Virus record (IMG/VR): IMGVR_UViG_3300037297_000066
Span: 186,001 to 250,000 of that record
DNA length: 64,000 nt
Reading direction: 5' to 3' (one strand)
In this document: positions 1 to 64,000 of the stretch, in pieces
Position numbering within the stretch: position 1 is the first letter of the stretch
How the letters are laid out: every line of letters begins with the position of its first letter
Notes under the pieces: generated by a model
Databases searched by the model: none
Told to the model about the DNA's origin: nothing
Seen by the model: only the letters and a program-made list of their open reading frames with translations
Translations under genes and position numbers: made by a program

Positions 1-518
1 TCGTACCCCAGAAAGTTCAGAATAGCTCGGGTGATGTCGTCTTGAAGGAAGCTCCGGCCTTGAGCGACTCGAAACTGGAGCTCCTCCGGTGAAAGCAAGT
101 GGCTCCCGGCCAACGCTAGCCTCTGGTACACCGCAACGTCCCACTCACCATCATCAGGACGGTACCACGTAGCCGCAGCGCCCAAGAAGTACTCCCCTAA
201 CCTAGAGCCCCCGTGGAATGCCTCCTCAACCGCCTCCACCAAATGCACGTACCGGGCCCCCGGCTCGCCTCGGAAGGGCCCCTCATAGGAAGGCCCCGAC
301 TCCTTCCTCGACAGCGCTTCCATGATGAAAGGCGTTAGAGGGATCGGGATCTGACTTAGATCCTGAGGGATCTCCCTTCCGCTGGAAGTGACCGCCCACA
401 CAGTGAAGACCCCTCCCTTTGGAACCACTTGGATCTCGTACCAGGAAGTCGAATCCTCGCTCTCGGCTACCCTGTACATATCCGTTCCCACCAGCTTGCT
501 GGAAGCGACGATCTTCAT
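1..518 (-). CDS. Array paralogue 1 (3' end outside window)
   Basis: ATG at 518 overlaps stop of 515..1039 (ATGA); MKIVASS...IPIPLTPFIMEAL...LGEY...FRVAQGRSFLQDDITRAI matches family motifs. Confidence 0.85.
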   Translation of the reverse strand, partial: MKIVASSKLVGTDMYRVAESEDSTSWYEIQVVPKGGVFTVWAVTSSGREIPQDLSQIPIPLTPFIMEALSRKESGPSYEGPFRGEPGARYVHLVEAVEEAFHGGSRLGEYFLGAAATWYRPDDGEWDVAVYQRLALAGSHLLSPEELQFRVAQGRSFLQDDITRAILNFLGY

Positions 519-1039
519 GCCTGCCCCCGAGCCCTACTCACCACCTCCACAATGGCTCGGGTGATAGCCTCTGGAGAGTAGGCGTTTTCATGAGACCGAC
601 GTAATTGCCGTTCTTGCTCCGTCAAGTCTAGATGGTAATGGCTGACAACGTATTGGTACACCTCAGGATCCCAATCAGAATCACTGGGGTAGTGCCACCT
701 TTCCGCAGCCAAGTAACCCCCCAAGTTGTGCCAGAGCTCCACCTCCCTCTCAACCACACTCACCAACAGGTCGTAGCCATACTCAGGACCCTGAGGGTCT
801 CCTTGGAAGACCCCCTGGTAAGGCCCAAGCTCCCCTTTCGACAAGCTCAGAGCTTCCAGAATGGAGGGCAGCAGGAACAACGGTATAGCCCCAATCCGGA
901 CAGGAGAGCCCCCCTCAAGGACCTCGTAGAGATACACCACCATCCCCACCCGGATCTGGTAGCTAACCCGAGAGGCTCTGCTCTCAGCCACCGTGTAGGT
1001 GTCTAAGCCCTCCACGGTCTCAACGCCAATGAGCTTCAC
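515..1039 (-). CDS. Array paralogue 2
   Basis: IPLFLLPSILEAL, LGGY, YSPEAITRAIVEV. Confidence 0.85.
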   Translation of the reverse strand: MKLIGVETVEGLDTYTVAESRASRVSYQIRVGMVVYLYEVLEGGSPVRIGAIPLFLLPSILEALSLSKGELGPYQGVFQGDPQGPEYGYDLLVSVVEREVELWHNLGGYLAAERWHYPSDSDWDPEVYQYVVSHYHLDLTEQERQLRRSHENAYSPEAITRAIVEVVSRARGQA

Positions 1040-1599
1040 GGTTCAGGCTCCCGTAGCCGTGTCACCACCTCCACCACAGCCCGGGTGATGCTTTCCTGAC
1101 CGTACGTCTTACCCCTTATCAACCGAAACCGACACTCCCCGTTGGTAAGTCGGTACATATCGTTGTTCACCACATAGAGGTATTGACTTCGAGTCCAGTC
1201 CGACCTCCGAGGGTTGACCCAGTTGTTGACAGTGCGAGAATGCCGGTAGGTACCAAGGCCGCTCGATCTCGACTGAGCAAAAGCCGCCTCCACTTGCCCG
1301 ACTAACCTTTTGTAACTCGCAGAACGATCCCCAGGCTCCTCCCCAAAGGACCCCACACAAGGGACCTGCTCGCCCCGGGTGGCCTCCAGGATGAACGGAG
1401 TCAGAAAGATCGGAATCGAGTTCAACCGGATTGGGTGCCCTTCCAAAGACGCCCAGTGCCACACCTGGTAGGACCCTCGCCCTCTTTCAGGGCCATCGGT
1501 CCGATAGACACGGATCTCGTAGCCCTCAGACTCAGACTCATCAACGGCTACCCGATAAGTGTCGAGACCGTCTTGCCTGTGCTTCCCAATGAAATGCAT
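1036..1599 (-). CDS. Array paralogue 3
   Basis: IPIFLTPFILEA, LGTY, YGQESITRAVVEV; class-B promoter upstream. Confidence 0.85.
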   Translation of the reverse strand: MHFIGKHRQDGLDTYRVAVDESESEGYEIRVYRTDGPERGRGSYQVWHWASLEGHPIRLNSIPIFLTPFILEATRGEQVPCVGSFGEEPGDRSASYKRLVGQVEAAFAQSRSSGLGTYRHSRTVNNWVNPRRSDWTRSQYLYVVNNDMYRLTNGECRFRLIRGKTYGQESITRAVVEVVTRLREPEP

Positions 1600-1604
1600 C
1601 CATC

Positions 1605-2162
1605 CTACCGTACACCAAGAGACGCCCCAAACCGCCGACTAAGTACCTCCAGGACCGCTTGGGTGATCTCCGCTTGAGTGAACCGCATCCCCAGTCGAAG
1701 CCGAAACTGAACCTCTTCAGCTGTGAAAAAGTACCCCTCACTCATCGCTACCCCCCGGTAAGCCTCCTCACTCCACCCAACCTGGCCCGGCTCATACCAA
1801 TCCCCCTCAAACGTTCGGTAACTCCCCAACGCAACACCACTAGACTCACTCTCTTCCTCGATCATTTGAACCAGGGCAGCGTAGTCGGAGCTCCCCCCAC
1901 CCTCCCTAAAAGGGCCCTCCCCACACGGGGCAGGCTCAGCAGCCAACAACTGCAAAATGAACGTAACTAGTCCCTCGGGTAGCCAGTCTGCCGCCCCGAA
2001 GAAACGATTCCCACTCCGACGTTGAAGCACATCGAAATGCCTTCCTCCTTCTGAGCCCTTACGGCGAACCAAGATCTTGTAGGCAGTGGTGCCCGGCCCC
2101 TCCGAGACCTCACAAACCATCACGTGACCGCTGTTATTGAACTCGGTGATCCCAAAGCCCAC
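1605..2162 (-). CDS. Array paralogue 4
   Basis: GTG 2162 follows upstream stop; LGSY, FRLRLGMRFTQAEITQAVLEV. Confidence 0.8.
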   Translation of the reverse strand: MGFGITEFNNSGHVMVCEVSEGPGTTAYKILVRRKGSEGGRHFDVLQRRSGNRFFGAADWLPEGLVTFILQLLAAEPAPCGEGPFREGGGSSDYAALVQMIEEESESSGVALGSYRTFEGDWYEPGQVGWSEEAYRGVAMSEGYFFTAEEVQFRLRLGMRFTQAEITQAVLEVLSRRFGASLGVR

Positions 2163-2166
2163 TACC

Positions 2167-2775
2167 TTACTCCCTACTGCGACGCTCGTACAACACGTCC
2201 AAAACAGCCTGGGCAATGTCCTCACGACTGTAGCCGTCCTGGTACGCAGTGGCATAGAAATTCAGCTCATCCGGCCGAAGCTGAACCGGGGGCCGCAGTG
2301 CCTCAAAGTAACCAGCCTGAGACCAATCAGGGTCGGAAAACATAACCCACCCACCCCCACGCCTGGGATACGCCCCCGTCACAGTCCCCACACTGACAGA
2401 CCTGTGCGCCCACAACCTCAAGTGCTCAAGGTCGAGATCGTTAGCATCGTACCCTGACTCACTACCATCCTCGTAGTCCCAGGCAGGCTCCCCTCTCCAC
2501 ACACCCTCAGGAATAGTGCCCTCCGGCACTCCCCCAGCCTCCTGACAAACCCAAAGGATCGATGTGAGCAGGCTCATGGGCCAAAACAGCTCCAACTCCC
2601 ACCCTTGGGGGGCCAACCGACGGATTTGAACCACCGGGGAACTCTTCGGGTCAACCTGAACCTCAACCCGGTACCTGCAGCTCGTGTCCTCGGACCACAC
2701 CACCTCACGTTGGTAGATCTGAGTGGCCCCCTCCTGCCTCGTGGAATCTCGTCCAGCGACTACAATCCAGGTCAC
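2167..2775 (-). CDS. Array paralogue 5
   Basis: GAY, W..P.W, YSREDIAQAVLDV. Confidence 0.8.
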   Translation of the reverse strand: MTWIVVAGRDSTRQEGATQIYQREVVWSEDTSCRYRVEVQVDPKSSPVVQIRRLAPQGWELELFWPMSLLTSILWVCQEAGGVPEGTIPEGVWRGEPAWDYEDGSESGYDANDLDLEHLRLWAHRSVSVGTVTGAYPRRGGGWVMFSDPDWSQAGYFEALRPPVQLRPDELNFYATAYQDGYSREDIAQAVLDVLYERRSRE

Positions 2776-3350
2776 TGACGCCCCCTACCGTGGCTCATCA
2801 AGCGTGCCTCAGTTTCCCGGAAGACCCGTATCCGAACCCGGTCACCAACGAAAGGCCCCTGACGAGTCAGCACGGCCACCCGAAACATACCCCGGTCCAA
2901 AACCCGGACCCATGCGTGGAAGAAGCCAGCATCGTTCACCCACATCGCTCGAACAATCCCGTAGAACTCTTGATACTCACGCCCACGAGCATCCACAAGG
3001 TAGTTTACTCCCTCCTCCCACTCGACGTGGCTCCCTAATGACTCACGCACCAGCGGCTCCTCCTCTACCCCCTGAACAGCCTGAGGGTCGGAAAACGCTC
3101 CCATCTGGTCCGGCCTACGAACCTCCGAGAACGCCTTCATGATGAAGGGCAACAACTTCTCTGGGATGGTATGAAGCACAATGCGGCGCCAGCTCATGTC
3201 CTGATCTTGAACGTAGACCTCGAATTGGTACGGGTGATGGATCTGGGTGGGAGAGTAAACCCACAGCTCGTACCGGGGCCAACCCTCCAGAGTCTCACCG
3301 ATCACGTAGACCGTTTTGACCCCCTCACACTGGGTGTCGAGAATATGCAC
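2772..3350 (-). CDS. Array paralogue 6 (family N-domain, different C-terminus)
   Basis: MHILDT..VYVIGE..IPEKLLPFIMKAF..GAF; lacks the QEEITRA tail. Confidence 0.75.
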   Translation of the reverse strand: MHILDTQCEGVKTVYVIGETLEGWPRYELWVYSPTQIHHPYQFEVYVQDQDMSWRRIVLHTIPEKLLPFIMKAFSEVRRPDQMGAFSDPQAVQGVEEEPLVRESLGSHVEWEEGVNYLVDARGREYQEFYGIVRAMWVNDAGFFHAWVRVLDRGMFRVAVLTRQGPFVGDRVRIRVFRETEARLMSHGRGRQ

Positions 3351-4186
3351 TAGAACGGAACCTGCCTGTCGTGGATCGCCTGAATCACAGCCTCAGTGAT
3401 AGCCTCTTGGCCGTAGGCAGGTTCATGCTCATGCCTAAACCTACGCTCACCTCCGCTCAAAAAGATAGGGAGTATCTGGACCGTGCGCCGGTACTCACCA
3501 GGATCCCAAAGGATATTCCAAGCCGACATGAACTCCCCATCAACCAGAAGATAGTTTCCTAACCTCTGGCCTTCGTTCAAGGCCCTCTCAACCAACGCCC
3601 CCAATCGAACGGGGGGCTCAGTCTGAACAACAGGCTCGGGAATACGAGACGCCCCCACCACTTCCAAGATCGCTTCCGTGATCTCATCCTGGCTGAACAC
3701 CCTCCCATGGTCCCGCCGAAAACACTCCTCGGGAATGTCCGAGGCTCCTACACCATGCGTGTAAGCGTTCCGGTACTCAGCCTCATCCCAGTCGGAATCT
3801 CTAATCCCGTGCCAGACCTCGTCGGCATAATAACCCCCCAAATCCACCCCCCTCTCCAGGGCCTCACCCACCCGGTCCCTCAGGTAGGACAAGGCCCGAT
3901 CCAATGAGGCGGTGTGGCCCACCGGTTCCTGAAAGAGCTCTTCCTGGCAAGAAGTAGGCTGGCTCAGAGCTTGTAGGATGAACGGCACCAAGAAGAGAGG
4001 CACCATGTCGATCGGCTGAGAAACCCCTCTAACCGTAGCTCGATGACGCACCTGGTATGCATCCCCTTCCTCCGCAGGATCCAAAGGAGGAACTACCCAG
4101 ATCTCATACCAAGAAACAGAGTCCTCCCGCTCGGCCACTTTGAAGGCTTTCCCCTTGACGAGCTTCTGCAGCGGGATGAACAACAT
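3350..4186 (-). CDS. Array paralogue 7, duplicated C-domain
   Basis: FSQDEITEAILEV and YGQEAITEAVIQA; leaderless start after GGTGTATGGT. Confidence 0.85.
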   Translation of the reverse strand: MLFIPLQKLVKGKAFKVAEREDSVSWYEIWVVPPLDPAEEGDAYQVRHRATVRGVSQPIDMVPLFLVPFILQALSQPTSCQEELFQEPVGHTASLDRALSYLRDRVGEALERGVDLGGYYADEVWHGIRDSDWDEAEYRNAYTHGVGASDIPEECFRRDHGRVFSQDEITEAILEVVGASRIPEPVVQTEPPVRLGALVERALNEGQRLGNYLLVDGEFMSAWNILWDPGEYRRTVQILPIFLSGGERRFRHEHEPAYGQEAITEAVIQAIHDRQVPF

Positions 4187-4207
4187 GCCCTCACCATACA
4201 CCACAGG

Positions 4208-4756
4208 TCAAATCCCCATTCGCCTCAAAACCCTCAGGATGGCCTGCGTGATCTCATCCTGAAAGAAACTCCGACCCCACATGATCCGAAACCGGAGCTC
4301 ATCCAGGGAGGGATTATCACCGGCATCCTCAACCGTCTCCCGGTACTCGTCAGCGTCCCACCCCTCATCACCAGGAAAGAACCAGTCCCCTTGAAGGGAG
4401 CCCGTAGGATAGGCCCCCAAGGCAAGATCATCCTCTCCCAAAGCCCTCTCTACAGCTGTCTCCAAAGCGGACTCTGAAGTAACTTCCCCGCTGGAAGCCT
4501 CACCCCCGAAAGGCCCCTCTTTTACCGAAACACGCTCCCACTCCAACACCTGGAGCGCAAATGGTACCAAGCAGGCCGGAAGCCCCTTCAGAGGGACAAC
4601 CTGCCCATACCGTAACTGCTTGGCCGCATGTACCCGTAGACTGGTCTCGCTCTCAGCCGGACGAACCATCAGGTGGTACGGACCAGCGTCACCCTCTTCC
4701 TCCCCAATGAGGTAAACCCTACCTTGATGGGAGTGCTCAACCCCGATGATCTTCAT
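4208..4756 (-). CDS. Array paralogue 8
   Basis: LGAY, FRIMWGRSFFQDEITQAI. Confidence 0.85.
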   Translation of the reverse strand: MKIIGVEHSHQGRVYLIGEEEGDAGPYHLMVRPAESETSLRVHAAKQLRYGQVVPLKGLPACLVPFALQVLEWERVSVKEGPFGGEASSGEVTSESALETAVERALGEDDLALGAYPTGSLQGDWFFPGDEGWDADEYRETVEDAGDNPSLDELRFRIMWGRSFFQDEITQAILRVLRRMGI

Positions 4757-5343
4757 GTGTCCAAAAAGCTCCGAAGAATTTCGTCTATGACGGCCATAAT
4801 AGCCCGGGTGATCTCCTCCTGCGTAAACCGAGCCCCCTGAGTGAGCCGGAATACCACCTCCTCAGAGCTGAGCTGAGAGGGTCGCTCTCTCACAACCGCC
4901 AGGTACTCCTGGAGCTCCCACTGGGGAACCGTAAACCTAACCCATATAGGAGGCCCCATCCCGATCCGGTTGGAGTTGGAATAAGCCCCAAGCCACTGTC
5001 CCTGATGTATAACCTGAGCCACCTCGTGCCTCAATGCCCCCACATCAGGTGTGTAGTCCTCAGGCTCATCCCCAAACGCTCCCCCCTTGGGTAATCCGGA
5101 CCTCAACCCAAAATTGGTCACCTGCAGGATGAACGGGACGAGAAAGCTGGGAACCACTCCCAGGCGGTTAGGGGGACCCCCAGCGCCATTCTGATGAAAG
5201 ACCGCAAAGTGCTCCCTGTCACCCCCAGGGTTGTACACCCGGATCACGTAGACGTAGGGAGACTCATCATCCTCCGTTACCTTGTAGACAGCCGGGTTGA
5301 ACCCCGTCTCGGTGCCTTTACGCTCGGTACTGAGTATCCTCAC
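4753..5343 (-). CDS. Array paralogue 9
   Basis: GTG 6 nt after GGTGTATGGT; FRLTQGARFTQEEITRAI. Confidence 0.85.
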   Translation of the reverse strand: MRILSTERKGTETGFNPAVYKVTEDDESPYVYVIRVYNPGGDREHFAVFHQNGAGGPPNRLGVVPSFLVPFILQVTNFGLRSGLPKGGAFGDEPEDYTPDVGALRHEVAQVIHQGQWLGAYSNSNRIGMGPPIWVRFTVPQWELQEYLAVVRERPSQLSSEEVVFRLTQGARFTQEEITRAIMAVIDEILRSFLDT

Positions 5344-5362
5344 TCCCCCACCATACACCAAA

Positions 5363-5923
5363 TCACCCCGGGCCCCGCCATTTCCCCACCACCTCCACAA
5401 TGGCTCGGGTGATCTCGTCTTGATTGAAGGTCCGGCCCCACTCTAACCGAAACCGGATCTCAGCCGAGGAACTCTCCTCCCCCCAGTTGATTACACGCTC
5501 TCGGTACTCATCAGGATCCCACTCTGGATCCTGATGATTGCGTCGTACCATCCAGCCGTCCTGCCGGGTGGTATCACGTATGTAATAGGACCCTAAATCT
5601 ACCCTATCCAAAACCCCCCTAACCGCCTCCAGGAGCTCCGAGTAGTCCCGGGTGGCCCATCCCTTAGCTTCCTCCCCAAACGCTCCCACAGGGGCAGTAG
5701 GGGGCCCTCCAAGCGCTTCCAGGATGAAGGGCAGCAAAAAGGACGGAGTCCGTTCTAGTTTTACACTGGGACCACCCCGAGAGTTACGACGGTAGGTAGC
5801 AAAGTGAGCCCCCATGGACGAACGAAGCACCTCAATCCGATAGGTCTCTTCAGATGCCTCGTCCTCGGCCAGAACATACAAAGTCGTGTCCCTACTCGGG
5901 AGCACCTCGATGATCCGCATCAC
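5363..5923 (-). CDS. Array paralogue 10
   Basis: LGSY, FRLEWGRTFNQDEITRAIVEV; close to paralogue 12. Confidence 0.85.
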   Translation of the reverse strand: MMRIIEVLPSRDTTLYVLAEDEASEETYRIEVLRSSMGAHFATYRRNSRGGPSVKLERTPSFLLPFILEALGGPPTAPVGAFGEEAKGWATRDYSELLEAVRGVLDRVDLGSYYIRDTTRQDGWMVRRNHQDPEWDPDEYRERVINWGEESSSAEIRFRLEWGRTFNQDEITRAIVEVVGKWRGPG

Positions 5924-5929
5924 TCTCCC

Positions 5930-6727
5930 CTACCTGGCACGACCCAGCAGCCCCTGCACCACCAAGTCGGTGATCAATGCCTGGCTATGCCCAAAGCCGT
6001 TTTCACTGCGGAACTGACGCTCCTCCCGAGTCAGATTGTGGGTAAAATAGGTGGCTGTGTGCCGATACCGCTCAGCATCCCAGACAGCATCCTCAGGGTA
6101 AGTCCACACCCCCTCATTATCGCTCGGGTAGGCCCCCAAAGGCACACCCTCGTTCAAAGCGTCGAAAACCCGGGTTCGGAGCGGGGCCTCCTGCCCAGAT
6201 CCTTCAGAATTAGGCCCACGAGCCTGAGCCTGCTCCAGCACAACCTCCACAACCGCCTCCGTAATGGCCTCCTGGGTTAACATCTGGCCGGGGTGGAGCC
6301 TAAATTGGATCTCATTGTCAGCAAGATGGTAGCCCTCGTTCAAACTCACACGCCGGTACTCGTTGGCATCCCACCTGGGATTGCTGGGCATTATCCACCC
6401 AGAATCAGGAGGCCCGGTCTGATAGGTCCCAAAACCAACACCTGTGTCCCTGATCAACCGAACCAGATCCGAAGGGTCCCCCGAAAGGGACTCCCCCGAG
6501 AACTCACTCCCCACCCGAGCCCGAGTGGAAACCACTTCCAGAATGAACGGAAGCAAAGCCACCGGGATGGTCTGGAGCCTTACACAGTCCTCCCGCTCGC
6601 AACGGTAGATCTCTAAAAAGCTGTTTTCCTGATAAAAACATAGCTCGTATTTCGGCCGGCAATCCGGACCCTCCCCAATCACGTAGATCTTAGAAGTCCC
6701 CCTTCGCCTGGTGTCGAGTATCCTCAC
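5930..6727 (-). CDS. Array paralogue 11, duplicated C-domain
   Basis: TQEAITEAVVEV and HSQALITDLVV; leaderless GTG. Confidence 0.85.
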   Translation of the reverse strand: MRILDTRRRGTSKIYVIGEGPDCRPKYELCFYQENSFLEIYRCEREDCVRLQTIPVALLPFILEVVSTRARVGSEFSGESLSGDPSDLVRLIRDTGVGFGTYQTGPPDSGWIMPSNPRWDANEYRRVSLNEGYHLADNEIQFRLHPGQMLTQEAITEAVVEVVLEQAQARGPNSEGSGQEAPLRTRVFDALNEGVPLGAYPSDNEGVWTYPEDAVWDAERYRHTATYFTHNLTREERQFRSENGFGHSQALITDLVVQGLLGRAR

Positions 6728-6746
6728 TCCCCCACCATACACCGAC

Positions 6747-7619
6747 TTACCCCGGGCTCGAACCAGAGTCCGTGCCCCCAATAATCCCGCTCTCCCGCAA
6801 CTCCTCCACCACAGCCCGGGTGATGGCCTCACTCCCATAGCTCGAAATAGCACCCCTGAACCGTCGCTCCCCTTCGCTCAAATCTACGTTGGAATGACGG
6901 GCCACCCGCTCATAAACCTCAGATACCCAGCACACCATCTCAGGGGTAACCCATTGACCGTTCAGAGATAGATAGGACCCTAGGGATACCCCAGAGCTCA
7001 AAGCTTCACTCACCCTGGCCCTCAACATCCCAAGGGAAGGCGCCTCCTCCACACTCCTATCCCTCCACCGGGGCTCAGCCAGTACCTCCACAATGGCCCG
7101 AGTGATCTCATCCTGGCCAAAGGTCCGGCCCCACAAAAGTCGGAACTCTAGCTCCTCAGGTGAAAGCTCGGCCCCAGACTCGGAAACATAGTCTAGGTAC
7201 TCTGCCTCGTCCCACCCAGGATCGTCCCTGTAGCGAAACGTATACCCCGGTCGCTGCTCTGGCCTAGGAACCGGATAGCTCCCAAGGTAAGGGCCCTCCT
7301 CCAAAGCTGCTCTCGCTACCTCCAAAAGCTCCTGGTAGTCGTGGGTGACCCAACCCCTAGGCTCTTCCCCAAACGCCCCAGTCGGGAACCCGAAGCCATC
7401 CCCGAGCACCTGAAGCACACAAGGCATCAGGAAGGAAGGGACATGCTCCATTTTCACACTGGGACCCCCACGGGCCTGACGGCAGTAGACAGCGAAGTAA
7501 AGCGTTCCCCTCGCACCCCTCATTACCTCAATCCGATAGGTCTCCTCAGACTCCTCGTCCTCAGCCAGTCTGTAGTGGGTCCTATTCTCACCCCGGATGG
7601 TGTCGATGACCCGTAGCAT
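6747..7619 (-). CDS. Array paralogue 12, duplicated C-domain
   Basis: FGQDEITRAIVEV and YGSEAITRAVVEE; leaderless ATG. Confidence 0.85.
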   Translation of the reverse strand: MLRVIDTIRGENRTHYRLAEDEESEETYRIEVMRGARGTLYFAVYCRQARGGPSVKMEHVPSFLMPCVLQVLGDGFGFPTGAFGEEPRGWVTHDYQELLEVARAALEEGPYLGSYPVPRPEQRPGYTFRYRDDPGWDEAEYLDYVSESGAELSPEELEFRLLWGRTFGQDEITRAIVEVLAEPRWRDRSVEEAPSLGMLRARVSEALSSGVSLGSYLSLNGQWVTPEMVCWVSEVYERVARHSNVDLSEGERRFRGAISSYGSEAITRAVVEELRESGIIGGTDSGSSPG

Positions 7620-7641
7620 GCCCCCACCATACACCAGAACC

Positions 7642-8190
7642 TCAGGGGAACGTCCCCACTCGCTCCCCCAAGAGCAGGAGAACCTCCCGGGTGATCTCCT
7701 CCTGCGTAAACCGAGCCCCATGGCGAAGCCGAAACCGAACCTCCTCCGGCGTGAGTAGATTCCCCCAATACTGAACTACCCTCTCGTACTCCTCAGAATC
7801 CCACCCCTCACGCCCGGGCTCGGACCACCCCCCTCCATGGACCCTCTGGTAGCTCCCTAGCTCTACCCCCACCTCCTGGAAAAACTCCTCAACCAGCTGG
7901 GCCAGAGAGTCCGGGCCCTCAGGAGCGTCTAGAAATGGGCCCTCATAAGCCCCAGGGTCCTCCCCCATGGCCTGTAGGACAAAAGGCACCAGTCTGAATG
8001 GAACGGCCTTCAACTCTACCCACGCAACCCCAAAATCGCTCCGATAGTAGATGTGGACAAACCCGAGCTCCTGAGTGGAAGGGGCCGGACGTACCCAAAT
8101 CCGAAACAGAATGGGAGAACCCTCGCTCTCCCCTACCGTGTGGACGAAAGTCAGGTCCTCAGACCGCTGCTCGACCTTGAGAATGCGCAC
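7642..8190 (-). CDS. Array paralogue 13
   Basis: FRLRHGARFTQEEITREV; leaderless GTG. Confidence 0.85.
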   Translation of the reverse strand: MRILKVEQRSEDLTFVHTVGESEGSPILFRIWVRPAPSTQELGFVHIYYRSDFGVAWVELKAVPFRLVPFVLQAMGEDPGAYEGPFLDAPEGPDSLAQLVEEFFQEVGVELGSYQRVHGGGWSEPGREGWDSEEYERVVQYWGNLLTPEEVRFRLRHGARFTQEEITREVLLLLGERVGTFP

Positions 8191-8225
8191 CCCTTCACCA
8201 TACACGAGCACACCCCCACTCCTCC

Positions 8226-8267
8226 AGGGGGAAGAACCCTTGCGGGATGAGAAGAGTCCTTCCCCCT
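8226..8267 (-). repeat. Hairpin E copy 1 (16-bp stem, loop CTCATCCCGC)
   Basis: Fully paired on minus strand with G-U pairs; same loop as 9295-9336. Confidence 0.7.
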
Positions 8268-8307
8268 CCAACTTGACCCTTTAACCCAAACCTGTGAGAA
8301 TTGGCCC

Positions 8308-8514
8308 ATGGCCCCAAAACCTGACCTGGCCTCAGTCTTCAAGGCGCTAGACGCTCACGACCTGCCCTTCCTGTCCAATATGGGCCAAAGCACCGCCCAC
8401 CTCCTGGACGAGAATAACCCCAACGGGGTGGTCGTCCTCCGGGATGAGAGAGGAAATGACCGCCTCTACATGCCCCGTAGCGTCTGGGATGAGCTACGAG
8501 CTGGCAGATGCTAG
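8308..8514 (+). CDS. Hypothetical protein
   Basis: 68-aa ORF filling the gap, opposite to the array. Confidence 0.55.
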   Translation: MAPKPDLASVFKALDAHDLPFLSNMGQSTAHLLDENNPNGVVVLRDERGNDRLYMPRSVWDELRAGRC

Positions 8515-8829
8515 CGAGTTCAGAATCTCTGCCACAATGGCATCGGAGATCTCCTCCTGGTCGTAATACCGCCCCCAAACAAAGCGGAACTGAAGTTCAC
8601 CATCTAGCAATAGACTGGGAGCCTCTGCAACCGTGTCCAGATAGTCAACTAAACTCCACCCACCCGTAGCTGGAGTCACCAGGGGGAAGTCTTCCCCTTC
8701 CCCCTCAGATCCATAGAACTGACCAAGCTCTACCCCATTTTCCAAGGCTTGTTTCACCGAAGCCTGAAGATCCCCATCAAGAGTCGTGTCAATAGAGTCA
8801 TCAAACGGACCCTTAGGCAAAACCAGCAT
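8494..8829 (-). CDS. Array paralogue 14 (C-domain only)
   Basis: GPF, LGQFY, FRFVWGRYYDQEEISDAI. Confidence 0.8.
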   Translation of the reverse strand: MLVLPKGPFDDSIDTTLDGDLQASVKQALENGVELGQFYGSEGEGEDFPLVTPATGGWSLVDYLDTVAEAPSLLLDGELQFRFVWGRYYDQEEISDAIVAEILNSLASASS

Positions 8830-9245
8830 CAGTGGTCCGTAAGGGCCCGCTTGAGCCCCTGGTACAACGCCTCTACCCTCGGCCAGTTCAACCCCATCAA
8901 GGGAACCTTCAGTTGAGCAGTCCCCACCCGGACCTTCACACCCTCACTGTCGGCTATGACCAGTGAAAGATGCTTCGGGTCCCAGCACAACCATACGGGT
9001 CGCCCCAAACGCTCCAGAGCCCCCTCCACATCACAAAAGGGTAGCTTGTCGTCATCTACGACCGTCCCCCGATACTCGATGCCCAGTAGCTGAGCTAGTA
9101 CCTCCCCCAGCCCCGTAGAACGGCCCTTTCCCCATACCTCGTCCCGGTAGGTCTCGTAGACCACCCCGAAAGCTTCCGGGGGCTCAGCCCTCTTCCAACC
9201 CTCCTGGGTCGGTACGTAGACCTTTGTGTCGTCTCGGATGCCCAT
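8829..9245 (-). CDS. Hypothetical protein
   Basis: ATG 6 nt after GGTGTACAGT. Confidence 0.75.
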   Translation of the reverse strand: MGIRDDTKVYVPTQEGWKRAEPPEAFGVVYETYRDEVWGKGRSTGLGEVLAQLLGIEYRGTVVDDDKLPFCDVEGALERLGRPVWLCWDPKHLSLVIADSEGVKVRVGTAQLKVPLMGLNWPRVEALYQGLKRALTDH

Positions 9246-9294
9246 GGCCTGACTGTACACCACAAGAGAGCTCCCCCGAAAGGGCTCAGGCCCA

Positions 9295-9336
9295 AGGGAG
9301 AAGATTCCTTGCGGGATGAGAAGGTTCCTTCCCCCC
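9295..9336 (-). repeat. Hairpin E copy 2
   Basis: Same 10-nt loop, stem sequence differs but still pairs. Confidence 0.7.
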
Positions 9337-9421
9337 TCACACCCCTCCCCCCATGGGGATGGCCCGGCGTAGCCCCGCCACCCCCCACAGAACTTAGCTA
9401 GGTAAGGGCTGTGAGCGGCCC
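9336..9421 (-). ncRNA. Candidate structured element related to 17347-17492
   Basis: Shares CTCACA/TGTGAG outer stem, GTTCT(C)GTGGGGG(G)TGGCGGGGC and CCCATGG. Confidence 0.4.
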
Positions 9422-9651
9422 CCAAGGCCCGCTTCCTTCTTAGCTACCTCGATTACCTCAAGTACTAGCATTCGAAGGAGTACTTGAGACGTGGGAGGAA
9501 AATGGCCGATGAGCTCTTGGACACCCTCCAAACAAGCCCTCTGAAGCTCCCCCACTGATACTCCTTGGCGAAGCCCCACGCTGAGCTGTCGAGCTAGATC
9601 CATGAACATGGCTGTGTCTTTCTCTACCTGCTCTTCTTTCGAGATGGACAT
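9394..9651 (-). CDS. Hypothetical protein
   Basis: ATG 6 nt after GGTGTACGGT. Confidence 0.7.
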   Translation of the reverse strand: MSISKEEQVEKDTAMFMDLARQLSVGLRQGVSVGELQRACLEGVQELIGHFPPTSQVLLRMLVLEVIEVAKKEAGLGGRSQPLPS

Positions 9652-9699
9652 ACCCTCACCGTACACCAGCCTCCTGAGCCCCCTACTAGGTTTTCTTTG

Positions 9700-10320
9700 G
9701 GAGGCCCCTCCCCCAAAAGGTCCCCCAGGGAGGGGTTGGGGCCTATGTAGGCGTATTCTCTCAGGGTTTCGGGGAGGCGTAAAAATCCTGCGGACAAAAA
9801 GGCCGGACATTTCGTGATGAAGAATCTTAGGGAGGTTTTGTACGTAAAGCCGTCTTTTCCCGGGGTTTTTGGATATACCGGCTCATTGGCCGAATCCGGC
9901 CCATGGGCAAAGCAACGATCAGGCCAAGGCACAGCTTTGAGATTCTGTCAATATTATTCGACTCCGGCCCTACGAATCATTGGTCATACCGGCCCACGGG
10001 TCATTTTAGGGCCGGGGCCCGGGGCTTCGCCGGGGCCGACGGCTGGAGGTTGCCCTGTTGGGGGGAGGGCCGGGGAATGGCGGAATCGAAGCAAGGAATT
10101 GACAACTCCCTATTTGGAAGATCCGGAATTTGGAAATCCCTAAGTTGGGCATTGCCGAATTACAAAATGCACAATCCCACCGCCGGCCCCTGGTGGGGGG
10201 AACCGAGGTGGGATCAGGTAGACAAAAAGGTGAGCGGCCCGGCCCTGGGCGTGGGGGGGAAACGCCTCTGGGGCCAGACCGCTCTGGAGCCTCGACAGTA
10301 GATCGGGCAGGTCGCCTTGT
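9700..10320. other. Non-coding region with 7 CCGGCCC heptamers and A/T tracts (origin or terminus candidate)
   Basis: No convincing ORF; heptamers at 9896, 9964, 9989, 10009(-), 10067(-), 10183, 10239. Confidence 0.4.
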
Positions 10321-10326
10321 CCAGAC

Positions 10327-10378
10327 AAAACGACTGACCCCCTCCAGACACAGCAGCCAATGAGGGGGTCATAGTCGT
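10327..10378 (-). terminator. Intrinsic terminator-like hairpin
   Basis: ACGACT-AT-GACCCCCTC...GAGGGGGTC-AGTCGT followed by TTT on the minus strand. Confidence 0.65.
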
Positions 10379-10452
10379 ACGCAGAGACTCGATTATAGTG
10401 CTACTCGATAGGGCCTCCGTTCCTTGATGGTTGTAGGGTTGTTGTTACGCTC

Positions 10453-10686
10453 TCAGGAGAAGAAGTTGGTCTCGGTCCGGTCGTCGTACTGGTCCACGGC
10501 CTGGGCCCGGTACTTGCCGTCCGCACACAGGAACACTCGGCAGTAGGTCCCGAAGAGGATTCGGAACCCCCGGTACTTCTCGGTTCCGTCCGTGGTGTAC
10601 TCGTCGTCCAACCAATCGGTCTGGGGGCCAGTTCTCCAGCGGTTTCCGGTGTTCAGCTTGAAGCAGTGTTCGGCGTGGTGAGTCAT
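10453..10686 (-). CDS. Hypothetical protein (class-A cassette)
   Basis: ATG 6 nt after motif A. Confidence 0.8.
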   Translation of the reverse strand: MTHHAEHCFKLNTGNRWRTGPQTDWLDDEYTTDGTEKYRGFRILFGTYCRVFLCADGKYRAQAVDQYDDRTETNFFS

Positions 10687-10692
10687 GTCTCT

Positions 10693-10721
10693 ATTACACG
10701 TGAGAGGGTTGGATCTTAACC
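10693..10721 (-). promoter_or_regulatory. Class-A promoter 1
   Basis: GGTTAAGATC-N12-GTGTAAT, ATG after 6 nt. Confidence 0.8.
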
Positions 10722-10735
10722 CGGGCTCCTCGGAA

Positions 10736-11059
10736 TCAGTACGCCTCGGCCCAGCCGCCACACTTGGGGCACCGGATACGCTGACCGGGCCGGTAGCCGA
10801 AGGACAGGAGGTCCTCGCAGGCACCGCACTGGCACTCCCCGTTGCTGCTGCGTCGGGGCCGGGGGCTGCTGGTGCCCTTCGAGGATTCGGTCTGGACCAG
10901 GGTCACCTTGCCGTCGGTCCAGAGGACACGTTGCACTGTGGCTGTCCAGGTCTTGCCGGCCTTGGTGTTGATCTCGATGATGGCGCCTTGTTGAACTGAA
11001 CCCTGAACTCGGGCACCCCAGGAGCCGTCACGGAGCTTGGAGGGAGTTGCTTTCGTCAT
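10736..11059 (-). CDS. Small protein with Cys-rich Zn-binding C-terminus
   Basis: CQCGAC..CPKCG; motif A start. Confidence 0.8.
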   Translation of the reverse strand: MTKATPSKLRDGSWGARVQGSVQQGAIIEINTKAGKTWTATVQRVLWTDGKVTLVQTESSKGTSSPRPRRSSNGECQCGACEDLLSFGYRPGQRIRCPKCGGWAEAY

Positions 11060-11065
11060 GCCCTT

Positions 11066-11094
11066 ATTACACGTGAGGGGCTCCGATCTTAACC
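11066..11094 (-). promoter_or_regulatory. Class-A promoter 2
   Basis: Motif A, ATG after 6 nt. Confidence 0.8.
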
Positions 11095-11125
11095 CGGGCC
11101 CCTTTCAAAAAATCAGAGACGGCTG

Positions 11126-11154
11126 GGTTAAGATCCAACCCTCTCAGGTGTAGT
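11126..11154 (+). promoter_or_regulatory. Class-A promoter 3
   Basis: Motif A, ATG after 6 nt. Confidence 0.8.
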
Positions 11155-11160
11155 GAGATC

Positions 11161-11361
11161 ATGGCATACCCGTACAACAACTGGGCCATCAAGCACGACG
11201 AACTAGGATTCTACGACGGCACCCTCCACGGGAAGCCCTGGTTTGGGGCGGACCAGTATGACGCCCACGGCTACCGGACCCGGAAGGATGCCCAGGCTGT
11301 GATAGACGGGGACCCCGAAGGGTTCAAGAACGCCCGGCCAGTGAACCTGAAGAAGTTGTAG
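11161..11361 (+). CDS. Hypothetical protein (class-A cassette)
   Basis: Motif A start. Confidence 0.8.
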   Translation: MAYPYNNWAIKHDELGFYDGTLHGKPWFGADQYDAHGYRTRKDAQAVIDGDPEGFKNARPVNLKKL

Positions 11362-11524
11362 AGGGAAGCCCTGCTACGGCTCTGCCCAGAGCCTCCCCTA
11401 GGCTACCCTCAGGGAACAGGTCAGCAGCCCAGGCTCCTGCCTCTTGAATCTCAGCTCGAAGGCGACGCTTCCCAGCTGGGGTTCTGAGGTAGGCGGCCAG
11501 GGCCTGTTCTTCTTGTGGAGTCAT
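11324..11524 (-). CDS. Hypothetical protein
   Basis: MTPQEEQALAAYLRTPAGKRRL; last gene of a minus-strand operon. Confidence 0.6.
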   Translation of the reverse strand: MTPQEEQALAAYLRTPAGKRRLRAEIQEAGAWAADLFPEGSLGEALGRAVAGLPSTTSSGSLAGRS

Positions 11525-11530
11525 CTCGAC

Positions 11531-11578
11531 CCAGAGTAGGCCCCCAGGGAGGGGCTGTCTACTCCCTGGGGGCTCTGG
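11531..11578. terminator. Strong intergenic hairpin
   Basis: CCCCCAGGGAG/CTCCCTGGGGG 11-bp stem plus CCAGAG/CTCTGG. Confidence 0.55.
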
Positions 11579-11806
11579 TCAGATGTTGCGAATCAGGGCG
11601 TCCCGGCCCTTTCCAGTGGCAGCGTAGTGCCCCCTGGGGCCCCGGTGCACCCAGAGCTTCTTAGCCATCCTCAGGAGGGTAAGGGAGGCCCAGGCTGAGG
11701 CTGTCTGGGGAGGCTTGCCCCCGACGTCGATGCCCACCCGGGTGGGGGAGACGTAGCCGCCTTCGGCCACGAGATAGCCCAGGATGGCTTCTTCTTTGGA
11801 GGTCAT
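11579..11806 (-). CDS. Winged-helix-like DNA-binding protein
   Basis: AILGYL..SPTRVG..L.RM.K..V...RGHYAAT.KG. Confidence 0.65.
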   Translation of the reverse strand: MTSKEEAILGYLVAEGGYVSPTRVGIDVGGKPPQTASAWASLTLLRMAKKLWVHRGPRGHYAATGKGRDALIRNI

Positions 11807-12057
11807 GCGGCCTTCTTCTGGGACCGTTCCCGGCATTTCTTGAGTTGAGAGAGGATTGACTTGCCCTCCTCGGAGACTTCGTAGCGACGGCCGTGTTGGT
11901 CCACCAACCCGTGCCGAACCAACTTCTGGAGGGGAGAGGCGGCCCAGAGGGGGGCGATGCTATGGTGATGGTTACCGACCAAAACCCCGATCTTCGTGAG
12001 GGAGGTGGGGCCCCTGCGGGCCAGGAAGGCTAGGATCGATTCCTGTCGGAGGGTCAT
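11803..12057 (-). CDS. Winged-helix-like protein, paralogue of 11579
   Basis: SILAFL..LQKLVRHGLV..RRYEVSEEG. Confidence 0.65.
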   Translation of the reverse strand: MTLRQESILAFLARRGPTSLTKIGVLVGNHHHSIAPLWAASPLQKLVRHGLVDQHGRRYEVSEEGKSILSQLKKCRERSQKKAA

Positions 12058-12263
12058 CAGATCCTCACAATGGAGTCAGGGGCCACTCCGAAGTGGTCCA
12101 AGAGCCACTCTTCGGCCGTGTTCCTTCGGAGCTCGAAGGACAGGACGACCTCTCTGTTGCCCCCCACGATGTTGCTGGGCATGTCTGTGTGCAGGTAGAC
12201 CCGATCGACGCCCATCTTGTCGTAGACGACGTTGACCCGGGTGACTTGGAAGTGAGGAGTCAT
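12057..12263 (-). CDS. Hypothetical protein
   Basis: SD GAAAGGA upstream; downstream of class-A promoter 4. Confidence 0.75.
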   Translation of the reverse strand: MTPHFQVTRVNVVYDKMGVDRVYLHTDMPSNIVGGNREVVLSFELRRNTAEEWLLDHFGVAPDSIVRI

Positions 12264-12294
12264 TGGGTTCCTTTCAGGTGTGGAGCCTACTTCT

Positions 12295-12323
12295 ACTACA
12301 CGTGAGGGGGCTGGATCTTAACC
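12295..12323 (-). promoter_or_regulatory. Class-A promoter 4 (leadered)
   Basis: Motif A followed by about 25-nt leader with SD. Confidence 0.75.
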
Positions 12324-12324
12324 C

Positions 12325-12525
12325 TCACCGGAAGGTAACACTCCGACGCCTCTTGCACTCGACCAGAAGGCCCGCTGCCGACAGCTTCCGGAGGTAGCGG
12401 ATGGCCACCTCTCGGGAGGGGAGGCCCAAGGCTCTCCTGGCATCATGAGCCGTGAAGGGCCTGTCCGGGTAGACGCCTCGGAGGAAGTCAGCGTTCCGGG
12501 CGTCGTCCTGGGTTACCTTGGCCAT
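12325..12525 (-). CDS. Small HTH-like protein
   Basis: FTAHDARRALGLPS..RYLRKLSAAGLL; motif A start. Confidence 0.7.
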   Translation of the reverse strand: MAKVTQDDARNADFLRGVYPDRPFTAHDARRALGLPSREVAIRYLRKLSAAGLLVECKRRRSVTFR

Positions 12526-12531
12526 GCCCTT

Positions 12532-12560
12532 ATTACACGTGAGGGGGTTGGATCTTAACC
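12532..12560 (-). promoter_or_regulatory. Class-A promoter 5
   Basis: Motif A, ATG after 6 nt. Confidence 0.8.
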
Positions 12561-12577
12561 CTGATCGGAGAGAGGGG

Positions 12578-12769
12578 TCAGTCCTTCACGACCCGGGGCA
12601 TCATGCGAGCGGTAGCCCCGTACCTTCGGGCACGCTCGTTGGCCTGTTCTAGGGTGAGGCCCCGAGCTGAGATGTAGTGAGGCTCGCCCCCGATTCGGAC
12701 CTCCACGTGGTAGGTGGGCTCCTTGGGCTCCTCGGGGGAGATGTTCTTGGAAGTGTTGTCGGTTGCCAT
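12578..12769 (-). CDS. TYHVE..RGLTL..VVKD family protein
   Basis: Paralogue of 12940 and 13887; motif A start. Confidence 0.8.
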   Translation of the reverse strand: MATDNTSKNISPEEPKEPTYHVEVRIGGEPHYISARGLTLEQANERARRYGATARMMPRVVKD

Positions 12770-12775
12770 GCCCCT

Positions 12776-12804
12776 ATTACACGTGAGGGGGTTGGATCTT
12801 AACC
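12776..12804 (-). promoter_or_regulatory. Class-A promoter 6
   Basis: Motif A; perfect 12-bp hairpin GACCCCCGGGAG just upstream. Confidence 0.8.
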
Positions 12805-12906
12805 CTGAACGTAGTGACCCCCGGGAGTTTCTGAGGCTCCCGGGGGTCGGGGTTCGGAGTTCTAACAGATATACCCCACCATACACCGGAGCTCAGGGTT
12901 TGGAGC

Positions 12907-12943
12907 CAGGTTTTTTGAGGGGTCAGGTTTTTTGAGGGGTCAG
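12907..12943. repeat. 17-bp tandem duplication CAGGTTTTTTGAGGGGT
   Basis: Two adjacent copies at the gene end. Confidence 0.7.
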
Positions 12944-13263
12944 TCCTTCACGACCCAAGCTTTCATGGGATGGTACTTCTGAGCCCACCTCTGGGCCTCT
13001 TCGAGAGTACGCCCCCGAGGGGACACGACGACAGGGTAACTCCTCACATGGATCTCCACGTGAAAGGTGGGCTCTGGAGTGGGGTTCTTCTTGGCTTCCC
13101 ACCGGGCCAGGACGGCCTGGCACCGGGTGCAGTTGACGTGCTCCTTGGCGGACGTGGTGCTGTGAGCTCGTCGGTTCCCACACACGGGCCTTCCTCCCCC
13201 GGTTTGGGAGAAGTGCATCACGAGGCCCTTGCGGGTCTTTTTGCTGGGGGTGCCGGTTGCCAT
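12940..13263 (-). CDS. Zn-finger + VVKD family protein
   Basis: H..CG..CTRC then TFHVE..RGRTLEEA..VVKD. Confidence 0.8.
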   Translation of the reverse strand: MATGTPSKKTRKGLVMHFSQTGGGRPVCGNRRAHSTTSAKEHVNCTRCQAVLARWEAKKNPTPEPTFHVEIHVRSYPVVVSPRGRTLEEAQRWAQKYHPMKAWVVKD

Positions 13264-13269
13264 GCCCCT

Positions 13270-13298
13270 ATTACACGTGAGGGGGGCCGATCTTAACC
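13270..13298 (-). promoter_or_regulatory. Class-A promoter 7
   Basis: Motif A, ATG after 6 nt. Confidence 0.8.
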
Positions 13299-13432
13299 CG
13301 GCCCGTGGGTATAAAAACAGGCCCGACCCGAGACCCGAAGCACCCATAACTCCCCGTATGGGGGCCTCGGATCGGGGGAAAAACGGGGTGAATTTTCGAC
13401 CGGGGTTCGATATCAGAAATAGCCTGGCCCGG

Positions 13433-13461
13433 GGTTAAGATCCGAGGCTCCCAGGTGTATT
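13433..13461 (+). promoter_or_regulatory. Class-A promoter 8
   Basis: Motif A variant (GTGTATT), ATG after 6 nt. Confidence 0.75.
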
Positions 13462-13467
13462 AGGGGC

Positions 13468-13593
13468 ATGAGCAAGAAGACGATGGTCACCCTGGCTTGT
13501 TGGATGCTCGCCCTGGCAACCTCGTCTGCTCAGACACCCCCCAAGGCCCGGACAGTGGAGCTCGAAGCCACCCTGGTTCAGGCCACCCTGTGA
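13468..13593 (+). CDS. 41-aa signal-peptide-like protein (not in ORF track)
   Basis: MSKKTMVTLACWMLALATSSAQ...; motif A start. Confidence 0.65.
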   Translation: MSKKTMVTLACWMLALATSSAQTPPKARTVELEATLVQATL

Positions 13594-13601
13594 GGACCCC
13601 C

Positions 13602-13835
13602 ATGAACGCCTACCTGATTCACAAGGACAAGATGGCCCGGATCGCCTTCCCCGATGACGCCCCTTCCGAGGTAGTGGACCGGATCAAGCGGGCCGTGGCC
13701 TCCCACATGACCCACCCCGATGGGATCCGACGCCCGGAGATGAGGGTGTGTGGGTGCCGGGTCTACTGGGCCTCCCCACTGTACTACTCGGACGTCCCCT
13801 CGGACCGCATCGAGTCGGCCTCGGACTACGTCTGA
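13602..13835 (+). CDS. Hypothetical protein
   Basis: GAGG SD before MNAYLIH. Confidence 0.7.
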   Translation: MNAYLIHKDKMARIAFPDDAPSEVVDRIKRAVASHMTHPDGIRRPEMRVCGCRVYWASPLYYSDVPSDRIESASDYV

Positions 13836-13851
13836 GAATCGCTCCTCTCCG

Positions 13852-13880
13852 GGTTAAGATCCAACCCTCTCAGGTGTAGT
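13852..13880 (+). promoter_or_regulatory. Class-A promoter 9
   Basis: Identical to copies 3, 10, 11. Confidence 0.8.
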
Positions 13881-13886
13881 GAGATC

Positions 13887-14156
13887 ATGGCAAGAAAACC
13901 TCGTCCTGACTGCCCCAACTGTGGGCATTCCCGGTGGACCTACAGGCTGTCCCAGCACTACTGGGCTTGTCAGAGGTGCCATGCCACCTGGGCGACGAAC
14001 GCCTACCAGAACAGGCCCCAAACCTACCACGTGGAGACCCGTCCACGTTACTCCGTCTCCAAGCGGGGGCTCACTCTCGTCGAGGCCCAACACAAGGCCC
14101 GAAAGTACAACTCCACCCATTTCCCCCAAGCCCACGTCGTGAAGGACGCATCATGA
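13887..14156 (+). CDS. Zn-ribbon + VVKD family protein
   Basis: CPNCG..CQRC, TYHVE..RGLTL..VVKD. Confidence 0.8.
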   Translation: MARKPRPDCPNCGHSRWTYRLSQHYWACQRCHATWATNAYQNRPQTYHVETRPRYSVSKRGLTLVEAQHKARKYNSTHFPQAHVVKDAS

Positions 14157-14362
14157 ACAAGAACGAAGTTTGGAAACGCTACCGTCGAGGCGACCACATC
14201 ACGGACCACGAGCTGGAAGTGCTCCTCAAAGACACGAAGCGGGCTCTGGACTCCCTGGTCTACCGGAACGACTACGGAGTCGTCACCCTGGCCCTGGCTG
14301 CGGATGTGGCCGCCCTGGAGGGGTACCAGCGTTCCCGGGAAATCCGGAAGCTCGAAGGCTGA
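14153..14362 (+). CDS. Hypothetical protein
   Basis: ATGA overlap, SD AAGGA. Confidence 0.75.
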   Translation: MNKNEVWKRYRRGDHITDHELEVLLKDTKRALDSLVYRNDYGVVTLALAADVAALEGYQRSREIRKLEG

Positions 14363-14374
14363 GCCCCCTCTCCG

Positions 14375-14403
14375 GGTTAAGATCCAACCCTCTCAGGTGT
14401 AGT
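14375..14403 (+). promoter_or_regulatory. Class-A promoter 10
   Basis: Motif A, ATG after 6 nt. Confidence 0.8.
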
Positions 14404-14409
14404 GAGATC

Positions 14410-14637
14410 ATGGCACAGAACAAGACCCCTGGTGGATTCAAGGTAACCCCCGCCCGTGCTGGGCAACCCCCGGTGGGTTCCAAGGTGGCCGTCAAGGCCC
14501 GAGTCAACCCCCTGGACTGGCCCTACAAGGACCGGGAGGGGACGGTCCTCGGCTACTCGGTCCCCCACGGGTTTGCCGTCCTCTCCTCCCATGGAGAGGA
14601 GCTCCTCATCCACCCCGAGAACCTGGACCTGGTCTGA
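14410..14637 (+). CDS. Small SH3/KOW-like beta protein
   Basis: VGSKVAV..YKDREGTVLG..LIHPENLDLV. Confidence 0.7.
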   Translation: MAQNKTPGGFKVTPARAGQPPVGSKVAVKARVNPLDWPYKDREGTVLGYSVPHGFAVLSSHGEELLIHPENLDLV

Positions 14638-14655
14638 GCAGAAATCGTAGGCCCG

Positions 14656-14684
14656 GGTTAAGATCCAACCCTCTCAGGTGTAGT
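14656..14684 (+). promoter_or_regulatory. Class-A promoter 11
   Basis: Motif A, ATG after 6 nt. Confidence 0.8.
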
Positions 14685-14690
14685 GTAGGT

Positions 14691-14981
14691 ATGACCAACG
14701 CAACCCTCCGAATGGTCCCTCAGGAAGCGGTAGACCCCCGGACCACTGAGGCCCGCTACAGCCACCCAGCCGTCTGCCACTGGTTCCCGACCACGCAGGC
14801 TTGGACCTGGGACGGAGGGGATGCCCTGGTGGTCGTGACCGGCCACTGCCCCGAGGTTCAGCCCTACGTGATCCTCAGGGTCGAGGACAAGGTTCACGTG
14901 GTCCCCGCTGAGGGGCTCACCTCGGCCGCTAGGGCCTTCGGGCTCGACCTGGCTCTGGCCCCCCTCCCCGAGGAGAACTAA
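14691..14981 (+). CDS. Hypothetical protein
   Basis: Motif A start. Confidence 0.75.
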   Translation: MTNATLRMVPQEAVDPRTTEARYSHPAVCHWFPTTQAWTWDGGDALVVVTGHCPEVQPYVILRVEDKVHVVPAEGLTSAARAFGLDLALAPLPEEN

Positions 14982-15418
14982 TGCAGGTCGTCATCCTGAG
15001 AGGGCTCCCGGGGTCAGGCAAGAGCTACATGGCCCGTACCATTGAGGGGGCCGTGGTCTGCTCGACGGACGACTACTTCGTGGACGGGGACGGACACTAC
15101 AAGTGGGAGGGAGCCAAGGTCCACTGGGCTCACAAGCAGTGCTTCCGGAAGTTCCTGCGGACCCTCCAGGAGGGCACGGCTCAGGTGGTGATTGTGGACA
15201 ACACTAACCTCCTGGCTTGGGAGATCGCCCCCTACTACCAGCTGGCTGAGTCCCTCGGGCACCAGGTGGTGATTGTGACCATCGAGGCCCCGGTGGAGCT
15301 CTGCAAGCGTCGGAACGTCCACGAGTGCCCCCCTGAGGTCATCGACCGGAGATACCGGGCTATGGTCCTGGAGCAGCTACCCCCCTACTGGGAGCACATT
15401 GTTCACCGGGAGGGTTAA
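14981..15418 (+). CDS. AAA_33 / N4BP2-like P-loop (polynucleotide) kinase
   Basis: LRGLPGSGKS Walker A, STDDYF, IVDNTN, RNVH. Confidence 0.88.
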   Translation: MQVVILRGLPGSGKSYMARTIEGAVVCSTDDYFVDGDGHYKWEGAKVHWAHKQCFRKFLRTLQEGTAQVVIVDNTNLLAWEIAPYYQLAESLGHQVVIVTIEAPVELCKRRNVHECPPEVIDRRYRAMVLEQLPPYWEHIVHREG

Positions 15419-15441
15419 GATCTGGGCCCCTCACGTGTAGT
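15413..15441 (+). promoter_or_regulatory. Class-A promoter 12 (no start codon at +1)
   Basis: Motif A; predicted +1 at G15448. Confidence 0.75.
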
Positions 15442-15447
15442 TATGGT

Positions 15448-15633
15448 GAACGGACGACATACCAGGACACGCCGAGAACAGCCTAGTGAGAGGTTCTGAC
15501 CGGCAGCGGCCCACGGGGGCGGGGAGATCTAGGCCCTGGAGAAACCCTTTGACAGATCCCCCCGAGGCCGGGCCTCATTAGCGGTCAGTCAGTCTCGGTA
15601 CTGGGGTCTCGCCTTGTGGGTTCTATGTCGTTC
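15448..15633. ncRNA. Candidate convergent sRNA pair with long central hairpin
   Basis: Two facing class-A promoters; both predicted transcripts start GAACG..ACATA; nested stems 15496-15588. Confidence 0.55.
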
Positions 15634-15639
15634 CCTTCC

Positions 15640-15668
15640 ATTACACGTGAGGCCCTCAGATCTTAACC
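15640..15668 (-). promoter_or_regulatory. Class-A promoter 13 (no start codon at +1)
   Basis: Motif A; predicted +1 at 15633. Confidence 0.75.
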
Positions 15669-15856
15669 TGAGGGGGGCGGAAATTACGCTTTGACCCCGG
15701 GAGGCTCCCGCACCGATCGCAACACTCCCCGGGCTGTCCCTGGGAGTCGGTGCAGAGGACCCCTTCCCGGGGGAGGGGGCGGCCACAGTTTGAGCAGTGG
15801 CGGCCCTGCCAGTAGGAGGGGTCGGGGGAGGGAGGCTTGGGGGAGGCGTGGGGCAT
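15656..15856 (-). CDS. Small Cys-rich Zn-finger protein
   Basis: CSNCG..CCDRCG; motif A start. Confidence 0.7.
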   Translation of the reverse strand: MPHASPKPPSPDPSYWQGRHCSNCGRPLPREGVLCTDSQGQPGECCDRCGSLPGSKRNFRPPQVKI

Positions 15857-15862
15857 GTCCCT

Positions 15863-15891
15863 ACTACACGTGAAAGGGCCAGATCTTAACC
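15863..15891 (-). promoter_or_regulatory. Class-A promoter 14
   Basis: Motif A, ATG after 6 nt. Confidence 0.8.
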
Positions 15892-15896
15892 CATGG

Positions 15897-16058
15897 AGAA
15901 AGGAAAGCCCCAAGCAGGGGGCCAGGGGCTTTCCGGTATCCTGTCGATCAGCATGTCAAAAATTCCGGAGTCGATCCCGGATTACGCTTTAGCAGGCTAA
16001 CACCTACTTCGGAGGCCCTCTGGCCTGGGCTCTCGGTGCGGGTTCTTGATTCCTCATG
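15897..16058 (-). ncRNA. Candidate ~160-nt sRNA or 17-codon peptide transcript
   Basis: Promoter A15, micro-ORF 16004-16057, ends in GGAAAGCCCC/GGGGCTTTCC-TTT hairpin. Confidence 0.45.
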
Positions 16059-16064
16059 TTCTCT

Positions 16065-16093
16065 ACTACACGTGAGGGGCCCAGATCTTAACC
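16065..16093 (-). promoter_or_regulatory. Class-A promoter 15
   Basis: Motif A, ATG after 7 nt. Confidence 0.75.
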
Positions 16094-16350
16094 CGTGGTG
16101 TATGGTAGGTGTGTATTTCAGGTCTCTAAGGTAAGGAAGGGCTCCTCCGGGGGCCCTTCTCGCTATTTTCCCTTTGGACAGGCTCTAGACGCATGAGGGC
16201 AGTTCTACGCCGGCTTCGACGTCGGCTCATACTACGGTGGTACCAGCGGTGTGCCTGCTGTGGGAGGGTGTACTGTCGGGCTTCCCGTCGGGCCGGGGAC
16301 GGAGTATGCTCAGCCACCTGCCAGGTATTGATTGACTCAGGGACTGAGGT

Positions 16351-16536
16351 ATGGAGCTCACATACATCGCATCGACCGTCGGGGTGATAGTAGGACTTGC
16401 CCTTGGGTTGTGGGTGGGTGAGATCCGAAGTAGTCGAGCATACCGAAGAGGGGTTGAGGATGAGCACCGGAGGGCAGGCCGGTGTTGGGTGAGGCAGCAG
16501 GTCGAGGGGCAGCTGCCCCCCGGAGTAGGTCAGTAG
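16351..16536 (+). CDS. Small membrane protein
   Basis: N-terminal TM, AYRRGVEDE; GAGGT SD. Confidence 0.6.
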   Translation: MELTYIASTVGVIVGLALGLWVGEIRSSRAYRRGVEDEHRRAGRCWVRQQVEGQLPPGVGQ

Positions 16537-17035
16537 GCCAATCGACAATCGAGTGTCGATTTCGGTTGCCCGGGGTGGACGGGTGTGCCTGCGGTTCAAC
16601 CACCGGCCCGCCGTAAAAAAACCGCTCCATTAACTTTTTCGGTTGTACCGAGAGTGGAAATGGGCACATTCAATGTCCGTGAATCCAGAAACTGTCGGGG
16701 GGTCAAAATCCCAGTAATTCAGACCCTCCTTGGGGGGAGGGGGACCCTTTTGGAGTCCCTGAGCTCTGGAATGGATCTCGAAATTTTCTAGGGTTCGGAA
16801 ATTTCTGGGAGATCTGGGTTAAACCAGGGGTTTGGCTCATGCTCCCCTGGGGGGCCAAGCAGATTCCCTAGCCTGGGTTGGTAGTTCTGGGGGCCGTAGT
16901 GTACAGTGATGGAGGCAGGGCCCTCTTTTGTGCCCACCTCTTTGGCACCGGGTCCGTCATTGCCCGTTATCTTTCCGGGGGGTCCTGCCACTTACTTCTA
17001 GCCACGAGCCTTTTTTTAGGGCTACCTTCGGGGCC

Positions 17036-17290
17036 ATGGTCAACAACAAGAAGCCGGGCCGTCCCCCGACCCCCAAGAAGTCTCAGTTACTCCCTCCTCA
17101 AGTGACCACGGTTGCCCAATGGTACCGGACCGGACTTTTCAATAGCGAAGAGGAAGCCAGGGGGGCGTTCAGACTCGCTCACCAGCAAGGGCTCGATGGG
17201 ATGGGGACAGGGGTTTCGGCGTGGATGGGGTTGCACGAGCAGGAGTACGACTCCTGGATGCGAGACGACTCCCTCCCTCCGAAGAGGTAA
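17036..17290 (+). CDS. Hypothetical protein with AT-hook-like KPGRP
   Basis: MVNNKKPGRPP..WMGLHEQEYDSW. Confidence 0.7.
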   Translation: MVNNKKPGRPPTPKKSQLLPPQVTTVAQWYRTGLFNSEEEARGAFRLAHQQGLDGMGTGVSAWMGLHEQEYDSWMRDDSLPPKR

Positions 17291-17346
17291 CATTTCTCAG
17301 AGCCCGTCTCCTGACTCTATGAGGGGGCCCTGAGGGGTTTGGCTGA

Positions 17347-17498
17347 CCCGATGGGCCCTCACACCTCCAGGGGAGAGAAAGGCTCTCTGGGGGCGTTCTC
17401 GTGGGGGTGGCGGGGCCTTAGGGGTTGCATGGTTCCTCTGGGGTCCCGCCCTCTCCTAGGAGTCCCATGGTTCTGGGGGTGTGAGCCTCGGGATTTTT
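17347..17498 (+). ncRNA. Candidate multi-stem structured RNA
   Basis: 13-bp outer and 16-bp inner stems fully paired only with + strand G-U pairs; T-tract after. Confidence 0.55.
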
Positions 17499-17521
17499 GG
17501 CCCGGTGGACTTTTTGGCTAG

Positions 17522-18277
17522 TTAGGCCGTCTGGACTGGCCAGTAAAAGGCTTCCCCTTCCAGCTCGAACCTAGTACCGGGTTTGACTCGGTAGGAGGGG
17601 CTCTTGACGCCTACGAAGCGGACTTCCTCGCAATGGTATCTGAGGGCATCGAGGAGCACAGGCTCTTTGGGCCTACAACCGAACACATCGGTCACACGAT
17701 CTTGGAGGGTACCCAAGTCGAGGGTGTCCTCTTGCAGGAGGATAGCGACTTGTTTTTCCAGGTCATTTGGGGGGAGGAAGCGGAAGGGCCCTGAGGGTTC
17801 TTGGCTGAGGCGCAGCTGCAGGGTGAGCAGGGCATCTTCCCCACTCCTTGAGCCCAAGTTAGGCCATTTGTCTTTACGCAGGTCACGGCAGACTTTTTGG
17901 CCGTGGGTGAGGACCAAGGGGATGTCGTGGAGCAGGGCTGCTTCGAGGAGGGCTTCCCAATCCTCCGAGTCTTGGTGTTGGGTGAGGGCCAAGATGTCGT
18001 GGTAGGCGAGGTAGACCTGTTTCCAGGAGCGGCAATTGGAGAAGCAGGCCCCGAAGGTAGCGGCATCAATCAGGCAGAGGGCCAGTTCTTCGTCGTCCAG
18101 GGATTCGATGACCTCGACAGCTTGCCCCAGGGTGAGGAATTCTTCCTCTCCGAAGACGAGGGCTGTCAGGCAGGCAGCGGGGGTTATCTTCAGCAAGTCA
18201 GCCAGGGCTTGGAGGTTCTTCTGGAAGGCTTGGGGGTTGTTGACGGGCCATTCGAGGGAGATGGTTGTATTGGGCAT
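17522..18277 (-). CDS. Hypothetical protein
   Basis: 251 aa; ATG after GGTGTATGGT. Confidence 0.8.
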   Translation of the reverse strand: MPNTTISLEWPVNNPQAFQKNLQALADLLKITPAACLTALVFGEEEFLTLGQAVEVIESLDDEELALCLIDAATFGACFSNCRSWKQVYLAYHDILALTQHQDSEDWEALLEAALLHDIPLVLTHGQKVCRDLRKDKWPNLGSRSGEDALLTLQLRLSQEPSGPFRFLPPNDLEKQVAILLQEDTLDLGTLQDRVTDVFGCRPKEPVLLDALRYHCEEVRFVGVKSPSYRVKPGTRFELEGEAFYWPVQTA

Positions 18278-18296
18278 GCCTCACCATACACCGGGG

Positions 18297-18506
18297 CTAC
18301 CAGGCACCGACGTCGCAACTGATGCCTTGGGGCCAGGGGAGCTGGAGGAGGACTGGGCCATCTTCGTCTTGGGGACCTTCCACGACACAGAGGCCGCTCC
18401 CTCCCTCGATGAAAATGTGGGGGTCCTGGGCCCCCTGGGCTTTGGCTGTTTGGATGCAGTCTTGGAGGAGTTTCTCCCACCGGCGAGCCAGTTGTTTTTG
18501 GGTCAT
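18297..18506 (-). CDS. Hypothetical protein
   Basis: ATG 6 nt after GGTGTACCCT. Confidence 0.7.
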   Translation of the reverse strand: MTQKQLARRWEKLLQDCIQTAKAQGAQDPHIFIEGGSGLCVVEGPQDEDGPVLLQLPWPQGISCDVGAW

Positions 18507-18512
18507 GGGTAG

Positions 18513-18537
18513 AGGGTACACCGGTTTGGTGTATGGT
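18513..18537. promoter_or_regulatory. Back-to-back class-B promoter pair
   Basis: AGGGTACACC-ggttt-GGTGTATGGT between divergent ATGs. Confidence 0.7.
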
Positions 18538-18544
18538 GGAGGGT

Positions 18545-18817
18545 ATGTCGAAAAACTCAACGCAGCTCGACCAACTGCGAGCCGAGACGGGTGCCGCTTT
18601 GGAACGTTACGGAGTGGCTTGTATGTCTTTGGCCAAGGCGATGGTGGAATACGAAATGGAACATAGCTCGGTTCCTCCTCTCCACTACTCGAAAGACGAT
18701 CCCAGGATGACTCGTATCATCGCCGCTCACAGGGAGATCGATAGAACGGAGCGTCTTGCAAGAGAGGCCAAGGTCCGCCTCCAGGAGGCTGAGACTTCTT
18801 CAGAGGTGGTGGAGTAA
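18545..18817 (+). CDS. Hypothetical helical protein
   Basis: Class-B start. Confidence 0.75.
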   Translation: MSKNSTQLDQLRAETGAALERYGVACMSLAKAMVEYEMEHSSVPPLHYSKDDPRMTRIIAAHREIDRTERLAREAKVRLQEAETSSEVVE

Positions 18818-18844
18818 AAAGATCCCCAACTTGGGGATCTTTTT
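18816..18844. terminator. Bidirectional intrinsic terminator
   Basis: AAAAAGATCCCCAA-C-TTGGGGATCTTTTT perfect inverted repeat. Confidence 0.8.
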
Positions 18845-18861
18845 GGTGTACTCTCCTGGGG

Positions 18862-19115
18862 ATGGGAAGAAGAACGCTGCCCTGGCCTTTGGGGATGCCC
18901 CGGACTCGGGAGAACGAGCATTTGTACCAATCGCATGTGGCGTTGGTATTGGGTTGGCCGGTTCGGTCTTTCTGGCACTGGCTCAGGAGTTTTGGGGGAC
19001 GTTCATGAAGAGGGGAGTCAAGACGCAGCTTCTGGTGCTTGAGATTGCGGTACTCTTGGAGGGGGTGGCACTCATGTGGCATTTGGTCCACACGCATGGG
19101 GATTGGTTTTGGTGA
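18862..19115 (+). pseudogene. Two-TM membrane protein, possibly frameshifted
   Basis: Promoter-defined ATG 18862 is out of frame with the TM-coding frame ending 19115. Confidence 0.35.
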
Positions 19116-19214
19116 GCTTTGCCTCAAAAGGGGATTTTCTGGTTTGACAAGGCAAGCTTTTTCGGAAGAAATGAGGGGGAAACAACTCCAGCTCTGCGGT
19201 TTTAAGGCAGAGAC
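19116..19214 (-). repeat. ~99-bp dispersed repeat D, copy 1
   Basis: Near-identical to 40108-40206 and to the reverse complement of 43514-43611. Confidence 0.9.
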
Positions 19215-19215
19215 C

Positions 19216-19752
19216 TCAGTCAACCAGTAGGGGGTGGCAGTACATTGGGAAGCGGGTGAAGTCTATGGGGGGCCTCACCTGTTTCTCCCCTGAGGGTGGT
19301 TTCCAGTGGAGCTGCTCATCACGTTCATCGGGGAGGTAGGCCCACCCTGGGGGGATTTCTCGGGAGACGTAGACCCTGAGCTTGTTGTAGTTACCGATGT
19401 GACCATCTTGGAGTTCTTCTCGACGTAATTCGGGGGTGAACTCGGGGTCATGCCGGAGGGTAACCAGGTCGATAGCGTTGAGGTAGCAGATACCTTCTCT
19501 GTAGGAGAGGGTGTCTTGGAGTTCCTGGAGGGTAGCTCGGGTTAGATTTCCGGCTGCTGTCTCCATGGCTTGCCACATATCGAGTTCAGGCTCGGTGGCT
19601 TCTCGGGTCTCACTTTTCCAGCCTGCGTGTTCGGTGAGCCACCCGATGCGTACATGGGGGTTGGGGCTCATCTCGATGTGGAAGGCCAGGTGGCAGCGTC
19701 CGGCGATACGTTTGGCTCGGACGGTATGGGAATCCCAGGGCTCGTAGGGCAT
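19216..19752 (-). CDS. Hypothetical protein with capsid-like C-terminal segment
   Basis: YLNAIDLVTLR..REELQDGHIGNY..VYVSREIPPG; resemblance by eye only. Confidence 0.7.
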   Translation of the reverse strand: MPYEPWDSHTVRAKRIAGRCHLAFHIEMSPNPHVRIGWLTEHAGWKSETREATEPELDMWQAMETAAGNLTRATLQELQDTLSYREGICYLNAIDLVTLRHDPEFTPELRREELQDGHIGNYNKLRVYVSREIPPGWAYLPDERDEQLHWKPPSGEKQVRPPIDFTRFPMYCHPLLVD

Positions 19753-19826
19753 GGGCCCAGTCTACCATTTCCGGCCCCTGAGGGAGCTCTTGAGTCCCGG
19801 GGTTCGGAGATTTTCTGGGGGGTCCG

Positions 19827-19855
19827 GGTTAAGATCTGGGCTTCCCAGGTGTAGT
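19827..19855 (+). promoter_or_regulatory. Class-A promoter 16
   Basis: Motif A, ATG after 6 nt. Confidence 0.8.
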
Positions 19856-19861
19856 AGGGGC

Positions 19862-20080
19862 ATGGCTACAAAGTCCGAAACAACCTGGAGTACGGTTGTT
19901 GAAGCCAAGAAGGGTCTTCGCCAACATTTGGGGCGTCTCTCATGGCTCAAGGTGGTCACGGCTAGCTATGACGCTCAAGGCTACCACCTTCTGGTCAAGG
20001 TACGACGAATCGATGCTGAGGTACGGGCGGCCGTGGGGGAGACTTTCCAAGGGGTTCGGGTAAAGACCGAACTAGGGTAA
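19862..20080 (+). CDS. Small alpha/beta protein (F.G.PV family)
   Basis: Similar to 30557 and 31298. Confidence 0.75.
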   Translation: MATKSETTWSTVVEAKKGLRQHLGRLSWLKVVTASYDAQGYHLLVKVRRIDAEVRAAVGETFQGVRVKTELG

Positions 20081-20088
20081 GGCAAGGC

Positions 20089-20370
20089 ATGACCACGAAA
20101 GTTGTTCAAGAAGAGAGCTGGGAAAACGGTGATCTTAAGGTAGGCTTCAAGATCATCTGGGAGTCTGGGGAAGAAGGTTCTTCTGAGGGGGGCTACGTGG
20201 TAGAGGTTTTTGAGCTCCTGATCGGGCTACCTATTCGGGTGACCCGGTTGTCCCGGGCTTCTGACCTAGTAGTGGCGCTTTTTGCGTGTGAAGGGGTCAA
20301 GGCTGGGTTTTACGCTGCTGGGTTCAAGCCTTTGGTTGGTGTGGCTGGAGGAGAGCTGACCAGGTCATAA
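20089..20370 (+). CDS. Hypothetical protein
   Basis: Operonic ORF. Confidence 0.65.
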   Translation: MTTKVVQEESWENGDLKVGFKIIWESGEEGSSEGGYVVEVFELLIGLPIRVTRLSRASDLVVALFACEGVKAGFYAAGFKPLVGVAGGELTRS

Positions 20371-20391
20371 TCCCAGGCACAGGTAAGACGG

Positions 20392-20799
20392 TCACGGGAG
20401 CTCGGCGACTGCCTGAAGGAGCTCGGGTGAGGGGCGGATACTCTGGGGTTCAGGGTAGCTACAGAGGATTAGCTCGGTATCTGGGGTCAGGCTTTTGAGG
20501 AAGCGCCGGCACTCCTTGTAGACGGGGGAACCTTCCAGGGCTTTCAGGGCAGTTTCCAGCTGGTCTGGGTGGTCATTGAGGTTTTGGATGAGCCAGCATT
20601 GGAGCTCTTGGGGGGAGATTTCCAGATCTTGTATAGCCTGGAGCATTCGGTTGATGGGGGGTTCTAGTTTCCCCATGAGTTCCAGCAAGAAGGCGGTGAT
20701 TTCTTCACCGTCGAACTCTTCACACAGTTGTTCGGCGGCAGCTTCGGTCGAGGTGGTTTGGTCTTTGACCAGCTGTTCGATTCGTTGTTTCAGGTCCAT
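20392..20799 (-). CDS. Hypothetical helical protein
   Basis: 135 aa; GTGTAGAAT upstream. Confidence 0.7.
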   Translation of the reverse strand: MDLKQRIEQLVKDQTTSTEAAAEQLCEEFDGEEITAFLLELMGKLEPPINRMLQAIQDLEISPQELQCWLIQNLNDHPDQLETALKALEGSPVYKECRRFLKSLTPDTELILCSYPEPQSIRPSPELLQAVAELP

Positions 20800-20846
20800 G
20801 GGGTTTCTCGACGGGGATTCTACACGATTTGGTGTATGGTGGGGGT

Positions 20847-21161
20847 ATGTCTGATCCCCCGGTGACGAACGAAGAGGTTGAGTCCTTCTTGAAGGTGTCT
20901 TTGGAGCGTTCTAGAACTCCGAGGGAGGCCCTGGTGGTTTGGGAGGTCTGCCGTTTGGTTGACCACGGTCGAGCTCACCTGACTCCGCCGGGGGTTCCCC
21001 CCAGTTCCCCTAGAGATGCTTTTCCGCCGCTCCCAAAGATTCCGCTCACGTTCTTTTCCCTGGGTGGGGGCCTGACGCAGCGAATCAAGGTTTCCGAGTT
21101 GCTGTGGGTGACGGCAGCGGTGGGGGCTTTGATGGTACTTTGTTGGTTTCTAATCCACTGA
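20847..21161 (+). CDS. C-terminally anchored membrane protein
   Basis: Class-B start; C-terminal TM. Confidence 0.7.
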   Translation: MSDPPVTNEEVESFLKVSLERSRTPREALVVWEVCRLVDHGRAHLTPPGVPPSSPRDAFPPLPKIPLTFFSLGGGLTQRIKVSELLWVTAAVGALMVLCWFLIH

Positions 21162-21170
21162 GAGGTAGTC

Positions 21171-21515
21171 ATGACGGTTTTGAACGGGGACGGATCTCCT
21201 GATTGGGAGGTCATCGAGCCTTCCGACATGTTGTTTGCGGTGACTCTGGATGGTCGTGACCCGGAAGGGAACGAGATCGAGGATGGCCCCACGGTGATCA
21301 TGTGTCCCCGGGAGTACTGGGAGGAAAACCTAGAGTGTTGGGACGACGACATCGCCTACGACTGGGTAGAAGAGAACGTCCCGGAGGAGCTGGAGCAGGG
21401 GATGGAGTCCACGTTCTACTTCGACAACAGGGACGATTGGCCGAGCATCCGGGATCGTTTGTTGAAGGCGGGGTTCAAGGAAGAGCCTCGGCTTTGGGAG
21501 GCCCCACCTGGGTGA
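21171..21515 (+). CDS. Acidic hypothetical protein
   Basis: GAGGT SD; D/E-rich. Confidence 0.75.
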   Translation: MTVLNGDGSPDWEVIEPSDMLFAVTLDGRDPEGNEIEDGPTVIMCPREYWEENLECWDDDIAYDWVEENVPEELEQGMESTFYFDNRDDWPSIRDRLLKAGFKEEPRLWEAPPG

Positions 21516-21529
21516 ATGTGGGGAGTCCG

Positions 21530-21558
21530 GGTTAAGATCCGGGTCCCCCAGGTGTAGT
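21530..21558 (+). promoter_or_regulatory. Class-A promoter 17
   Basis: Motif A, ATG after 6 nt. Confidence 0.8.
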
Positions 21559-21564
21559 AGGGGC

Positions 21565-21960
21565 ATGGAAGAGACAAAGCCACAGGTTGTTTGGAGCAAG
21601 TTCGACTTCATTAAGAGGCGAGGGAACCGCTACACTTTCGAGAGCCCTTTGAGTATCGGAGTCGAAAAGTACCTCTACATCGAGATCTGGAAGCGTCCCC
21701 TGGGAGGGTGGACGGGCCGCCTCGGGGACGAACTGCTCCCCCCATTCACTGAGGTGAGGCCGGAGTCTTTGAACAGCGCCACCAAGGAAGCGGCTCTGAT
21801 AGAGCTTCTGGACTGTTGGAGGGAGGCCCGCTCGTACCTGTTGAAGCTGGGGATGCGCAATCGCAGATCAGCTTCTCGCAAGCCGAAACGTCGTACTATT
21901 CCCTCACACCTGAGGGTGATCGAGGGTGGGCGCCGGGACGATTCTCCATTTCGCTACTAG
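21565..21960 (+). CDS. Hypothetical protein, C-terminal LRVIEGG
   Basis: Motif A start. Confidence 0.8.
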   Translation: MEETKPQVVWSKFDFIKRRGNRYTFESPLSIGVEKYLYIEIWKRPLGGWTGRLGDELLPPFTEVRPESLNSATKEAALIELLDCWREARSYLLKLGMRNRRSASRKPKRRTIPSHLRVIEGGRRDDSPFRY

Positions 21961-21968
21961 GTACCACC

Positions 21969-22163
21969 ATGGACGACTTTCGATACCAACAGAAGCGGTT
22001 CTGCATTGGGGGCCCCCGGGGGAACAAGTTCCGGTACGGGTGCCCTTGCTGCCGGATCATTGGGGACCCGGTTCGGTTCCGGCGGGCCACTCGCAAGTGG
22101 GCGAAGGGGCGTCTGCGAGGGACTACGTCCCAGTTCCTACGCAACTGGGAGAGTCAGTACTAG
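21969..22163 (+). CDS. Small basic CPCC protein
   Basis: IGGPRG..CPCC. Confidence 0.65.
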   Translation: MDDFRYQQKRFCIGGPRGNKFRYGCPCCRIIGDPVRFRRATRKWAKGRLRGTTSQFLRNWESQY

Positions 22164-22172
22164 GGGGATCCT

Positions 22173-22376
22173 TTGACCCTACACGAGCGAATCGCTGAGG
22201 CCCTGGGCTGGAGCGTAGAGCAAGTCCAACAGTTCAACTTCCAGCAGCTCCGGGAGCTCGTGAGTTCGGTCTCCCCAAAGCTTGCTTGGGAGCTCACCTG
22301 TCTGATCCGGGGCGGGGGATACATTCTGGGGGCACCCCTTCGGGGCCCAGAGAAAAACCCCGGCGTGTGGGGGTAA
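22173..22376 (+). CDS. Hypothetical protein
   Basis: LHERIAEALGWS. Confidence 0.65.
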   Translation: MTLHERIAEALGWSVEQVQQFNFQQLRELVSSVSPKLAWELTCLIRGGGYILGAPLRGPEKNPGVWG

Positions 22377-22414
22377 ACCAGACACCGGGGGGGTTAAGAG
22401 GGATTTCTAGGCCC

Positions 22415-22894
22415 TCAAGAGGGAAGCCTAGGCTTGGAGCTCGGGGTTGTCAAACTTCCCCTAGGCATCGGGGTTTCGAGAGGCTTCGAAACGGATGTGA
22501 GAGCAGGTTTCGGGGGTGTAGGGGTATCAAAGGGGGCCCAGAGCTCCAGCAGGTGCTGGAACCTGGCTTGCAGGAACTTCCGGACTTCCGGTTCATCCGC
22601 CTGGCAAACCTCGACTTCGAGACCGGCGTGAGAGCCCTTCCCCTGGAAGAAGACGAAGATCTTCAAGAGGCCGTCTCGGTAGTAGGGGTCGGGACCCGGT
22701 TGGTAGCCTTCTTCTGTTGAATCGGTCCAATCCCACCGGAAGACCAGGCTTCTAGAGGGGCAGGAGCCCTCCCAATCGGAGAGGAAGTCTGCCCAGGATC
22801 GGTAGTGTTCGTTGGGGGACCCACTGCTACCGGTACCGTAGTAATGGTCTCCGGTGCAATAGCCCGGGTGGTCAACTTCCCACAGGTGAGTCAT
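22415..22894 (-). CDS. Phage hypothetical protein
   Basis: HLWEVDHP.YC..LVFRWDW. Confidence 0.75.
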   Translation of the reverse strand: MTHLWEVDHPGYCTGDHYYGTGSSGSPNEHYRSWADFLSDWEGSCPSRSLVFRWDWTDSTEEGYQPGPDPYYRDGLLKIFVFFQGKGSHAGLEVEVCQADEPEVRKFLQARFQHLLELWAPFDTPTPPKPALTSVSKPLETPMPRGSLTTPSSKPRLPS

Positions 22895-22900
22895 GGATCC

Positions 22901-23452
22901 TCACGGGGAGCAGTTTAGGCGGGAGTCATACCACTTAAGGAGTGCTTTCAGAAGGCGGGGCCCTTCCTTGAACCAGAACTTGGGACTGGCCGAGCAGACG
23001 TGGAAGCCCACGAGGTTAGACTGGGCCACGACTCTCCAAGGTACCCGTACGGTGTACCCCCACTTGGCCCCTTCCTCTGGGGCGATGTCCGTATAGTAGT
23101 TGCTGGGAGCGGGTTCTTTGAAGGCTAGGATATCCAGGAGCCGTTGGAAGTCTTCTTGGATGACCTCAGAGGGTAGGGCATTCACAGCCACAACGTCGAT
23201 GAAGCTAGTGACTTCGTTGTCCCCGAGGGGGATGACGGTTTTTCTGTCCACCAGTTTGACATCCCACTGGTCGAAGTGATCCTTGTCGATTTGGGTGGTG
23301 AGGGGGAAGCCAGACTTGCCGTGGTCGTAGTGGAAGAAGTGGTCTGCCTCGGAGGGTTCAAGGCTAGGATTTGGGCCAGAACCGTGACAGTGCCCCGGCA
23401 GAGCTGGGTGTTTTTCGTAGTTGCGTAGAATGTGTTGGGCAGAGAGGTACAT
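22901..23452 (-). CDS. Hypothetical protein
   Basis: Long ORF; start uncertain (23452 or 23470). Confidence 0.7.
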   Translation of the reverse strand: MYLSAQHILRNYEKHPALPGHCHGSGPNPSLEPSEADHFFHYDHGKSGFPLTTQIDKDHFDQWDVKLVDRKTVIPLGDNEVTSFIDVVAVNALPSEVIQEDFQRLLDILAFKEPAPSNYYTDIAPEEGAKWGYTVRVPWRVVAQSNLVGFHVCSASPKFWFKEGPRLLKALLKWYDSRLNCSP

Positions 23453-23484
23453 CGCTTTCTCTTTTATCACAATGGTTGGGTGTC

Positions 23485-24039
23485 ATGCAGAAAATCGCCA
23501 ATTCTGATGAGCTCCAGGTAGAACTCCAAAGGATTCTAGCTACATGTCGAGGCCCAGATCGACCAAGCCGTATTTTGATCGCTAGGGACTTGAGAGTTCT
23601 CGCTCATTGTCTTGTGGCGATGGAGCATCCGTCCGAAGAAGCCAAGAAGAAGTACCTCAGTGAGCATCCGGACGCTGATCCCAAAAACCATACGGTGAAG
23701 GATGGGGGTGTGGACAAGGCGCAAGGGGCTGTCAACGATTGGCTGAAAAAGAACCCAAAGGTCATGATGGGATTGATTCAGTCAATGTCTTCGGAAGCCA
23801 AGAAGGACAAACAACCGTTCGGGATGAGAGACGCCCGTTCTGCTTTGAAAGCTTGGTTCGATGGTAAGGAGCCTTCGGATCCGAAAGGTAAAGCGGCTTG
23901 GCGTTACATGACCTCAGACAAAGGCAAGAAAGCCTTAGGGAAGCTCACCAAGGGAGTGGGAGACGCTCTGAAGAAGGGTGGGGGGAAGGTCGGCTTCCGA
24001 GACATTGCCAAGGCCGTAGATACCTGGATGAGCTATTAG
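23485..24039 (+). CDS. MQKIA-leader protein, Lys-rich
   Basis: N-terminus shared with 35694. Confidence 0.8.
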   Translation: MQKIANSDELQVELQRILATCRGPDRPSRILIARDLRVLAHCLVAMEHPSEEAKKKYLSEHPDADPKNHTVKDGGVDKAQGAVNDWLKKNPKVMMGLIQSMSSEAKKDKQPFGMRDARSALKAWFDGKEPSDPKGKAAWRYMTSDKGKKALGKLTKGVGDALKKGGGKVGFRDIAKAVDTWMSY

Positions 24040-24061
24040 AGAGGTTGCCAATCTCGGGAGC

Positions 24062-24394
24062 TCAAGAACCTTTTCTAACGGCTTTCTCGAAGCGTTCCAA
24101 AGCTTTGAGTTCCCCTTGGAGCTTTTTCCGGAGCTCTCTTTTCCGAAAGGCTAGACCTCGGAGGTAGTCCCGATAGGCCACATCCAAGGCTTCGAAGGGG
24201 TCAGAAAGAATACGATCCAGGGTACTCCCTCTTTCGTTATCCTGGGGGTGTGAGACATGGGCGACCCATCCATCCCTGTTCACGGGCCAAGCTCTGAATC
24301 TCAGACGGGAGGAGGGTTTAGACTTGAGGATGCCGGGTTCGGAGTGATCGACCGTCATCCCTTTCCAAGTGGATCTGGGCTTACTTGTGCTCAT
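24062..24394 (-). CDS. W.G..S..RL / AL..AY coiled-tail family protein
   Basis: Paralogue of 24391, 32056, 43133. Confidence 0.75.
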   Translation of the reverse strand: MSTSKPRSTWKGMTVDHSEPGILKSKPSSRLRFRAWPVNRDGWVAHVSHPQDNERGSTLDRILSDPFEALDVAYRDYLRGLAFRKRELRKKLQGELKALERFEKAVRKGS

Positions 24395-24762
24395 GAGATC
24401 GGGTCTTCCTGGGCAGCCTTCTCGAAGCGCTCAATGTCCTTGAGGTCTTTCTGAAGCGTCCTCCTTCTTCGGGCTAGCTTCTGGAGGTAGTTTTGGTGAG
24501 CGGCTTTGAGGGCAGCCTGGGGCTCGGAGCACAAGCCTTTTTGGCACCAGCCCACGTTTTCTGTGGTGAAGGGATCTCTCGGGTGTCGGATCTCGGCACC
24601 CCACCATTTAGCTTTCTCTGGAGCAGCGGCGACCCAGTTTCTACCATCCAAACCATAGAGCCAGACGTACAAACGAGCACTGGGCTTTGACCGGTAACTG
24701 GCTGCTTCCCCTTTGTGGAGACGGATACCATTCCAGGCTGTAGGGATCTCTGGAGTACTCAC
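24391..24762 (-). CDS. Same family protein
   Basis: GTGA overlap; SKPSARL, ERFEKA. Confidence 0.75.
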   Translation of the reverse strand: MSTPEIPTAWNGIRLHKGEAASYRSKPSARLYVWLYGLDGRNWVAAAPEKAKWWGAEIRHPRDPFTTENVGWCQKGLCSEPQAALKAAHQNYLQKLARRRRTLQKDLKDIERFEKAAQEDPIS

Positions 24763-25349
24763 AGGACGCCTTCGGCTTTCTCCACGAGTTCTCGCATGGC
24801 TTGGCGAATGGGCTCCATAGCTTTGGTGAGGCCGGGTTTGGCCAGCTTCTTGATTCGTTCTTCGTAACCTTTCGTACCAACGCTTGCCTTTTTCATGAGC
24901 TCCATCCAATTGGGAAGGGTGGAGAGCATACTGTGTGAAGCCTCCTCGGGGTAGACATAGACTCCGAACGTATCCACTTGGCACCAGTGGAGGCGTTCAG
25001 GGACCTTCCGTTTGTATTCGGGTCCTATGACGGGCCACGACTCGAACCCATCGTAGCGGAGGTAAGGGACGGGTACGGGGAAGGGTTTCTCAACCTCATT
25101 GATAGAGAAGCCTCGTTGCCGCCGGCCCCAGTTGAGGGCAACCCACCGGAGAATGGCGAAGACGAACTCCTTGGGGACCCCATGGGTGGTGGAGTATTTG
25201 AGCCCGAGCCTTCCCTTCTCGACCCACCAGGGGGATCCGTAGGGCCACTTGAAGACTTCCAGGGGTTCGGGGGTGTGTTTTTCTAGGAACTCACCCACCT
25301 GTTCGGCTTTTCGGGGGGAACGACAAACGACTTCGAGACTGGCGCCCAT
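24759..25349 (-). CDS. MGASL..RYDGFE.WPV family protein
   Basis: Paralogue of 32436; class-B start. Confidence 0.8.
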   Translation of the reverse strand: MGASLEVVCRSPRKAEQVGEFLEKHTPEPLEVFKWPYGSPWWVEKGRLGLKYSTTHGVPKEFVFAILRWVALNWGRRQRGFSINEVEKPFPVPVPYLRYDGFESWPVIGPEYKRKVPERLHWCQVDTFGVYVYPEEASHSMLSTLPNWMELMKKASVGTKGYEERIKKLAKPGLTKAMEPIRQAMRELVEKAEGVL

Positions 25350-25397
25350 GGGGGCACTATACACCGGAGCGGGTCACTTGTGGTGTACAGTTGACTT

Positions 25398-25610
25398 ATG
25401 TTACGGGTGAACATGTTGTCCAAACCAAGAAGAGCCGGTCCCACTCCTCCTCTGCTCTTAGGGGCTTTTCTGGCTTTGACCATCATCTTCATGTCGGTGT
25501 GGGCGACCCTGCACAACCCAGATGTGAAACCTGTTGTGGAGGACAATCTTGGGGCTTCGCCTTGCATTTGCCAGTGCAAGTGTGAGCCGTGCCCTTCGGT
25601 CAGGGAGTGA
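25398..25610 (+). CDS. Small membrane protein with CxCxCxC
   Basis: Class-B start, TM. Confidence 0.65.
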   Translation: MLRVNMLSKPRRAGPTPPLLLGAFLALTIIFMSVWATLHNPDVKPVVEDNLGASPCICQCKCEPCPSVRE

Positions 25611-25643
25611 CTTTTCATAGGTTTTGGGATAGCCTCCCGGACC

Positions 25644-25967
25644 ATGACGGAACGAAGGCTTGCTTGGACTCGGGAGCGACGGGCAGCTATGTGGGCGATA
25701 GTCGAGCTCACGAAGCTGATCGGGGACATCCGGAACCGGGATCTTGCCTGGGTAGAAGGAGATCTTCGGAGGCTTCGGGGGGACATTCGTCACCACCTGA
25801 AGCTCAAGGACAACTGTTCCAAATGCCAAGGACGGGGGCTCTGTCCTGGCAGGCCCATGCTTCATCCGGCCATTGGGCAGATCCCCTGCGATGTGATCTG
25901 CTCGGCTTGCTCAGGAACGGGTCAGGACCCCAAGGAGGAGCTCAATCAGGAGGAAACTCTTCCTTGA
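25644..25967 (+). CDS. DnaJ-type CxxCxGxG Zn-finger protein
   Basis: CSKCQGRG..CSACSGTG. Confidence 0.7.
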   Translation: MTERRLAWTRERRAAMWAIVELTKLIGDIRNRDLAWVEGDLRRLRGDIRHHLKLKDNCSKCQGRGLCPGRPMLHPAIGQIPCDVICSACSGTGQDPKEELNQEETLP

Positions 25968-26148
25968 CGATGGCCGTGACGCTCAGGTGACCGGTGGGAC
26001 GGTACAGGCGAATCACATCGACAACCCTCCATCGCCCTTGTGTGAAGAGGATCACCTCTCCAATGCGAGGGCTTTCGGGAACGTCGTTGAAGTTATTCAG
26101 GAGAGCTCCATGGGGGGCGTCCATTCGAAATTCTAGGTAGATGCTCAT
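25942..26148 (-). CDS. Small beta protein
   Basis: PRIGEVI..WRVVDV; similar to 46228. Confidence 0.7.
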   Translation of the reverse strand: MSIYLEFRMDAPHGALLNNFNDVPESPRIGEVILFTQGRWRVVDVIRLYRPTGHLSVTAIVKEEFPPD

Positions 26149-26801
26149 TTGAAGAGTTTTTCCTTGAGAGCCTGGATATCGTCGAGGCAGAGGTATCGCT
26201 GACCGTGGAATATAGCAGCTTCTCTATGGTCCTCGGGAAGACACAAAACGTAGTCGATGAAGTCTTTGAGTTGTTTCTTGGGCCGTTTTTCCTTTAGGCC
26301 GTCATCTTCAGTCATCAGAGGCAGCAGCTTGTCGATCTGGTCGAAAACGGGTTTCAGGTCTGGACGCAGGTAAGGAGCGAAGAAGTCTCTACATTGTTGT
26401 TTGACACTCTCTCCTTGGAGGTGGGTGAGGGCCCGTTCGATGATAGCGATGGCTTCTTCGCTGTACATCTTGGAGAGAACGTTTCGTTCAAAGAGACGGG
26501 CCTTGGCGTACTCGGATCTAGACAAAAGAGTGGCCAAGGTAATGGCCTTTTCCTCCCGATCCTCTTCGAGGATTTCTTCCTCGGTCCAGGGGCGAATGAT
26601 GACTTTGACTCGTTGACCGTAAAAGAAGGCTGCCTCCTCCAGTTCCTCTTCGTTCAGGTACATGACGAGGTTCGTGCCTCTGGACACGACCTGCAGTCTT
26701 CCGGCGGCCTTCCTACTGAGGGGGTGTTGGTTGTTCTCGTCCGTACCGATGCTCTTGACGGTGCAGAAATCTAGGGAGATGCCTTTGGTGATGTTTTCCA
26801 T
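26145..26801 (-). CDS. Hypothetical protein
   Basis: ATG 26801 just after the upstream stop. Confidence 0.75.
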   Translation of the reverse strand: MENITKGISLDFCTVKSIGTDENNQHPLSRKAAGRLQVVSRGTNLVMYLNEEELEEAAFFYGQRVKVIIRPWTEEEILEEDREEKAITLATLLSRSEYAKARLFERNVLSKMYSEEAIAIIERALTHLQGESVKQQCRDFFAPYLRPDLKPVFDQIDKLLPLMTEDDGLKEKRPKKQLKDFIDYVLCLPEDHREAAIFHGQRYLCLDDIQALKEKLFK

Positions 26802-26809
26802 GATGGGGG

Positions 26810-27037
26810 CTACTTTCTGCGGACTTGAGCTAAAGTGTCTCGCAGATCTTCGTAGAGTCCCCGTACTTCGGGACTCATTCTTGATCCTCGATTGATCAAA
26901 GCAATGACGGTTTCGGCCTGCAGGATCTCGGCTTGTCTTTGGGTCACCTTGAGGGTCACCTTGTAGACGGTTTGCCGACTGGCCTTGGTTTCGTACTCTC
27001 TGCCCACGGGTGCGGGGTCTGCGAAGTCTTTGCTCAT
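26810..27037 (-). CDS. Hypothetical protein
   Basis: Class-B start. Confidence 0.7.
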   Translation of the reverse strand: MSKDFADPAPVGREYETKASRQTVYKVTLKVTQRQAEILQAETVIALINRGSRMSPEVRGLYEDLRDTLAQVRRK

Positions 27038-27117
27038 ACGCCTCACCATACACCGGGGGGTTGGGTTGACGGCTTGGATTCTGAGTTTTTGGTGTATGGT
27101 GGAAGAAGCGAGGAACG

Positions 27118-27417
27118 ATGCCCAGAAAACCAGTAATCATCTATCGGGAGAGCCTCACGTTACCAGGATTGGTAGGCAATCCCCGATCGAACACTTTGCT
27201 CAAAGCCTTCAACGAGGCATGGGGTTTCCCAGGGGGCGCCTGCCACAAGATTGAGGGAGGCCAGTACGTTGACGCAAAGCCTTTCCCTGAGGGGTTTGAG
27301 GAAGCCCAGGCTCAACTCTACAGATCCGAGCTTGTCTACGTAGAGGTCTCGGTCTACAAAGACGGATCTCGAAAGCTCAAACTCGTGGGCTCTCCGGAGA
27401 GGGATCATGACCGCTAG
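27118..27417 (+). CDS. Hypothetical protein
   Basis: Class-B promoter with short SD leader. Confidence 0.7.
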   Translation: MPRKPVIIYRESLTLPGLVGNPRSNTLLKAFNEAWGFPGGACHKIEGGQYVDAKPFPEGFEEAQAQLYRSELVYVEVSVYKDGSRKLKLVGSPERDHDR

Positions 27418-27787
27418 CCTTCCAGAGACGCTGACTTGGCGGGGACAGACCCTGAAGGATCTCAAGGAAATGAACCCTCAGGTGGGGGTGGAATACGTGG
27501 GGTATGTAGAGAGCTCCAAGATCAGCGTTTATTCGTGGGAGCCGGAGCCGGGTCTGCAGAGGATTTGGTACGCTAACATAGGAGCCTCTGGAACCGCTTA
27601 CGAAGAAGGCGGATGGGAGGCTGCCTTGGAAGAGGCTCTTCGAAGGCACAAAAAAGTCATTGCCAGTCACGAGAAGTTCTTGCAGGAAGCCCGTTGGCTG
27701 CAGGAAGTGTTGGATCCTACTTTCGATCCAAACCCCCCTCCAGAGCTTCCCCCTTTGGCGCCCCCCAAGGACTCGGGAGAGCGTTAG
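27407..27787 (+). CDS. Hypothetical protein
   Basis: LPETLTWRG..EAALEEA. Confidence 0.75.
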   Translation: MTASLPETLTWRGQTLKDLKEMNPQVGVEYVGYVESSKISVYSWEPEPGLQRIWYANIGASGTAYEEGGWEAALEEALRRHKKVIASHEKFLQEARWLQEVLDPTFDPNPPPELPPLAPPKDSGER

Positions 27788-27824
27788 TTCAGGTTGCTGA
27801 AGTATGGGGCAGGCCCTTAGGCCG

Positions 27825-27853
27825 GGTTAAGATCCAGCTCTCTCAGGTGTAAT
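27825..27853 (+). promoter_or_regulatory. Class-A promoter 18
   Basis: Motif A, ATG after 6 nt. Confidence 0.8.
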
Positions 27854-27859
27854 GTAGGC

Positions 27860-28036
27860 ATGGCTAAGAGAAGCAAGAGGCTACCGCCTCACTCACGCCC
27901 TTGTTGTTCGGACCCCCGTCCCGAATACCACAGCAGTTGGAAGGACGAGACGGGTCTTTGTGCCAACTGTGGCCGGAGGTACAGTCCCGGTACGGTGGCC
28001 TACTGGAGGAAGTACCCTCAGGGGCACAAGCGTTAG
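27860..28036 (+). CDS. 58-aa Zn-ribbon protein (not in ORF track)
   Basis: PCCSDP..CANCGRRY; motif A start. Confidence 0.75.
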   Translation: MAKRSKRLPPHSRPCCSDPRPEYHSSWKDETGLCANCGRRYSPGTVAYWRKYPQGHKR

Positions 28037-28114
28037 TTCAGGTTCGGCCCTCAACCTAAAACAGCGGGTCCCCTATTTTAGGTTGCTCAAGTAGCGACCT
28101 GGTGTACAGTGGGG

Positions 28115-28417
28115 GTGAGCAGGGGCTTCTTTTCAGACCTAATTCGGGGTCGTCTCGTGCTAAACGAAGCCCCTGCCAAACCCTTCATGCTGAAGCTACT
28201 GGAGAAGACGGTTGAAGCCCTCACAGGGGAGCCTGTAGAGGTCCTCAGGGCTCGGAGCCTGGAGGAGGGTCGTAGGCTGGCGGAGCTACGGAACGGGGCT
28301 CCTATGCGATTCTCGGGGGATCCAGAGGGTGTCATCCTTACCCACGAGAGGGTTGAGGCTGATTTGGACCGAGCTCTGGACCAAGATCCGCGTTTTGTGG
28401 ATCTTGGTGTACGGTAG
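28115..28417 (+). CDS. Hypothetical protein
   Basis: GTG after GGTGTACAGT. Confidence 0.65.
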   Translation: MSRGFFSDLIRGRLVLNEAPAKPFMLKLLEKTVEALTGEPVEVLRARSLEEGRRLAELRNGAPMRFSGDPEGVILTHERVEADLDRALDQDPRFVDLGVR

Positions 28418-28421
28418 GGGA

Positions 28422-28539
28422 GGCAGGGCCCTAGGGCTTTGGCAATCGGCTCCCGGGCTCCAACCCCGGGGGCCTTCTTCCGGGGGTCCTGCCACTAAAC
28501 TCCCCCGGTGTGTTGAGGACCTATCAGGGGGAGATTTTT
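28422..28539 (+). ncRNA. Candidate sRNA: promoter, stem and terminator
   Basis: GGTGTACGGT places +1 on the first base of stem GGCAGGGCCCT/GGGGTCCTGCC; second hairpin then TTTTT. Confidence 0.6.
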
Positions 28540-28548
28540 CAAGGTTCG

Positions 28549-28577
28549 GGTTAAGATCCGGCTCCCTCACGTGTAGT
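28549..28577 (+). promoter_or_regulatory. Class-A promoter 19
   Basis: Motif A, ATG after 6 nt. Confidence 0.8.
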
Positions 28578-28583
28578 AGGTAC

Positions 28584-28736
28584 ATGACGCAATATCCCGA
28601 AGCAATTCCTGGTGAGAGCCGTTACGTTGACTTCGACGAGGAGACCCAGTGCTGGGGCATCTTTGGAGAGGACAGCGGACACTGCTACGAGTTGTACAGT
28701 GACAGGCAGGAGGCTCGGGACCGGCTGCAATCGTAG
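28584..28736 (+). CDS. 50-aa acidic protein
   Basis: Motif A start. Confidence 0.75.
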   Translation: MTQYPEAIPGESRYVDFDEETQCWGIFGEDSGHCYELYSDRQEARDRLQS

Positions 28737-28747
28737 GATCATGGGCC

Positions 28748-28789
28748 GAGGGGTCCTTCTGGCTTCTTCATTCCCCAGAGGGGCCCCTC
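28748..28789 (+). terminator. 15-bp hairpin after the gene
   Basis: GAGGGGTCCTTCTGG/CCAGAGGGGCCCCTC, loop CTTCTTCATTCC. Confidence 0.55.
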
Positions 28790-28816
28790 TCCCACCACCT
28801 CCAAGAAAGGGTACAA

Positions 28817-29176
28817 GTGGCGCGTAAACACTTGATGCGTGTGGTTTTGAAAGAAGCTGGGCCGGTGGATCTCTACGGAGAGAAAGAGCTGTCGGTCGCT
28901 GACTACAGCCAGCTGTCGCAGATCGCCAAGACTCTTCAGGACGGAGGAGTCCAGTTCAAGGTGAAGCTGACAGATCCGAACATGGAGGTGTGGGTGCCGT
29001 CAGCCCAACAGTTTGTCGAGGCTCTCAGCTTGGTTGGTGACCCGAAGGCGGTTCTGGCTCAGGTCCAGTCGGTTATAGAGGGGCCTGCTTGCTCTGGTAG
29101 CGGGCCCCAATGCCCGGAGATGATGAGTAGGTTGGGCCGGTACCGTAGGCAGCACAGAAGCAAGGCGGCCAAGTAG
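28817..29176 (+). CDS. Hypothetical protein
   Basis: 119 aa; purine-rich SD. Confidence 0.7.
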   Translation: MARKHLMRVVLKEAGPVDLYGEKELSVADYSQLSQIAKTLQDGGVQFKVKLTDPNMEVWVPSAQQFVEALSLVGDPKAVLAQVQSVIEGPACSGSGPQCPEMMSRLGRYRRQHRSKAAK

Positions 29177-29237
29177 ACAGGGCTGTCCCCTGATCCCCTC
29201 CAGCTTTAAGCTTCAACCTCCTAACTGGAACAGGTCC

Positions 29238-29597
29238 ATGGGCAAAACAAGGATAGACTATCACGGTGGGGCGTCGAAAGAGGTATCCACCAAGGTTTGG
29301 TACCTAGAGGATATCCCCGACACTACCTTTTACCGTCAGCTGGAAGAGAGGGTTCGTCCGTTGGTGTACGTCCTACGTCAGCACGGTATCAACACTGAGA
29401 GCTCCTGTCACCACAGGGGGTACATTCAAGTTGATGGGAGTGCGTTCTCAAACAACGTCCATTTTTCTAGGGAGCTGTACTTCGCAATGTACGAGGTTAA
29501 CTGCCTACCCTACAACGTTCGGTGTGAACGGTACGTGGATGAGACGGGCCACTTCCACGAGATTTGCCGTATCCAGAGCGAGTTGTTGAAGATTTGA
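29238..29597 (+). CDS. Hypothetical protein (RPLV..L..G..T.SSC motif)
   Basis: Recurrent phage motif. Confidence 0.7.
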   Translation: MGKTRIDYHGGASKEVSTKVWYLEDIPDTTFYRQLEERVRPLVYVLRQHGINTESSCHHRGYIQVDGSAFSNNVHFSRELYFAMYEVNCLPYNVRCERYVDETGHFHEICRIQSELLKI

Positions 29598-29632
29598 GGC
29601 TCGTGTTCCAACCTCTCGGTGTATGGTGGGGC

Positions 29633-30499
29633 ATGCAGATCCGACAACTGAGCTACGAAGAAGCCGTCGAACGTCACCCCGAGCAGGTGCAAGCCATCAT
29701 CACGAAGCTCCGCAAGAGCAGGAGCAAGTCGAAGGAAACAGCCCCCGAGGCCATGAAGTGGAGCTACGAGTGTTCCGTCACGATTGAGGGCTCTGGACGC
29801 CTTGATCAGGTCTTGGCGGCATCTCAACGTATAAAGAGCATGTCCACGGAGGAGCAGATTGCTGACGAAGTGCGCCGGACTCACACCGCACTTTCAGGAT
29901 CGGCTGGGAGATGGGGATGGTCTGAGAAGGTTCCCAACCCTCCTGAGGTAGAGGAGAGGGTCAGAGCTCATTTCCGGGAGCGTGAAGAAGATCAGAAGAA
30001 GATGGATCAGATGTCCCCTGAGGAGCGGGAAGAGAGCTTCCAGGCGACTTTGGGAGCCTTCTTTGGGGGAGGGGGTGTGGCCCTCACCATGGGAGGGGGT
30101 GGCCGGGCCCAACTTTCTCGAACCCCTGAGGAGTTCAACCAGGCTCAGCAAAGGGGGCCCGGGGTGGGGGCCTTGAATCCGGATTTCGATGGGGAACCGG
30201 AGACGCTCAACTTTTTCGGAGTCGAGCTGACGTTGAACCAGCAAGCCTACCCGCAGGTAGCTTTCTGGGAGGGAACGTTGGATACGGGACCAGCGAGTCA
30301 AATCCGTGTCAAGCTGGAAAAGTTCCCTGAAAATCCCCTCATTCCTCGATATGCTGTGCTAGTTTCCTTCAAAGGGAAAACCCCTGCTCAGGTCTTCCAC
30401 ATGACATCCACTGGGAACTCTTGGGAGGATCTGCAGGAGCGATTCCGAAGTCAGGCTCAAGAGATTTCTAGAACTCTCAAGGTTCTCTGCGGGGAGTAG
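29633..30499 (+). CDS. Hypothetical protein
   Basis: Class-B start; PETLNFFG segment similar to 33908. Confidence 0.8.
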   Translation: MQIRQLSYEEAVERHPEQVQAIITKLRKSRSKSKETAPEAMKWSYECSVTIEGSGRLDQVLAASQRIKSMSTEEQIADEVRRTHTALSGSAGRWGWSEKVPNPPEVEERVRAHFREREEDQKKMDQMSPEEREESFQATLGAFFGGGGVALTMGGGGRAQLSRTPEEFNQAQQRGPGVGALNPDFDGEPETLNFFGVELTLNQQAYPQVAFWEGTLDTGPASQIRVKLEKFPENPLIPRYAVLVSFKGKTPAQVFHMTSTGNSWEDLQERFRSQAQEISRTLKVLCGE

Positions 30500-30556
30500 G
30501 CCGAGGCTTCTCAACCTACGGACATTCTGGTTGTGGGTTCAGAGTCGGCATATACC

Positions 30557-30802
30557 TCAGAAGCTTAAGGCGCTGAAGGATCCCCGAAGCTTGAACTTGC
30601 TACTGGTGACAACGGGGTGGCCTTCGAAGATGTGAGGCACCTGGACTTGCACGGGTGCCTCGGGGACATTCGGTTTGAGGACGGCGAGCAGGGTGGTCTT
30701 GCCTTCGGTGTCTTGGACGAAGCCTGTGTGGTCGAGCCAAGGCTTTGGTCCGATTCGTTTTCGGAGTCTCCAAGCGGCCTGCAAAGCTTCGTGGGAGGTC
30801 AT
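30557..30802 (-). CDS. F.G.PV family protein
   Basis: Class-B start; PHIFEGHPV. Confidence 0.7.
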   Translation of the reverse strand: MTSHEALQAAWRLRKRIGPKPWLDHTGFVQDTEGKTTLLAVLKPNVPEAPVQVQVPHIFEGHPVVTSSKFKLRGSFSALSF

Positions 30803-30845
30803 GTTTGGACTATACACCAGGACCTCTTGCAGGTAGGGTAGACAA

Positions 30846-31028
30846 ATGGCGGGAGACGACTCCAAACAGCTTCAAGAGGCTATCGACCATTGTTTGGAGA
30901 AAGCCAAGGGTGGGAGCAAGTGTGCTCAAGATCACGCTCAGCTAGCCTACTGGCTCATCGAGCTTCGAGAATGCAGAAAGGTATCTGGGAATGGCAACCG
31001 GCGTAGGACTGATTCTTCAGGAACGTAA
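30846..31028 (+). CDS. Small phage protein
   Basis: EAIDHC..CAQDHAQLAYWLIEL. Confidence 0.7.
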   Translation: MAGDDSKQLQEAIDHCLEKAKGGSKCAQDHAQLAYWLIELRECRKVSGNGNRRRTDSSGT

Positions 31029-31332
31029 CCGTCAGATCGAAGAAGAGGGGTGGACGCCCGAGCATGACGATGAGCACACGGGGGGAGAGCTAGCTTTGGT
31101 AGCAGCTTTGTTTGCCTCTCCGATGGATCTGTTTCGTCGTTCCCGGTCAGGGTTAGGCTACAGTGACCCGTGGCCCGAAGACTGGGACCGTAGGTGGGAC
31201 AAGCGCACTACGGTCGTGGATACTTCGAGCAGAATCAAGGTACTCGTCAAAGCGGGAGCCTTGATCGCTGCAGAGATCGACCGGCTACAAAGAGAACTCA
31301 GGGCTGAGACGGAGGATTCCCAGCCTTCATGA
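30991..31332 (+). CDS. Conserved phage protein (EGWTPEHDD family)
   Basis: ERNRQIEEEGWTPEHDDEH..GELA..LVKAGALIAAEIDRL. Confidence 0.85.
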   Translation: MATGVGLILQERNRQIEEEGWTPEHDDEHTGGELALVAALFASPMDLFRRSRSGLGYSDPWPEDWDRRWDKRTTVVDTSSRIKVLVKAGALIAAEIDRLQRELRAETEDSQPS

Positions 31333-31525
31333 CGTGAGCCAGAAGGGGGATACCTTCAAACTCTGAGGGGAGTCCGTCAATGGTCTTCTGGTCCTTGACG
31401 AAGACTCGGATTCGGAACCCGTCTTGGTTCAATGACAGGTTCGAAGCCACGACTCCCAGGTTTGAGTCCTGTTGCTTCTGGAATCGGTACAGGGACTGCA
31501 ACTTCTCTGGGTACTGGTCGATCAC
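31298..31525 (-). CDS. F.G.PV family protein
   Basis: LPSEFEGIPL. Confidence 0.65.
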   Translation of the reverse strand: MIDQYPEKLQSLYRFQKQQDSNLGVVASNLSLNQDGFRIRVFVKDQKTIDGLPSEFEGIPLLAHVMKAGNPPSQP

Positions 31526-31535
31526 GGGGGCCCCT

Positions 31536-31731
31536 TCAGTGGGTGGTTGATTCTGGCTTTCCCAGGTCTACCCATTGAGAGATAGACCGCAAGACGCCCA
31601 TGACAGATCGGGCTCGGTAAGCTCGGGTTTGCATGGTATGGATGTCCCATATGGGAAGGTTGGCATTCTCCATGGCCTGGGTAGCGACCTGGATCAGGGA
31701 TTCCTTGGAGAGCTCGGGAGGAGCGGGCGCC
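31536..31731 (-). CDS. Hypothetical protein
   Basis: GAGGGAG SD before MAPAPP. Confidence 0.55.
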
Positions 31732-31767
31732 ATGGGTCTCCCTCGGGGATTGTAGGCCCGCACAGGT

Positions 31768-32034
31768 TCAGTCCTCTTCCCGGGATGTCAGGGGCATCCC
31801 CACGGCCTTCATGGAGGGGAGCAACTGTTTGGACGTCTGGGGACACCCACAGTGGGGGCAGTAGAAGATCCGGGGATCTGAGCGTGGGTGGTAGGTGAAA
31901 CTCTCGTGGCAGTTGTAGCACTGCACGTCTAGCTCACACACAGATCCTCTCATGCGTTGAAACACGGCGGTGATAGCTGTGGGATCGGCTTTAGGTTTGG
32001 GAGCGTTAGCGGTAGTCAATGTAAGACCCCTCAA
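31768..32034 (-). CDS. Zn-ribbon protein
   Basis: CYNC..CPHCG. Confidence 0.65.
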   Translation of the reverse strand: MRGLTLTTANAPKPKADPTAITAVFQRMRGSVCELDVQCYNCHESFTYHPRSDPRIFYCPHCGCPQTSKQLLPSMKAVGMPLTSREED

Positions 32035-32055
32035 GATGATAGTTGAGCTATTTCA

Positions 32056-32427
32056 CTATAACAGATGGTTCTTGCATCGGGCCCAACGCTCTAGCTCTCT
32101 TTGAGCTTCTTTCTCATGCTGTTCTAGTTTCCTGACGCACTGTCGATAGGCATCTTCGAGGGCTACGTGGGCGTCTCGGAAAACTCGGGTAGTGATGCCT
32201 CGGATAGAGGGTTCTTTGGGGTACTTTACCTCGGCTTCCCACCGAACAATGGGATTGTCTTTCGTGGGGTTGTTGCAGATGTGATTCTCAACATCCAAGC
32301 CATAGACCCGAAACCAGAGTCGAGCTGTTTTAGCGGACGTCAGGAAGCCTGGGTGAGGGCGGTAGACCTTCATTTTCCTCCACCATTGGGGGACTAGCAT
32401 GGAGGCTGTTTTTCTGGATTTTGCCAT
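32056..32427 (-). CDS. Coiled-tail family protein
   Basis: Paralogue of 24391. Confidence 0.75.
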   Translation of the reverse strand: MAKSRKTASMLVPQWWRKMKVYRPHPGFLTSAKTARLWFRVYGLDVENHICNNPTKDNPIVRWEAEVKYPKEPSIRGITTRVFRDAHVALEDAYRQCVRKLEQHEKEAQRELERWARCKNHLL

Positions 32428-32435
32428 GGGTATTC

Positions 32436-33020
32436 TCAGATGGTCATTAGACAGGGAAGGATACCTCTCAAGGCGGTTCGAACTGGCTCTAGTCGTTCTT
32501 CCAGGAGGGGGCCCGCTGCTTCTTCTAGTCGGTCGTAGATCCCGGGAGTGTGGGGTTGGCACTCGTAGTAGATCTTCTCGGTGTCTGGGTAGTCCTTGAT
32601 GAGGGGGTAAGTCCTTCCGAGTTGAATGGGGAGTCCCAGCTCATCCACTCTACACCACTGGAGAGAGGAAGTGACTACGTGAGAGTAATCGGGTGCTAGC
32701 ACCGGCCAATTCTCGAACCCATCATACCGAACGTAAGGTACCGGTTGAGGGAACGGGTTCGGGGCTTCTCGGATCTTGAAGCTCCGTTGCCGCCGGCCGT
32801 AGTTGCAGGCAATCCAACGGAGAACGGCATAGACGAAGACTTTGGGCGCTCCGTAGTAGTTGGAGTACTTGATGCCCAGGTGACGTTTGTTTAACCGCCA
32901 GAAGGGGCGTTCAGAATGTCCCAAGTAGCTAAGGTGCCGAGGGGTGTACTTGTCGAGAGTTTGATGGATTTGAGTAGCTTCTTGGGGGGATCGGAAGACG
33001 ACGGCTAGAGAAGCACCCAT
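32436..33020 (-). CDS. MGASL family protein
   Basis: Paralogue of 24759. Confidence 0.8.
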   Translation of the reverse strand: MGASLAVVFRSPQEATQIHQTLDKYTPRHLSYLGHSERPFWRLNKRHLGIKYSNYYGAPKVFVYAVLRWIACNYGRRQRSFKIREAPNPFPQPVPYVRYDGFENWPVLAPDYSHVVTSSLQWCRVDELGLPIQLGRTYPLIKDYPDTEKIYYECQPHTPGIYDRLEEAAGPLLEERLEPVRTALRGILPCLMTI

Positions 33021-33028
33021 GGCTCGCC

Positions 33029-33469
33029 TCAATTGGGTTTGGGGTCTCCTGCTACCATATCCTGGAGGTCGGACTCCATTTCCGGGTGAATGGCAGCGGC
33101 CGTAGCCATGGTTAAGAGTTTCCAAGGGCTGAGTTGTCTCCAACCTCCGGATTCTTTCATTTCCTGTAGGACTCCCCGAGGATCTTCAGTGATACGACGA
33201 GCGATCTCATCTCGTTGTTCGGTGGTAGTGATGTAGGGTCGCATGGGTTTCAAGGTTGACTTGGCGGCCATGAGTTGAAACCGAATCCAACAGTTTCCTA
33301 CGGTGAATCCCAACCACGAGTCGGAGGCGTTGGTGCCAGTGTGGTTCTTTTGCACCACCGGGCTTTCGAAACGGATAGCTGCGGTGCACACTGCTGTGAA
33401 GAAGGCGCAGATGTTGTTGAAGTCGAAGACTTCAAGGGACTGGGGGGAAGGTTTCTGGTCGGTCATCAT
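33029..33469 (-). CDS. Hypothetical protein
   Basis: AGGTGG SD; resembles 42114. Confidence 0.7.
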   Translation of the reverse strand: MMTDQKPSPQSLEVFDFNNICAFFTAVCTAAIRFESPVVQKNHTGTNASDSWLGFTVGNCWIRFQLMAAKSTLKPMRPYITTTEQRDEIARRITEDPRGVLQEMKESGGWRQLSPWKLLTMATAAAIHPEMESDLQDMVAGDPKPN

Positions 33470-33659
33470 ACCACCTGTATCTGAAGTAGAGTTTCCAAAC
33501 GAGTCGGTAAAGAGAACGTTGGGTGCCTTCGTGGAACTGCCAGCAGCGCCGGTCCATCCAGTCAAGAACACGCAACGCCCCAGCTTTGATGAAGTAGGAG
33601 GGGGGCCGGTTAGCCCTTCGGGTATTGTGTTCGAGAGGCTCCCAAACCCACCCGCTCAT
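33432..33659 (-). CDS. Hypothetical protein
   Basis: TAATG coupling. Confidence 0.55.
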   Translation of the reverse strand: MSGWVWEPLEHNTRRANRPPSYFIKAGALRVLDWMDRRCWQFHEGTQRSLYRLVWKLYFRYRWYDDRPETFPPVP

Positions 33660-33847
33660 TAGTCCCCCTGAAGGCTGTTGTTGAGAGAGTTGTTGATGCT
33701 CCACTCACCGTACGAAGCGGCGCAACTAATGACCACGCTGAAAATGAAGATACAGACGGAGATGACGGTCGCCCCAACCTTCATGATCTTTCGTCTTCGC
33801 CGGCCGCCTTCCAGAAGCTTCTGTTCCAAATCGCCAAGGTCTGTCAT
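33659..33847 (-). CDS. Small membrane protein
   Basis: Class-B start; single TM. Confidence 0.7.
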   Translation of the reverse strand: MTDLGDLEQKLLEGGRRRRKIMKVGATVISVCIFIFSVVISCAASYGEWSINNSLNNSLQGD

Positions 33848-33907
33848 GCCAGAGACTATACACCAGAAAGAAGCTCTTCAATCCCGAACTTTGGTGTATC
33901 ATGAACT

Positions 33908-34447
33908 ATGCCTGAGCTTCCTGAAAAACTGTCGTTCTTTGGTCACGATCTTCTGAAAAAGACCCTCTACCCAGCAGAGGACGGGTACACCATTTGGGAA
34001 GGGGAGTTCGTACTCGCTGGCAGCAAATGGCGAGTGAAAGCTCACTGGATGCCAGAGAACCGGCGAACCTTAGGTCACACGAAGCCGTGGTATATGGACG
34101 TTTCTTTTGAGGGAGGGAGCTCGATGGGTTCCGGGGACACCTGGGAAGAAGCCCAGGCTGACTTCTGGAATCGGGTGAAGCCGACACGGGATACTCTCGA
34201 TGCTCTCAAGTACCCCCCTGAGAGGTATTCGGACTACTTGGAAACAGGTCTTCGCTACATCCTTTCCACAGCCATAATCGAACCCATGCATTCCAAAGAT
34301 CGGGCGACGGCGGCTTATGCTGCGGTGATGCTCCAGAAGCTTGGGTACGAGGTGGAGGAGAGCATCCTTCAGGAGCTCGGATCCAAGGGAGGGACGGACC
34401 TTGACCAACTGGCCGAAGTCCGGGATCAGATGGGGCAATTCGAGTAA
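33908..34447 (+). CDS. Hypothetical protein
   Basis: Class-B start (TATCAT). Confidence 0.8.
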   Translation: MPELPEKLSFFGHDLLKKTLYPAEDGYTIWEGEFVLAGSKWRVKAHWMPENRRTLGHTKPWYMDVSFEGGSSMGSGDTWEEAQADFWNRVKPTRDTLDALKYPPERYSDYLETGLRYILSTAIIEPMHSKDRATAAYAAVMLQKLGYEVEESILQELGSKGGTDLDQLAEVRDQMGQFE

Positions 34448-34501
34448 TCCCGAGTTCACAGGGAGATTCCGATCCCACTCGAACTGGTGTATGGTGGGGG
34501 C

Positions 34502-34753
34502 ATGCGGTTCGACGAACAGGTACGTGTCAGCAGAGAAACAGCCCAAACCGTGTGTTCGGCCGAAAACCTAGTTGGGGGAGTCCGAGCAACGGCTGAGTGC
34601 AAAGGTCTAGGGTGGCTTTGCTACTCTGCCGAGGGCCGGCACTACATCGCCATGTATCTGGAAGGGGAGAGTGTCGATCTGGACAGCGTCTTCGAGGCGG
34701 ATAAGGACGACATTCTGCTCTACAGCATTGATCCCAAAGAGGTTTTTCAGTGA
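34502..34753 (+). CDS. Hypothetical protein
   Basis: Class-B start. Confidence 0.75.
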   Translation: MRFDEQVRVSRETAQTVCSAENLVGGVRATAECKGLGWLCYSAEGRHYIAMYLEGESVDLDSVFEADKDDILLYSIDPKEVFQ

Positions 34754-35298
34754 CCTGCATCGCTGCTATTGCGGCAAATGGCGTAGTCTGGATGGGAGGG
34801 GATTCCCAAGGGACCTACGAGAACAGCAACTCCATCATTTCTCTCAAGACCCCCAAGGTTTTCCGGATAGGGCCTTACCTGGTTGGAAACTGCGGGACGC
34901 TTCTCGTCGGGAATTCGTTGCTGTACCACACGGAGTTGCCGGACCCTCCCAAGACGGGACTCATGCGATTCCTTTCTCACAAGGTGGTTCCCGTTTTCAG
35001 GAAGAGTCTTCAGGAAAGAGGGAATTCGTACGGCTTCCCTGGCACCACAGGCATTTTGCTAGGCGTTCTGGGAAAGCTGTTCATGATTGATGCGAACTCG
35101 CAGCACTACGAGGTTCGAGAAAGCTACCACGCCATTGGCACCGGGGAGGCCGTTGCTCGGGGATCCCTCCACACTTCGGCTTGCCTGTGTCCTAAAAAGA
35201 GCCCCAAGGTTCGTCTCAAGCTGGCTTTAGAAACGGCCGAGAAGTACAACAACAGTGTTCGGGGGCCCTTCGTCATCCTTCGAGGAGCGCATGTTTGA
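34750..35298 (+). CDS. HslV/proteasome-beta-like Ntn threonine peptidase
   Basis: N-terminal MTCIAA, GGDSQ, K, AIGTG..ARG. Confidence 0.8.
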   Translation: MTCIAAIAANGVVWMGGDSQGTYENSNSIISLKTPKVFRIGPYLVGNCGTLLVGNSLLYHTELPDPPKTGLMRFLSHKVVPVFRKSLQERGNSYGFPGTTGILLGVLGKLFMIDANSQHYEVRESYHAIGTGEAVARGSLHTSACLCPKKSPKVRLKLALETAEKYNNSVRGPFVILRGAHV

Positions 35299-35491
35299 GG
35301 GGGCCTCGCCGGCTGAGCTTGATCCCGAGGGGGTTTGGGAAGAGCCTCCCAAGCAGGTTTCCAACTATTCTCCGGTCCGGGACTGGGGACTTTGGGTGGT
35401 GGGACTGACGGTACCTGTGACGTTCTTGGTGTTGTGGACCCTATGGCACTTCTTTCCAGGGGTATGGGATTGGCTGCAGAGTCCCTTGTGA
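35291..35491 (+). CDS. Small membrane protein
   Basis: GAGGAG SD; TM. Confidence 0.7.
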   Translation: MFEGASPAELDPEGVWEEPPKQVSNYSPVRDWGLWVVGLTVPVTFLVLWTLWHFFPGVWDWLQSPL

Positions 35492-35519
35492 AGCCTTCCT
35501 AAGCCTTCCAGGGATGTGG

Positions 35520-35672
35520 GCCCAGGAAGAGAGGGGAACGCAACAGGGCCCCTCCTCGTCGGACTATGGTACTATGCCGGCGGGGTCCCCAGAGTACCCA
35601 GTCTTCAACTCCGAGAAATCCCCTTCTGGGGGCCCCGTTTCTTAGGCCGGCGTTCCGAATTCTCTTGTGGGC
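35520..35672 (+). ncRNA. Candidate structured RNA with stem related to 17409 and 28422
   Basis: GGCGGGGTCCCCAGAG/TTCTGGGGGCCCCGTT 16 bp with G-U; outer GGAACGC/GCGTTCC and GCCCA/TGGGC. Confidence 0.5.
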
Positions 35673-35693
35673 AACCTATCGGCAGAGGTTGTC

Positions 35694-36158
35694 ATGCAGA
35701 AGATCGCTGGTCCCCGAGAACTCCAGGCCGAGCTCCACCGACTCTTGGAGCAGGTGAAGACGAACCCCAACCGGGCAGAGCTGGCTCAGGAGCTGAGGAC
35801 CCTGGTGGCGAGGCTGGACAAGACGTCCAACTGGTGGACGACTGTCCTTTTCCGGGACAACAACAACACGTTCAACTTGACGGTAGCTGGAGGGATGACT
35901 CCCGGGGGGTGGTCATCCCTCGACTACGTGCTGGGCGAGTTGAACGGCCGCATCAAGAAGGCGATGAGTCAGACCCAGACGTATCTGGAGGGCCTGGGCT
36001 ACCAATTCCGCTCTGCTCCTCATCGAGTCATGGGAGACGACAAAAAGGAAAAGTACGTAGGGTGGGCTACCTACGGACTCAAGCCCCAGGATCGGGACCT
36101 GCAAGCGGACCTCAAGGCCAGTCCGGTGAAGGCGTACATCCGAGAAGGTGGGATGTAG
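35694..36158 (+). CDS. MQKIA-leader protein
   Basis: N-terminus shared with 23485. Confidence 0.8.
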   Translation: MQKIAGPRELQAELHRLLEQVKTNPNRAELAQELRTLVARLDKTSNWWTTVLFRDNNNTFNLTVAGGMTPGGWSSLDYVLGELNGRIKKAMSQTQTYLEGLGYQFRSAPHRVMGDDKKEKYVGWATYGLKPQDRDLQADLKASPVKAYIREGGM

Positions 36159-36182
36159 ACCCTCCTGGGGGGATCACGGTGT

Positions 36183-36659
36183 CTAGCTGACAGGGATCGG
36201 CGGCAGGGTAGCCAGGAAGTTCCTGAGGGTTTTCTCAAACAAGTTGAGCTGCCCACTGAGCCAGAGAACCTGCTTGGCGATCATGTCGTAGTCGCCCTCC
36301 TGGTTAAGGCGCAGCATGACTCCTGCTTGCATCTCACGCTCGAAGGGACGGGGGCTGCCCCTGCGGCAGGTGTAGCCGTAGACTAGAGCTAGCCCGTTCT
36401 CTTCAGGCTTCCCCTTGCAGTTGGTTCGTACACACAGGTAGACGTCATATTCTCCTGAGGGTGTGACATACTGAAGGTCCTTCAGAATGGGCCACTCCTT
36501 GGTCTTGATCTGGGCTGGCCATTCCTTGGTGAGGTAGACACAGATCTTTGGGAGCGCCTCGTATTCCTTGGGAGACTCAGGCCGTTTGGCTTTGGCCACA
36601 GCCTTCTGCAGGTTTTTCTTGGTGGGGGCCTTCTTGGCTCTTGTGTTGGTACGTGTCAT
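36183..36659 (-). CDS. Hypothetical protein, Lys-rich N-terminus
   Basis: Class-B start. Confidence 0.75.
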   Translation of the reverse strand: MTRTNTRAKKAPTKKNLQKAVAKAKRPESPKEYEALPKICVYLTKEWPAQIKTKEWPILKDLQYVTPSGEYDVYLCVRTNCKGKPEENGLALVYGYTCRRGSPRPFEREMQAGVMLRLNQEGDYDMIAKQVLWLSGQLNLFEKTLRNFLATLPPIPVS

Positions 36660-36698
36660 GCCGCTACCATACACCAACTCTCAGGACAGGAGCGTGGA

Positions 36699-37214
36699 AT
36701 GTTGGGAGTGGAGGCCCAGAAGGCTTACGACGTAGCATGCAAGTATGATCGCTCGATCAAGGCCACGGATCCCAGGCTGTGTCGGATGGTTATCATTCGG
36801 GACACTGATGAGATGACCAGCATGGTTTTCGATCGGGCTTTCGTTGTAGTCTACAAGGCACACTACCTGGTTTTCACGGAGCACCAGGGGTTTCATGTCT
36901 TCGACCGAAACACATACGACGTGTTGCAGCTGCTACGGAGAGTCATCCAGCCCCTGGACAATCAACGAGCGTTCGATGAGGATCCTCCAGGACCCTGGCC
37001 CGGAGAGATGTGCCGACGATGTGGGAAACGCAACACGGTAGGCTTCACGGTTTCTGACGAGCTCTGGACCAAGGTAGTTGGGGACCCCCACACAGTCAGG
37101 TGTTTGACCTGTTTTGACGAAGAGGCTCAGGAGAAGGGTGTACGGTACACAGGTCAGGACATTCTGGAGTTCTACCCTGTATCTTGGAGCGATTGGGAAG
37201 ATGATGACGCCTGA
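36699..37214 (+). CDS. Hypothetical protein with C-terminal CxxC..CxxC
   Basis: CRRCG..CLTC. Confidence 0.7.
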   Translation: MLGVEAQKAYDVACKYDRSIKATDPRLCRMVIIRDTDEMTSMVFDRAFVVVYKAHYLVFTEHQGFHVFDRNTYDVLQLLRRVIQPLDNQRAFDEDPPGPWPGEMCRRCGKRNTVGFTVSDELWTKVVGDPHTVRCLTCFDEEAQEKGVRYTGQDILEFYPVSWSDWEDDDA

Positions 37215-37491
37215 ACACACGAAGCAGTTGCTGAGAAACTATCGAAAGCTTTTGGCGAGGTATGGCGCTAACAAGCTCGCTCCGGATTCTCCTTCACTAA
37301 CAGGAGGCTACTACACCACAGTTCAGAAACTAGAACACATGGCTTGGATGTGCGAGGAAGCTTTGACGTTCGTCGATGAGAAGTTCGACAAAGCTCAGAG
37401 ATGGTTGGGGTTCATCCAGGGGATCCTGTGGGCCACCAACCTGAAGACCATCTCCAAGATGCGAGACGAGAGCCGGTCCCCTGAACTGTAG
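37201..37491 (+). CDS. Conserved phage protein
   Basis: HMAWMC..DKAQRWLGFIQG. Confidence 0.8.
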   Translation: MMTPEHTKQLLRNYRKLLARYGANKLAPDSPSLTGGYYTTVQKLEHMAWMCEEALTFVDEKFDKAQRWLGFIQGILWATNLKTISKMRDESRSPEL

Positions 37492-37499
37492 GATAAGCT

Positions 37500-38186
37500 A
37501 TGTCGAATCTGTACGATACGGTCAAGGAGCTCAAGAGCCGTTACCATAGCTTCGGAAAGGATGTGAATCTTGAGGAAGGCCCCACAACCGTAGAAGTTTC
37601 GACCTACGATCTCGCCCGGCTCTTTGCGGTTTTTGACGTTGAACCCCCTCCGATTCGGGAACCTTGGGAGGGCTCCCCTCTTCGGGAAGCTTCCGCTCGT
37701 CTCGCCCGAGCCATCACTCCTCTTCTGGACGGAACTCGGGGGCATTTAGATCTTTACGAGCTCCATAGAGCTCATGAGGCTTGTCTAGAAGCCTTGAAGA
37801 CGGATGCCGAGCTGGAACGCTTGTCAAAGACTCACCCGTCTGATGAGGACATCGATCTTGCTCGTATCGAGGGCGGTATTGTCACCCTTCAGCATATGAG
37901 TGAAGATCTAGAAGAGAAAAGAGGGTTGGGAGGTTTGGATATCTCGGACGTGTTCGAAAGCCTACGGGAAATGTACAAGGCTTTGAAGGCCCAGTTCGAC
38001 ATCCAGAATGGCGACCGAGAGAAGCGTGCTCAAGAAGTGCGGAAGGTATTGGACCTGCTGGGTTCATTGGGGGTAAGCAACCCCAACGTCGAGGCCGCCT
38101 TGTACACTCTGGCCAATGCGGGTCCGCCTCCTGGAAGAGAGACTCAGGCTACCTCAGCCAGTCTGGGCTTGAAGGACTCTGAGTGA
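37500..38186 (+). CDS. Hypothetical helical protein
   Basis: 228-aa ORF in operon. Confidence 0.75.
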   Translation: MSNLYDTVKELKSRYHSFGKDVNLEEGPTTVEVSTYDLARLFAVFDVEPPPIREPWEGSPLREASARLARAITPLLDGTRGHLDLYELHRAHEACLEALKTDAELERLSKTHPSDEDIDLARIEGGIVTLQHMSEDLEEKRGLGGLDISDVFESLREMYKALKAQFDIQNGDREKRAQEVRKVLDLLGSLGVSNPNVEAALYTLANAGPPPGRETQATSASLGLKDSE

Positions 38187-38518
38187 ACGAGATCCGTCTG
38201 TTTCCCTGGGAGTTAGATTCGATGGGAGAGTATTCTTGTACTCTCCCCTCATGCACGACTCTCTGGAAGATGTGGAAGTGTGACAAGAATGCCTACCGCA
38301 ACATTCCAGGAGAGAAGCGGTTGGAACCTCACTGGGTAGTGGGACAGTACGTTCCTCACCTTGGGGGTGATCCGAAACTAGTGAGCATCCGGTGGTTTGA
38401 AGTCAAGCTCAGGGAAGGGCCCAAGCCGCTTGGTTGGGTAGCCCCTGACTGGAGCAACCATCAACCACGTGCTCAGACGTTGCCCCACTCGAAATCGGAG
38501 TCTTCTTGTACCAACTGA
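38183..38518 (+). CDS. Phage hypothetical protein
   Basis: EYSCTLPS.T..KMWK. Confidence 0.75.
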   Translation: MNEIRLFPWELDSMGEYSCTLPSCTTLWKMWKCDKNAYRNIPGEKRLEPHWVVGQYVPHLGGDPKLVSIRWFEVKLREGPKPLGWVAPDWSNHQPRAQTLPHSKSESSCTN

Positions 38519-38724
38519 ACCTTGTAACCTTTACCGGTCCCCACTTCTGAGGCCGGAAAGTCTACAAGGCGTCCGATGCCTTTGACTTCCAGTAGGAGAT
38601 AAATACCGTACCCGCCATGAACGAAGACGGCCACGATTCGCCCAATCCTTCCTTGGAGATCGGACTTGGAGCTGGACTTGTCGAACCTGACTTTCCGGTT
38701 CAGTAGGTTGCTCTGCACTGACAT
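38473..38724 (-). CDS. Small SH3-like protein
   Basis: RKVRF..LQGRIGRIVAV; GGAGG SD. Confidence 0.7.
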   Translation of the reverse strand: MSVQSNLLNRKVRFDKSSSKSDLQGRIGRIVAVFVHGGYGIYLLLEVKGIGRLVDFPASEVGTGKGYKVQLVQEDSDFEWGNV

Positions 38725-39449
38725 GGCCCACCTTCCTTGCCGCTATTGTAGAGAACCGTGTAGATAGTGTTACCGGGAATCAGCTGGTAGAGACGCTGCC
38801 CTTTCTTGCCCTTGCTGACGTTGACTAGCCCGATCTGGACTAGTCCGGTGAGAGCTTTGAGGACATCGGTCCGGCTGTATTCAACACGCCCAGACCATGT
38901 GGTCTCATCCAAGATCTTCTTGAACGGAAGGGGTTCTTTTCGGTTCTTGAAAATAGCTACGTACACAGCGTAGGTCACTTGGGGGAGTCCTTCGGGAAGG
39001 GAGTGACACCAGTACAGATCCCTGTCGCTGAACCAGAATACAGTTCCAGGGCGTACTGTCCAGGGGCCTTCTCTACTTCCGACGCAGCACTTGGAAGCCG
39101 CTTCTTCGATGGTGTTTCGAGAGATTCGGGCTCCGAAGCGTCTCTCCAGTTCTGCCTGCAGGAAGGAGCAGCTGACGGGACTTCTACTATAGGCCGATCT
39201 TCCGTAGATGTCCGGTAGCTCGTTTCCTCCCCCTATGAGCATGGCGATGTGAACGAAGAGGGGGTAGCACATGGTTCCCGGGGAGAACCTATCAGGATAG
39301 AGCCTTTGTTCGGACTTCTCGGCCATCTCGTGGATGGTTAGTAGGTCGTGGTCCGGAAAATGGTTCTTCCAGAGCTCGACGGCCCGAGCGATAGGGAGGG
39401 ATTCTGGGGTAGAGGCGATGATCTTGGCAGCTTGCTGAAGTGTGAACAT
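38700..39449 (-). CDS. Protein with C-terminal winged helix
   Basis: DVLKALTGLVQIGLV..RLYQL; class-B start. Confidence 0.7.
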   Translation of the reverse strand: MFTLQQAAKIIASTPESLPIARAVELWKNHFPDHDLLTIHEMAEKSEQRLYPDRFSPGTMCYPLFVHIAMLIGGGNELPDIYGRSAYSRSPVSCSFLQAELERRFGARISRNTIEEAASKCCVGSREGPWTVRPGTVFWFSDRDLYWCHSLPEGLPQVTYAVYVAIFKNRKEPLPFKKILDETTWSGRVEYSRTDVLKALTGLVQIGLVNVSKGKKGQRLYQLIPGNTIYTVLYNSGKEGGPCQCRATY

Positions 39450-39527
39450 GCCTAACCATACACCGGTCGTCCGGGTCCCCGTTCCAGGTTTTGAGTTTCC
39501 AGGATCTTGCTATGATTTCGCAGGGGC

Positions 39528-40103
39528 ATGTCTCTCTCTACTCGGGTCGCTGCCAAATACGCTGCCAAGGTACAGCGGTCGGCAGTGATCAAGGCTGTCA
39601 AAGAAGCCTTCCTTCGGAGCGGGGGAAACACTCGACTCTTGCAGCAAGATCGAACCCCCGCTTCTATCCCTCTCCTGAGTTTCTGGTGGCCCGAGCGAGC
39701 GGGGTCCAATCTGGATTGGAGCCACTTCACCCAGTTGCTCCAGGCTGGCGGCCTGAAGATCAAAGAGAAGCGTCCCAATGCTGTGAAGGTCGAGTACCCT
39801 GAGCAAACCAAGCCTTCAAAGTCCCGAGGGTTACCTGAAGGCACAGCAGGGTATGTTTGGGCAGGGGTGTTGGCAGGAGCCTACCTGCACGGGAGCCCAA
39901 AGGAAGATCGTTCGGAGCTAAATCACGCTATTTGGGTGGATGCACGAGGTGACTGGCTTGGAGAGAAGACCGCCTGCAACAAGATCAGATTGGATCGGAT
40001 GGCTGACGTAGGCGGTCAGAAATCTCCGTTCTGTTCGGCTTGCGAGTCTAGGGTACGAAGACTCAAGCAGCCCCACCTCCCTAAGTTTGAGAACTTGATC
40101 TAG
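39528..40103 (+). CDS. Hypothetical protein, N-terminal LSTRVAAKY motif
   Basis: 191 aa; C-terminal H..C..CSAC. Confidence 0.75.
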   Translation: MSLSTRVAAKYAAKVQRSAVIKAVKEAFLRSGGNTRLLQQDRTPASIPLLSFWWPERAGSNLDWSHFTQLLQAGGLKIKEKRPNAVKVEYPEQTKPSKSRGLPEGTAGYVWAGVLAGAYLHGSPKEDRSELNHAIWVDARGDWLGEKTACNKIRLDRMADVGGQKSPFCSACESRVRRLKQPHLPKFENLI

Positions 40104-40107
40104 ATAG

Positions 40108-40206
40108 GCTTTGCCTCAAAAGGGGTGATTCTGGTTTGACAAGGCAAGCTTTTTCGGAAGAAATTAGGGAGAAGTAACGCCAGCTCTGCGGCTCACAAGC
40201 AGAGAC
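40108..40206 (-). repeat. Dispersed repeat D, copy 2
   Basis: Loop differs, stem CTCTGC/GCAGAG conserved. Confidence 0.9.
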
Positions 40207-40238
40207 ATCTAGACAGCTCTCACCAAGGAGAGGGGTCC

Positions 40239-40958
40239 TCATCTAGCAGAGGTATTCGAACACCTTTCCAGCATAAGCATGGCTTGTTTGGAAGGGGAGT
40301 ACTTACGAACGACTTCGGGCCACCCTTTTTCCAAGAGTGTGCTGGCAAGCTCAAATGCCAAGTACACGTCTATGGAGATTGAGATGGTACCGTCTGTGAC
40401 CAGGAAGGTATCTTTGCTTTCGGGCTGCAGTTCAATCGTCTTGTTGCCACTCCCGATAATTTTGCCTGAAAAAGGCCACTCTAGGGGAGCTCGTTCAGGA
40501 ATCATTGGGAGGGGGCCCCAGAGGACGTCTCGCTCGTCTTGAATGAGCACTGAATGTGGAGGAGTGTCTTTAGGGTCGTTCAAGACTCTCAGATTAGGGC
40601 CCCGGGGTCTCGTGTTATGGAAAGGATCGGGTATGTGTATGTCTGGAGTTACGTAGACAGTTCTTGTTCTTAGGTCCAGAGCTTCGATGAGAGCCACGTA
40701 AGTGCAGACACGGTCTACCAAAGCGGCTTCAAGTCCTTCTTCGTACAGACGAAGGGAGGTCACCCGAGTGGGTACCGGCCCTTCTTCACGAAGGGGTGAC
40801 AGGTAGCCCACCTTTTGATCCATGTGTGCTACTCGCCAGGGGAACCCACTTTGATCCAACAGTTTGGTCTTGAGAGGGATGACAGGGTTTTTGAAACAAA
40901 CGGCTACGCAGGGTTGGCAGCTTGTGATCTCAGTATCGATCTTGATCTTTGGAGCCAT
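40239..40958 (-). CDS. Hypothetical protein
   Basis: Class-B start (TATAGT). Confidence 0.75.
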   Translation of the reverse strand: MAPKIKIDTEITSCQPCVAVCFKNPVIPLKTKLLDQSGFPWRVAHMDQKVGYLSPLREEGPVPTRVTSLRLYEEGLEAALVDRVCTYVALIEALDLRTRTVYVTPDIHIPDPFHNTRPRGPNLRVLNDPKDTPPHSVLIQDERDVLWGPLPMIPERAPLEWPFSGKIIGSGNKTIELQPESKDTFLVTDGTISISIDVYLAFELASTLLEKGWPEVVRKYSPSKQAMLMLERCSNTSAR

Positions 40959-41018
40959 GTCGGTACTATACACCTACTCTGAAGGCCGAGGGGGTCTTTT
41001 GGTGTACGGTGGATTGCA

Positions 41019-41336
41019 ATGCCTAAACCCCCTGGTGAGTTGACGAACAAGGACGACATCTTCATCACAGTGAAGGTGTGCAAGAGGCCCGTTCCGTCCA
41101 GCCATGTGGTTGAGTTGACGGGCCTCCATTTGGGGACCGTCAACCGAAGACTCGGGGAACTGGTGAAGGAGGGGAAGCTTCTTCGGCAGTACCTTTACCC
41201 AGAGGGGAAGCATCGAGGAGAGTTCTACTACCGGCTGCCTGGGGTGGCTCCTTTGAAACTGCCGCCCAAGCAGTTCAACTGCAAGACCGTTCGAATCCGT
41301 CGAGCTAAAGGACTCTCTACCAAGGGGAACCGGTGA
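41019..41336 (+). CDS. Winged-helix DNA-binding protein
   Basis: VVELTGLHLGTVNRRLGELVKEGKL. Confidence 0.75.
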   Translation: MPKPPGELTNKDDIFITVKVCKRPVPSSHVVELTGLHLGTVNRRLGELVKEGKLLRQYLYPEGKHRGEFYYRLPGVAPLKLPPKQFNCKTVRIRRAKGLSTKGNR

Positions 41337-41758
41337 GTAACATTGTAAGGTTGCTGGGAGAAGGAGGTTCCCGAAAAGTCTACCTTCTCAGGTCAGGGAA
41401 TGTTTTGAAGATCGAGAAAGATGTTTGTATCGCAGACAACGATGTTGAAGCTCGGATCTACCAATTAGCAAGAGAGTTAGGACTGCAACATCGGTTAGCT
41501 CAATGCCACCTGCGTTCCGACGGACTCGTAATGGAGTACGTAGACACCACTGCGCAATGTTTGGGTAAAAAGCTTCCTGTGTGGACCAGGTTGATCGACA
41601 ACAACCAAGTGGGGTTCAACCGAAAGGGTGTGTTGGTGGCTTATGACTACACCAACCTTTTACCTCAGGAACCTGCCGTCTACTTTGACGGCTCTCGTTT
41701 CTCAGTAAAATCTGAGAAGGAAGCGTTGGAGGAAACCCTTCGTCTGATGCAGAAATAG
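41333..41758 (+). CDS. Minimal protein-kinase-like protein
   Basis: LGEGGSRKVY, VLK, N..E, LVMEY, NNQVG, YDY. Confidence 0.65.
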   Translation: MSNIVRLLGEGGSRKVYLLRSGNVLKIEKDVCIADNDVEARIYQLARELGLQHRLAQCHLRSDGLVMEYVDTTAQCLGKKLPVWTRLIDNNQVGFNRKGVLVAYDYTNLLPQEPAVYFDGSRFSVKSEKEALEETLRLMQK

Positions 41759-41807
41759 GCTTTTTTCGCTTGTTTAAGTGACCTACTTACTGGTATAGAG
41801 TTGATCA

Positions 41808-41932
41808 ATCGCTGGGTGGGGCAAGGTCCCATCCGTCAACCGTCGGAATCGACCGAATGGAGTGATGTGACAGGGAGAGTCACCTGGGGTGGTCCCGCCC
41901 AGAAAACACGGGACTCAATCACAGGTGGAATA
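41808..41932 (+). promoter_or_regulatory. Structured 5' leader with GGA-loop hairpins
   Basis: Hairpins GTCG-GAAT-CGAC and GTGAC-AGGGAGA-GTCAC among others. Confidence 0.4.
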
Positions 41933-42121
41933 ATGGACGAACTACCGACTGTCAATCTCCAGGAACTCGAACGTCTAGCAATTCAGCAAGCCCTCCGGCA
42001 AGTGGACGGTAATCGAGTAGCGGCCGCCAAGTTGCTGGGGATCGGAAGAGCCACTCTTTACCGGAAGCTGCAAGAACTGAGGAATTCCGGGATCAGTGTC
42101 GAGTCTAGTAGAGATGTCTGA
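41933..42121 (+). CDS. Stand-alone Fis-family HTH (HTH_8) protein
   Basis: LQELERLAIQQAL..GNRVAAAKLLGIGRATLYRKL. Confidence 0.9.
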   Translation: MDELPTVNLQELERLAIQQALRQVDGNRVAAAKLLGIGRATLYRKLQELRNSGISVESSRDV

Positions 42122-42467
42122 TCACACTTGTTCCAGCTTGGACGAATACCTGGCTGCTTTGAAAGCCCAAGTGGCTGCTCACGGAAAAGGGCAGTTGGAG
42201 GCGTTCGACCAACTGCACTGCCTCACAGTGGGGTTCAAGTCCCCCTCGGGCACGTGGTCTCTCCCCTTGGGAGCCCTCAAGCGAGCTTTCCAAACCGACA
42301 CGTGGAGAAGGAATACCGAGCTGGAAAACACGTACCGTAGAATGGGAGGAACAACTCCCTTGCAGACGATGACTCGTACCCCTCCAAGGGAAGAGCTCGT
42401 GTCCTCGTATCTTAAGCGTGTACGGGAAGCCATTGAAGACGGGGAGAAAGACTACCTAGCTCGGTAG
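42114..42467 (+). CDS. Hypothetical protein
   Basis: Overlap coupling. Confidence 0.7.
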   Translation: MSDHTCSSLDEYLAALKAQVAAHGKGQLEAFDQLHCLTVGFKSPSGTWSLPLGALKRAFQTDTWRRNTELENTYRRMGGTTPLQTMTRTPPREELVSSYLKRVREAIEDGEKDYLAR

Positions 42468-42487
42468 TCTCTTTCTACTTTCGCTGG

Positions 42488-42556
42488 AGTGCCTCTGGGA
42501 GGGAGGCCCCGCCTCGTTACCCAGTCCCCCCGCAGTCCCCTCCCAGAGGCACTTTT
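42488..42556 (+). terminator. 16-bp stem, long C-rich loop, T-tract
   Basis: AGTGCCTCTGGGAGGG/CCCTCCCAGAGGCACT-TTT. Confidence 0.7.
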
Positions 42557-42582
42557 CGACCGTGGCCGAATTGTATGGGGAG

Positions 42583-42611
42583 GGTTAAGATCTGGGCCCC
42601 TCGGGTGTAGT
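42583..42611 (+). promoter_or_regulatory. Class-A promoter 20 (ATT at the start position)
   Basis: Motif A; 5' part identical to copy 12. Confidence 0.65.
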
Positions 42612-42676
42612 GAGGGTATTGGCCAAGCCACTTTCGTAAGGCAGGCCAGATAGCCGGTGTACAGTCGAGGTGACCA

Positions 42677-42901
42677 GTGTCCGATCAAACCCAAGATCCC
42701 AACGACCTGATTGACGAGGCAGAGGAGAGTCTTCGAGAGTGCGTGAAGACTCTCAAAGCTCTTAGGAAGGCTGCTCCCAGTCTGGAACCCGTTCTTCGAG
42801 TTTACACGTTGGGGAATCTGGAAGCGTTTCTGGAGGAGCGGCAGCCAGGGTCGATCAGCGACCTTCGGGACCGTCTGGAGGAAGACGAATGCGACGCATA
42901 G
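42677..42901 (+). CDS. Hypothetical protein
   Basis: Class-B promoter plus GAGGTG SD. Confidence 0.7.
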   Translation: MSDQTQDPNDLIDEAEESLRECVKTLKALRKAAPSLEPVLRVYTLGNLEAFLEERQPGSISDLRDRLEEDECDA

Positions 42902-43122
42902 TCAAGAGCCGACCCACGAAGCAGAACATCTGGGTTCAACGGAGCAAGACCGGGATAAACAGCTTCGTCATCGTGGTTCAGAACCATAAGCACCTCCCGG
43001 GATCAATGATCGACGGGAAGTTCGTGAGCCGCCTGTCAGCGAACCAGAACCACGCCATCACCCGAGCCATCAAGGCAGAAGACTTCGCTCCTTGTTGGGC
43101 GATCCCCGCTAACACGAGGTAA
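42889..43122 (+). CDS. Hypothetical protein
   Basis: GGAGG SD. Confidence 0.6.
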   Translation: MRRIVKSRPTKQNIWVQRSKTGINSFVIVVQNHKHLPGSMIDGKFVSRLSANQNHAITRAIKAEDFAPCWAIPANTR

Positions 43123-43132
43123 CCAGGCAACC

Positions 43133-43501
43133 ATGAGCAAGAGAAGTCGAGTGAGGCGCATCCAGAAGTGGAGGGGGCACAGGGTTCGGTACGTGTGCGC
43201 TGGATGGGTGAAGAGTCTGAAGACGGCCAAACCCTTGCAGTTCGAGGCTACGGCTGTTCGCAACTACTCCTTGTACGGCCCCTCCGAAAACACAAACCGT
43301 TGGCGGGTTTCAATCTGCCATTCCAAGTTCCCTAGCATAGGGGGTTTCACAGTTTACGAAGGCGTCGAAGGTCTGGAGGCGGCCTTGGAAGCGGCCTACA
43401 AGGATCTCCAAAACAAACTCTGGAAGGAACGAGATCGACTGCATGAGGAGGAGCGTACTTTGCTTAAAGCTCTCAAGGACCTGCTCTGGGTCACCCCTTG
43501 A
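43133..43501 (+). CDS. Coiled-tail family protein
   Basis: KWRG..AALEAAY. Confidence 0.75.
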   Translation: MSKRSRVRRIQKWRGHRVRYVCAGWVKSLKTAKPLQFEATAVRNYSLYGPSENTNRWRVSICHSKFPSIGGFTVYEGVEGLEAALEAAYKDLQNKLWKERDRLHEEERTLLKALKDLLWVTP

Positions 43502-43513
43502 AAACCCGAGGTA

Positions 43514-43611
43514 GTCTCTGCCTTAAAACCGCAGAGATGGCGTTGTTTCTCCTCATTTCTTCCGAAAAAGCTTGCCTTGTCAAGCCAGAATCACCCCTTT
43601 TGAGGCAAAGC
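43514..43611 (+). repeat. Dispersed repeat D, copy 3 (inverted)
   Basis: Reverse complement of copies 1 and 2. Confidence 0.9.
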
Positions 43612-43625
43612 CCCCGAGGTACAAC

Positions 43626-43910
43626 ATGAAGATCGAACGAATTCTGTGGGAAAGAGTGGCAGTGGTGTGTTCCTGTAACCCCGAACACAACGAGGAGTTT
43701 TCGAACGCCACTGTCACAGTACAACCCCAGGTGAACGGCGTTGAGATTCGAGAAGAAGGGGTTTCCAGACAGGGGCGGTCCGCTTTGTACGCCAAAGCCA
43801 AACTGAAGGCCCTGACTTCGAACAGCCTGGTGTTCGAGGCATGCTGGTGGTCGGCGCCTGTCAAGGGAGAGGCGGTATTCGTCCCCGTGACGATCACAGC
43901 CACCTTCTAA
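43626..43910 (+). CDS. Hypothetical beta protein
   Basis: GAGGT SD. Confidence 0.7.
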   Translation: MKIERILWERVAVVCSCNPEHNEEFSNATVTVQPQVNGVEIREEGVSRQGRSALYAKAKLKALTSNSLVFEACWWSAPVKGEAVFVPVTITATF

Positions 43911-43947
43911 ACGATAGTGTTTTCTACCTCTCGCACATGATACTCCA

Positions 43948-44166
43948 ATGCGTTGCAACTTCTGTGGTGGGGTGGCCCTCCCGGCTACGGGCTGTGCGTA
44001 CGGCCCCCGAACCATCTCTTGCTGGAGGTGTACGCTGGAGTGTTGGAAGTGGGTTCGGCAGCACACAACCCGTCGGAGTAGAAAGTGGCCTAACCTCTCT
44101 TTCTACGAAGCGGCCGGCAAGTACGGACCTGGGACTATCTGGCCTGTGAAAAACAGGAGCTCCTGA
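43948..44166 (+). CDS. Small Zn-finger protein
   Basis: CNFCG..CWRC. Confidence 0.65.
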   Translation: MRCNFCGGVALPATGCAYGPRTISCWRCTLECWKWVRQHTTRRSRKWPNLSFYEAAGKYGPGTIWPVKNRSS

Positions 44167-44255
44167 ACCCGTCTTGGTGTAGGGTTCCATGAGGCTCTTG
44201 CTTGCTTCTGGTGGGGAGCCTCTGAACACAGACCCACCAGAAGCGCATCCACAGT

Positions 44256-44549
44256 GTGACGCCCATGCCCAAAGACTCAGAGCTTCCTCCCCTTCCCCAT
44301 ATGAACGGAAACTACACAGATAAACCCTCCTATGGTTGTGCTCTCACTGCGATCATTTTGCTGGTAGTGTTGGTGGGAGTCGTGTTGTTCTGTGGTCTCC
44401 GATCTGACCAGATCAAGGAAGAGCACAACCGGTTCCGGGAGAAGTGTAGGGCTGAAGGGGGCGTTACCTACTACCAGGATTTGGAGAACAACGTTGGCAA
44501 GCTGGTGTGCGTGAAAGGGGGTACCGAACGTGTCGTCGAAGACAGGTGA
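44256..44549 (+). CDS. Membrane-anchored protein with Cys pair
   Basis: TM; CRAEGG..LVCV. Confidence 0.7.
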   Translation: MTPMPKDSELPPLPHMNGNYTDKPSYGCALTAIILLVVLVGVVLFCGLRSDQIKEEHNRFREKCRAEGGVTYYQDLENNVGKLVCVKGGTERVVEDR

Positions 44550-44712
44550 CAAGGCCCGAGCTCGATGGAGTCTCGGGGGCTCCTACCCAGGGAGTGCCTA
44601 TGACCTTTCGAACCGTGCCAAACCCGAGCGTCCTAAAATCAAGCATCACGGGCCCCGCAACTCCCCGGGCCCGGGGAGCGCCTACGATCTTTCGACTCGT
44701 CCAAAGTGGTAA
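44530..44712 (+). CDS. 60-aa protein with duplicated PGSAYDLS
   Basis: The two repeat copies differ only at synonymous positions. Confidence 0.6.
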   Translation: MSSKTGDKARARWSLGGSYPGSAYDLSNRAKPERPKIKHHGPRNSPGPGSAYDLSTRPKW

Positions 44713-44736
44713 TTCTCTTTTCCTATTGCCTAGGTA

Positions 44737-45291
44737 ATGACCCAGAGAACTGCCAAAGGCCGAGTAGACATCAAGATCGAGGGATGGGGCGGGGCACGCA
44801 AGATTCCTGTGAAACAGCTCAGGAATTTCGCCAAGGATGTCCTCACCATACCCCAAGCAGGCTTCGACAGCTTCGGACAAAAAGTCCAACTGGACGACAA
44901 GTACCTGGCCAAGCTGAAGGCTGTCGTCGAGAAACATGGCTTGAGGTTGGGTCCTCAAGAGAAGGCCCGAAGCTACTGGGGGCCGAAGGATACGAAGGTT
45001 GCTGTGATCGCTGTTCGCTACGCTGTTGAACAGCAAAGGCGTGAGGCGGCAGCCAAGAAGCCTGTTGAGTTCACACGGGTGGTGTTGATGAAGAACAAGG
45101 AGGGGAAGGTTCTGAAGAAGCCTTTGCTTCAGAAATTCGTCAAAGAGGTCCAACAAGCCATCCCTGAAGCTACTTGGCAAGCAGCTTCAGACGCCCTTGT
45201 GATCCCTAAAAAGTCTCGAAAGAAGCTCACCCCGATCTTGACCAAGTACTGGGTGAACATTCAGTATGAGAGGTTCGACCACAACGAGTAG
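44737..45291 (+). CDS. Lys-rich hypothetical protein
   Basis: 184-aa ORF. Confidence 0.75.
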   Translation: MTQRTAKGRVDIKIEGWGGARKIPVKQLRNFAKDVLTIPQAGFDSFGQKVQLDDKYLAKLKAVVEKHGLRLGPQEKARSYWGPKDTKVAVIAVRYAVEQQRREAAAKKPVEFTRVVLMKNKEGKVLKKPLLQKFVKEVQQAIPEATWQAASDALVIPKKSRKKLTPILTKYWVNIQYERFDHNE

Positions 45292-45424
45292 CCCCGAGCT
45301 TGGGGGTGGTTGATGCCAGAGTACATACAAGACAACAGTCCTGAGGCCACGGGGGAGTGGGTGCAGTGGAACGACCCGGGGACCACGGGAGAATTTGTCT
45401 ACTGGGTGCCGCCTTCAAGGGTGT

Positions 45425-45871
45425 ATGCTCTTGGGCATGATCACTTTCGAGGAAGCACAGAAGTGGCATCGGCGGTTCACGTGGGACGACCGCATCACGC
45501 CGGGGGCCGCTAGAATCAGCGTGGATGTCAGTGGCTCGGGGCTGTACCAAGCGTTGGGCTCGGCCGTTGCTCTGCAGAAGAACCAGGGGAAGATCCCTCA
45601 GGTCATCCTGATCCCTTGGGCCTGGGCTGCCCTTCTTTCGGAGTTCTCGCACGAGCATTTCTCGAAAGGTGGTCGGCTGAAGGACCTTACGCTCTGCTAC
45701 AGCGACTACGATCCATTGCTGTGGGGCTACTTTGCGCTCTTCCAGGGAATCGATGTCTTTGCCAGCCATCTCGTCAGTTCCAGACAGTTTCCCGCTTGTG
45801 TGTGCGCCAGTCGGGACCCCCACCAAATGAACGAGGGGGAGAACCTCGTCATCCTGGAAGAAGCTACGTAG
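45425..45871 (+). CDS. Hypothetical protein (possible capsid-like segment)
   Basis: LLWGYFALFQGIDVFASHLV; start uncertain. Confidence 0.55.
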   Translation: MLLGMITFEEAQKWHRRFTWDDRITPGAARISVDVSGSGLYQALGSAVALQKNQGKIPQVILIPWAWAALLSEFSHEHFSKGGRLKDLTLCYSDYDPLLWGYFALFQGIDVFASHLVSSRQFPACVCASRDPHQMNEGENLVILEEAT

Positions 45872-46193
45872 CCCCTGGGTAGTAGTTTCGGGGCAGATGC
45901 TCATCGTAGTCTACCAAGCGCCAGTGATCGATTTGCTGACTGCTCAGCTCAGATCGCATCTGGACGAGCCTCTTCCGTTCTTTTTCGGGAAGGTTCTTCC
46001 AGAGCTCGTTTTGTCCGTAGTACGAGGGGCCTGCCAGGGTTCCTGTCACCCAGGTGAGGTAGCGTTTCCCACAGATCTCTCGTACGGAGATTTGGGGTTC
46101 TGGCCCTAATCGCTCGGCGAACCGAAGGGTTTGGTCTTCCCCATGCTTCTTGATGATAGGTTCCAGATCGTAAATGAAGAGTCCGATTGGCAT
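45864..46193 (-). CDS. Hypothetical protein
   Basis: Class-B start. Confidence 0.75.
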   Translation of the reverse strand: MPIGLFIYDLEPIIKKHGEDQTLRFAERLGPEPQISVREICGKRYLTWVTGTLAGPSYYGQNELWKNLPEKERKRLVQMRSELSSQQIDHWRLVDYDEHLPRNYYPGAT

Positions 46194-46199
46194 GCTGGT

Positions 46200-46222
46200 A
46201 CCGTACACCGCCGGTGTACAAT
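46200..46222. promoter_or_regulatory. Back-to-back class-B promoters 3 bp apart
   Basis: ACCGTACACC-gcc-GGTGTACAAT between ATGs at 46193 and 46228. Confidence 0.75.
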
Positions 46223-46227
46223 GAGGT

Positions 46228-46413
46228 ATGATCAGATTGGAAGTCCGAGACGTAACAGGAACCATCCTGAAACCCTTTACTTCGGTGGACGCGGTCCCTC
46301 CAACAGGAGCTCAGATGCGGTTCAACCGTGTTGCCTACAAGATCGTTCACCAAGAATGGGAATACGAAGGGGTATACCCCATCGTCAGGCTGTTCGTCCG
46401 AAAAGCAAAGTAG
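46228..46413 (+). CDS. Small beta protein
   Basis: Class-B start. Confidence 0.75.
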   Translation: MIRLEVRDVTGTILKPFTSVDAVPPTGAQMRFNRVAYKIVHQEWEYEGVYPIVRLFVRKAK

Positions 46414-46436
46414 CTCACCTGTAAGCGAGATAGAGC

Positions 46437-48020
46437 ATGCCTGAGCTCTCTAAAGCTTTGGAGGAGAATCTTCATGCCGCTGTGAAGACAGCCAGAGAGA
46501 AGCACATAGCTATCTGGAAAGAGGCGCTGGAGGAGCACCAGAACCATCCGAGCTTTAGGACCAAACAAGACCCAATAAAAAGGCTACTTGGGTTCACCTG
46601 TGAGTGTGGGGGAAGTGTTCAGGAGTGGATGGTTGATGTCTGCGACCTGAAGAGAGTGGAAAAAGAAGCTCGTCAAAGATTGATGAGAATCCTGCATAAC
46701 AAGCGGAACTGTGGGAACAAGGCCAGAAAACGGAAAGCTCGTAGGGCTCAGGTCAAAGCCTGGTCTATACTCTGTCGGCATCTCACTCGGGAACAGAAGC
46801 GAGAACTACGCCACCTCCAACGGTTCCAAGTCCAAGGACAGGATGGGAAAACTTACGAAATACGTTCCAACAACATCCACAACATCCGACGCTTGGACGA
46901 GGAGGGGGAGCCTGACTACGCTTTCTGTCTCGTGACCAACACTCAGGTCTCTGGAACGGTCCCCATCTTCGACACCATCTTGACCCAGAAGGTGTTGTTG
47001 GAAGGGGCCCTCCGAGTCTTCTTGGAAACAGCGCACGCTGAGAGTCTGAAAACAGGGGAGATTTTCGAGAACGGACTCCACCTGATCGATGCTTCGAAGA
47101 CTCCCAAAGTTATTTGGAAGCGAGGCTCTTTAGGAGAAGTGTTGAGGACAGCCCGTGAGACTCGTAACCTACAAGTAGTCACGAAACCTCGGATCTGGAG
47201 GCTATGCGATAGGGGGACTCCCGAGATTTTGACGATTGACGTGGTCTACGCTGATGCCACTTACGACACTCTTGAAGGGGTGGGGTGGGTACTAGATCCG
47301 GAACTAGGAGTGACTGTCCAGTTCGGAGATCTGCTGAAGGTCCCCCCTATCACCAAACCAGACACTCGAAAGTGCCTCATCAAACTATTCACAGGTGTCC
47401 CTGCTTCTGTTTACCCCACCTTTGACCAAGTACTGAATCACTTTCGAACGGCTGATTTGCCCTGGATGTTCACCCTCTCCCATCCGATGACAGAGTACCC
47501 TGACAAGATACGAGGGGTGTTCCGAATCGAAGACAAGCTTCTTCCCGTGGGGAAAATCTACTGCCTGTCAGAAGCCTCGATGGTGGGCATGCACGTGGTT
47601 TGGCAAGAGAGTGATGACCGAGGCTTTGCCCTCTTCAACCTGAATGGTATCTGCATCTACGAGACTGGGATATGTCGAAGAAAACTGCTAAGGCCAGTAC
47701 CAAGAAGCCGGCTAAGAAGCGTCAGTCGAAGCCGAGGCCACAACAAGCAAAAGCACCGGCCAAGGCCAAGAAGAAGCCCGCCAAATCGAAGGCTCAGCCG
47801 AAGCGTGTTGCCAAGAAAGCGGCCAAGAGGCAGACTCGAAAGTCCCAGCCCCAGCCGAGGAAACCCCAGTCCCTCCCTGAAGGCTTCTTGCTCAAGGTCG
47901 AATGGGACCCGGAGAGTAGTGAAGACAAGCAAGTTGCTAACCGCATCTACCAAAGGCAGTGTAGAGCCCGACATCGCCTGTACACCATTGCCAAGGATGG
48001 GAAAATTGGAGAACGTCTAA
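46437..48020 (+). CDS. Multidomain hypothetical protein (3' end overlaps next gene)
   Basis: LTREQ..FQVQGQDGKTYEI..D.ILTQKVLLE domain. Confidence 0.75.
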   Translation: MPELSKALEENLHAAVKTAREKHIAIWKEALEEHQNHPSFRTKQDPIKRLLGFTCECGGSVQEWMVDVCDLKRVEKEARQRLMRILHNKRNCGNKARKRKARRAQVKAWSILCRHLTREQKRELRHLQRFQVQGQDGKTYEIRSNNIHNIRRLDEEGEPDYAFCLVTNTQVSGTVPIFDTILTQKVLLEGALRVFLETAHAESLKTGEIFENGLHLIDASKTPKVIWKRGSLGEVLRTARETRNLQVVTKPRIWRLCDRGTPEILTIDVVYADATYDTLEGVGWVLDPELGVTVQFGDLLKVPPITKPDTRKCLIKLFTGVPASVYPTFDQVLNHFRTADLPWMFTLSHPMTEYPDKIRGVFRIEDKLLPVGKIYCLSEASMVGMHVVWQESDDRGFALFNLNGICIYETGICRRKLLRPVPRSRLRSVSRSRGHNKQKHRPRPRRSPPNRRLSRSVLPRKRPRGRLESPSPSRGNPSPSLKASCSRSNGTRRVVKTSKLLTASTKGSVEPDIACTPLPRMGKLENV

Positions 48021-48109
48021 CTACCTTCAACGAGAAGGCAGGGGCGTTCATGGTACTCAGGGGATTCACGGTTTGGGATCAAATTCAGGAGAATACCAAT
48101 GAAGCATGA
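47672..48109 (+). CDS. Histone H1-like Lys/Ala-rich protein
   Basis: KKTAKA/KKPAKK repeats; ends TVWDQI. Confidence 0.75.
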   Translation: MSKKTAKASTKKPAKKRQSKPRPQQAKAPAKAKKKPAKSKAQPKRVAKKAAKRQTRKSQPQPRKPQSLPEGFLLKVEWDPESSEDKQVANRIYQRQCRARHRLYTIAKDGKIGERLTTFNEKAGAFMVLRGFTVWDQIQENTNEA

Positions 48110-48326
48110 GATGAACATCTTAGGACAAGAAGGCCACACCTGCTGCACTTGGGACCCGAGCAACCCCGAAAGTGTGTCCGCTGCCAATGAGACCTTCGAA
48201 GGGTTGAGATCCCAAGGCTATCGAGCGGCTGCCATGAACGCTGATGGATCTACGGGGTCTTTCGTGGAGAGTTTCGATCCTAGTTCTGAGAACATCCTGT
48301 TCGTCCTTCCCGTTGTGGGAGGGTAG
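48099..48326 (+). CDS. Small protein ending in di-Gly
   Basis: TWDP..A..TF..L..GY..FDP..PVVGG. Confidence 0.8.
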   Translation: MKHEMNILGQEGHTCCTWDPSNPESVSAANETFEGLRSQGYRAAAMNADGSTGSFVESFDPSSENILFVLPVVGG

Positions 48327-48360
48327 ACCGTGTTCGTGGGGCTCACCCTTTGGTGACGTC

Positions 48361-48648
48361 GTGCTTAGAGTCGTCGGGAAGACTGAAGAAGGTCAGCTCA
48401 TAGTAGCGGGTGTCTACCGCTACTACGAAACGACGGGGCTACCCCTCGACGTGATGTTTGATTGCCTTCGTCAGAAGGGGGCCATCCCTGACTGGTTGAC
48501 CTTTTACGTGGAGGCTGTCCGAGCCGGGATGAAGCACGAACGCATCCTGGCCAAGCTGGATCCAGCCCTCGTTGACGCTTACGGTTTCGCCTTCCGAGAC
48601 GTTGTGATAGAACGTTTGGAACTGGTGACTCGTCATTGGACGGAGTAG
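48361..48648 (+). CDS. Alanyl-tRNA-synthetase-fragment-like protein
   Basis: GVYRYYETTGLPLD..DW..F resembles AlaRS F.LYDTYGFP.D. Confidence 0.5.
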   Translation: MLRVVGKTEEGQLIVAGVYRYYETTGLPLDVMFDCLRQKGAIPDWLTFYVEAVRAGMKHERILAKLDPALVDAYGFAFRDVVIERLELVTRHWTE

Positions 48649-48652
48649 CGCT

Positions 48653-49219
48653 ATGGAACGACGAACGATCATGAAGGTTTTGGGCTTGCTTCCTTTCGCA
48701 GGGGGCCTTTCAGCAAAGCCTGCTAGAGCTAGTTTCGAGCCCGATGAATCCGAAGGGATTTCCTACGTCTGGCTGGCTCGCACAGGACCTGAGGATTTCG
48801 AGAGACAGCTACAGTCAAAGGGGTCTGCCATTTGGTGGAACTGTCCTCTCCAACGCAGGTTCCAAGAGGGTATAGAAGAGTCGGAAGCCAAGTTGCGTAG
48901 GCGGGGCCTCCAACCCATCTTGGAAGGGCCTTTTCACTTCATGTTTCGCCAAGGGGAGGAGCGAGAACCGTGGGGCGGTCCTGCTTGGAACGAGCCGCTT
49001 CATTTGGAAAATGCCGGAATCATCTTCAGGGATCGCCGGTGGGGAACCATCCTTCGGGCTTTTGACTTGAGGCGAAGGGCCTTGTGCTCGGAGCTCATGA
49101 CCCCGAAAACAGGAATGTCCTTCCGTGCCTACGACGAACTTGCAGAGAAGAGGTTTGGATGGCCCACGGAGGTTTGTGCCTGCTACAAGGTTCGTAAGCT
49201 GCCTGGCTTTGCAGGGTGA
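48653..49219 (+). CDS. Protein with Tat-like signal
   Basis: MERRTIMK..PARA; paralogue of 49232. Confidence 0.7.
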   Translation: MERRTIMKVLGLLPFAGGLSAKPARASFEPDESEGISYVWLARTGPEDFERQLQSKGSAIWWNCPLQRRFQEGIEESEAKLRRRGLQPILEGPFHFMFRQGEEREPWGGPAWNEPLHLENAGIIFRDRRWGTILRAFDLRRRALCSELMTPKTGMSFRAYDELAEKRFGWPTEVCACYKVRKLPGFAG

Positions 49220-49231
49220 GGGCAGGCTTTC

Positions 49232-49714
49232 ATGCCAATCAGAGCCTACGCCATTCCAGGGAGGTGTTGCGAACAAGCCATCGTGGTGTGGTCTACAGTC
49301 CTAGGCCCTTCTGACTTCAAACAATCTAACTGGGGAGGCCAACCTTTTTTCACAGGCTGCATCAAAGGCAAGTTCGAGCAGGGCATGCAAGAGACACTGG
49401 GTTGGATGAAGCTCAAAGGTCTAGAGGTTGTTCCTGATAGCTACATCAACTTTGTGTTTCAGCGGCAGGAAGAACCTTGGGGAGATAGATCGCTCAAAGA
49501 CACTCTAGTAGCAGAAGCGAAAGGCAGCTTGGGAGAGAGACGTTTCGACATTGTGGACCGAGCCTGGCAAATACTGGATACGGAGGCTAGCGTACGTCTA
49601 CGACCTCCAGAGCCAGGCAAAACACCCTCAAGTTCCCGAGGGGCTGCTATGGAGGCTTTCGGGTTGCCTGATGGTTTGGAAGTATCGATCTTGGCTAGGA
49701 CCATCGAACCATGA
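49232..49714 (+). CDS. Paralogue of 48653 without signal
   Basis: GP.DF..GL....F.F..EPWG. Confidence 0.7.
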   Translation: MPIRAYAIPGRCCEQAIVVWSTVLGPSDFKQSNWGGQPFFTGCIKGKFEQGMQETLGWMKLKGLEVVPDSYINFVFQRQEEPWGDRSLKDTLVAEAKGSLGERRFDIVDRAWQILDTEASVRLRPPEPGKTPSSSRGAAMEAFGLPDGLEVSILARTIEP

Positions 49715-50613
49715 CTGACTTCATCTTCGATTGTGAGACCGGGGACCCGGACGACATTCTCACCGTTATCCTGCTCGCTACGCACCCTAGGAGCCGTCTC
49801 AGGGCCGTTACGGTAACCCCGGGGACCCGAGGCCAGGTCGGGGTCGTAAAGCACGTCTTGGGGCTCCTAGGGCTCCCCAAGGTGCCAGTGGGGTCAGCCA
49901 AGCCGGACCACCCCAAGAACTGCGTCTCGGATTTCCACTACCACTGGCTTGGAAGGGATATTCCGGACGCTGAGCCGGATGGTTACGGCTACGAAATCAT
50001 CCACGACGTTCTGGTGCCTCCGCCGGGGCTCATCGTGGAGGATTACGGCCCGAGAGGAGAAATCGAGCCCGTCACCATTGTGACAGGGGCTCCTCTCACG
50101 AACATCTGGGAGGCTATCAAGCACGGGGTTCGTATTCCCAGCATCTACATCCAGGGAGGATTCGCCGGAGACAACCTGGTGGCCCCTGAGGACCGGCTAG
50201 AGAAGTTTGCTGGGAAGACGACGGTAGCCACCTGGAACCTGGGAGGCAACTCTAAGGCAGCGGAGGGGGTTCTTGCTTCTGGCTTGGTAGGAGAACGACA
50301 CCTAATCGGGAAGAACATCTGTCACGGAGTGACCTACACGGCCGAACTTCACGAGAAGGTCAAGCAGGTCGATCACCTGGAGGTGTTGGCCTCAGCAATG
50401 ACCTCTTATCGGGCTCGTCACAGTCACAACAAGGCGCTCCACGATCCTCTGGCAGCATGCACAGCCCTTGACCCAAGCATCTGTACGTTCGTCGAAGCCC
50501 AGGTCTACCGGGAGAAGGGGCAGTGGGGATCCCGAGCTATGGCTGGGACTGACACTTGGGTAGCGGTCAAGCATGACCAAGAGCGGTTCGAGCAAGTGTT
50601 CCTGGGAGGCTGA
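49711..50613 (+). CDS. Inosine-uridine-type nucleoside hydrolase
   Basis: DCETGDPDD, TGAPLTN, TWN, LHDP. Confidence 0.88.
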   Translation: MTDFIFDCETGDPDDILTVILLATHPRSRLRAVTVTPGTRGQVGVVKHVLGLLGLPKVPVGSAKPDHPKNCVSDFHYHWLGRDIPDAEPDGYGYEIIHDVLVPPPGLIVEDYGPRGEIEPVTIVTGAPLTNIWEAIKHGVRIPSIYIQGGFAGDNLVAPEDRLEKFAGKTTVATWNLGGNSKAAEGVLASGLVGERHLIGKNICHGVTYTAELHEKVKQVDHLEVLASAMTSYRARHSHNKALHDPLAACTALDPSICTFVEAQVYREKGQWGSRAMAGTDTWVAVKHDQERFEQVFLGG

Positions 50614-50614
50614 G

Positions 50615-51001
50615 ATGAAGACGAGCGTAATCCAAAGCAAGCTGAAGGAGATCGTAGGGAACGAACCCAACAGATACCAAAAGGCTGTCGTTGCACTGAG
50701 AAAGGGAGCGTTGCAACTTCAAGAGGCGATGGGAAAGCCTTTCAAAGTGTGGTTCAAACCGAGCGAATTTTGCAGCGAGCACCACATACGGTTTCATCTG
50801 AAGGTGGTGTCTGAGGGGAAGCTCGACGAGACTCTTTTCTCAGCCCTCGTGTCTTCTGAAGGATTCCCCATCGTCTTCAGAGACCACAACTACGAACGCC
50901 AGGCTTCTTGTGCTGGAAAAGTCGGAGCTTGTATGGCGGAGATGCTGAACAACCCGAGTCTGAATCTACGTCTTCGGGGAATCCTGATTCTCGGGAGGTG
51001 A
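50615..51001 (+). CDS. Hypothetical protein
   Basis: GGAGG SD. Confidence 0.7.
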   Translation: MKTSVIQSKLKEIVGNEPNRYQKAVVALRKGALQLQEAMGKPFKVWFKPSEFCSEHHIRFHLKVVSEGKLDETLFSALVSSEGFPIVFRDHNYERQASCAGKVGACMAEMLNNPSLNLRLRGILILGR

Positions 51002-51376
51002 GCTTGGGCTAGGAGGTAGCTCTCCTACGGCCACACAGAAGGCTCTAACCACTGCCTTGGCCTCATCAGTGACTGGATTTTCAGCCACCCGTCGGGCAGA
51101 AAGGGTCACTCGGAAGTATCGGTATGTGGGGCTCTCCCAGTAACCGCTGCCAGCCGTCTTCAACATACGCAGCCCATTCCGGAAATCTGGGCAGTGGGGC
51201 CTGCCTGGTCCATTGTACGTGGTCCACTGCTTAGCCCAGGAGTTCCCCTCAGAGGCGGCCTTCCTCACTACCTCTGTGAAGATGTAGTCACAAGCCAGAA
51301 AGCTGGGTTCTGGCAGCGTGTTACAGATAGCAACTGCTAACTCTTCGGCTATCTTGAGAACCTTCGACTCATCCAT
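50966..51376 (-). CDS. Hypothetical protein
   Basis: 136-aa ORF. Confidence 0.65.
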   Translation of the reverse strand: MDESKVLKIAEELAVAICNTLPEPSFLACDYIFTEVVRKAASEGNSWAKQWTTYNGPGRPHCPDFRNGLRMLKTAGSGYWESPTYRYFRVTLSARRVAENPVTDEAKAVVRAFCVAVGELPPSPSSPPENQDSPKT

Positions 51377-51573
51377 GGGACTACCCCTCTTGGACGAAGG
51401 AGCCTCCCCAACCTATGAAGGATCGACCCCCTGGACTGCAACCTTTCTACTTCATCAACCAAGTCCAGGCTCAAGTCAATGAGATCTACGGCCCCACTGT
51501 GTTTTTTGAGCCAGGCCCGTAAAGCCTCAGGATCCGATGAGGTTACCCATCTAGCAGAACGCTTCAGTTGCAT
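51349..51573 (-). CDS. Hypothetical protein
   Basis: Class-B start. Confidence 0.65.
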   Translation of the reverse strand: MQLKRSARWVTSSDPEALRAWLKKHSGAVDLIDLSLDLVDEVERLQSRGSILHRLGRLLRPRGVVPWMSRRFSR

Positions 51574-51609
51574 GCCTAACCATACACTCTCTGGTGTATG
51601 GTGCTAGCT

Positions 51610-51786
51610 ATGAAACGCTTCAAAGCAGTCGCTGTCCTCAACACGGATACCAACGAGAGGTTTGCCCAGGAACTGGAAAGGGCCTTGAACGGACTGGATT
51701 CTGAGGGGTACGATCCGGACTCTGGCTTCAGCTACCAGAATGGCAACCATGTGGTGATCGTAGGAAAAAGGAAGCCCTGTAAATGA
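51610..51786 (+). CDS. Small protein, DUF4177-like
   Basis: LERALN.LDSEGY; class-B start. Confidence 0.65.
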   Translation: MKRFKAVAVLNTDTNERFAQELERALNGLDSEGYDPDSGFSYQNGNHVVIVGKRKPCK

Positions 51787-52598
51787 ACCGACTGATTTTC
51801 GTTACTCTTGCGTTGCTGCTGTCCGCTTGCGAGAGGACCCAGCCCCCCACCTTTTTCGATCAGCTCCTGGACGCCTCCCCTCCTCAGAGCCCTTGGAGTT
51901 TGGAAGAAATTCTCTACTCTCACAATGTGGAGTGGCCCACGCTACCCATCGTGGAAGGGGCGTGGTGTGCTATGGACACCATGTACTGGTGGCACCGGGC
52001 AGAAGCCTCTTTGGACAAGGATGCCTTGGTTCTCGACAAGGAGGACGGAGAGTGGCACCTGTGGGTCTACAGCTACATATGGGATCTAGGCAATGATCCG
52101 GTACCGGGACGAGGCACAGACATATGGTCTACGGTTCACTGTAAGATCAACCCAGAACTCAAACGGTTGCAGGACTTGTCCGATGACATTCCCTGGAAAC
52201 GAAACCAGTTCGAGTTCTACCAAAACCACTACTGGGGAATGTGTGAGAGGGCGCATTCCGATGATGAGCGGGTCACAGGGTGGAGTCGATCTTTGATTAG
52301 GCTGCAAGGGTTAGGAGGACGAGTAACGCTGAGCATTGGAAGCGTTGACAGGCTCTTCTCACAAGATCCTATAGAGGAGGAAGACCGGATCTCAGGAGGG
52401 TGGGCTGAGATGGGAACCTGCCCCTGGATCGACCACCCTTACCCGAAAGAGGAGTTGACCTCGAAAGACCGGGACCGAGTCAAGAAGTGGGTCTGGTCAC
52501 CGTTGGGAGAAGACGCTGAGCTAGACGACACGGCTGAAGAGGCTACGGCCCGGACTCGTGAGTACATCGAAAGCCAGAATTCTCTTTTGCACCAGTGA
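51783..52598 (+). CDS. Lipoprotein
   Basis: Signal with lipobox LSAC. Confidence 0.8.
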   Translation: MNRLIFVTLALLLSACERTQPPTFFDQLLDASPPQSPWSLEEILYSHNVEWPTLPIVEGAWCAMDTMYWWHRAEASLDKDALVLDKEDGEWHLWVYSYIWDLGNDPVPGRGTDIWSTVHCKINPELKRLQDLSDDIPWKRNQFEFYQNHYWGMCERAHSDDERVTGWSRSLIRLQGLGGRVTLSIGSVDRLFSQDPIEEEDRISGGWAEMGTCPWIDHPYPKEELTSKDRDRVKKWVWSPLGEDAELDDTAEEATARTREYIESQNSLLHQ

Positions 52599-52783
52599 TT
52601 ATGATGAGCAGCCGAACTCGAAACCTGATCTTTGCTTACCGTCAGAACAACCCTGCTCTGCCGTGGAAGGACTTACTTGAGCTCATCTCCAAAGAGGTTG
52701 GAGTTCCCGAAGAGGTGGTCAGCAAGGTGCTTCTGGACCGCCTACGGTTGGAAGCTTTGGTAGGCCCTGTCGCTTTCGTATGA
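52595..52783 (+). CDS. Small hypothetical protein
   Basis: GTGA overlap. Confidence 0.6.
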   Translation: MIMMSSRTRNLIFAYRQNNPALPWKDLLELISKEVGVPEEVVSKVLLDRLRLEALVGPVAFV

Positions 52784-52816
52784 CTGAACTCACCTACGTT
52801 AGTGTACAGTCAGAGC

Positions 52817-53203
52817 ATGGGTGTTTTCGGAAACAGGTCTCACGTAGTCAAGTGGCATTCTGAAATCCCTCCCGAAAGGGCGGATGCCAAACCCTCTATC
52901 CAGGCAGGGAATCCTGATCCGACTTTCTTCAAGATCCAACAGTTCCTATCCATCGGTAGATACACCGCTGTACGGATTCGTTACCCTACCTGCACCAACT
53001 ACCAAGGAATGAAGATCCTAGTCTACGAGGCCACCCAAGAACAGGTTGAGAAGCAACGTGCCTTAGATCCCCACTTCTCGGAGAATGCTATGTTCTTCTC
53101 TCCAGTGGCTCGGTTTGAACCTACGGACAAAGGTTGGGGCCTGGCCCGCAAGTTCATGGAGGCTCTCACCCCCACTGTGTGGGACCAGATAGTCGAGGAG
53201 TAG
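52817..53203 (+). CDS. Phage protein, C-terminal TVWDQI
   Basis: NPDP..YP.CTNY.G.KILVY..DPHF..PVARFEPT..GW. Confidence 0.8.
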   Translation: MGVFGNRSHVVKWHSEIPPERADAKPSIQAGNPDPTFFKIQQFLSIGRYTAVRIRYPTCTNYQGMKILVYEATQEQVEKQRALDPHFSENAMFFSPVARFEPTDKGWGLARKFMEALTPTVWDQIVEE

Positions 53204-53210
53204 TAACGGC

Positions 53211-53657
53211 CTAAGCTGGCAGCTCTGGAAGCCGGGCTTTCCAGGATTCTCTTAGAGCTTGTCTGCGATCGTTAACGAACTGCTGCAGTTCTCTGTCTAG
53301 CTGTTTGAACTGAGTGATCCTCATTCGAAGGATCCGAGCCGTTCCTGACTCAGTGTCGTAGAGAGCTACCCCGAACCGAAGATTTTTCGGATTATCGGCT
53401 AGGACGGCGTTGTCTTGACCCAAAGCCTCTAGGTAGGCATCAAGGTCAACATCTTCGACTGAAGGAGAAAGTTCCTTCCCAAGGAAGGGCCAGACGACGC
53501 GAAGGCTTTCCTCATCCTCGGGCTTCCCGCGGAAACCCACGTAGCCGAGACAAGCCCGTTCAGGCTCATCTGCTGAAACTACAGACCATCCTTCTGCTCG
53601 CAGCCTGGCCGCTTCCTGCAGGAGGCTCTCCCCGCTGGATACGATTCTAATCTCCAT
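53211..53657 (-). CDS. Hypothetical protein
   Basis: 148-aa ORF. Confidence 0.7.
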   Translation of the reverse strand: MEIRIVSSGESLLQEAARLRAEGWSVVSADEPERACLGYVGFRGKPEDEESLRVVWPFLGKELSPSVEDVDLDAYLEALGQDNAVLADNPKNLRFGVALYDTESGTARILRMRITQFKQLDRELQQFVNDRRQALRESWKARLPELPA

Positions 53658-53687
53658 AGTATCTATGGAGATTTCACAAATAGATCC

Positions 53688-54332
53688 TCAAAGGCGGGGA
53701 GCAACCCCTAGAGCTTTTCGTTCTTCGGGGGTTAGCTTTTGGAGGCCCGAGGCTTGGAGTTCCCGTCTCTTTTGAGTCTCTTCCGATGCGTAGTCATCCC
53801 CGATCTCGAATTTGAAAGAGGGTTGCCGAGAGTCGAAGATTGACACAGTACCGTCTCCCCAAACCATGATGGTCCAGTGCTGAATCTCTCCCTTCCCTTC
53901 CCCGATCTCGTACTTGAGATAGTCTTCAGCGACACGAAGCTTTGTGAACACTCCTAGGGCCTCGTAGCCCCCTTTGGGAGTCACCACGTAACCTGTGACG
54001 ACGTGTCCTTGACTTTGGGGGTGACGGAACTTCATGCTTTCCCTCTTTCTGCGGTTTTCCGCTCTTCGCCTACGTCGTTTAGCAGTTCGAGAATACTGCT
54101 TGTAGTCAGAAATCCCACTGAACACAATCTCTTGTTCGGTATGTGGGGTCTTCCCAACGGGCCCCCGAACGATGACATCGTCTAGCTTGCCCCACGGACG
54201 AAGGGCCTCTTCATCCAGGGAGCGTTGTTTGACGATACCCACGGCTTCAGTGATGTTGTTTGCTTGCAGGTAGCCGGTGTGTTCAGTGCCGGCACACCCG
54301 GCGCTACTGGAGACGATTTGATACTTTGGCAT
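53688..54332 (-). CDS. Hypothetical protein (possible two-gene fusion)
   Basis: Internal M after a basic tract; ends LQKLTPEERKALG. Confidence 0.7.
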   Translation of the reverse strand: MPKYQIVSSSAGCAGTEHTGYLQANNITEAVGIVKQRSLDEEALRPWGKLDDVIVRGPVGKTPHTEQEIVFSGISDYKQYSRTAKRRRRRAENRRKRESMKFRHPQSQGHVVTGYVVTPKGGYEALGVFTKLRVAEDYLKYEIGEGKGEIQHWTIMVWGDGTVSIFDSRQPSFKFEIGDDYASEETQKRRELQASGLQKLTPEERKALGVAPRL

Positions 54333-54598
54333 CAGGCCCTCTGGTTGTGTCGCTTGAGACGGCGGCGTTCTCGCTTGGAAAGGAAGGGCTCCACTTCCAG
54401 GTCCCTGCAGGTGAAGGTCTTCCCTTGGTTTGGACAGCTGGCCCCATGGCCTTTTTCGAACCTAGGATGGTAGTACTCTCCTCTCCCACTACAAGGTTCA
54501 AGGTCTCTCATGATAACCCCGCAGCCTTTGCAGACAGCCCTTCGGTAGACACCGTGGGGCCCATCGGGGAAGTTCTGCCCTCGGTTGAGCGTGTCCAT
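54332..54598 (-). CDS. Small Zn-binding protein
   Basis: CKGC..H..C; class-B start. Confidence 0.7.
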   Translation of the reverse strand: MDTLNRGQNFPDGPHGVYRRAVCKGCGVIMRDLEPCSGRGEYYHPRFEKGHGASCPNQGKTFTCRDLEVEPFLSKRERRRLKRHNQRA

Positions 54599-54606
54599 CC
54601 TCCTCA

Positions 54607-54629
54607 CCATACACCAACTGGTGTATGGT
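54607..54629. promoter_or_regulatory. Back-to-back class-B promoters
   Basis: ACCATACACC-aact-GGTGTATGGT. Confidence 0.75.
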
Positions 54630-54634
54630 GTACC

Positions 54635-55150
54635 ATGCTCAAGAACTTTCCCGTAATGGAACTCTCGGAAGCGATAGAGAACATCGGCGTGGCAGCCAAG
54701 GTCAAGGCAGAGCCTGGTTGGTACACTGTAATTGGGCTGCCCCTGACTGAGGAAGATTCTGAAGTCCTTACCGAAGAAGGGAAGAAGGCCGACACGCAGT
54801 TGTTAGTCTTCGAGATCAAGGAATGGGGCCTGCCCAATCCTCTCATTCGTCCAGAAACCACGGTCCCCAAGCCTGACCTTTCTCTGTTTGGCCTTGAAAA
54901 GATGGAAGTCACTCCGGATCTGGTGAAGCTGACCATGAAAAACCTTCCGGCGTGGTTGCCTCTTCACCCAAACGATTCCTCGAAGTTCCTTGCTCCTTTG
55001 CTGACCGTTGCGATCTACTCTCCTGGGGAGGTAGCGAGTGCTGAAGAAGCCTTGGCCCGAACTCAAAAGTCGCTGAAGGCAGCGACTGAAGGCTTGAAGG
55101 CAGAGGACTCTACAGGAGATCTGTTCGGGGACTTGTTCAGGAGGGGCTGA
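54635..55150 (+). CDS. Hypothetical protein
   Basis: Class-B start. Confidence 0.75.
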   Translation: MLKNFPVMELSEAIENIGVAAKVKAEPGWYTVIGLPLTEEDSEVLTEEGKKADTQLLVFEIKEWGLPNPLIRPETTVPKPDLSLFGLEKMEVTPDLVKLTMKNLPAWLPLHPNDSSKFLAPLLTVAIYSPGEVASAEEALARTQKSLKAATEGLKAEDSTGDLFGDLFRRG

Positions 55151-55452
55151 TGGGCTGGGCTTCTGCTCACATAGCCTCTCTCCAAGAAGGCAAGACCGTG
55201 TCCTTTCGGCCCCGGGGAAACTCGATGGCTCCTCGAATCAGGTCGGGTCAGCTCTGTACCGTGGAGCCCGTGGAGCCCGATGCAATCCGGAAGGGGGACA
55301 TCGTCCTGTGCAAGGTCAGGGGCTCGGAATACCTGCATCTGGTAAAATCAGTCCAGGGGCGCCGCTTCCTCATCGGGAACAACCGAGGAGGTATCAACGG
55401 ATGGATTGGTTCTACCAGTGTATTTGGCCGGCTGACCAAAGTGGAGACGTAG
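55150..55452 (+). CDS. S24/S26 peptidase-like protein
   Basis: GNSMAP.I.SG, GDIVL, YLHLV, GNN. Confidence 0.75.
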   Translation: MGWASAHIASLQEGKTVSFRPRGNSMAPRIRSGQLCTVEPVEPDAIRKGDIVLCKVRGSEYLHLVKSVQGRRFLIGNNRGGINGWIGSTSVFGRLTKVET

Positions 55453-55552
55453 GTATCCGTCGAACTCTCCTCTCGAACAAGCCTCTACCTAGCATGAGCT
55501 GCCGTGGGCTACTTGTTGCATTTTTTCTTCCTGAATGGTGTAGGATTTCTTC

Positions 55553-56299
55553 GTGAGCCTCCCTGATCTGAGAGTAGAGAAAGCCTACATCCTCCACCGG
55601 GAAGACTACCCCATCAACGCTGTGGCCAGTACGGCCTTGCACGGTTTCCAGGAGCTGGGGATTGAGACGGCCCCCATCCACGGATTTGGGGACATCCAGG
55701 AGCTAACAGACCTGGGGCCCACTGTGATGGTGGAAGGGTGGCTCCAAACCGTCTGGGAGGCCCTGGAGAGGGTGGGTATCAAACCCCCTCCTCCCCTCGA
55801 CTACCCAGAGGAGCTGAGACCATTTCTAGGGAGAGATCTCTGGAAGGATACTCTGGGGAACGTCCGACGAGGAGTTCAGAAGGTCTTCGTCAAACCTGTG
55901 AAGGCCAAACTTTTCACCGGAGTCATATGGGACGGGGGCTGGGAAGCTCGTCGAAGAACAGTGACTTGCGACGACTCCACCGAGGTCTGGGTAGCCTCTA
56001 CTCTTGAGTTCAAGGCTGAGTTTCGGGCCTTTGTTCTGGATGGCCGGTTGCTGGATGTACGGAGGTACAAGGGGGATTGGTGGCACTCGCCTTCTCGAAA
56101 GGTGGTCGAGGCCGCCGTGAAACGCTACAAATCTGCCCCACGAGCCTATTGCCTAGATTTCGGCGTGACGAAAGACCGGTTCACCTGTCTGGTGGAAGCC
56201 AATGACGGATACGCCTTCGGGCACTACGGACTGCACCACGTCCTTCTGGCCAGGATGCTAGCTGCCAGGTGGGAGGAACTCACCAATTCACTTGTGTAG
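55553..56299 (+). CDS. ATP-grasp domain protein (DUF4343/R2K-like)
   Basis: DYPEEL..LGR, FVKP..KLFTG, EFR.FV, DFG, LVEAND. Confidence 0.85.
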   Translation: MSLPDLRVEKAYILHREDYPINAVASTALHGFQELGIETAPIHGFGDIQELTDLGPTVMVEGWLQTVWEALERVGIKPPPPLDYPEELRPFLGRDLWKDTLGNVRRGVQKVFVKPVKAKLFTGVIWDGGWEARRRTVTCDDSTEVWVASTLEFKAEFRAFVLDGRLLDVRRYKGDWWHSPSRKVVEAAVKRYKSAPRAYCLDFGVTKDRFTCLVEANDGYAFGHYGLHHVLLARMLAARWEELTNSLV

Positions 56300-56395
56300 A
56301 CGGATAGGTAGGAGCGGCCGTCCCCGGGAGGTTGCTGTCTCCTGATGGCCAGTGCGCCAAGCCTCTCTGTCCCAGTGTGTTCCTCCCGGGGACCT

Positions 56396-56737
56396 TTACC
56401 CCTCAGGCCACGACCCACAATCGTAAAGCTCCTTTTCAGAAGCGTGTGGCGGGATCTTCCTCTTGGCGGAGAGTCCCCCATGCTCTTGGAAGAGCTTGCC
56501 GATAGGACAAGGCTTTCCTCGTTTGGGAAGGAAATCTGGGTCGTAGTTGGAGTTTCCGTAGATGTGGCAGGGGCTGCCCTTGAACCAGGACTCCCCGTGG
56601 ACGGCACAGCAGGCTTGAGAGCCCTCAAAGGATAGGTGGGGGCACTGACGTCCTTCGGGTTTCAGAACAGCCTTGTCTTCGATCCTAATGACGACGGCCA
56701 TGGTGATACAGCAGTTTCCGCAACGCTGGCAGATCAT
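56396..56737 (-). CDS. YkgJ-like CxxCxxCC protein
   Basis: CQRCGNCC..CPHL..CAVH. Confidence 0.8.
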   Translation of the reverse strand: MICQRCGNCCITMAVVIRIEDKAVLKPEGRQCPHLSFEGSQACCAVHGESWFKGSPCHIYGNSNYDPDFLPKRGKPCPIGKLFQEHGGLSAKRKIPPHASEKELYDCGSWPEG

Positions 56738-56800
56738 AGGCAAGTCTCCTGAGGCAGATACTCTACCCTACCGTACACCACTTGGTGTATGGTCCCTCCT

Positions 56801-57091
56801 ATGAAACGGTACTTGCTGCTGCTGTGCCTTCTGGCGTTGGGGTGCGAGGAGCGGGTTGTTACCAAAGCTGACACAGCTGCTTCAGCTTCAGCCGTGATTT
56901 CAGCTTCTGCACAACCACAGGTTTCCAAGGCTCCACCCCCTCCCCCTTGTATGGATACCCTCTACAATTTGGCCAACTACAAGTCCATCCAATGCAGCTC
57001 GAACCAAACTATGGGGGTTCCTGCCAACGGAGTGGTAGTATGCAGGTGCAAGGAACAACCGTATCCAACCGGAGAGGACGCTCTAGAATGA
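56801..57091 (+). CDS. Cys-rich lipoprotein 1
   Basis: LALGC lipobox; C.D..C..Q..CRC. Confidence 0.85.
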   Translation: MKRYLLLLCLLALGCEERVVTKADTAASASAVISASAQPQVSKAPPPPPCMDTLYNLANYKSIQCSSNQTMGVPANGVVVCRCKEQPYPTGEDALE

Positions 57092-57327
57092 AAGCTCTAC
57101 TGTTCTTGGTTGCTTTGACACTCCTGGGGTGCGAGTACTCCCCTGGGAACAATGAAAAGGAGAAGCCTTGCCAGGATGCCCTCATCAAATTGGACTCTTG
57201 GACGGTATCTGCTGTCGTTTGCCGGGACAACCAAGAGATGAAGATCTTGGATCAAGAACGAGTCCTCTGCATGTGCAAGGATTCGAAGAGCCTGGTCTCC
57301 TCTTCCAAGGAGCTCGAAGCCAAATGA
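57088..57327 (+). CDS. Cys-rich lipoprotein 2
   Basis: LLGC; same Cys pattern; ATGA overlap. Confidence 0.85.
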   Translation: MKALLFLVALTLLGCEYSPGNNEKEKPCQDALIKLDSWTVSAVVCRDNQEMKILDQERVLCMCKDSKSLVSSSKELEAK

Positions 57328-57617
57328 AAGCTCTGCTACTCCTGGTTACTTTGTTTGTCTGGGGATGCGAAGCCTCATCCTCCATCAAAGGTTCCGAAGA
57401 CAAGTGCAAAGACTCAGTCATCAAGCTTGCTACTATAGGCGGCCAAACCAGGGAGTGCCAACCTGGTCAACAGATCGAGAAGGTGAACGACAACACCTTT
57501 TTGTGCCGTTGCAAGACTCCTGCTTCTGTCCAAGCGGTTGGGGTCCCTGCTCCTGTCCAAGCGGTTGTTGCTGAACCAGCTCCTGAACCTGCTGAAGAGG
57601 AAGGCGGCTTGGAGTAG
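57324..57617 (+). CDS. Cys-rich lipoprotein 3
   Basis: VWGC; same Cys pattern; ATGA overlap. Confidence 0.85.
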   Translation: MKALLLLVTLFVWGCEASSSIKGSEDKCKDSVIKLATIGGQTRECQPGQQIEKVNDNTFLCRCKTPASVQAVGVPAPVQAVVAEPAPEPAEEEGGLE

Positions 57618-57627
57618 GGTCCTAAGC

Positions 57628-58386
57628 GTGTACTGGTTGAGCCTTGACTGGGACTTCTTCTGTCGGGAAGAGTCGGAGTGGGACTGGGGCCACGCCGAAA
57701 CGGACTTGTTCCAGACAGCTGTGTGGGAGATCCGAGCCGCACAACTAGAAAACCCTCGCAAGACTACAGCTCTCCTTCCGTACCCAAAGCCTTTTCTCAA
57801 GCGACTGGCTGCTCATCTCGACTTCGAGGGATGTCGGTTCCTCCAGGCAGCTGACAGCCACAAATACGCTTTTCGTACCTTCGAAGAAGCCTACGAGGGG
57901 ACCATCCTTCAGATAGATGCCCACCACGACATTGCCTACAGCGCCCGGGACACGGTGGACCCGAACAAAGTGGACTGCTCTAACTGGTTAATCCAGAGAC
58001 TGGCCAGTAGACCAAACCTCAAGCTCGTAGTGGTGTACCCTCCTTGGAAAGGGCTTAGGGAGGCCGCCGACATCCATCGGTTGGTACCCCAGGAAATCCT
58101 GTCTAGGGTGGAGTTTCGGGTATGGCCTAATTTGCCGCCACCAGGAACTGTCTCTGGAGCGTTTTGCTGTCGTTCAGGAGGCTGGGCTCCCCCCTGGCAT
58201 GATAGGGCCTTCACGAGGTTCCTAGCCGGGCTAGAAGAGGTGTGTGGGTGTAGCCGGCAGATGGTTCAGGAGCTCCCCGTCCGGAAGTTCTCCTGGAAGA
58301 GGGTCAAGGCCCTTGCTGGGGGAATAGCCTCCTTGAAAGACCCCACTTCCACGGCCCGGGACCGAATCTTAGAGGGTGTAGTGTAG
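57628..58386 (+). CDS. Arginase/UPF0489-like metallohydrolase
   Basis: SLDWDFF, DSH, IDAHHD, CSNW. Confidence 0.7.
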   Translation: MYWLSLDWDFFCREESEWDWGHAETDLFQTAVWEIRAAQLENPRKTTALLPYPKPFLKRLAAHLDFEGCRFLQAADSHKYAFRTFEEAYEGTILQIDAHHDIAYSARDTVDPNKVDCSNWLIQRLASRPNLKLVVVYPPWKGLREAADIHRLVPQEILSRVEFRVWPNLPPPGTVSGAFCCRSGGWAPPWHDRAFTRFLAGLEEVCGCSRQMVQELPVRKFSWKRVKALAGGIASLKDPTSTARDRILEGVV

Positions 58387-58410
58387 AGCGTTGCTCTGGT
58401 AGAGTGGGCC

Positions 58411-59340
58411 ATGGCCAACTATCCTTTCAAGTCTGCCAGAGACGCTCTCCTGAGGGCCTCGGAGAAAGCGAAGTCCAGCCACCCGGAAATAGACACTCCG
58501 TTGTCTCGGGAAGATATCGCTCTTTTGCTCCAGCACATGCGGCCCCCGTGCAAGCTCCATGGTCTGTGCTCTGGGGAACTCGAAGATGTGCCTCCAGCCA
58601 CACGGGCGTTCTACCTTCCGGAGACGGGACACACCTGGTACTTCTGTGATGAGTGCGACTTCGACGATGAGCATTTCGAAGATCACAGAGAGGAGTTGGA
58701 AGTCTGTTACGGAAAGTGGCCGCCTGCTTTCTTGGTCACTGACCTGCCGTGGGCAGATGCGATTCGCAGAGCTCAGAAGGCTCTGGATCCTGAGGGATGG
58801 TTCGAGAAGCAACGACAAGCCTATCTCAAGAACCAGCAGTACTTGGAGAGCATGAAAGACTGGCCGGAAACAACCGACCTTCAAGTTTCCGTTCGGCAAG
58901 CCTTTCTCTCTCTGGCCCATGCGTTGAAGCCCTGGCTACCCCAAGCCAGTTACTGCCCTGCCACTACACACGTTCTAGACGATTACGAAACATGGCGGGA
59001 CCTTGGACTGGCCCAAGAGGTGGTTGAGGTGGAGAGTCGAATCCTTTTCCTGACCTCGAAGGACAACAAGGTAGGGGTAACCCTAACGCCTATTCACATC
59101 CTGAGAAAAGGACGGTTCTCCGCTATCCTGACCTTCAACATGTTTCCTAGTGCAGGATCCAAGTCGGAGATGAATCTTTCTTGGAGGCAACAGATCGTAG
59201 TGCGCCGAACAGACTCTCAGGCCATAATTGCAGAACTCCAAGGTAGTCGCTGGAAGGGAACGCCCCTAGCCGAGCTTCTCAGAAAGGATCTGGCCCAATG
59301 TTTGTCAGAGACGGAACCAAGTACGGTGGCCCCGGACTGA
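58411..59340 (+). CDS. Hypothetical protein
   Basis: 309 aa; GGTAGAGT 5 nt before ATG. Confidence 0.8.
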   Translation: MANYPFKSARDALLRASEKAKSSHPEIDTPLSREDIALLLQHMRPPCKLHGLCSGELEDVPPATRAFYLPETGHTWYFCDECDFDDEHFEDHREELEVCYGKWPPAFLVTDLPWADAIRRAQKALDPEGWFEKQRQAYLKNQQYLESMKDWPETTDLQVSVRQAFLSLAHALKPWLPQASYCPATTHVLDDYETWRDLGLAQEVVEVESRILFLTSKDNKVGVTLTPIHILRKGRFSAILTFNMFPSAGSKSEMNLSWRQQIVVRRTDSQAIIAELQGSRWKGTPLAELLRKDLAQCLSETEPSTVAPD

Positions 59341-59544
59341 GCGAATGCTACCGCCCCTCGGAGGCTGACCCCGTCGTCGAGGTGGTGGTGGGTAAAGTCA
59401 GTTCCCGGCCTGACTACATGACAGTTTCTCAGTGTCGTCGTAGGCTCGACCAGGTCCTGGGGTTGCTGGAGTGGCACTCGAACGAGTTCGACGAGGATCA
59501 GCTCACATTCCTCAGGACCGAAGCTGACCATCTGAAGAAAGCGC

Positions 59545-59973
59545 TCAAACTCTGAGGGGCAAGTACCTTCGGAGTTCCTCGGGGGGATCCCACCAATCTT
59601 CTAGTTGAGGGGCTAGCTCTTCTTCGTACTTGGGATCGACATACCAGATTCCGAATCGAACCAGCCTTGGTTTGCCGGGGCCCAGGTAGAGAGGGCGTCT
59701 TATGGTCACCATGAGGACACCCGTTTTGCGTCGTAGTTTCTTGGCGACCTTTTTGATGTCTCCACGGACGTGAGTAACCGGTGCCTGTAACATGTGAGGG
59801 GCCACCCTCAAGAACCCGACAGGGCGCCAGCAAAGCTTCTTAGGCTCTTCAGGATAGAGCTGATGTCCACAAGTTTTGCAGCGTTTGACCAGGTTTGCCC
59901 ACATCATACTCTCCGGCGGACAGTCCGTTACTACATGGGCAGCATCAGAAACCTTGTCGTAGTAGACTCGCAT
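59545..59973 (-). CDS. Hypothetical protein
   Basis: ATG 6 nt after GTGTATAAT. Confidence 0.75.
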   Translation of the reverse strand: MRVYYDKVSDAAHVVTDCPPESMMWANLVKRCKTCGHQLYPEEPKKLCWRPVGFLRVAPHMLQAPVTHVRGDIKKVAKKLRRKTGVLMVTIRRPLYLGPGKPRLVRFGIWYVDPKYEEELAPQLEDWWDPPEELRRYLPLRV

Positions 59974-59980
59974 GGCCGGA

Positions 59981-60301
59981 TTATACACTAGTACGAGCGA
60001 CGAGGCCCTCTGCCACCAAGGCATCTAGCAGCAGGGACATGTGACCGCTTTCCTTGTTGTCCCATTCGCAGACGATCTCACAGCCTTGGAACACTCCGTT
60101 TGCTCGAAGACGTTTGACCCGGGGCCTCACAACCGTGTCTCGGTTCAAGCCCAGGAAACGAGCAATCCTGTCAGCGTTGGGGCCCACCTGAAGGGAGGCC
60201 AACAAGATTCTGACGCTGTCCTTCACGGGGAAGTTGTCTTCAGAGAAGAAGGGATCCTGAAGAATCCTCTCAATCTCCTGCAATGTCTGCTCTTTGCTCA
60301 C
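59981..60301 (-). CDS. HTH-like protein
   Basis: RIARFLGLNR..RLRANGV; class-B start. Confidence 0.7.
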   Translation of the reverse strand: MSKEQTLQEIERILQDPFFSEDNFPVKDSVRILLASLQVGPNADRIARFLGLNRDTVVRPRVKRLRANGVFQGCEIVCEWDNKESGHMSLLLDALVAEGLVARTSV

Positions 60302-60356
60302 GCCCTACCATACACCAGTTGGTGTACAGTAGGCACATGGCTCTTGGAGAAGGTTC

Positions 60357-60827
60357 GTGATCATTCGAGTCAAGCGTTTCCGGGGAGAGCCTGCTGTGTG
60401 GAGGGTAATACCCGTTTGGGATGAGTGCCCTCAGTCTTTGGTGTTGGCCACCCCCATTGACAACACTGTCAGTGATTACAACGGGATAATGGTCAGCTCA
60501 GGCCCCGAGGGCGTTCTCAACGAACCTGTAATCCTCAAACCGGATGATAATACCATATGGGAAGGGGACACATACGGGTTGTACTACCTCAGCTTGCAAA
60601 ACCAGAGCTGGTTCGTAACCGATGACGAATGGGATAGGTACGTTGTGGAGCTCCTGGCTTACAAAGGGTATCTCAAGATTGGCATGTTTTCTCACGGACA
60701 CGAGGCCCACAGGATGGAGGTGTGGTATCCTCTTCCCCAGAACTTTAGACCCGGAAAGCCCCTCCCCCATCAGGAAGTTCCCACCAGTTGGGAACGCTTG
60801 CTCAATGTACCAAGAGTGGATCACTAG
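60357..60827 (+). CDS. Hypothetical protein, C-terminal PTSWERL
   Basis: Coupled to a 7-codon leaderless uORF (60337-60360). Confidence 0.7.
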   Translation: MIIRVKRFRGEPAVWRVIPVWDECPQSLVLATPIDNTVSDYNGIMVSSGPEGVLNEPVILKPDDNTIWEGDTYGLYYLSLQNQSWFVTDDEWDRYVVELLAYKGYLKIGMFSHGHEAHRMEVWYPLPQNFRPGKPLPHQEVPTSWERLLNVPRVDH

Positions 60828-60846
60828 GTGGAGAGCTAACTCTCCG

Positions 60847-61104
60847 ATGGCTCAAGGGAGCTGCAGGTCGGCAGCTCTGAAGATGGCAGCCGCCTTTCCG
60901 GAGCTACGAGTAGCTCAAGGATGGGTAAGCATCCCCGCCGTCAATGGCCTGTCTCGGTTGCAGCCCATCCCGGGGGCAATCATGGTGGTGGGGCAGAAAG
61001 CCAGGGCCACTCATTGGTGGTGTGTGGCTCCCGACGGAAGCGTGTGGGACCCAACTGGTGATCAGTTCACCCTGATCTACGAGTACATCGAAGCCAAGCC
61101 ATGA
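60847..61104 (+). CDS. Minimal papain/transglutaminase-like protein
   Basis: Cys (GSC), His (HWW), Asp (DPT..QF) in triad order. Confidence 0.6.
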   Translation: MAQGSCRSAALKMAAAFPELRVAQGWVSIPAVNGLSRLQPIPGAIMVVGQKARATHWWCVAPDGSVWDPTGDQFTLIYEYIEAKP

Positions 61105-61316
61105 CCTGGTCTTGCCCGACCTGTGGAGCTCGGCACAACGATCCTCCCATCTGGGTAGTCCCGGTAGCCTTTGTTGGGGACCATCGTTCCATCTTCTACT
61201 GCTGTCAGTGTGATGCCCAGATCTGTATCCGTTGCTACGTGGAGCACACTGAGAAACAACACCCAAGACGATTCACCAGTTGGTTGGGACAAGACCGGAA
61301 GCGCCGGAAGTTCTAG
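61101..61316 (+). CDS. Zn-finger protein
   Basis: CPTC, CCQC, CIRC..H..H. Confidence 0.7.
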   Translation: MTWSCPTCGARHNDPPIWVVPVAFVGDHRSIFYCCQCDAQICIRCYVEHTEKQHPRRFTSWLGQDRKRRKF

Positions 61317-62257
61317 GTCCTCCAGCTCGGAGGGAACTCGCTTTGTCCCCGAAGGAGATTCTGGTCTAGCTCAACGAGCTCCAGGTAGTCCTCTACGGTG
61401 TCGAACTCTTTCATTGCGTCGGGACCGTAGTAGGCCCCCGCCAGAGCTCCCGTGATGGCGGCATTGGTGTCAGTGTCCCCTCCTCCATGCACGGCCATGT
61501 GGACGGCATCCTTGAAGCTCTCTGTAGCCAGGAAGCAGTAAAAGGCGGCCGGCACTGATTCCGTGACACAAGCCCCCGTTCCCATGTCTATTAAAGTGGC
61601 CAAAGAGGACTCCTTACGAGCCTTTATGGCCGCTGTTCGGACACCTTTGACCACTTTGTACAGGTGCTCGTTCTGCAGCTGGAAGGCTCTGGACACCAGG
61701 TGGTGGTCGAGCGTTTCCAACACGTAGGCCGGGACATCCTGTTTCTGGATCCCAAGCCGGGCGTAGAAGACTCCCAAGGCCACGATTGCCGCTCCGATCT
61801 TGGCCTCCATACTGTCGTGGGTCAAAGCTGAATCTTGGGAGGCTACTGCGATGATCTTGTTCGGGTCTCGGAAAAACATCCCAATGGGGGCGGCCCTCAT
61901 AGCAGATCCATTGCCTTTCGACCCTTTGATTCCTGGGTCAGGGTACCCTCGCAGTATCCGTCGAAGAGCGTGGTTGGTGGTGTCTCCGATCCCTCGGAGA
62001 TCTTTAGACTTGTACCACTCAAGGTAGCTCTGGCTGACCTCGTGGGGATCAAACTCGTTGCATTGCAACAAACTTTGAGCCAAGGCCCGAGCCATCTTGG
62101 TATCATCGGTCCACTGGCCAGCTTTCAAGTTAGCGTTGATGGGGCTGACGCTGTCTCGGAATCGCCCATCCCAGTTCATCAGGTTTTTGCCCGTGAAGTG
62201 GTGAGTCTCGAAGGGCATTCCGAGAGCATCCCCAATGGCTAGTCCGAGTACGCTCAT
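61313..62257 (-). CDS. ADP-ribosylglycohydrolase (DraG/ARH family)
   Basis: GDALG, WTDDT, GNGSAMR, TH, GGDTDTNAAITGALAGA; GAGGAG SD. Confidence 0.93.
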   Translation of the reverse strand: MSVLGLAIGDALGMPFETHHFTGKNLMNWDGRFRDSVSPINANLKAGQWTDDTKMARALAQSLLQCNEFDPHEVSQSYLEWYKSKDLRGIGDTTNHALRRILRGYPDPGIKGSKGNGSAMRAAPIGMFFRDPNKIIAVASQDSALTHDSMEAKIGAAIVALGVFYARLGIQKQDVPAYVLETLDHHLVSRAFQLQNEHLYKVVKGVRTAAIKARKESSLATLIDMGTGACVTESVPAAFYCFLATESFKDAVHMAVHGGGDTDTNAAITGALAGAYYGPDAMKEFDTVEDYLELVELDQNLLRGQSEFPPSWRT

Positions 62258-62310
62258 GGAAGACTCCTCAAAGTCGATCTCCAATTTTGTCAAACGGTGT
62301 ACAGTAAGGC

Positions 62311-62724
62311 GTGGCTCTAGGCAAGTACGGTACTCACGGGATTCAGTGTGTTTGTGGAGCGGTAGAACAACTAGCAACACTCGGCAAACACCGGTACGAC
62401 AGACAGCCCCAACAATACCTTCCCAAAGGCTGGTCTCGATGGGGCTGGAAGTACTTTCTCTGTGACAAGTGTTCCGAAAACAAGGACCTCCTGGAAGAAC
62501 TGCATCACTCCTACGTATCCCTCAGTATCAAATCAAACTCAGGGTCCTGGTGTGTAGATCTGGTCGAAGGCGGAGTGAACCTCTGCAAAGAGGAGACCGT
62601 TGTGCTTCGAGTGGAGCCTCGGGAGCCTGTGGTTTACCTTCTGGGGGAACCTTTCGACGGAGGCGTGGAGGAAGCTTTAGCGTCTTCCTTGGCCAAGAGC
62701 TGGTTGGCTGAGAACGGAGGCTGA
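62311..62724 (+). CDS. Zn-binding hypothetical protein
   Basis: CVCG..CDKC; class-B start. Confidence 0.7.
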   Translation: MALGKYGTHGIQCVCGAVEQLATLGKHRYDRQPQQYLPKGWSRWGWKYFLCDKCSENKDLLEELHHSYVSLSIKSNSGSWCVDLVEGGVNLCKEETVVLRVEPREPVVYLLGEPFDGGVEEALASSLAKSWLAENGG

Positions 62725-62726
62725 CC

Positions 62727-63767
62727 ATGGGCCCTGAAGAGCTCCGAAAACTCCGGGAGAAAGCAGCCGACTTGCAAGAAGAGATGCTCTCTCATTTACC
62801 TCCAGCTCAGCGAGTGTGCCCTCCCAAACGTGATCTTGTCGAGATGGGGAAGGCTCTTTGGACGCAGAGTTACCGTCATAGTCAGGATGATGGAGAAGCT
62901 TTCGGCCACCTTTTCTGGTGGTTCCGAGAGATGGCTAAACTGAAGCCCGAGATAGTGCCTTTGGCCTCGGCTTTCATTTTCCTGCCTCAAGAGCAGATCC
63001 TGCAGTGGTGGTCAGCTCGATGGGCAGACCAAGGGTTTCCCACCTTTCAGCTCGGTCACAAGTACGCTGCTGCCCTCATGGCCACTATGGTGCGGCCCCA
63101 GGATGTGCAGGACATCAGACCTCCCTTCAAGGCGTTCTTAATCGAGGTACCCAAAGGGTTGTTGAGCGTCTGTCACACTGAACAGGACAAGCAGTACCCC
63201 ATCATCAAAGTTGCCGTGCACTACAATCTCCGGCCAGATGGTGAAGCGTCTTGGAACTACTCAGCCTTGACCGAAGGCCCAGTCACTACTTGGAAGCATG
63301 GGCTTCCCACAAAGGTTTTGGCAGGCGAAGAGTTTGAAGGAGCTATGGAGGACTGGGAAAGCTACTCTTTCGCTTTCGAATGGGGCGATCAGGACGAAAG
63401 GGTCAACGCTCTAATTTCTCGTCTCATTGTGGGCGTTTGCTTGACGGCTTCCTCTCCGGACGAATCCAAGCCCGTAGGCAAGGGCCACCAGAAGTCTGCG
63501 GGCCAGCTTCGAGAGGGCCCGGAGCCTGAGGTACGTACCTACGTGTTGGGGAAGCCTATCAAGCTAGACGTGCGGCAGGCCATCAAGGACTACGTGGCCG
63601 GAGGTATCAGGAAGAGCCCGAGTGTCCAGACGCTCGTGAGAGGGCACTGGAAGAGGCAACCCCACGGACCTCGCTCATCCCTTCGGAAGTGGATATGGAG
63701 AGAGCCTTTCTGGCGAGGACTTGAGAACGCTCCTATCCTGTGTCGCCCCCACCAGATTGGGGAGTGA
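62727..63767 (+). CDS. Conserved phage protein with C-terminal VRGHW motif
   Basis: VRGHWKRQPHGP..RKWIW.EPFWRG. Confidence 0.85.
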   Translation: MGPEELRKLREKAADLQEEMLSHLPPAQRVCPPKRDLVEMGKALWTQSYRHSQDDGEAFGHLFWWFREMAKLKPEIVPLASAFIFLPQEQILQWWSARWADQGFPTFQLGHKYAAALMATMVRPQDVQDIRPPFKAFLIEVPKGLLSVCHTEQDKQYPIIKVAVHYNLRPDGEASWNYSALTEGPVTTWKHGLPTKVLAGEEFEGAMEDWESYSFAFEWGDQDERVNALISRLIVGVCLTASSPDESKPVGKGHQKSAGQLREGPEPEVRTYVLGKPIKLDVRQAIKDYVAGGIRKSPSVQTLVRGHWKRQPHGPRSSLRKWIWREPFWRGLENAPILCRPHQIGE

Positions 63768-63773
63768 TTCCTG

Positions 63774-64000
63774 GTGCTGCACAAGACTAAAAGAGACTCA
63801 CCCTCCCGAACTCTTTGTGGGGTATCCATCGACCATCTTGAGGGAGATGACACGTATACCTGCCTGTCCCTTTCTATGGGAGAGGACACCTGTCCCTTGT
63901 GTCACAGTCTCCAGGGATTTGAGGAAGATCTGGAAACTCTTTCGGACCAACAGGCTACTTGTGAAGAGAGATGCAACATTCTGGAAAGAGAAGTAGGCTT
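63774..64000 (+). CDS. Zn-finger protein, runs off the window
   Basis: MLHKT..TLCG..TCPLC, open to the window end. Confidence 0.55.
   Translation, partial: MLHKTKRDSPSRTLCGVSIDHLEGDDTYTCLSLSMGEDTCPLCHSLQGFEEDLETLSDQQATCEERCNILEREVG

What the first reader, a model, noticed from the sequence alone, without database searches (positions are those of the whole stretch)
27780..28044. Class-A cassette flanked by a 16-bp direct repeat: possible insertion footprint
Seen: AGCGTTAGTTCAGGTT at 27780-27795 and 28029-28044, each containing a gene's TAG stop, brackets promoter 18 plus a 58-aa Zn-ribbon gene missing from the ORF track. Inference: target duplication or Campbell-type integration of a promoter+gene circle, i.e. 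evidence that cassettes move.
Basis: partly seen in the sequence, partly recalled or inferred. Interest (0 to 1): 0.65.

Follow-up and report, generated by a model that had tools for sequence, protein, structure and literature searches.

The report
Repeat-flanked promoter-gene cassette in huge phage
A small promoter-plus-gene module in a 437-kb phage is bracketed by a real, non-random direct repeat that is probably the scar of an old duplication or circle-type recombination, but every known relative already carries it, so its movement is inferred and not seen.

Summary
AGCGTTAGTTCAGGTT occurs exactly twice in the 437-kb phage genome, at window 27780-27795 and 28029-28044. Each copy holds a TAG stop, in the same frame. 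The repeat is longer than reported: a 25-bp unit whose second copy is split by 35 bp. It brackets a leaderless class-A promoter and a real but unannotated 58-aa CC/CxxC gene with homologues in other huge phages.

No empty site was found. Six independent assemblies, representing three lineages at 92-100% identity, all carry the cassette and both exact 16-mers. Any event therefore predates their split.

A transposon-type target duplication is unlikely. There are no terminal inverted repeats and no recombinase. The coding half of the repeat (K-R-stop) is native to the gene58 family. The other half resembles the upstream patch of other class-A promoters. The repeat reads best as a cassette-to-cassette junction from a tandem or circular form.

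Cassettes do turn over in this phage. A module between two identical 49-bp promoter copies is missing, with a single promoter copy left, in one sister strain. A roughly 470-bp module is absent from three others. This resembles PeSL shuffling in T4-type phages.

The parts
27407..27787 (+). gene126. It is an ORFan of 126 aa found only in this phage lineage. Its last two codons and TAG stop lie inside the upstream repeat copy.
   Evidence: ORF list. The only cluster has 3 members, all from close strains. No Pfam or PHROG match. No homologue in the other huge phage G001.
27780..27804 (+). Upstream repeat copy S1. It is the 16-mer (27780-27795) followed directly by GCTGAAGTA, giving an intact 25-bp unit. 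Proposed to be a cassette 3'-end to cassette 5'-end junction.
   Evidence: It is exact in L009. In L010 only position 27796, just after the 16-mer, differs.
27805..27859 (+). Class-A promoter region. It comprises a G-run and small GGCC/GGCC hairpin spacer, GGTTAAGATCC (27825-27835), a conserved spacer, and a GGTGTA/TAATGT -10-like element (27846-27855). The ATG follows 4 nt later, so the mRNA would be leaderless.
   Evidence: 15 copies in the window against 0.02 expected. 42 copies of the core GTTAAGATC genome-wide, about 40 of them with the full promoter context; most have an ATG start a few nt after the -10-like box, though some do not. Function as a promoter is inferred from the pattern, not measured.
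27860..28036 (+). gene58. It is a 58-aa protein with invariant C15, C16, P19, D29, C34 and C37 (PCC..P..EYHSSWKDETGxCxNCG motif). It is unannotated in all assemblies and is a putative small zinc-binding protein.
   Evidence: 59-63% identical homologue in huge phage G001. 15 representative homologues with E<1e-3 among 1.8 billion proteins. Alignment A1. Intact in L009 and L010, with 5 synonymous and 3 non-synonymous codon changes in L010. Single copy in the genome. The AlphaFold model is low-confidence, pLDDT 61, so the fold is unconfirmed.
28029..28044 (+). Downstream 16-mer copy S2. It carries gene58's own K-R-stop.
   Evidence: The closest homologues end K-R-stop (P0012, DNA AAACGTTAAT) and K-T-stop (G001) at the same position, give or take one codon.
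28045..28079 (+). 35-bp interruption of the second repeat copy, flanked by AGGTT on both sides. It contains an inverted copy (AACCTAAAA) of the following TTTTAGGTT. It is either an insertion here or was deleted from the upstream copy.
   Evidence: (I4). The RNA fold is not better than shuffles, z -1.2. Present in L009 and L010 with one shared A-to-G change.
28080..28093 (+). Second half of the downstream repeat copy (S3), AGGTTGCTCAAGTA. It matches 27791-27804 at 13 of 14 positions.
   Evidence: these are the only two such sites in the genome at 1 mismatch or fewer.
28101..28417 (+). General-class promoter (GGTGTACAGTGG, 28101-28112) and the next gene, gene102. The gene is 102 aa if GTG 28109 is used. 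It is more likely 76 aa starting at ATG 28187, after a leader hairpin with 22-nt arms (82% complementary, 28112-28183).
   Evidence: The promoter motif occurs 98 times in the genome against 4 in a shuffle, with ATG 5-7 nt after the hexamer. Hairpin I1. JGI calls the 76-aa form. The distant relative L044 aligns only from about 28207.

Best explanation
The 16-mer is the intact part of an originally 25-bp or longer direct repeat. That repeat brackets a 224-bp module: a phage-specific leaderless class-A promoter plus a 58-aa CC/CxxC protein gene.

The repeat is not duplicated target DNA. Its first half is the native 3' end of gene58 (K-R-stop). Its second half, GCTGAAGTA followed by a G-run, looks like the A/T patch and G-run that precede other class-A promoters. 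The upstream copy is therefore a junction of a cassette 3' end to a cassette 5' end. Such a junction exists only when the module is tandemly repeated or circular.

Most likely a slightly longer-than-unit copy (about 1.1 units of a 249-bp unit) was laid down between gene126 and gene102 by illegitimate recombination. Its source would have been a tandem array or a promoter-to-promoter excised mini-circle. Alternatively, an in-situ tandem array was trimmed down to this. Either way gene126 was given a borrowed stop codon. The event is older than the divergence of all sampled strains.

Shown: the repeat and its extent, its uniqueness, its conservation, the cassette-native character of its coding half, and cassette turnover elsewhere in the genome.

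Inferred: the duplicative event, its direction, and the circular or tandem intermediate.
For: - The 16-mer is exact and unique and lies far beyond chance. It extends to a split 25-mer.
- gene58's terminal K-R-stop is shared with its closest homologue P0012 (...DDKR stop) and aligns with K-T-stop in G001. The downstream copy therefore belongs to gene58.
- Several class-A promoters are preceded by an A/T patch plus GGGG, as seen after the upstream copy. Examples are genome positions 207531, 228584 and 183791.
- The cassette has no inverted termini. No recombinase domain appears in it or in 8 neighbouring proteins.
- The gene58 family sits in quite different contexts elsewhere. It lies directly after IF3 in G001 and in L034, and in an unrelated small-gene block in L043. 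G000 has no IF3 gene.
- gene58 is the best-conserved of only 39 ORFs shared by G000 and G001.
- Tandem or promoter-flanked modules and their loss are documented in the same genome. Identical 49-bp promoter copies at 13844-13892 and 14367-14415 flank a module that is absent, with one promoter copy left, in L038. A module at about 11114-11578 is absent from L036, L038 and L041.
Against: - No empty site, circle or tandem form of this cassette was found. All relatives carry it.
- The claim that the coding half is native rests on two or three homologues and a 2-codon match.
- The resemblance of the second half to class-A upstream patches is qualitative only.
- The second half also lies 8-21 nt upstream of the gene102 promoter, so it could equally be native there.
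- 28 other class-A cassettes show no such flank repeat. The proposed mechanism has therefore left no second example.
- Two events may be needed for the in-situ version: duplication followed by trimming.
Confidence: 0.45

Rival explanations
1. Classical target-site duplication, or site-specific (att-type) integration into recipient sequence. On this reading the 16-25 bp repeat was originally the single junction between gene126 and gene102's promoter and was duplicated when the cassette entered.
For: The topology fits: repeat, then module, then repeat, with the upstream copy providing gene126's stop and the downstream half adjoining gene102's promoter. Other indels in this lineage are flanked by 5-6 bp repeats located at start or stop codons: TCAGA, AATGGC, ATCATG and GTAGG.
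Against: The coding part of the repeat matches the native C-terminus of the gene58 family. There are no terminal inverted repeats and no transposase or integrase in or near the cassette. From general knowledge, 16-25 bp is longer than usual transposon duplications. No empty site was found.
Confidence: 0.12
2. Short-patch gene conversion or copy-choice between the two nearby 3' ends. On this reading both genes were already adjacent, and about 25 bp was copied from one intergenic junction to the other. No cassette moved.
For: Both 16-mers stay identical in L010 although the surrounding DNA is 5-10% diverged. This fits ongoing homogenisation. Identical 42-49-bp promoter copies elsewhere suggest conversion or recent copying is active in this genome.
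Against: Zero changes in 32 nt at this level of divergence is not significant, with P around 0.1. Conversion needs pre-existing similarity, and none is visible beyond the repeat. It does not explain why the patch ends exactly at a cassette boundary.
Confidence: 0.2
3. The repeat is a functional signal kept by selection at both gene ends, for example a protein-binding, RNA-processing or termination-related site, and is not a recombination scar.
For: Both copies are exactly conserved in all strains. The upstream copy forms a small TTCAG/CTGAA hairpin.
Against: There are only two copies in 437 kb. Folding is no better than shuffles, z -0.15 and -1.2. The hairpin is not shared by the second copy. 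There is no Rfam match and no terminator-like site. The positions just after the 16-mer mutate freely in L010.
Confidence: 0.13
4. Chance coincidence of two similar gene ends.
For: Both genes end in R-stop, and the genome is moderately GC-biased.
Against: An exact 16-mer within 250 bp is expected roughly 0.005 times per 64-kb window (my arithmetic). Genome shuffles never exceed 15 nt. The additional 13-of-14 match nearby has a chance expectation near 1e-5.
Confidence: 0.01

Closest known systems
PeSL (promoter-early stem-loop) regulatory cassettes and mini-circles of T4-type phages (Arbiol et al. 2010, PMC2839356; Comeau et al. 2014, PMC4122927)
   Same: A highly conserved phage promoter motif is repeated about 40 times in front of small, mostly ORFan genes in a plastic region. 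Close strains differ by whole promoter-gene modules. At least one indel has its breakpoint inside two identical promoter copies (window 13844-14415 versus L038). That is the topology that yields PeSL mini-circles.
   Different: The phage is an unrelated 437-kb, 55% GC genome. The promoter is a different, leaderless type. A terminator stem-loop accompanies only some copies: it is present before 28549 and absent before 27825. The repeat flanking this particular cassette is not the promoter but a gene-end/promoter-upstream junction. No circles were observed.
Phage morons (promoter-gene-terminator units inserted between conserved genes)
   Same: It is an autonomous small transcription unit lying between two other genes. 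The gene family appears in unrelated genomic contexts in other phages.
   Different: There is no compositional anomaly: gene58 is 59% GC against 56% for the window. There is no terminator of its own. It is fixed in all sampled strains.
Transposon or casposon target-site duplications and integron attC cassettes
   Same: Direct repeats bracket a small inserted unit.
   Different: There are no inverted termini, no transposase, Cas1 or IntI, and no attC-like fold. The cassette carries its own promoter. The repeat looks cassette-derived, not target-derived.

Membership tests
PeSL-type promoter cassette shuffling | A conserved early-type promoter motif repeated many times next to small non-essential ORFs in plastic regions | tested here: met
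   15 copies in the window against 0.02 expected. 42 copies of the core motif genome-wide, about 40 with the full promoter context, most preceding short ORFs.
PeSL-type promoter cassette shuffling | A stem-loop terminator physically coupled to the promoter | tested here: inconclusive
   A strong hairpin plus T-run lies at about 28500-28540, just before the promoter at 28549. No terminator-like site lies before the promoter at 27825.
PeSL-type promoter cassette shuffling | Indels between close relatives with breakpoints inside the repeated motif | tested here: met
   Met for the module between the 49-bp promoter copies at 13844-13892 and 14367-14415, where L038 has a single copy. Not met for the gene58 cassette itself, which is present in all strains.
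PeSL-type promoter cassette shuffling | Circular excision products (mini-circles) | not testable with these tools
Transposable element with target-site duplication | Terminal inverted repeats and a transposase or recombinase | tested here: not met
   No inverted repeat at the cassette ends. The only ORF is the 58-aa protein. Neither it nor 8 neighbours has a Pfam or PHROG recombinase match.
Transposable element with target-site duplication | The repeat is a single copy at an unoccupied site | tested here: inconclusive
   No unoccupied site was found in five related assemblies or in two collection scans. Absence of evidence only.
Campbell-type site-specific integration | An identical core sequence on both sides of the inserted element | tested here: met
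   Exact 16-mer on both sides, 25 bp with the split half.
Campbell-type site-specific integration | A cognate integrase and a free circular form | tested here: not met
   No integrase domain in the neighbourhood. The circular form is not testable.
Integron gene cassette | A promoterless ORF followed by a structured attC site, with IntI nearby | tested here: not met
   The cassette has its own promoter. The 3' region folds no better than shuffles. No integrase was found.
Zinc-ribbon protein (for gene58) | Two Cys pairs (zinc knuckles) on a small beta fold | tested here: inconclusive
   C15, C16, C34 and C37 are invariant (CC...CxxC), and position 23 is His in 12 of the 16 aligned sequences, Cys in 2 and Tyr or Phe in 2. 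The Pfam match is only a sub-threshold NinF hit, E 0.016. The AlphaFold model has pLDDT 61, too poor for a fold search.

The most novel reading that the evidence does not exclude
In this huge phage the leaderless class-A promoter-gene modules travel as very small circles (about 250-500 bp) or tandem units. They are excised by promoter-to-promoter recombination and re-inserted as slightly longer-than-unit copies. The 25-bp junction repeat around gene58 would be the first preserved integration footprint of such a circle. That would make this a PeSL-like gene-shuffling system in a lineage and promoter class unrelated to T4. The gene58 family could be a mobile translation-related factor, since it is linked to IF3 in two other phage contigs.
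Probability: 0.2. Interest if true: 0.6.

Novelty: new member of a known kind. Interest (0 to 1): 0.35.

Why it matters
Huge phages carry hundreds of small ORFan genes, and how these are acquired and shuffled is poorly documented. This locus and its sister strains show promoter-gene modules being gained and lost at promoter repeats and at short homologies located on start or stop codons. The same process was described for T4-type phages, here in an unrelated 437-kb phage with leaderless transcription units. The gene58 repeat would be a rare fossil of the tandem or circular intermediate. It also exposes a conserved small zinc-protein gene that every gene caller missed.

Tried and rejected
- Phage GenBank megablast of 26000-30000: no match.
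- IMG/VR protein-pattern scans with gene126 and gene102: nothing. With gene58: one distant phage, G001.
- Word-index protein searches. gene58 found nothing. gene126 found only its own cluster. gene102 found its own cluster plus one 959-bp contig that starts inside the gene and so does not reach the cassette.
- Exact-pattern scans for the gene126 end plus the 16-mer, in metagenome and viral contigs: only the already known L009 contig.
- Pfam and PHROG scans of gene58 and 8 neighbours: nothing above threshold.
- Rfam: nothing.
- Terminator and sigma-70 promoter scan: nothing relevant.
- RNA folds of both repeat regions: not significant.
- Search for further similarity beyond the repeats, between 27805-27860 and 28094-28180: not better than shuffles, with 149 of 500 shuffles at least as good. 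A gapped local alignment found only the 16-mer.
- Test for a general flank-repeat footprint in 28 other class-A cassettes: negative.
- Base composition of gene58 against its neighbours: no anomaly.
- AlphaFold of gene58 with 16 sequences: pLDDT 61, so I ran no fold search.
- No alternative genetic code was needed or used.

Full report
**What the window is.** The window is bases 186001-250000 of a 437,331-bp IMG/VR virus record with direct terminal repeats. It has 55% GC. It is a huge phage with no close relative in GenBank phages.

**Checking the observation.**
- The 16-mer AGCGTTAGTTCAGGTT is exact at 27780-27795 and 28029-28044.
- These are the only two copies in the genome, even at 2 mismatches.
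- Shuffled genomes never give a close repeat longer than 15 nt. My own estimate for an exact 16-mer pair within 300 bp is about 0.005 per 64-kb window.
- Each copy holds a TAG stop in the same register. These are the stops of gene126 (27407..27787) and of a 58-aa ORF (27860..28036).
- Between the copies lies one class-A promoter. Its elements are GGTTAAGATCC at 27825-27835, a conserved spacer, and GGTGTAATGT at 27846-27855. The ATG follows 4 nt after the -10-like hexamer.

**The repeat is longer than reported.**
- AGGTTGCTSAAGTA occurs at 27791-27804 and 28080-28093 and nowhere else in the genome.
- The upstream copy is therefore an intact 25-mer (27780-27804).
- The downstream copy is the same 25-mer, matching at 24 of 25 positions, split by 35 bp (28045-28079).
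- That 35-bp piece is itself flanked by AGGTT on both sides and contains an inverted copy of the adjacent TTTTAGGTT.
- Nothing further is similar on either side.

**The gene is real.**
- No gene caller reported it, and the exact protein is absent from the 15-billion-protein collection.
- It has a 59-63% identical homologue in another huge phage, G001 (458.7 kb, 39.5% GC).
- It has 15 representative relatives with E<1e-3 among 1.8 billion proteins.
- The alignment shows invariant C15, C16, P19, D29, C34 and C37 within a PCC..P..EYHSSWKDETGxCxNCG motif.
- It is intact in diverged strains, with 5 synonymous and 3 non-synonymous codon changes in L010.
- It is single-copy in the genome.
- The zinc-ribbon label is plausible but unproven. 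Pfam gives only a sub-threshold hit, and the AlphaFold model is poor at pLDDT 61.
- In G001 and in contig L034 the homologue sits directly downstream of an IF3 gene. In L043 it sits among unrelated small genes. G000 has no IF3 gene.
- G000 and G001 share only 39 ORFs, at a median of 37.5% identity among those aligned over at least 60% of their length. gene58 is the most similar of these.
- The family has therefore changed genomic context over evolutionary time.

**Search for an empty site.**
- Exact-protein look-ups recovered six assemblies covering this region.
- Three are 100% identical: the parent contig, a Logan contig and a JGI contig.
- L009 is a mosaic strain, about 98.5% identical around the cassette.
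- L010 is evenly about 92% identical.
- The sixth is an ENA contig for which only gene positions are available.
- All show the same spacing between gene126 and gene102.
- The assemblies with sequence carry the cassette and both exact 16-mers.
- Pattern scans of the metagenome and viral collections for the gene126 end plus the 16-mer returned only L009's contig.
- More distant homologues of gene126 do not exist in the searched collections.
- The single more distant gene102 contig begins inside the gene, so it does not reach the cassette.
- If the cassette was inserted, the event predates all sampled strains.

**Whose sequence is the repeat?** Two observations argue that it belongs to the cassette and not to the target.
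- First, the downstream copy's coding part (AAG CGT TAG, K-R-stop) matches the native C-terminus of the family. The closest homologue ends ...DDKR-stop with DNA AAACGTTAAT. The G001 homologue ends K-T-stop within one codon of the same position.
- Second, the other half of the repeat and the following G-run (GCTGAAGTA TGGGG) resemble the A/T patch plus G-run found just upstream of several other class-A promoters. This second point is qualitative.
- If both hold, the upstream 25-mer joins a cassette 3' end to a cassette 5' end. That arrangement exists only in a tandem array or a circle.
- Formally, 27780-28093 is then about 1.1 units of a 249-bp unit. gene126 is fused to it at GGGAG|AGCGT, and the gene102 promoter region is fused at AAGTA|GCGACC.
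- A transposon-type target duplication is disfavoured. There are no inverted termini and no recombinase in or around the cassette. The repeat length is also unusual for such elements, from general knowledge.
- A functional-signal reading is weak. There are only two copies, no significant structure, no Rfam or terminator match, and free mutation immediately beside the 16-mer in L010.
- Short-patch conversion cannot be excluded.

**Do cassettes move in this phage? Yes, at other sites.**
- The class-A core motif occurs 42 times genome-wide, about 40 of them with the full promoter context, mostly in front of short ORFs with an ATG a few nt after the -10-like box.
- A second, general promoter motif GGTGTAyrGTrG occurs 98 times against 4 in a shuffle. 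Its ATG lies 5-7 nt after the hexamer. Transcription units in this phage are therefore typically leaderless.
- Comparison with sister-strain contigs gives four clean cases:
  1. Identical 49-bp promoter copies at 13844-13892 and 14367-14415 flank an 89-aa and a 69-aa gene. L038 has one promoter copy and no module.
  2. A roughly 470-bp module at about 11114-11578 is present only in G000 and its near-identical strain. It holds a class-A promoter, a 66-aa gene and a convergent 66-aa gene. It is absent from L036, L038 and L041. TCAGA lies at both ends.
  3. The 89-aa gene alone is missing in L041, with ATCATG at the junction.
  4. A 145-bp segment at 30846-30990 is absent in L009. AATGGC, containing the start codon, lies at both ends.
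- In addition, a 1.77-kb three-gene block (28738-30505) is replaced by about 68 bp in L009, with GTAGG (a stop codon plus G) at both borders.
- By contrast, in 28 other class-A cassettes the upstream and downstream flanks share no more than 8 nt, the random level. The 16/25-mer is therefore unique to gene58 and is not a general footprint.

**Comparison with known systems.**
- The behaviour matches the PeSL regulatory cassettes of T4-type phages. There, recombination between repeated early promoter and stem-loop units shuffles ORFans and yields mini-circles (PMC2839356; PMC4122927).
- Shared features are the repeated promoter, the small ORFans, the strain-level module indels and a breakpoint inside promoter copies.
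- Differences are the phage lineage, the leaderless promoter type and the inconsistent presence of a terminator.
- For this cassette specifically, the flanking repeat is a gene-end/promoter-upstream junction and not the promoter itself.
- Circles were not tested.

**Verdict.**
A duplicative recombination scar is the best reading (confidence about 0.45). The circle or tandem version is favoured over target-site duplication.
- No unoccupied site or circle was found, and the locus is fixed in all known relatives.
- The broader claim that cassettes move is shown, but by other loci.
- This is a new member of a known kind (promoter-cassette modular shuffling), of moderate interest.

Noticed in passing
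window 13844-14415 (genome 199844-200415): Two identical 49-bp class-A promoter copies flank an 89-aa plus 69-aa gene module. Sister strain L038 has a single promoter copy and lacks the module. L041 lacks only the 89-aa gene, with the junction at ATCATG. This is a clean promoter-mediated cassette indel.
   Followed up: yes
window ~11114-11578: A roughly 470-bp module is present only in G000 and its 99.8%-identical strain, and is absent from L036, L038 and L041. It holds a class-A promoter identical over 42 bp to those at 13851 and 14374, a 66-aa gene, and a convergent 66-aa gene that has a 58% homologue in G001. TCAGA lies at both ends.
   Followed up: yes
window 30846-30990 and 28738-30505: A 145-bp segment carrying a small ORF between a promoter and the next gene's ATG is absent in L009. 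AATGGC lies at both ends. A 1.77-kb three-gene block is replaced by about 68 bp in L009, with GTAGG at both borders.
   Followed up: partly
whole genome; many sites in the window, e.g. 27091, 27054(-), 28101, 29618: A second, general promoter-like motif GGTGTAyrGTrG occurs 98 times against 4 in a shuffle. An ATG lies 5-7 nt after the hexamer, implying mostly leaderless mRNAs. Divergent pairs of the motif sit back to back, for example at 27044-27054 and 27091-27101.
   Followed up: partly
window 28406-28545: A general-class promoter motif at 28406 is followed not by an ORF but by a roughly 130-nt strongly structured stretch (-66 kcal/mol, z -2.3) ending in a hairpin plus T-run. It is a candidate small RNA or an elaborate terminator. 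The more distant contig L044 has a 153-aa gene at this place instead.
   Followed up: no
window 28112-28183: A hairpin with 22-nt arms (82% complementary) lies between the gene102 promoter and ATG 28187. gene102 is therefore probably a 76-aa protein with a structured leader, not the 102-aa GTG-started ORF.
   Followed up: no
genome 99.6-101.4 kb and 109.2-111.0 kb (outside the window): Arrays of a roughly 36-nt repeat (GTCGAGGGAGG...CCCTCGGGAGTTCCAA) recur at about 72-74 bp spacing. These are CRISPR-like arrays carried by the phage.
   Followed up: no
genome 279-290 kb (outside the window): Clustered short repeats have tRNA T-arm-like sequences such as GGTTCGAATCC, suggesting a tRNA gene cluster. 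I did not check this with ARAGORN.
   Followed up: no
window 12578-14156: A paralogous family of small class-A cassette genes shares a C-terminal ...YHVE...RGLTLEEA...VVKD domain with different N-terminal Cys-rich parts (63, ~107 and 89 aa). This indicates local cassette duplication and divergence.
   Followed up: no
L003:5456-6686 (G001) and L034:135-828: In two other phage contigs the gene58 homologue lies immediately after a phage-encoded IF3 gene. In G001 it is followed by a peptide deformylase gene with a SEC-C-like tail. This hints at a translation-related role for this small Cys-rich protein.
   Followed up: partly
window 26116-26415 and 26716-27015: L009 is about 98.5% identical to the window except for two hot patches with 30-40% differences. 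This mosaicism points to recent recombination between strains inside the 331-aa minus-strand gene region.
   Followed up: no

What the first reader, a model, noticed from the sequence alone, without database searches (positions are those of the whole stretch)
28406..28539. Complete promoter-RNA-terminator unit without an ORF; member of a GGCRGGG-stem RNA family
Seen: class-B promoter GGTGTACGGT places +1 (6-nt rule) exactly on the first G of stem GGCAGGGCCCT../..GGGGTCCTGCC, which encloses a second 10-bp stem; a terminator hairpin and T5 follow. The stem resembles 17409-17450 (GGCGGGGCCTTAGGGG/CCTCTGGGGTCCCGCC) and 35579-35639, including a compensatory G-C to A-T change. Inference: a phage ncRNA family.
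Basis: partly seen in the sequence, partly recalled or inferred. Interest (0 to 1): 0.75.

Follow-up and report, generated by a model that had tools for sequence, protein, structure and literature searches.

The report
Orphaned structured leader RNA unit
In a 437-kb wetland jumbo phage, this ORF-less promoter–hairpin–terminator unit is real and its RNA fold is conserved, but a related phage shows it is the leader and terminator of a small gene whose coding part was deleted here.

Summary
TTGGTGTACGGT (28404-28415) matches a strongly over-represented promoter motif that mostly drives leaderless mRNAs. Its usual spacing puts +1 on G28422, the first base of an 11-bp stem. That stem encloses a 10-bp hairpin, and a hairpin plus T5 follows (28500-28539). 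No frame on either strand is coding. No Rfam family, tRNA model or the phage's own CRISPR repeat matches.

It is the 5' leader of a conserved 84-aa gene. 17409-17450 is a truncated third copy lying 3' of that gene. 35579-35639 is only a look-alike.

Three diverged orthologs keep the fold, mostly through G-C/G-U changes that work only on the + strand, and the loop CUCCAAC never varies. In the most distant ortholog the element is the 5' UTR of a 117-aa ORF. The window keeps a 22-nt remnant of that ORF inside its terminator hairpin.

So this is a gene cassette that lost its CDS: a leader-hairpin module, probably a cis-acting transcript-end stabilising or processing element. A secondary trans-acting role is possible. 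No RNA data could be found.

The parts
28115..28417 (+). Upstream ORF of 100 aa. It is leaderless (GTG start) from a class-B promoter at 28100-28110. Its stop codon overlaps the -10 of the finding's promoter.
   Evidence: Codon-usage score is +0.14 per codon. Homologs are P0001 and P0002.
28381..28407 (.). Conserved palindrome or hairpin, CCAAGATCCGC-N5-GTGGATCTTGG, abutting the promoter's -10. It could be an operator or a weak terminator of the upstream gene.
   Evidence: It is kept in L012, L029 and L016, where the one G-T pair becomes A-T.
28404..28415 (+). Class-B promoter TTGGTGTACGGT, with the -10-like TACGGT at 28410-28415.
   Evidence: The motif is enriched and mostly precedes leaderless starts. 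It is identical in L016 and L029, and reads TTGGTGTATGGT in L012, where it is intergenic.
28416..28421 (+). Spacer AGGGGA between the -10 and the predicted +1 (G28422 or A28421). The same AGGGGA follows the class-B promoters of the phage's two CRISPR leaders.
28422..28493 (+). Structured 72-nt element. An 11-bp basal stem (28422-28432 with 28483-28493) encloses a variable junction and a 10-bp hairpin (28448-28474). The hairpin loop CUCCAAC (28458-28464) is invariant.
   Evidence: fold; orthologs: 97% of cells paired, 11 one-sided changes and 1 two-sided change that keep pairs, 3 broken cells.
28500..28539 (+). Intrinsic-terminator-like hairpin (CTCCCCC ... GGGGGAG) followed by A and T5. Its 5' arm and loop (28500-28521) are a remnant of a deleted CDS.
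   Evidence: The stem is kept in L029 through a C-G to U-A change while the loop diverged. The simple scan does not call it because the loop exceeds 8 nt.
28548..28583 (+). Class-A promoter (GGGTTAAGATC-N-TCACGTGTAGTAGG) giving the next gene its own leaderless start.
   Evidence: At least 33-37 copies in the genome, mostly 3-4 nt before an ATG. The depth spike and unlike flanks in metagenome contigs support a repeated element.
28584..28736 (+). Downstream 50-aa ORF. It is conserved in L012, L029 and L016.
16899..16992 (+). Paralog m2. The class-B promoter GTGTACAGT and spacer GATGGA are followed by a 76-nt element (16914-16989) with the same basal stem. It is the 5' leader of gene 17036-17290.
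   Evidence: It is unchanged in the variant contigs L031-L033.
17036..17290 (+). Conserved 84-aa gene served by the m2 leader.
   Evidence: 18 homolog clusters at 54-68% identity in other mobile elements. None of them has the hairpin.
17409..17450 (+). Paralog m3. This 42-nt, 16-bp hairpin has the same arms (G4-C in place of A4-U), no promoter, and lies 3' of gene 17036-17290.
   Evidence: The variant contigs have G7 to A, turning a G-U pair into A-U.

Best explanation
The unit is the promoter, structured 5' leader and terminator of a small 'class-B' gene cassette whose coding sequence was deleted in this phage lineage.

Proposed mechanism:
- RNA polymerase starts at G28422 (or A28421), 6 nt after the -10-like TACGGT.
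- From its first or second nucleotide the RNA folds into an 11-bp basal stem. This stem encloses a 10-bp hairpin with the invariant 7-nt loop CUCCAAC.
- Transcription then ends at a hairpin plus U5 (28500-28539), giving an RNA of about 118 nt with no ORF.

The basal-stem module (GGCRGGGCCYU ... GGGGUCCYGCC) is shared with two other sites: the 5' leader of gene 17036-17290, behind the same promoter type at the same spacing, and a hairpin 3' of that gene. I therefore take the module to be a cis-acting transcript-end hairpin. It would protect or define the ends of the few leadered transcripts in a phage whose mRNAs are otherwise leaderless. The ORF-less RNA here would be what such a cassette still makes after losing its CDS.

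Shown: promoter-class membership, conservation of the fold, absence of coding, paralogy, and the CDS remnant.
Inferred: the exact +1, termination at the hairpin, and the stabilising or processing role.
For: Promoter
- The motif is strongly over-represented, mostly drives leaderless starts, and its spacing is calibrated on those starts.
- It is conserved in all orthologs, including L012 where it is not coding.

Fold
- RNAalifold and a hand-given structure agree. 97% of cells are paired.
- All 6 substitutions in the outer stem keep pairing (G-C to G-U and G-U to G-C).
- The inner stem keeps 10 pairs in L012, including one C-G to U-A double change.
- The loop and its three closing G-C pairs are invariant in 4 distinct sequences.
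- The G-U pairs make the fold specific to the + strand.

Paralogy
- m1 and m2 share exact 14-nt and 15-nt blocks behind the same promoter.
- m3 shows the compensatory A-U to G-C pair.

Deletion
- L012 has promoter, hairpin and then a 117-aa ORF with good coding potential (0.206 per codon).
- Window 28500-28521 is 18/22 identical to codons 11-18 of that ORF (0 of 1000 shuffles).
- L016 and L029 share the deleted state and the same 162-nt distance from the stem to the next ATG.

Other
- The terminator stem is kept by a compensatory change while its loop diverged.
- The next gene has its own class-B-independent, class-A leaderless promoter.
Against: - No RNA data exist. No RNA run was listed, so +1, the 3' end and the abundance of the RNA are all predictions.
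- There are only 4 distinct orthologs, so covariation has little power; the shuffle control is uninformative.
- Most changes are transitions, and transitions keep G-U pairs by default.
- Two orthologs carry a mismatch in the inner stem: C-A in L016 and C-C in L029.
- Overall the 72-nt element evolves about as fast as third codon positions.
- Other leadered class-A and class-B transcripts in the genome do not generally begin with a strong hairpin. A general '5' stabiliser rule' is therefore not shown.
- RNAalifold adds two pairs that use bases upstream of the predicted +1. This hints that the helix may matter in read-through transcripts from upstream.
- The persistence of promoter, fold and terminator in three lineages after the deletion could mean that the RNA itself has a function.
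Confidence: 0.45

Rival explanations
1. It is a bona fide trans-acting small RNA, a leader that has been exapted. The ~118-nt RNA would be kept for its own sake. Its invariant CUCCAAC loop and pyrimidine-rich single strands (UUCUUCC) would pair with G-rich or GGAG-type ribosome-binding regions of phage or host mRNAs.
For: - Promoter, fold, exact length and terminator persist in three lineages after the CDS was lost.
- The loop and its closing pairs are invariant in 4 sequences, while the junction changes at about 20-30%.
- The promoter sits at the end of the upstream CDS and the unit has its own terminator, the layout of promoter-bearing 3'-UTR sRNAs (own knowledge).
- Class-B promoters do drive non-coding RNAs in this phage, namely the CRISPR leaders.
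Against: - No target was identified.
- The paralog m2 has a different interior and is a leader of a gene.
- In L012 the same element is simply a 5' UTR.
- Inner-stem mismatches occur in two lineages.
- There is no expression evidence.
Confidence: 0.2
2. It is a processing or 3'-end hairpin of the upstream mRNA. Like the RNase III sites between T7 early genes, the hairpins (m1, m2, m3) would be cut or would block exonucleases in longer transcripts. The promoter match would be secondary.
For: - The geometry, 11 bp + internal loop + 10 bp, is about two helical turns.
- m3 lies 3' of a gene and has no promoter.
- Conserved basal stems with variable tops suit a protein-recognised helix.
- The two extra predicted pairs use bases upstream of the predicted +1 and show three pair types.
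Against: - m1 and m2 keep the same promoter at the same 6-nt spacing, and the promoter is conserved even where it is non-coding.
- m2 lies in a divergent intergenic region with no gene upstream on its strand.
- The palindrome before the promoter may already end upstream transcripts.
- The extra pairs involve a G-U pair, which any transition preserves.
Confidence: 0.15
3. It is an attenuator or antitermination leader. Class-B transcripts would stop at 28539 unless a factor, or the RNA itself (as with lambda PR'-tR' plus Q, or HK022 put), lets polymerase read into gene 28584 and beyond.
For: - The layout is promoter, short structured RNA, terminator, then genes on the same strand.
- The element is promoter-proximal in two copies.
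- A conserved palindrome lies next to the promoter.
Against: - The downstream gene has its own conserved leaderless promoter and no Shine-Dalgarno sequence, so a read-through transcript would translate it poorly.
- m2 and the L012 ortholog have no terminator between hairpin and ORF.
- The terminator here was made from a CDS remnant, so it is not an ancestral part of the leader.
Confidence: 0.08
4. It is a decaying relic with no present function. The similarity among copies would reflect duplication of GC-rich hairpins, which are common in this genome, or a DNA-level repeat.
For: - The CDS was lost.
- Sequence divergence is similar to that at third codon positions.
- The fold z-scores of L016 and L029 are not significant.
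- The inner hairpin shares 17 nt with a terminator-like hairpin at genome 113790-113830.
Against: - Every outer-stem change keeps pairing.
- The loop is invariant.
- The terminator stem is kept by a compensatory change.
- There was no net indel over 162 nt in three lineages.
- The G-U pairs argue against a DNA palindrome.
Confidence: 0.12

Closest known systems
5'-terminal stem-loop mRNA stabilisers (E. coli ompA leader hairpin; 5' stabilisers of B. subtilis and its phage SP82 transcripts). From own knowledge.
   Same: A stable helix starts within 0-1 nt of the predicted 5' end. In m2 and in the L012 ortholog it precedes a coding sequence with a G-rich ribosome-binding region.
   Different: - The basal stem sequence is conserved among paralogs, which such stabilisers do not need.
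- One copy (m3) sits at a 3' end.
- The copy in question has no CDS.
- No half-life data exist.
RNase III processing sites of phage T7 early mRNA (R0.3, R0.5, R1.1 and others). From own knowledge.
   Same: A small family of related, irregular hairpins of about 20 bp lies in phage intergenic regions, one of them right after a promoter. They have conserved lower stems and internal loops.
   Different: There are only three copies. There is no cleavage evidence, and it is not known whether the unknown host has the enzyme. Two copies start at a promoter's +1.
Short ORF-less phage transcripts and promoter-bearing 3'-UTR sRNAs (lambda 6S RNA from PR'-tR', lambda OOP; DapZ/MicL-type sRNAs). From own knowledge.
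   Same: The layout is promoter, short structured RNA and intrinsic terminator with no ORF. The promoter overlaps the end of the upstream CDS.
   Different: Here the ORF-less state can be traced to loss of a CDS. No antiterminator, target or chaperone is known.
RNA anti-CRISPRs (Racrs; solitary repeat units in phages), PMC10651486.
   Same: An ORF-less, promoter-driven small hairpin RNA in a phage genome.
   Different: It has no significant similarity to the only CRISPR repeat available, the phage's own type I-C arrays. Its stems are far longer than those of a repeat. The host's repeats are unknown.

Membership tests
Any Rfam 15 family | Covariance-model score at or above the family's gathering threshold | tested here: not met
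   There are 0 hits in the whole window at the gathering threshold. Around m1 and around m2/m3 only noise appears, with E = 0.3-8 and scores far below gathering.
tRNA / tmRNA | Cloverleaf (or tmRNA) recognised by ARAGORN | tested here: not met
   Nothing is found at m1, m2 or m3 with standard settings. Only relaxed or mitochondrial modes give noise. The CUCCAAC loop looks like an anticodon loop, but there is no D arm or T arm.
Class-B promoters of this phage | Motif (T)TGGTGTAYNGT | tested here: met
   TTGGTGTACGGT lies at 28404-28415. The consensus of 60 leaderless examples is TGGTGTATgGTggGG.
Class-B promoters of this phage | Start point 5-7 nt after the motif | tested here: inconclusive
   The spacing is calibrated on leaderless start codons and has a mode of 6. 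This puts +1 on G28422. The start itself has not been mapped.
Class-B promoters of this phage | Promoter activity | not testable with these tools
   No RNA run was listed.
Sigma-70 -35/-10 promoter | TTGACA-like and TATAAT-like hexamers 16-18 nt apart | tested here: not met
   The scan finds 0 sites in 28000-28900.
Intrinsic (factor-independent) terminator | G+C-rich hairpin directly followed by a U-tract | tested here: met
   A 7-bp G+C stem (28500-28506 with 28527-28533), extended in the MFE structure, is followed by A and U5. The stem is kept in L029 by a compensatory change.
Intrinsic (factor-independent) terminator | Short loop (3-8 nt), as required by the simple scan | tested here: not met
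   The loop is 20 nt if only the 7-bp stem is counted, so the scan reports no terminator.
GRYCCYGCC on the + strand, more often than chance | tested here: met
   There are 5 on + and 0 on -, against a simulation mean of 0.7. Members are m1, m2 and m3. 48900 is taken as chance because it lies inside an ORF.
   Its GGC/GTT base pairs are lost in the ortholog L016, and its arms match m1 poorly. Only a different 12-bp core is conserved.
RNA anti-CRISPR (solitary repeat unit) | Sequence and structure mimic of a CRISPR repeat | tested here: not met
   Local alignment to the phage's own type I-C repeat is no better than for shuffles. Host repeats cannot be tested because the host is unknown.
5'-terminal stem-loop stabiliser | Helix starts within a few nt of the 5' end of an mRNA | tested here: inconclusive
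   This is met for the predicted +1 of m1, m2 and the L012 ortholog. The ends have not been mapped, and m1 has no CDS.
5'-terminal stem-loop stabiliser | Lengthens transcript half-life | not testable with these tools
   This needs an experiment.
T7-type RNase III site | Cleavage by RNase III within an irregular helix of about 20 bp | not testable with these tools
   The geometry is compatible (11 + 10 bp). No cleavage data exist.

The most novel reading that the evidence does not exclude
After losing its coding sequence, the leader cassette was retained as a new small-RNA gene, that is, a 5' UTR exapted into an sRNA. Its invariant U-turn-like loop CUCCAAC and its CU-rich single strands would act as anti-Shine-Dalgarno-type seeds. 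They would target the G-rich ribosome-binding sites of leadered (host or phage) mRNAs, in a phage whose own mRNAs are mostly leaderless and so immune to such pairing.
Probability: 0.12. Interest if true: 0.6.

Novelty: new member of a known kind. Interest (0 to 1): 0.38.

Why it matters
The finding gives a concrete, datable example of how an ORF-less 'promoter-RNA-terminator' unit can arise in a phage: loss of a CDS from a leadered gene cassette. This is a caution for ncRNA calling in phage genomes.

It also defines a new structured-RNA module that has no Rfam match. The module is tied to a well-defined promoter class in a jumbo phage that uses leaderless mRNAs almost throughout. If the module controls transcript stability or processing, it would be a handle on gene expression in an uncultured megaphage that also carries its own type I-C CRISPR-Cas system.

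Tried and rejected
- **Known RNA families.** Rfam gave nothing at gathering or permissive thresholds.
- **tRNA or tmRNA.** Rejected.
- **Coding on either strand.** Rejected.
- **Mimic of the phage's own CRISPR repeat.** Rejected.
- **Neighbouring proteins.** They have no Pfam or PHROG match.
- **Relatives.**
  - Megablast against named phages gave no hit.
  - IMG/VR gave no relative of the flanking protein or of the RNA pattern.
  - The nearest PolA relatives are at 32-43% identity. The IMG/VR one of them lacks the class-A promoter core.
  - A metagenome pattern scan gave one true relative (L016) and 7 chance hits.
  - Logan contigs L013 and L014 are identical to the window.
  - Homologs of the 84-aa protein lie in unrelated mobile elements without the hairpin.
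  - L012's 117-aa ORF has no other homolog, and there is no copy in this genome.
- **RNA evidence.** No RNA run was listed. The laid DNA contigs gave only strain variants.
- **Relaxed descriptor.** With 1 mismatch allowed, the scan is barely above the Markov expectation, 41 hits against 29 +/- 5. The family is therefore small.
- **A general rule.** The idea that leadered transcripts start with a hairpin was checked and not found.
- **My first hand alignment.** I aligned the window's terminator to the start codon region of L012's ORF. A statistically supported match to codons 11-18 replaced it.

Full report
**Context**

The window is bases 186001-250000 of a single 437,331-bp virus record with 55% G+C. 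The record has Baseplate_J, family-A DNA polymerase and an intein-containing UvrD-like helicase. It is found in wetland and marine-sediment metagenomes. No named phage is close. The nearest PolA relatives are at 32-43% identity.

**Promoter**

- GTGTACNGT occurs 26 times on + and 14 times on -. GGTGTAC[AG]GT occurs 16 and 10 times. I calculate about 0.8 per strand by chance.
- Most copies are preceded by TG/TTG and followed after 5-7 nt by ATG or GTG with an ORF. With GTGTA[CT]NGT there are 103 sites, and 64 of them are leaderless.
- The gap between the motif and the start codon is 5, 6 or 7 nt in 19, 26 and 13 cases.
- At the finding, TTGGTGTACGGT (28404-28415) is followed by AGGGGA and then by the first G of the stem.
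- The same AGGGGA follows the class-B promoters that drive the phage's two CRISPR leaders. This class therefore does make non-coding RNA.
- A second class ('A') has the form GGGTTAAGATC-N-TCACGTGTAGTAGG followed after 3-4 nt by ATG. It has at least 33-37 copies. One copy (28548-28583) gives the next gene (ATG 28584) its own leaderless start.
- In metagenome contigs this 33-nt stretch shows a depth spike with unlike flanks.

**Structure and absence of coding**

- The predicted transcript 28421-28541 folds at -66.2 kcal/mol, z = -3.3.
- The fold has three parts: an 11-bp outer stem, a 10-bp inner hairpin with loop CUCCAAC, and a terminator hairpin followed by A and U5.
- With flanks included, z is -1.1. 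The opposite strand gives z = -0.07.
- The frame that is open through the unit in the window carries stops in L029. The minus-strand ORF is broken in L029 and L012. Codon-usage scores are negative, where real neighbouring genes score +0.14 to +0.19 per codon.
- There is no Rfam match and no tRNA.

**Paralogs**

- An exact-arm search finds 16914-16989 (m2), 17409-17450 (m3), 28422-28493 (m1) and 35579-35639 (m4).
  - It has promoter GTGTACAGT, a 6-nt spacer ending GGA, the same 11 nt of 5' arm, and the same GGGGGTCCTGCCACT at the 3' side.
  - Its interior is different.
  - It is the 5' leader of ORF 17036-17290.
  - That ORF is a real gene, with 18 homolog clusters at 54-68% identity in other mobile elements, none carrying the hairpin.
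- m3 is a plain 16-bp hairpin 3' of that gene. It has no promoter and shows the A4-U to G4-C compensatory pair.
- With exact GGCRGGGYC and 9/9 pairing there are 5 hits on +, 0 on -, and a mean of 0.7 in simulations. The fifth hit (48900) lies inside an ORF.
- Allowing one mismatch, the excess nearly vanishes. The family is therefore small.
- m4's basal GGC/GTT pairs are not kept in the ortholog L016, so I do not count it as a member.

**Orthologs of m1**

The upstream protein led to four kinds of contig:
- L013 and L014 are identical to the window.
- L016 and L030 are a strain about 5-6% diverged overall.
- L029 is about 8% diverged.
- L012 is about 16% diverged in the flanking ORF.

The alignment of the four distinct sequences (A4) gives these results:
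- The structure I specified has 97% of cells paired. Eleven pair types change on one side, one pair changes on both sides (C-G to U-A), and three cells are broken. RNAalifold predicts the same helices on its own.
- All six outer-stem substitutions keep pairing through G-C/G-U moves, which work only on the + strand.
- L012 keeps all ten inner pairs if one U is bulged.
- L016 has a C-A mismatch and L029 a C-C mismatch in the inner stem.
- The loop CUCCAAC and its three G-C pairs never vary, whereas the 5' junction changes freely.
- In m3, the variant contigs turn G7-U into A7-U.
- With four sequences the shuffle control has no power. Most changes are transitions, so I rate the covariation as moderate support, not proof.
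- Overall identity of the 72-nt element is 97%, 89% and 73% in L016, L029 and L012. That is close to the identity at third codon positions of the neighbouring genes.

**The missing gene**

- In L012 the promoter and hairpin are followed by a G-rich ribosome-binding region and a 117-aa ORF. A T-run and the class-A promoter of the 50-aa gene come next.
- That ORF has good coding potential: +0.206 per codon in frame and negative in the other frames. It has no other homolog and no copy in this genome.
- Window 28500-28521, the 5' arm and loop of the 'terminator', is 18/22 identical to codons 11-18 of that ORF. None of 1000 shuffles scores as high.
- GGGAGATTTTT in the window matches GGAAGATTTTT at the end of the L012 cassette.
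- The window, L016 and L029 therefore carry a cassette that lost its CDS.
- All three have exactly 162 nt from the stem to the next ATG.
- In L029 the terminator stem is kept, with a C-G to U-A change in a register shifted by one, while the loop is more than half changed.

**Interpretation**

The module is a leader hairpin of class-B transcripts. It is shared by m2 and the L012 ortholog, which sit in front of genes, and by m1, whose gene is lost. A truncated copy, m3, sits at a 3' end.

I think it most likely acts in cis as a transcript-end hairpin. It would protect against 5'-end-dependent decay or define processing sites for the few leadered RNAs of a phage whose mRNAs are otherwise leaderless. 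I put this at about 0.45.

The rivals are:
- a trans-acting sRNA that arose from the orphaned leader;
- an RNase III-type processing or 3'-end hairpin of the upstream mRNA, hinted at by two extra predicted pairs that use bases upstream of +1;
- a regulated read-through leader;
- a relic with no function.

No RNA run could be listed, so none of these can be settled here.

Noticed in passing
outside the window: genome 99437-101550 and 108956-111110 (+); locus L034 938-3051 and 10457-12611: There are two CRISPR arrays of about 27 repeats each. The repeat is GTCGAGGGAGG-NNNN-TCCTCCCTCGGGAGTTCCAA[C/G], with a variable 4-nt hairpin loop and a period of about 72-73. Each array sits behind a class-B promoter and a ~200-nt conserved leader. 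Between the arrays lie a Cas_Csd1 (Cas8c, type I-C) ORF and a ResIII/DEAD helicase ORF, which may be Cas3-like (my inference from domain and position). There is no Rfam hit.
   Followed up: partly
window 10722-28580 (about 20 copies) and elsewhere in the genome, e.g. 28548-28580 and 27824-27856: The class-A promoter is a 33-nt conserved element, GGGTTAAGATC-N9-10-TCA[CG]GTGTA[GA]T..., lying 3-4 nt before a leaderless ATG. It has at least 33-37 copies. Metagenome contigs join different cassettes at these elements; for example, one contig from run X9 skips 27864 to 28548 with 199 other letters between. This suggests that the promoters are cassette boundaries or recombination points.
   Followed up: partly
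window 28381-28407 and about 18816-18850: The palindrome CCAAGATCCGC-N5-GTGGATCTTGG abuts the class-B -10 and is conserved in all orthologs. A second instance, AAAAGATCCCC-N5-GGGGATCTTTT, lies directly before TGGTGTACTCT. The half-site AAGATCC is also the core of the class-A promoter's upstream element. It may be an operator or a terminator-promoter composite.
   Followed up: partly
window 35579-35639: A hairpin in the 5' UTR of gene 35694-36158 sits behind a -10-like TACTAT. Its 12-bp core is identical in the 14%-diverged ortholog region of L016, while its base and its interior change.
   Followed up: partly
window 17036-17290: This 84-aa protein has the motif EARGAFRLAHQQGLDGMG...WMGL...LPP. 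It belongs to a widespread family with no Pfam match, found next to resolvase, SMODS/SLATT, HTH and ParB-like genes in other mobile elements.
   Followed up: partly
window 28737-30990, including 29528-29628: ARAGORN calls a 101-nt tRNA-Gly(GCC) at 29528-29628, but Rfam reports no tRNA in the window at gathering. In strain L016 this whole 2.25-kb stretch is replaced by about 410 nt.
   Followed up: no
several class-B promoters, e.g. window 25383, 41002, 46208, 56778, 60322: The motif (C)CATACACC lies 5-8 nt upstream of GGTGTAC. It forms an inverted repeat with the promoter's own GGTGTA.
   Followed up: no
outside the window: genome 113790-113830: The terminator-like hairpin GAGAGAAGGCTCCCG-AAC-CCCGGGGGCCTTCTCTC followed by ATTT shares 17 identical nt with the inner hairpin of the finding. 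GC-rich hairpin modules seem to be reused in this genome.
   Followed up: partly
outside the window: genome 386581-391014 (L003): A UvrD-like helicase ORF of 1477 aa has an intein-splicing domain inserted between its helicase domains.
   Followed up: no
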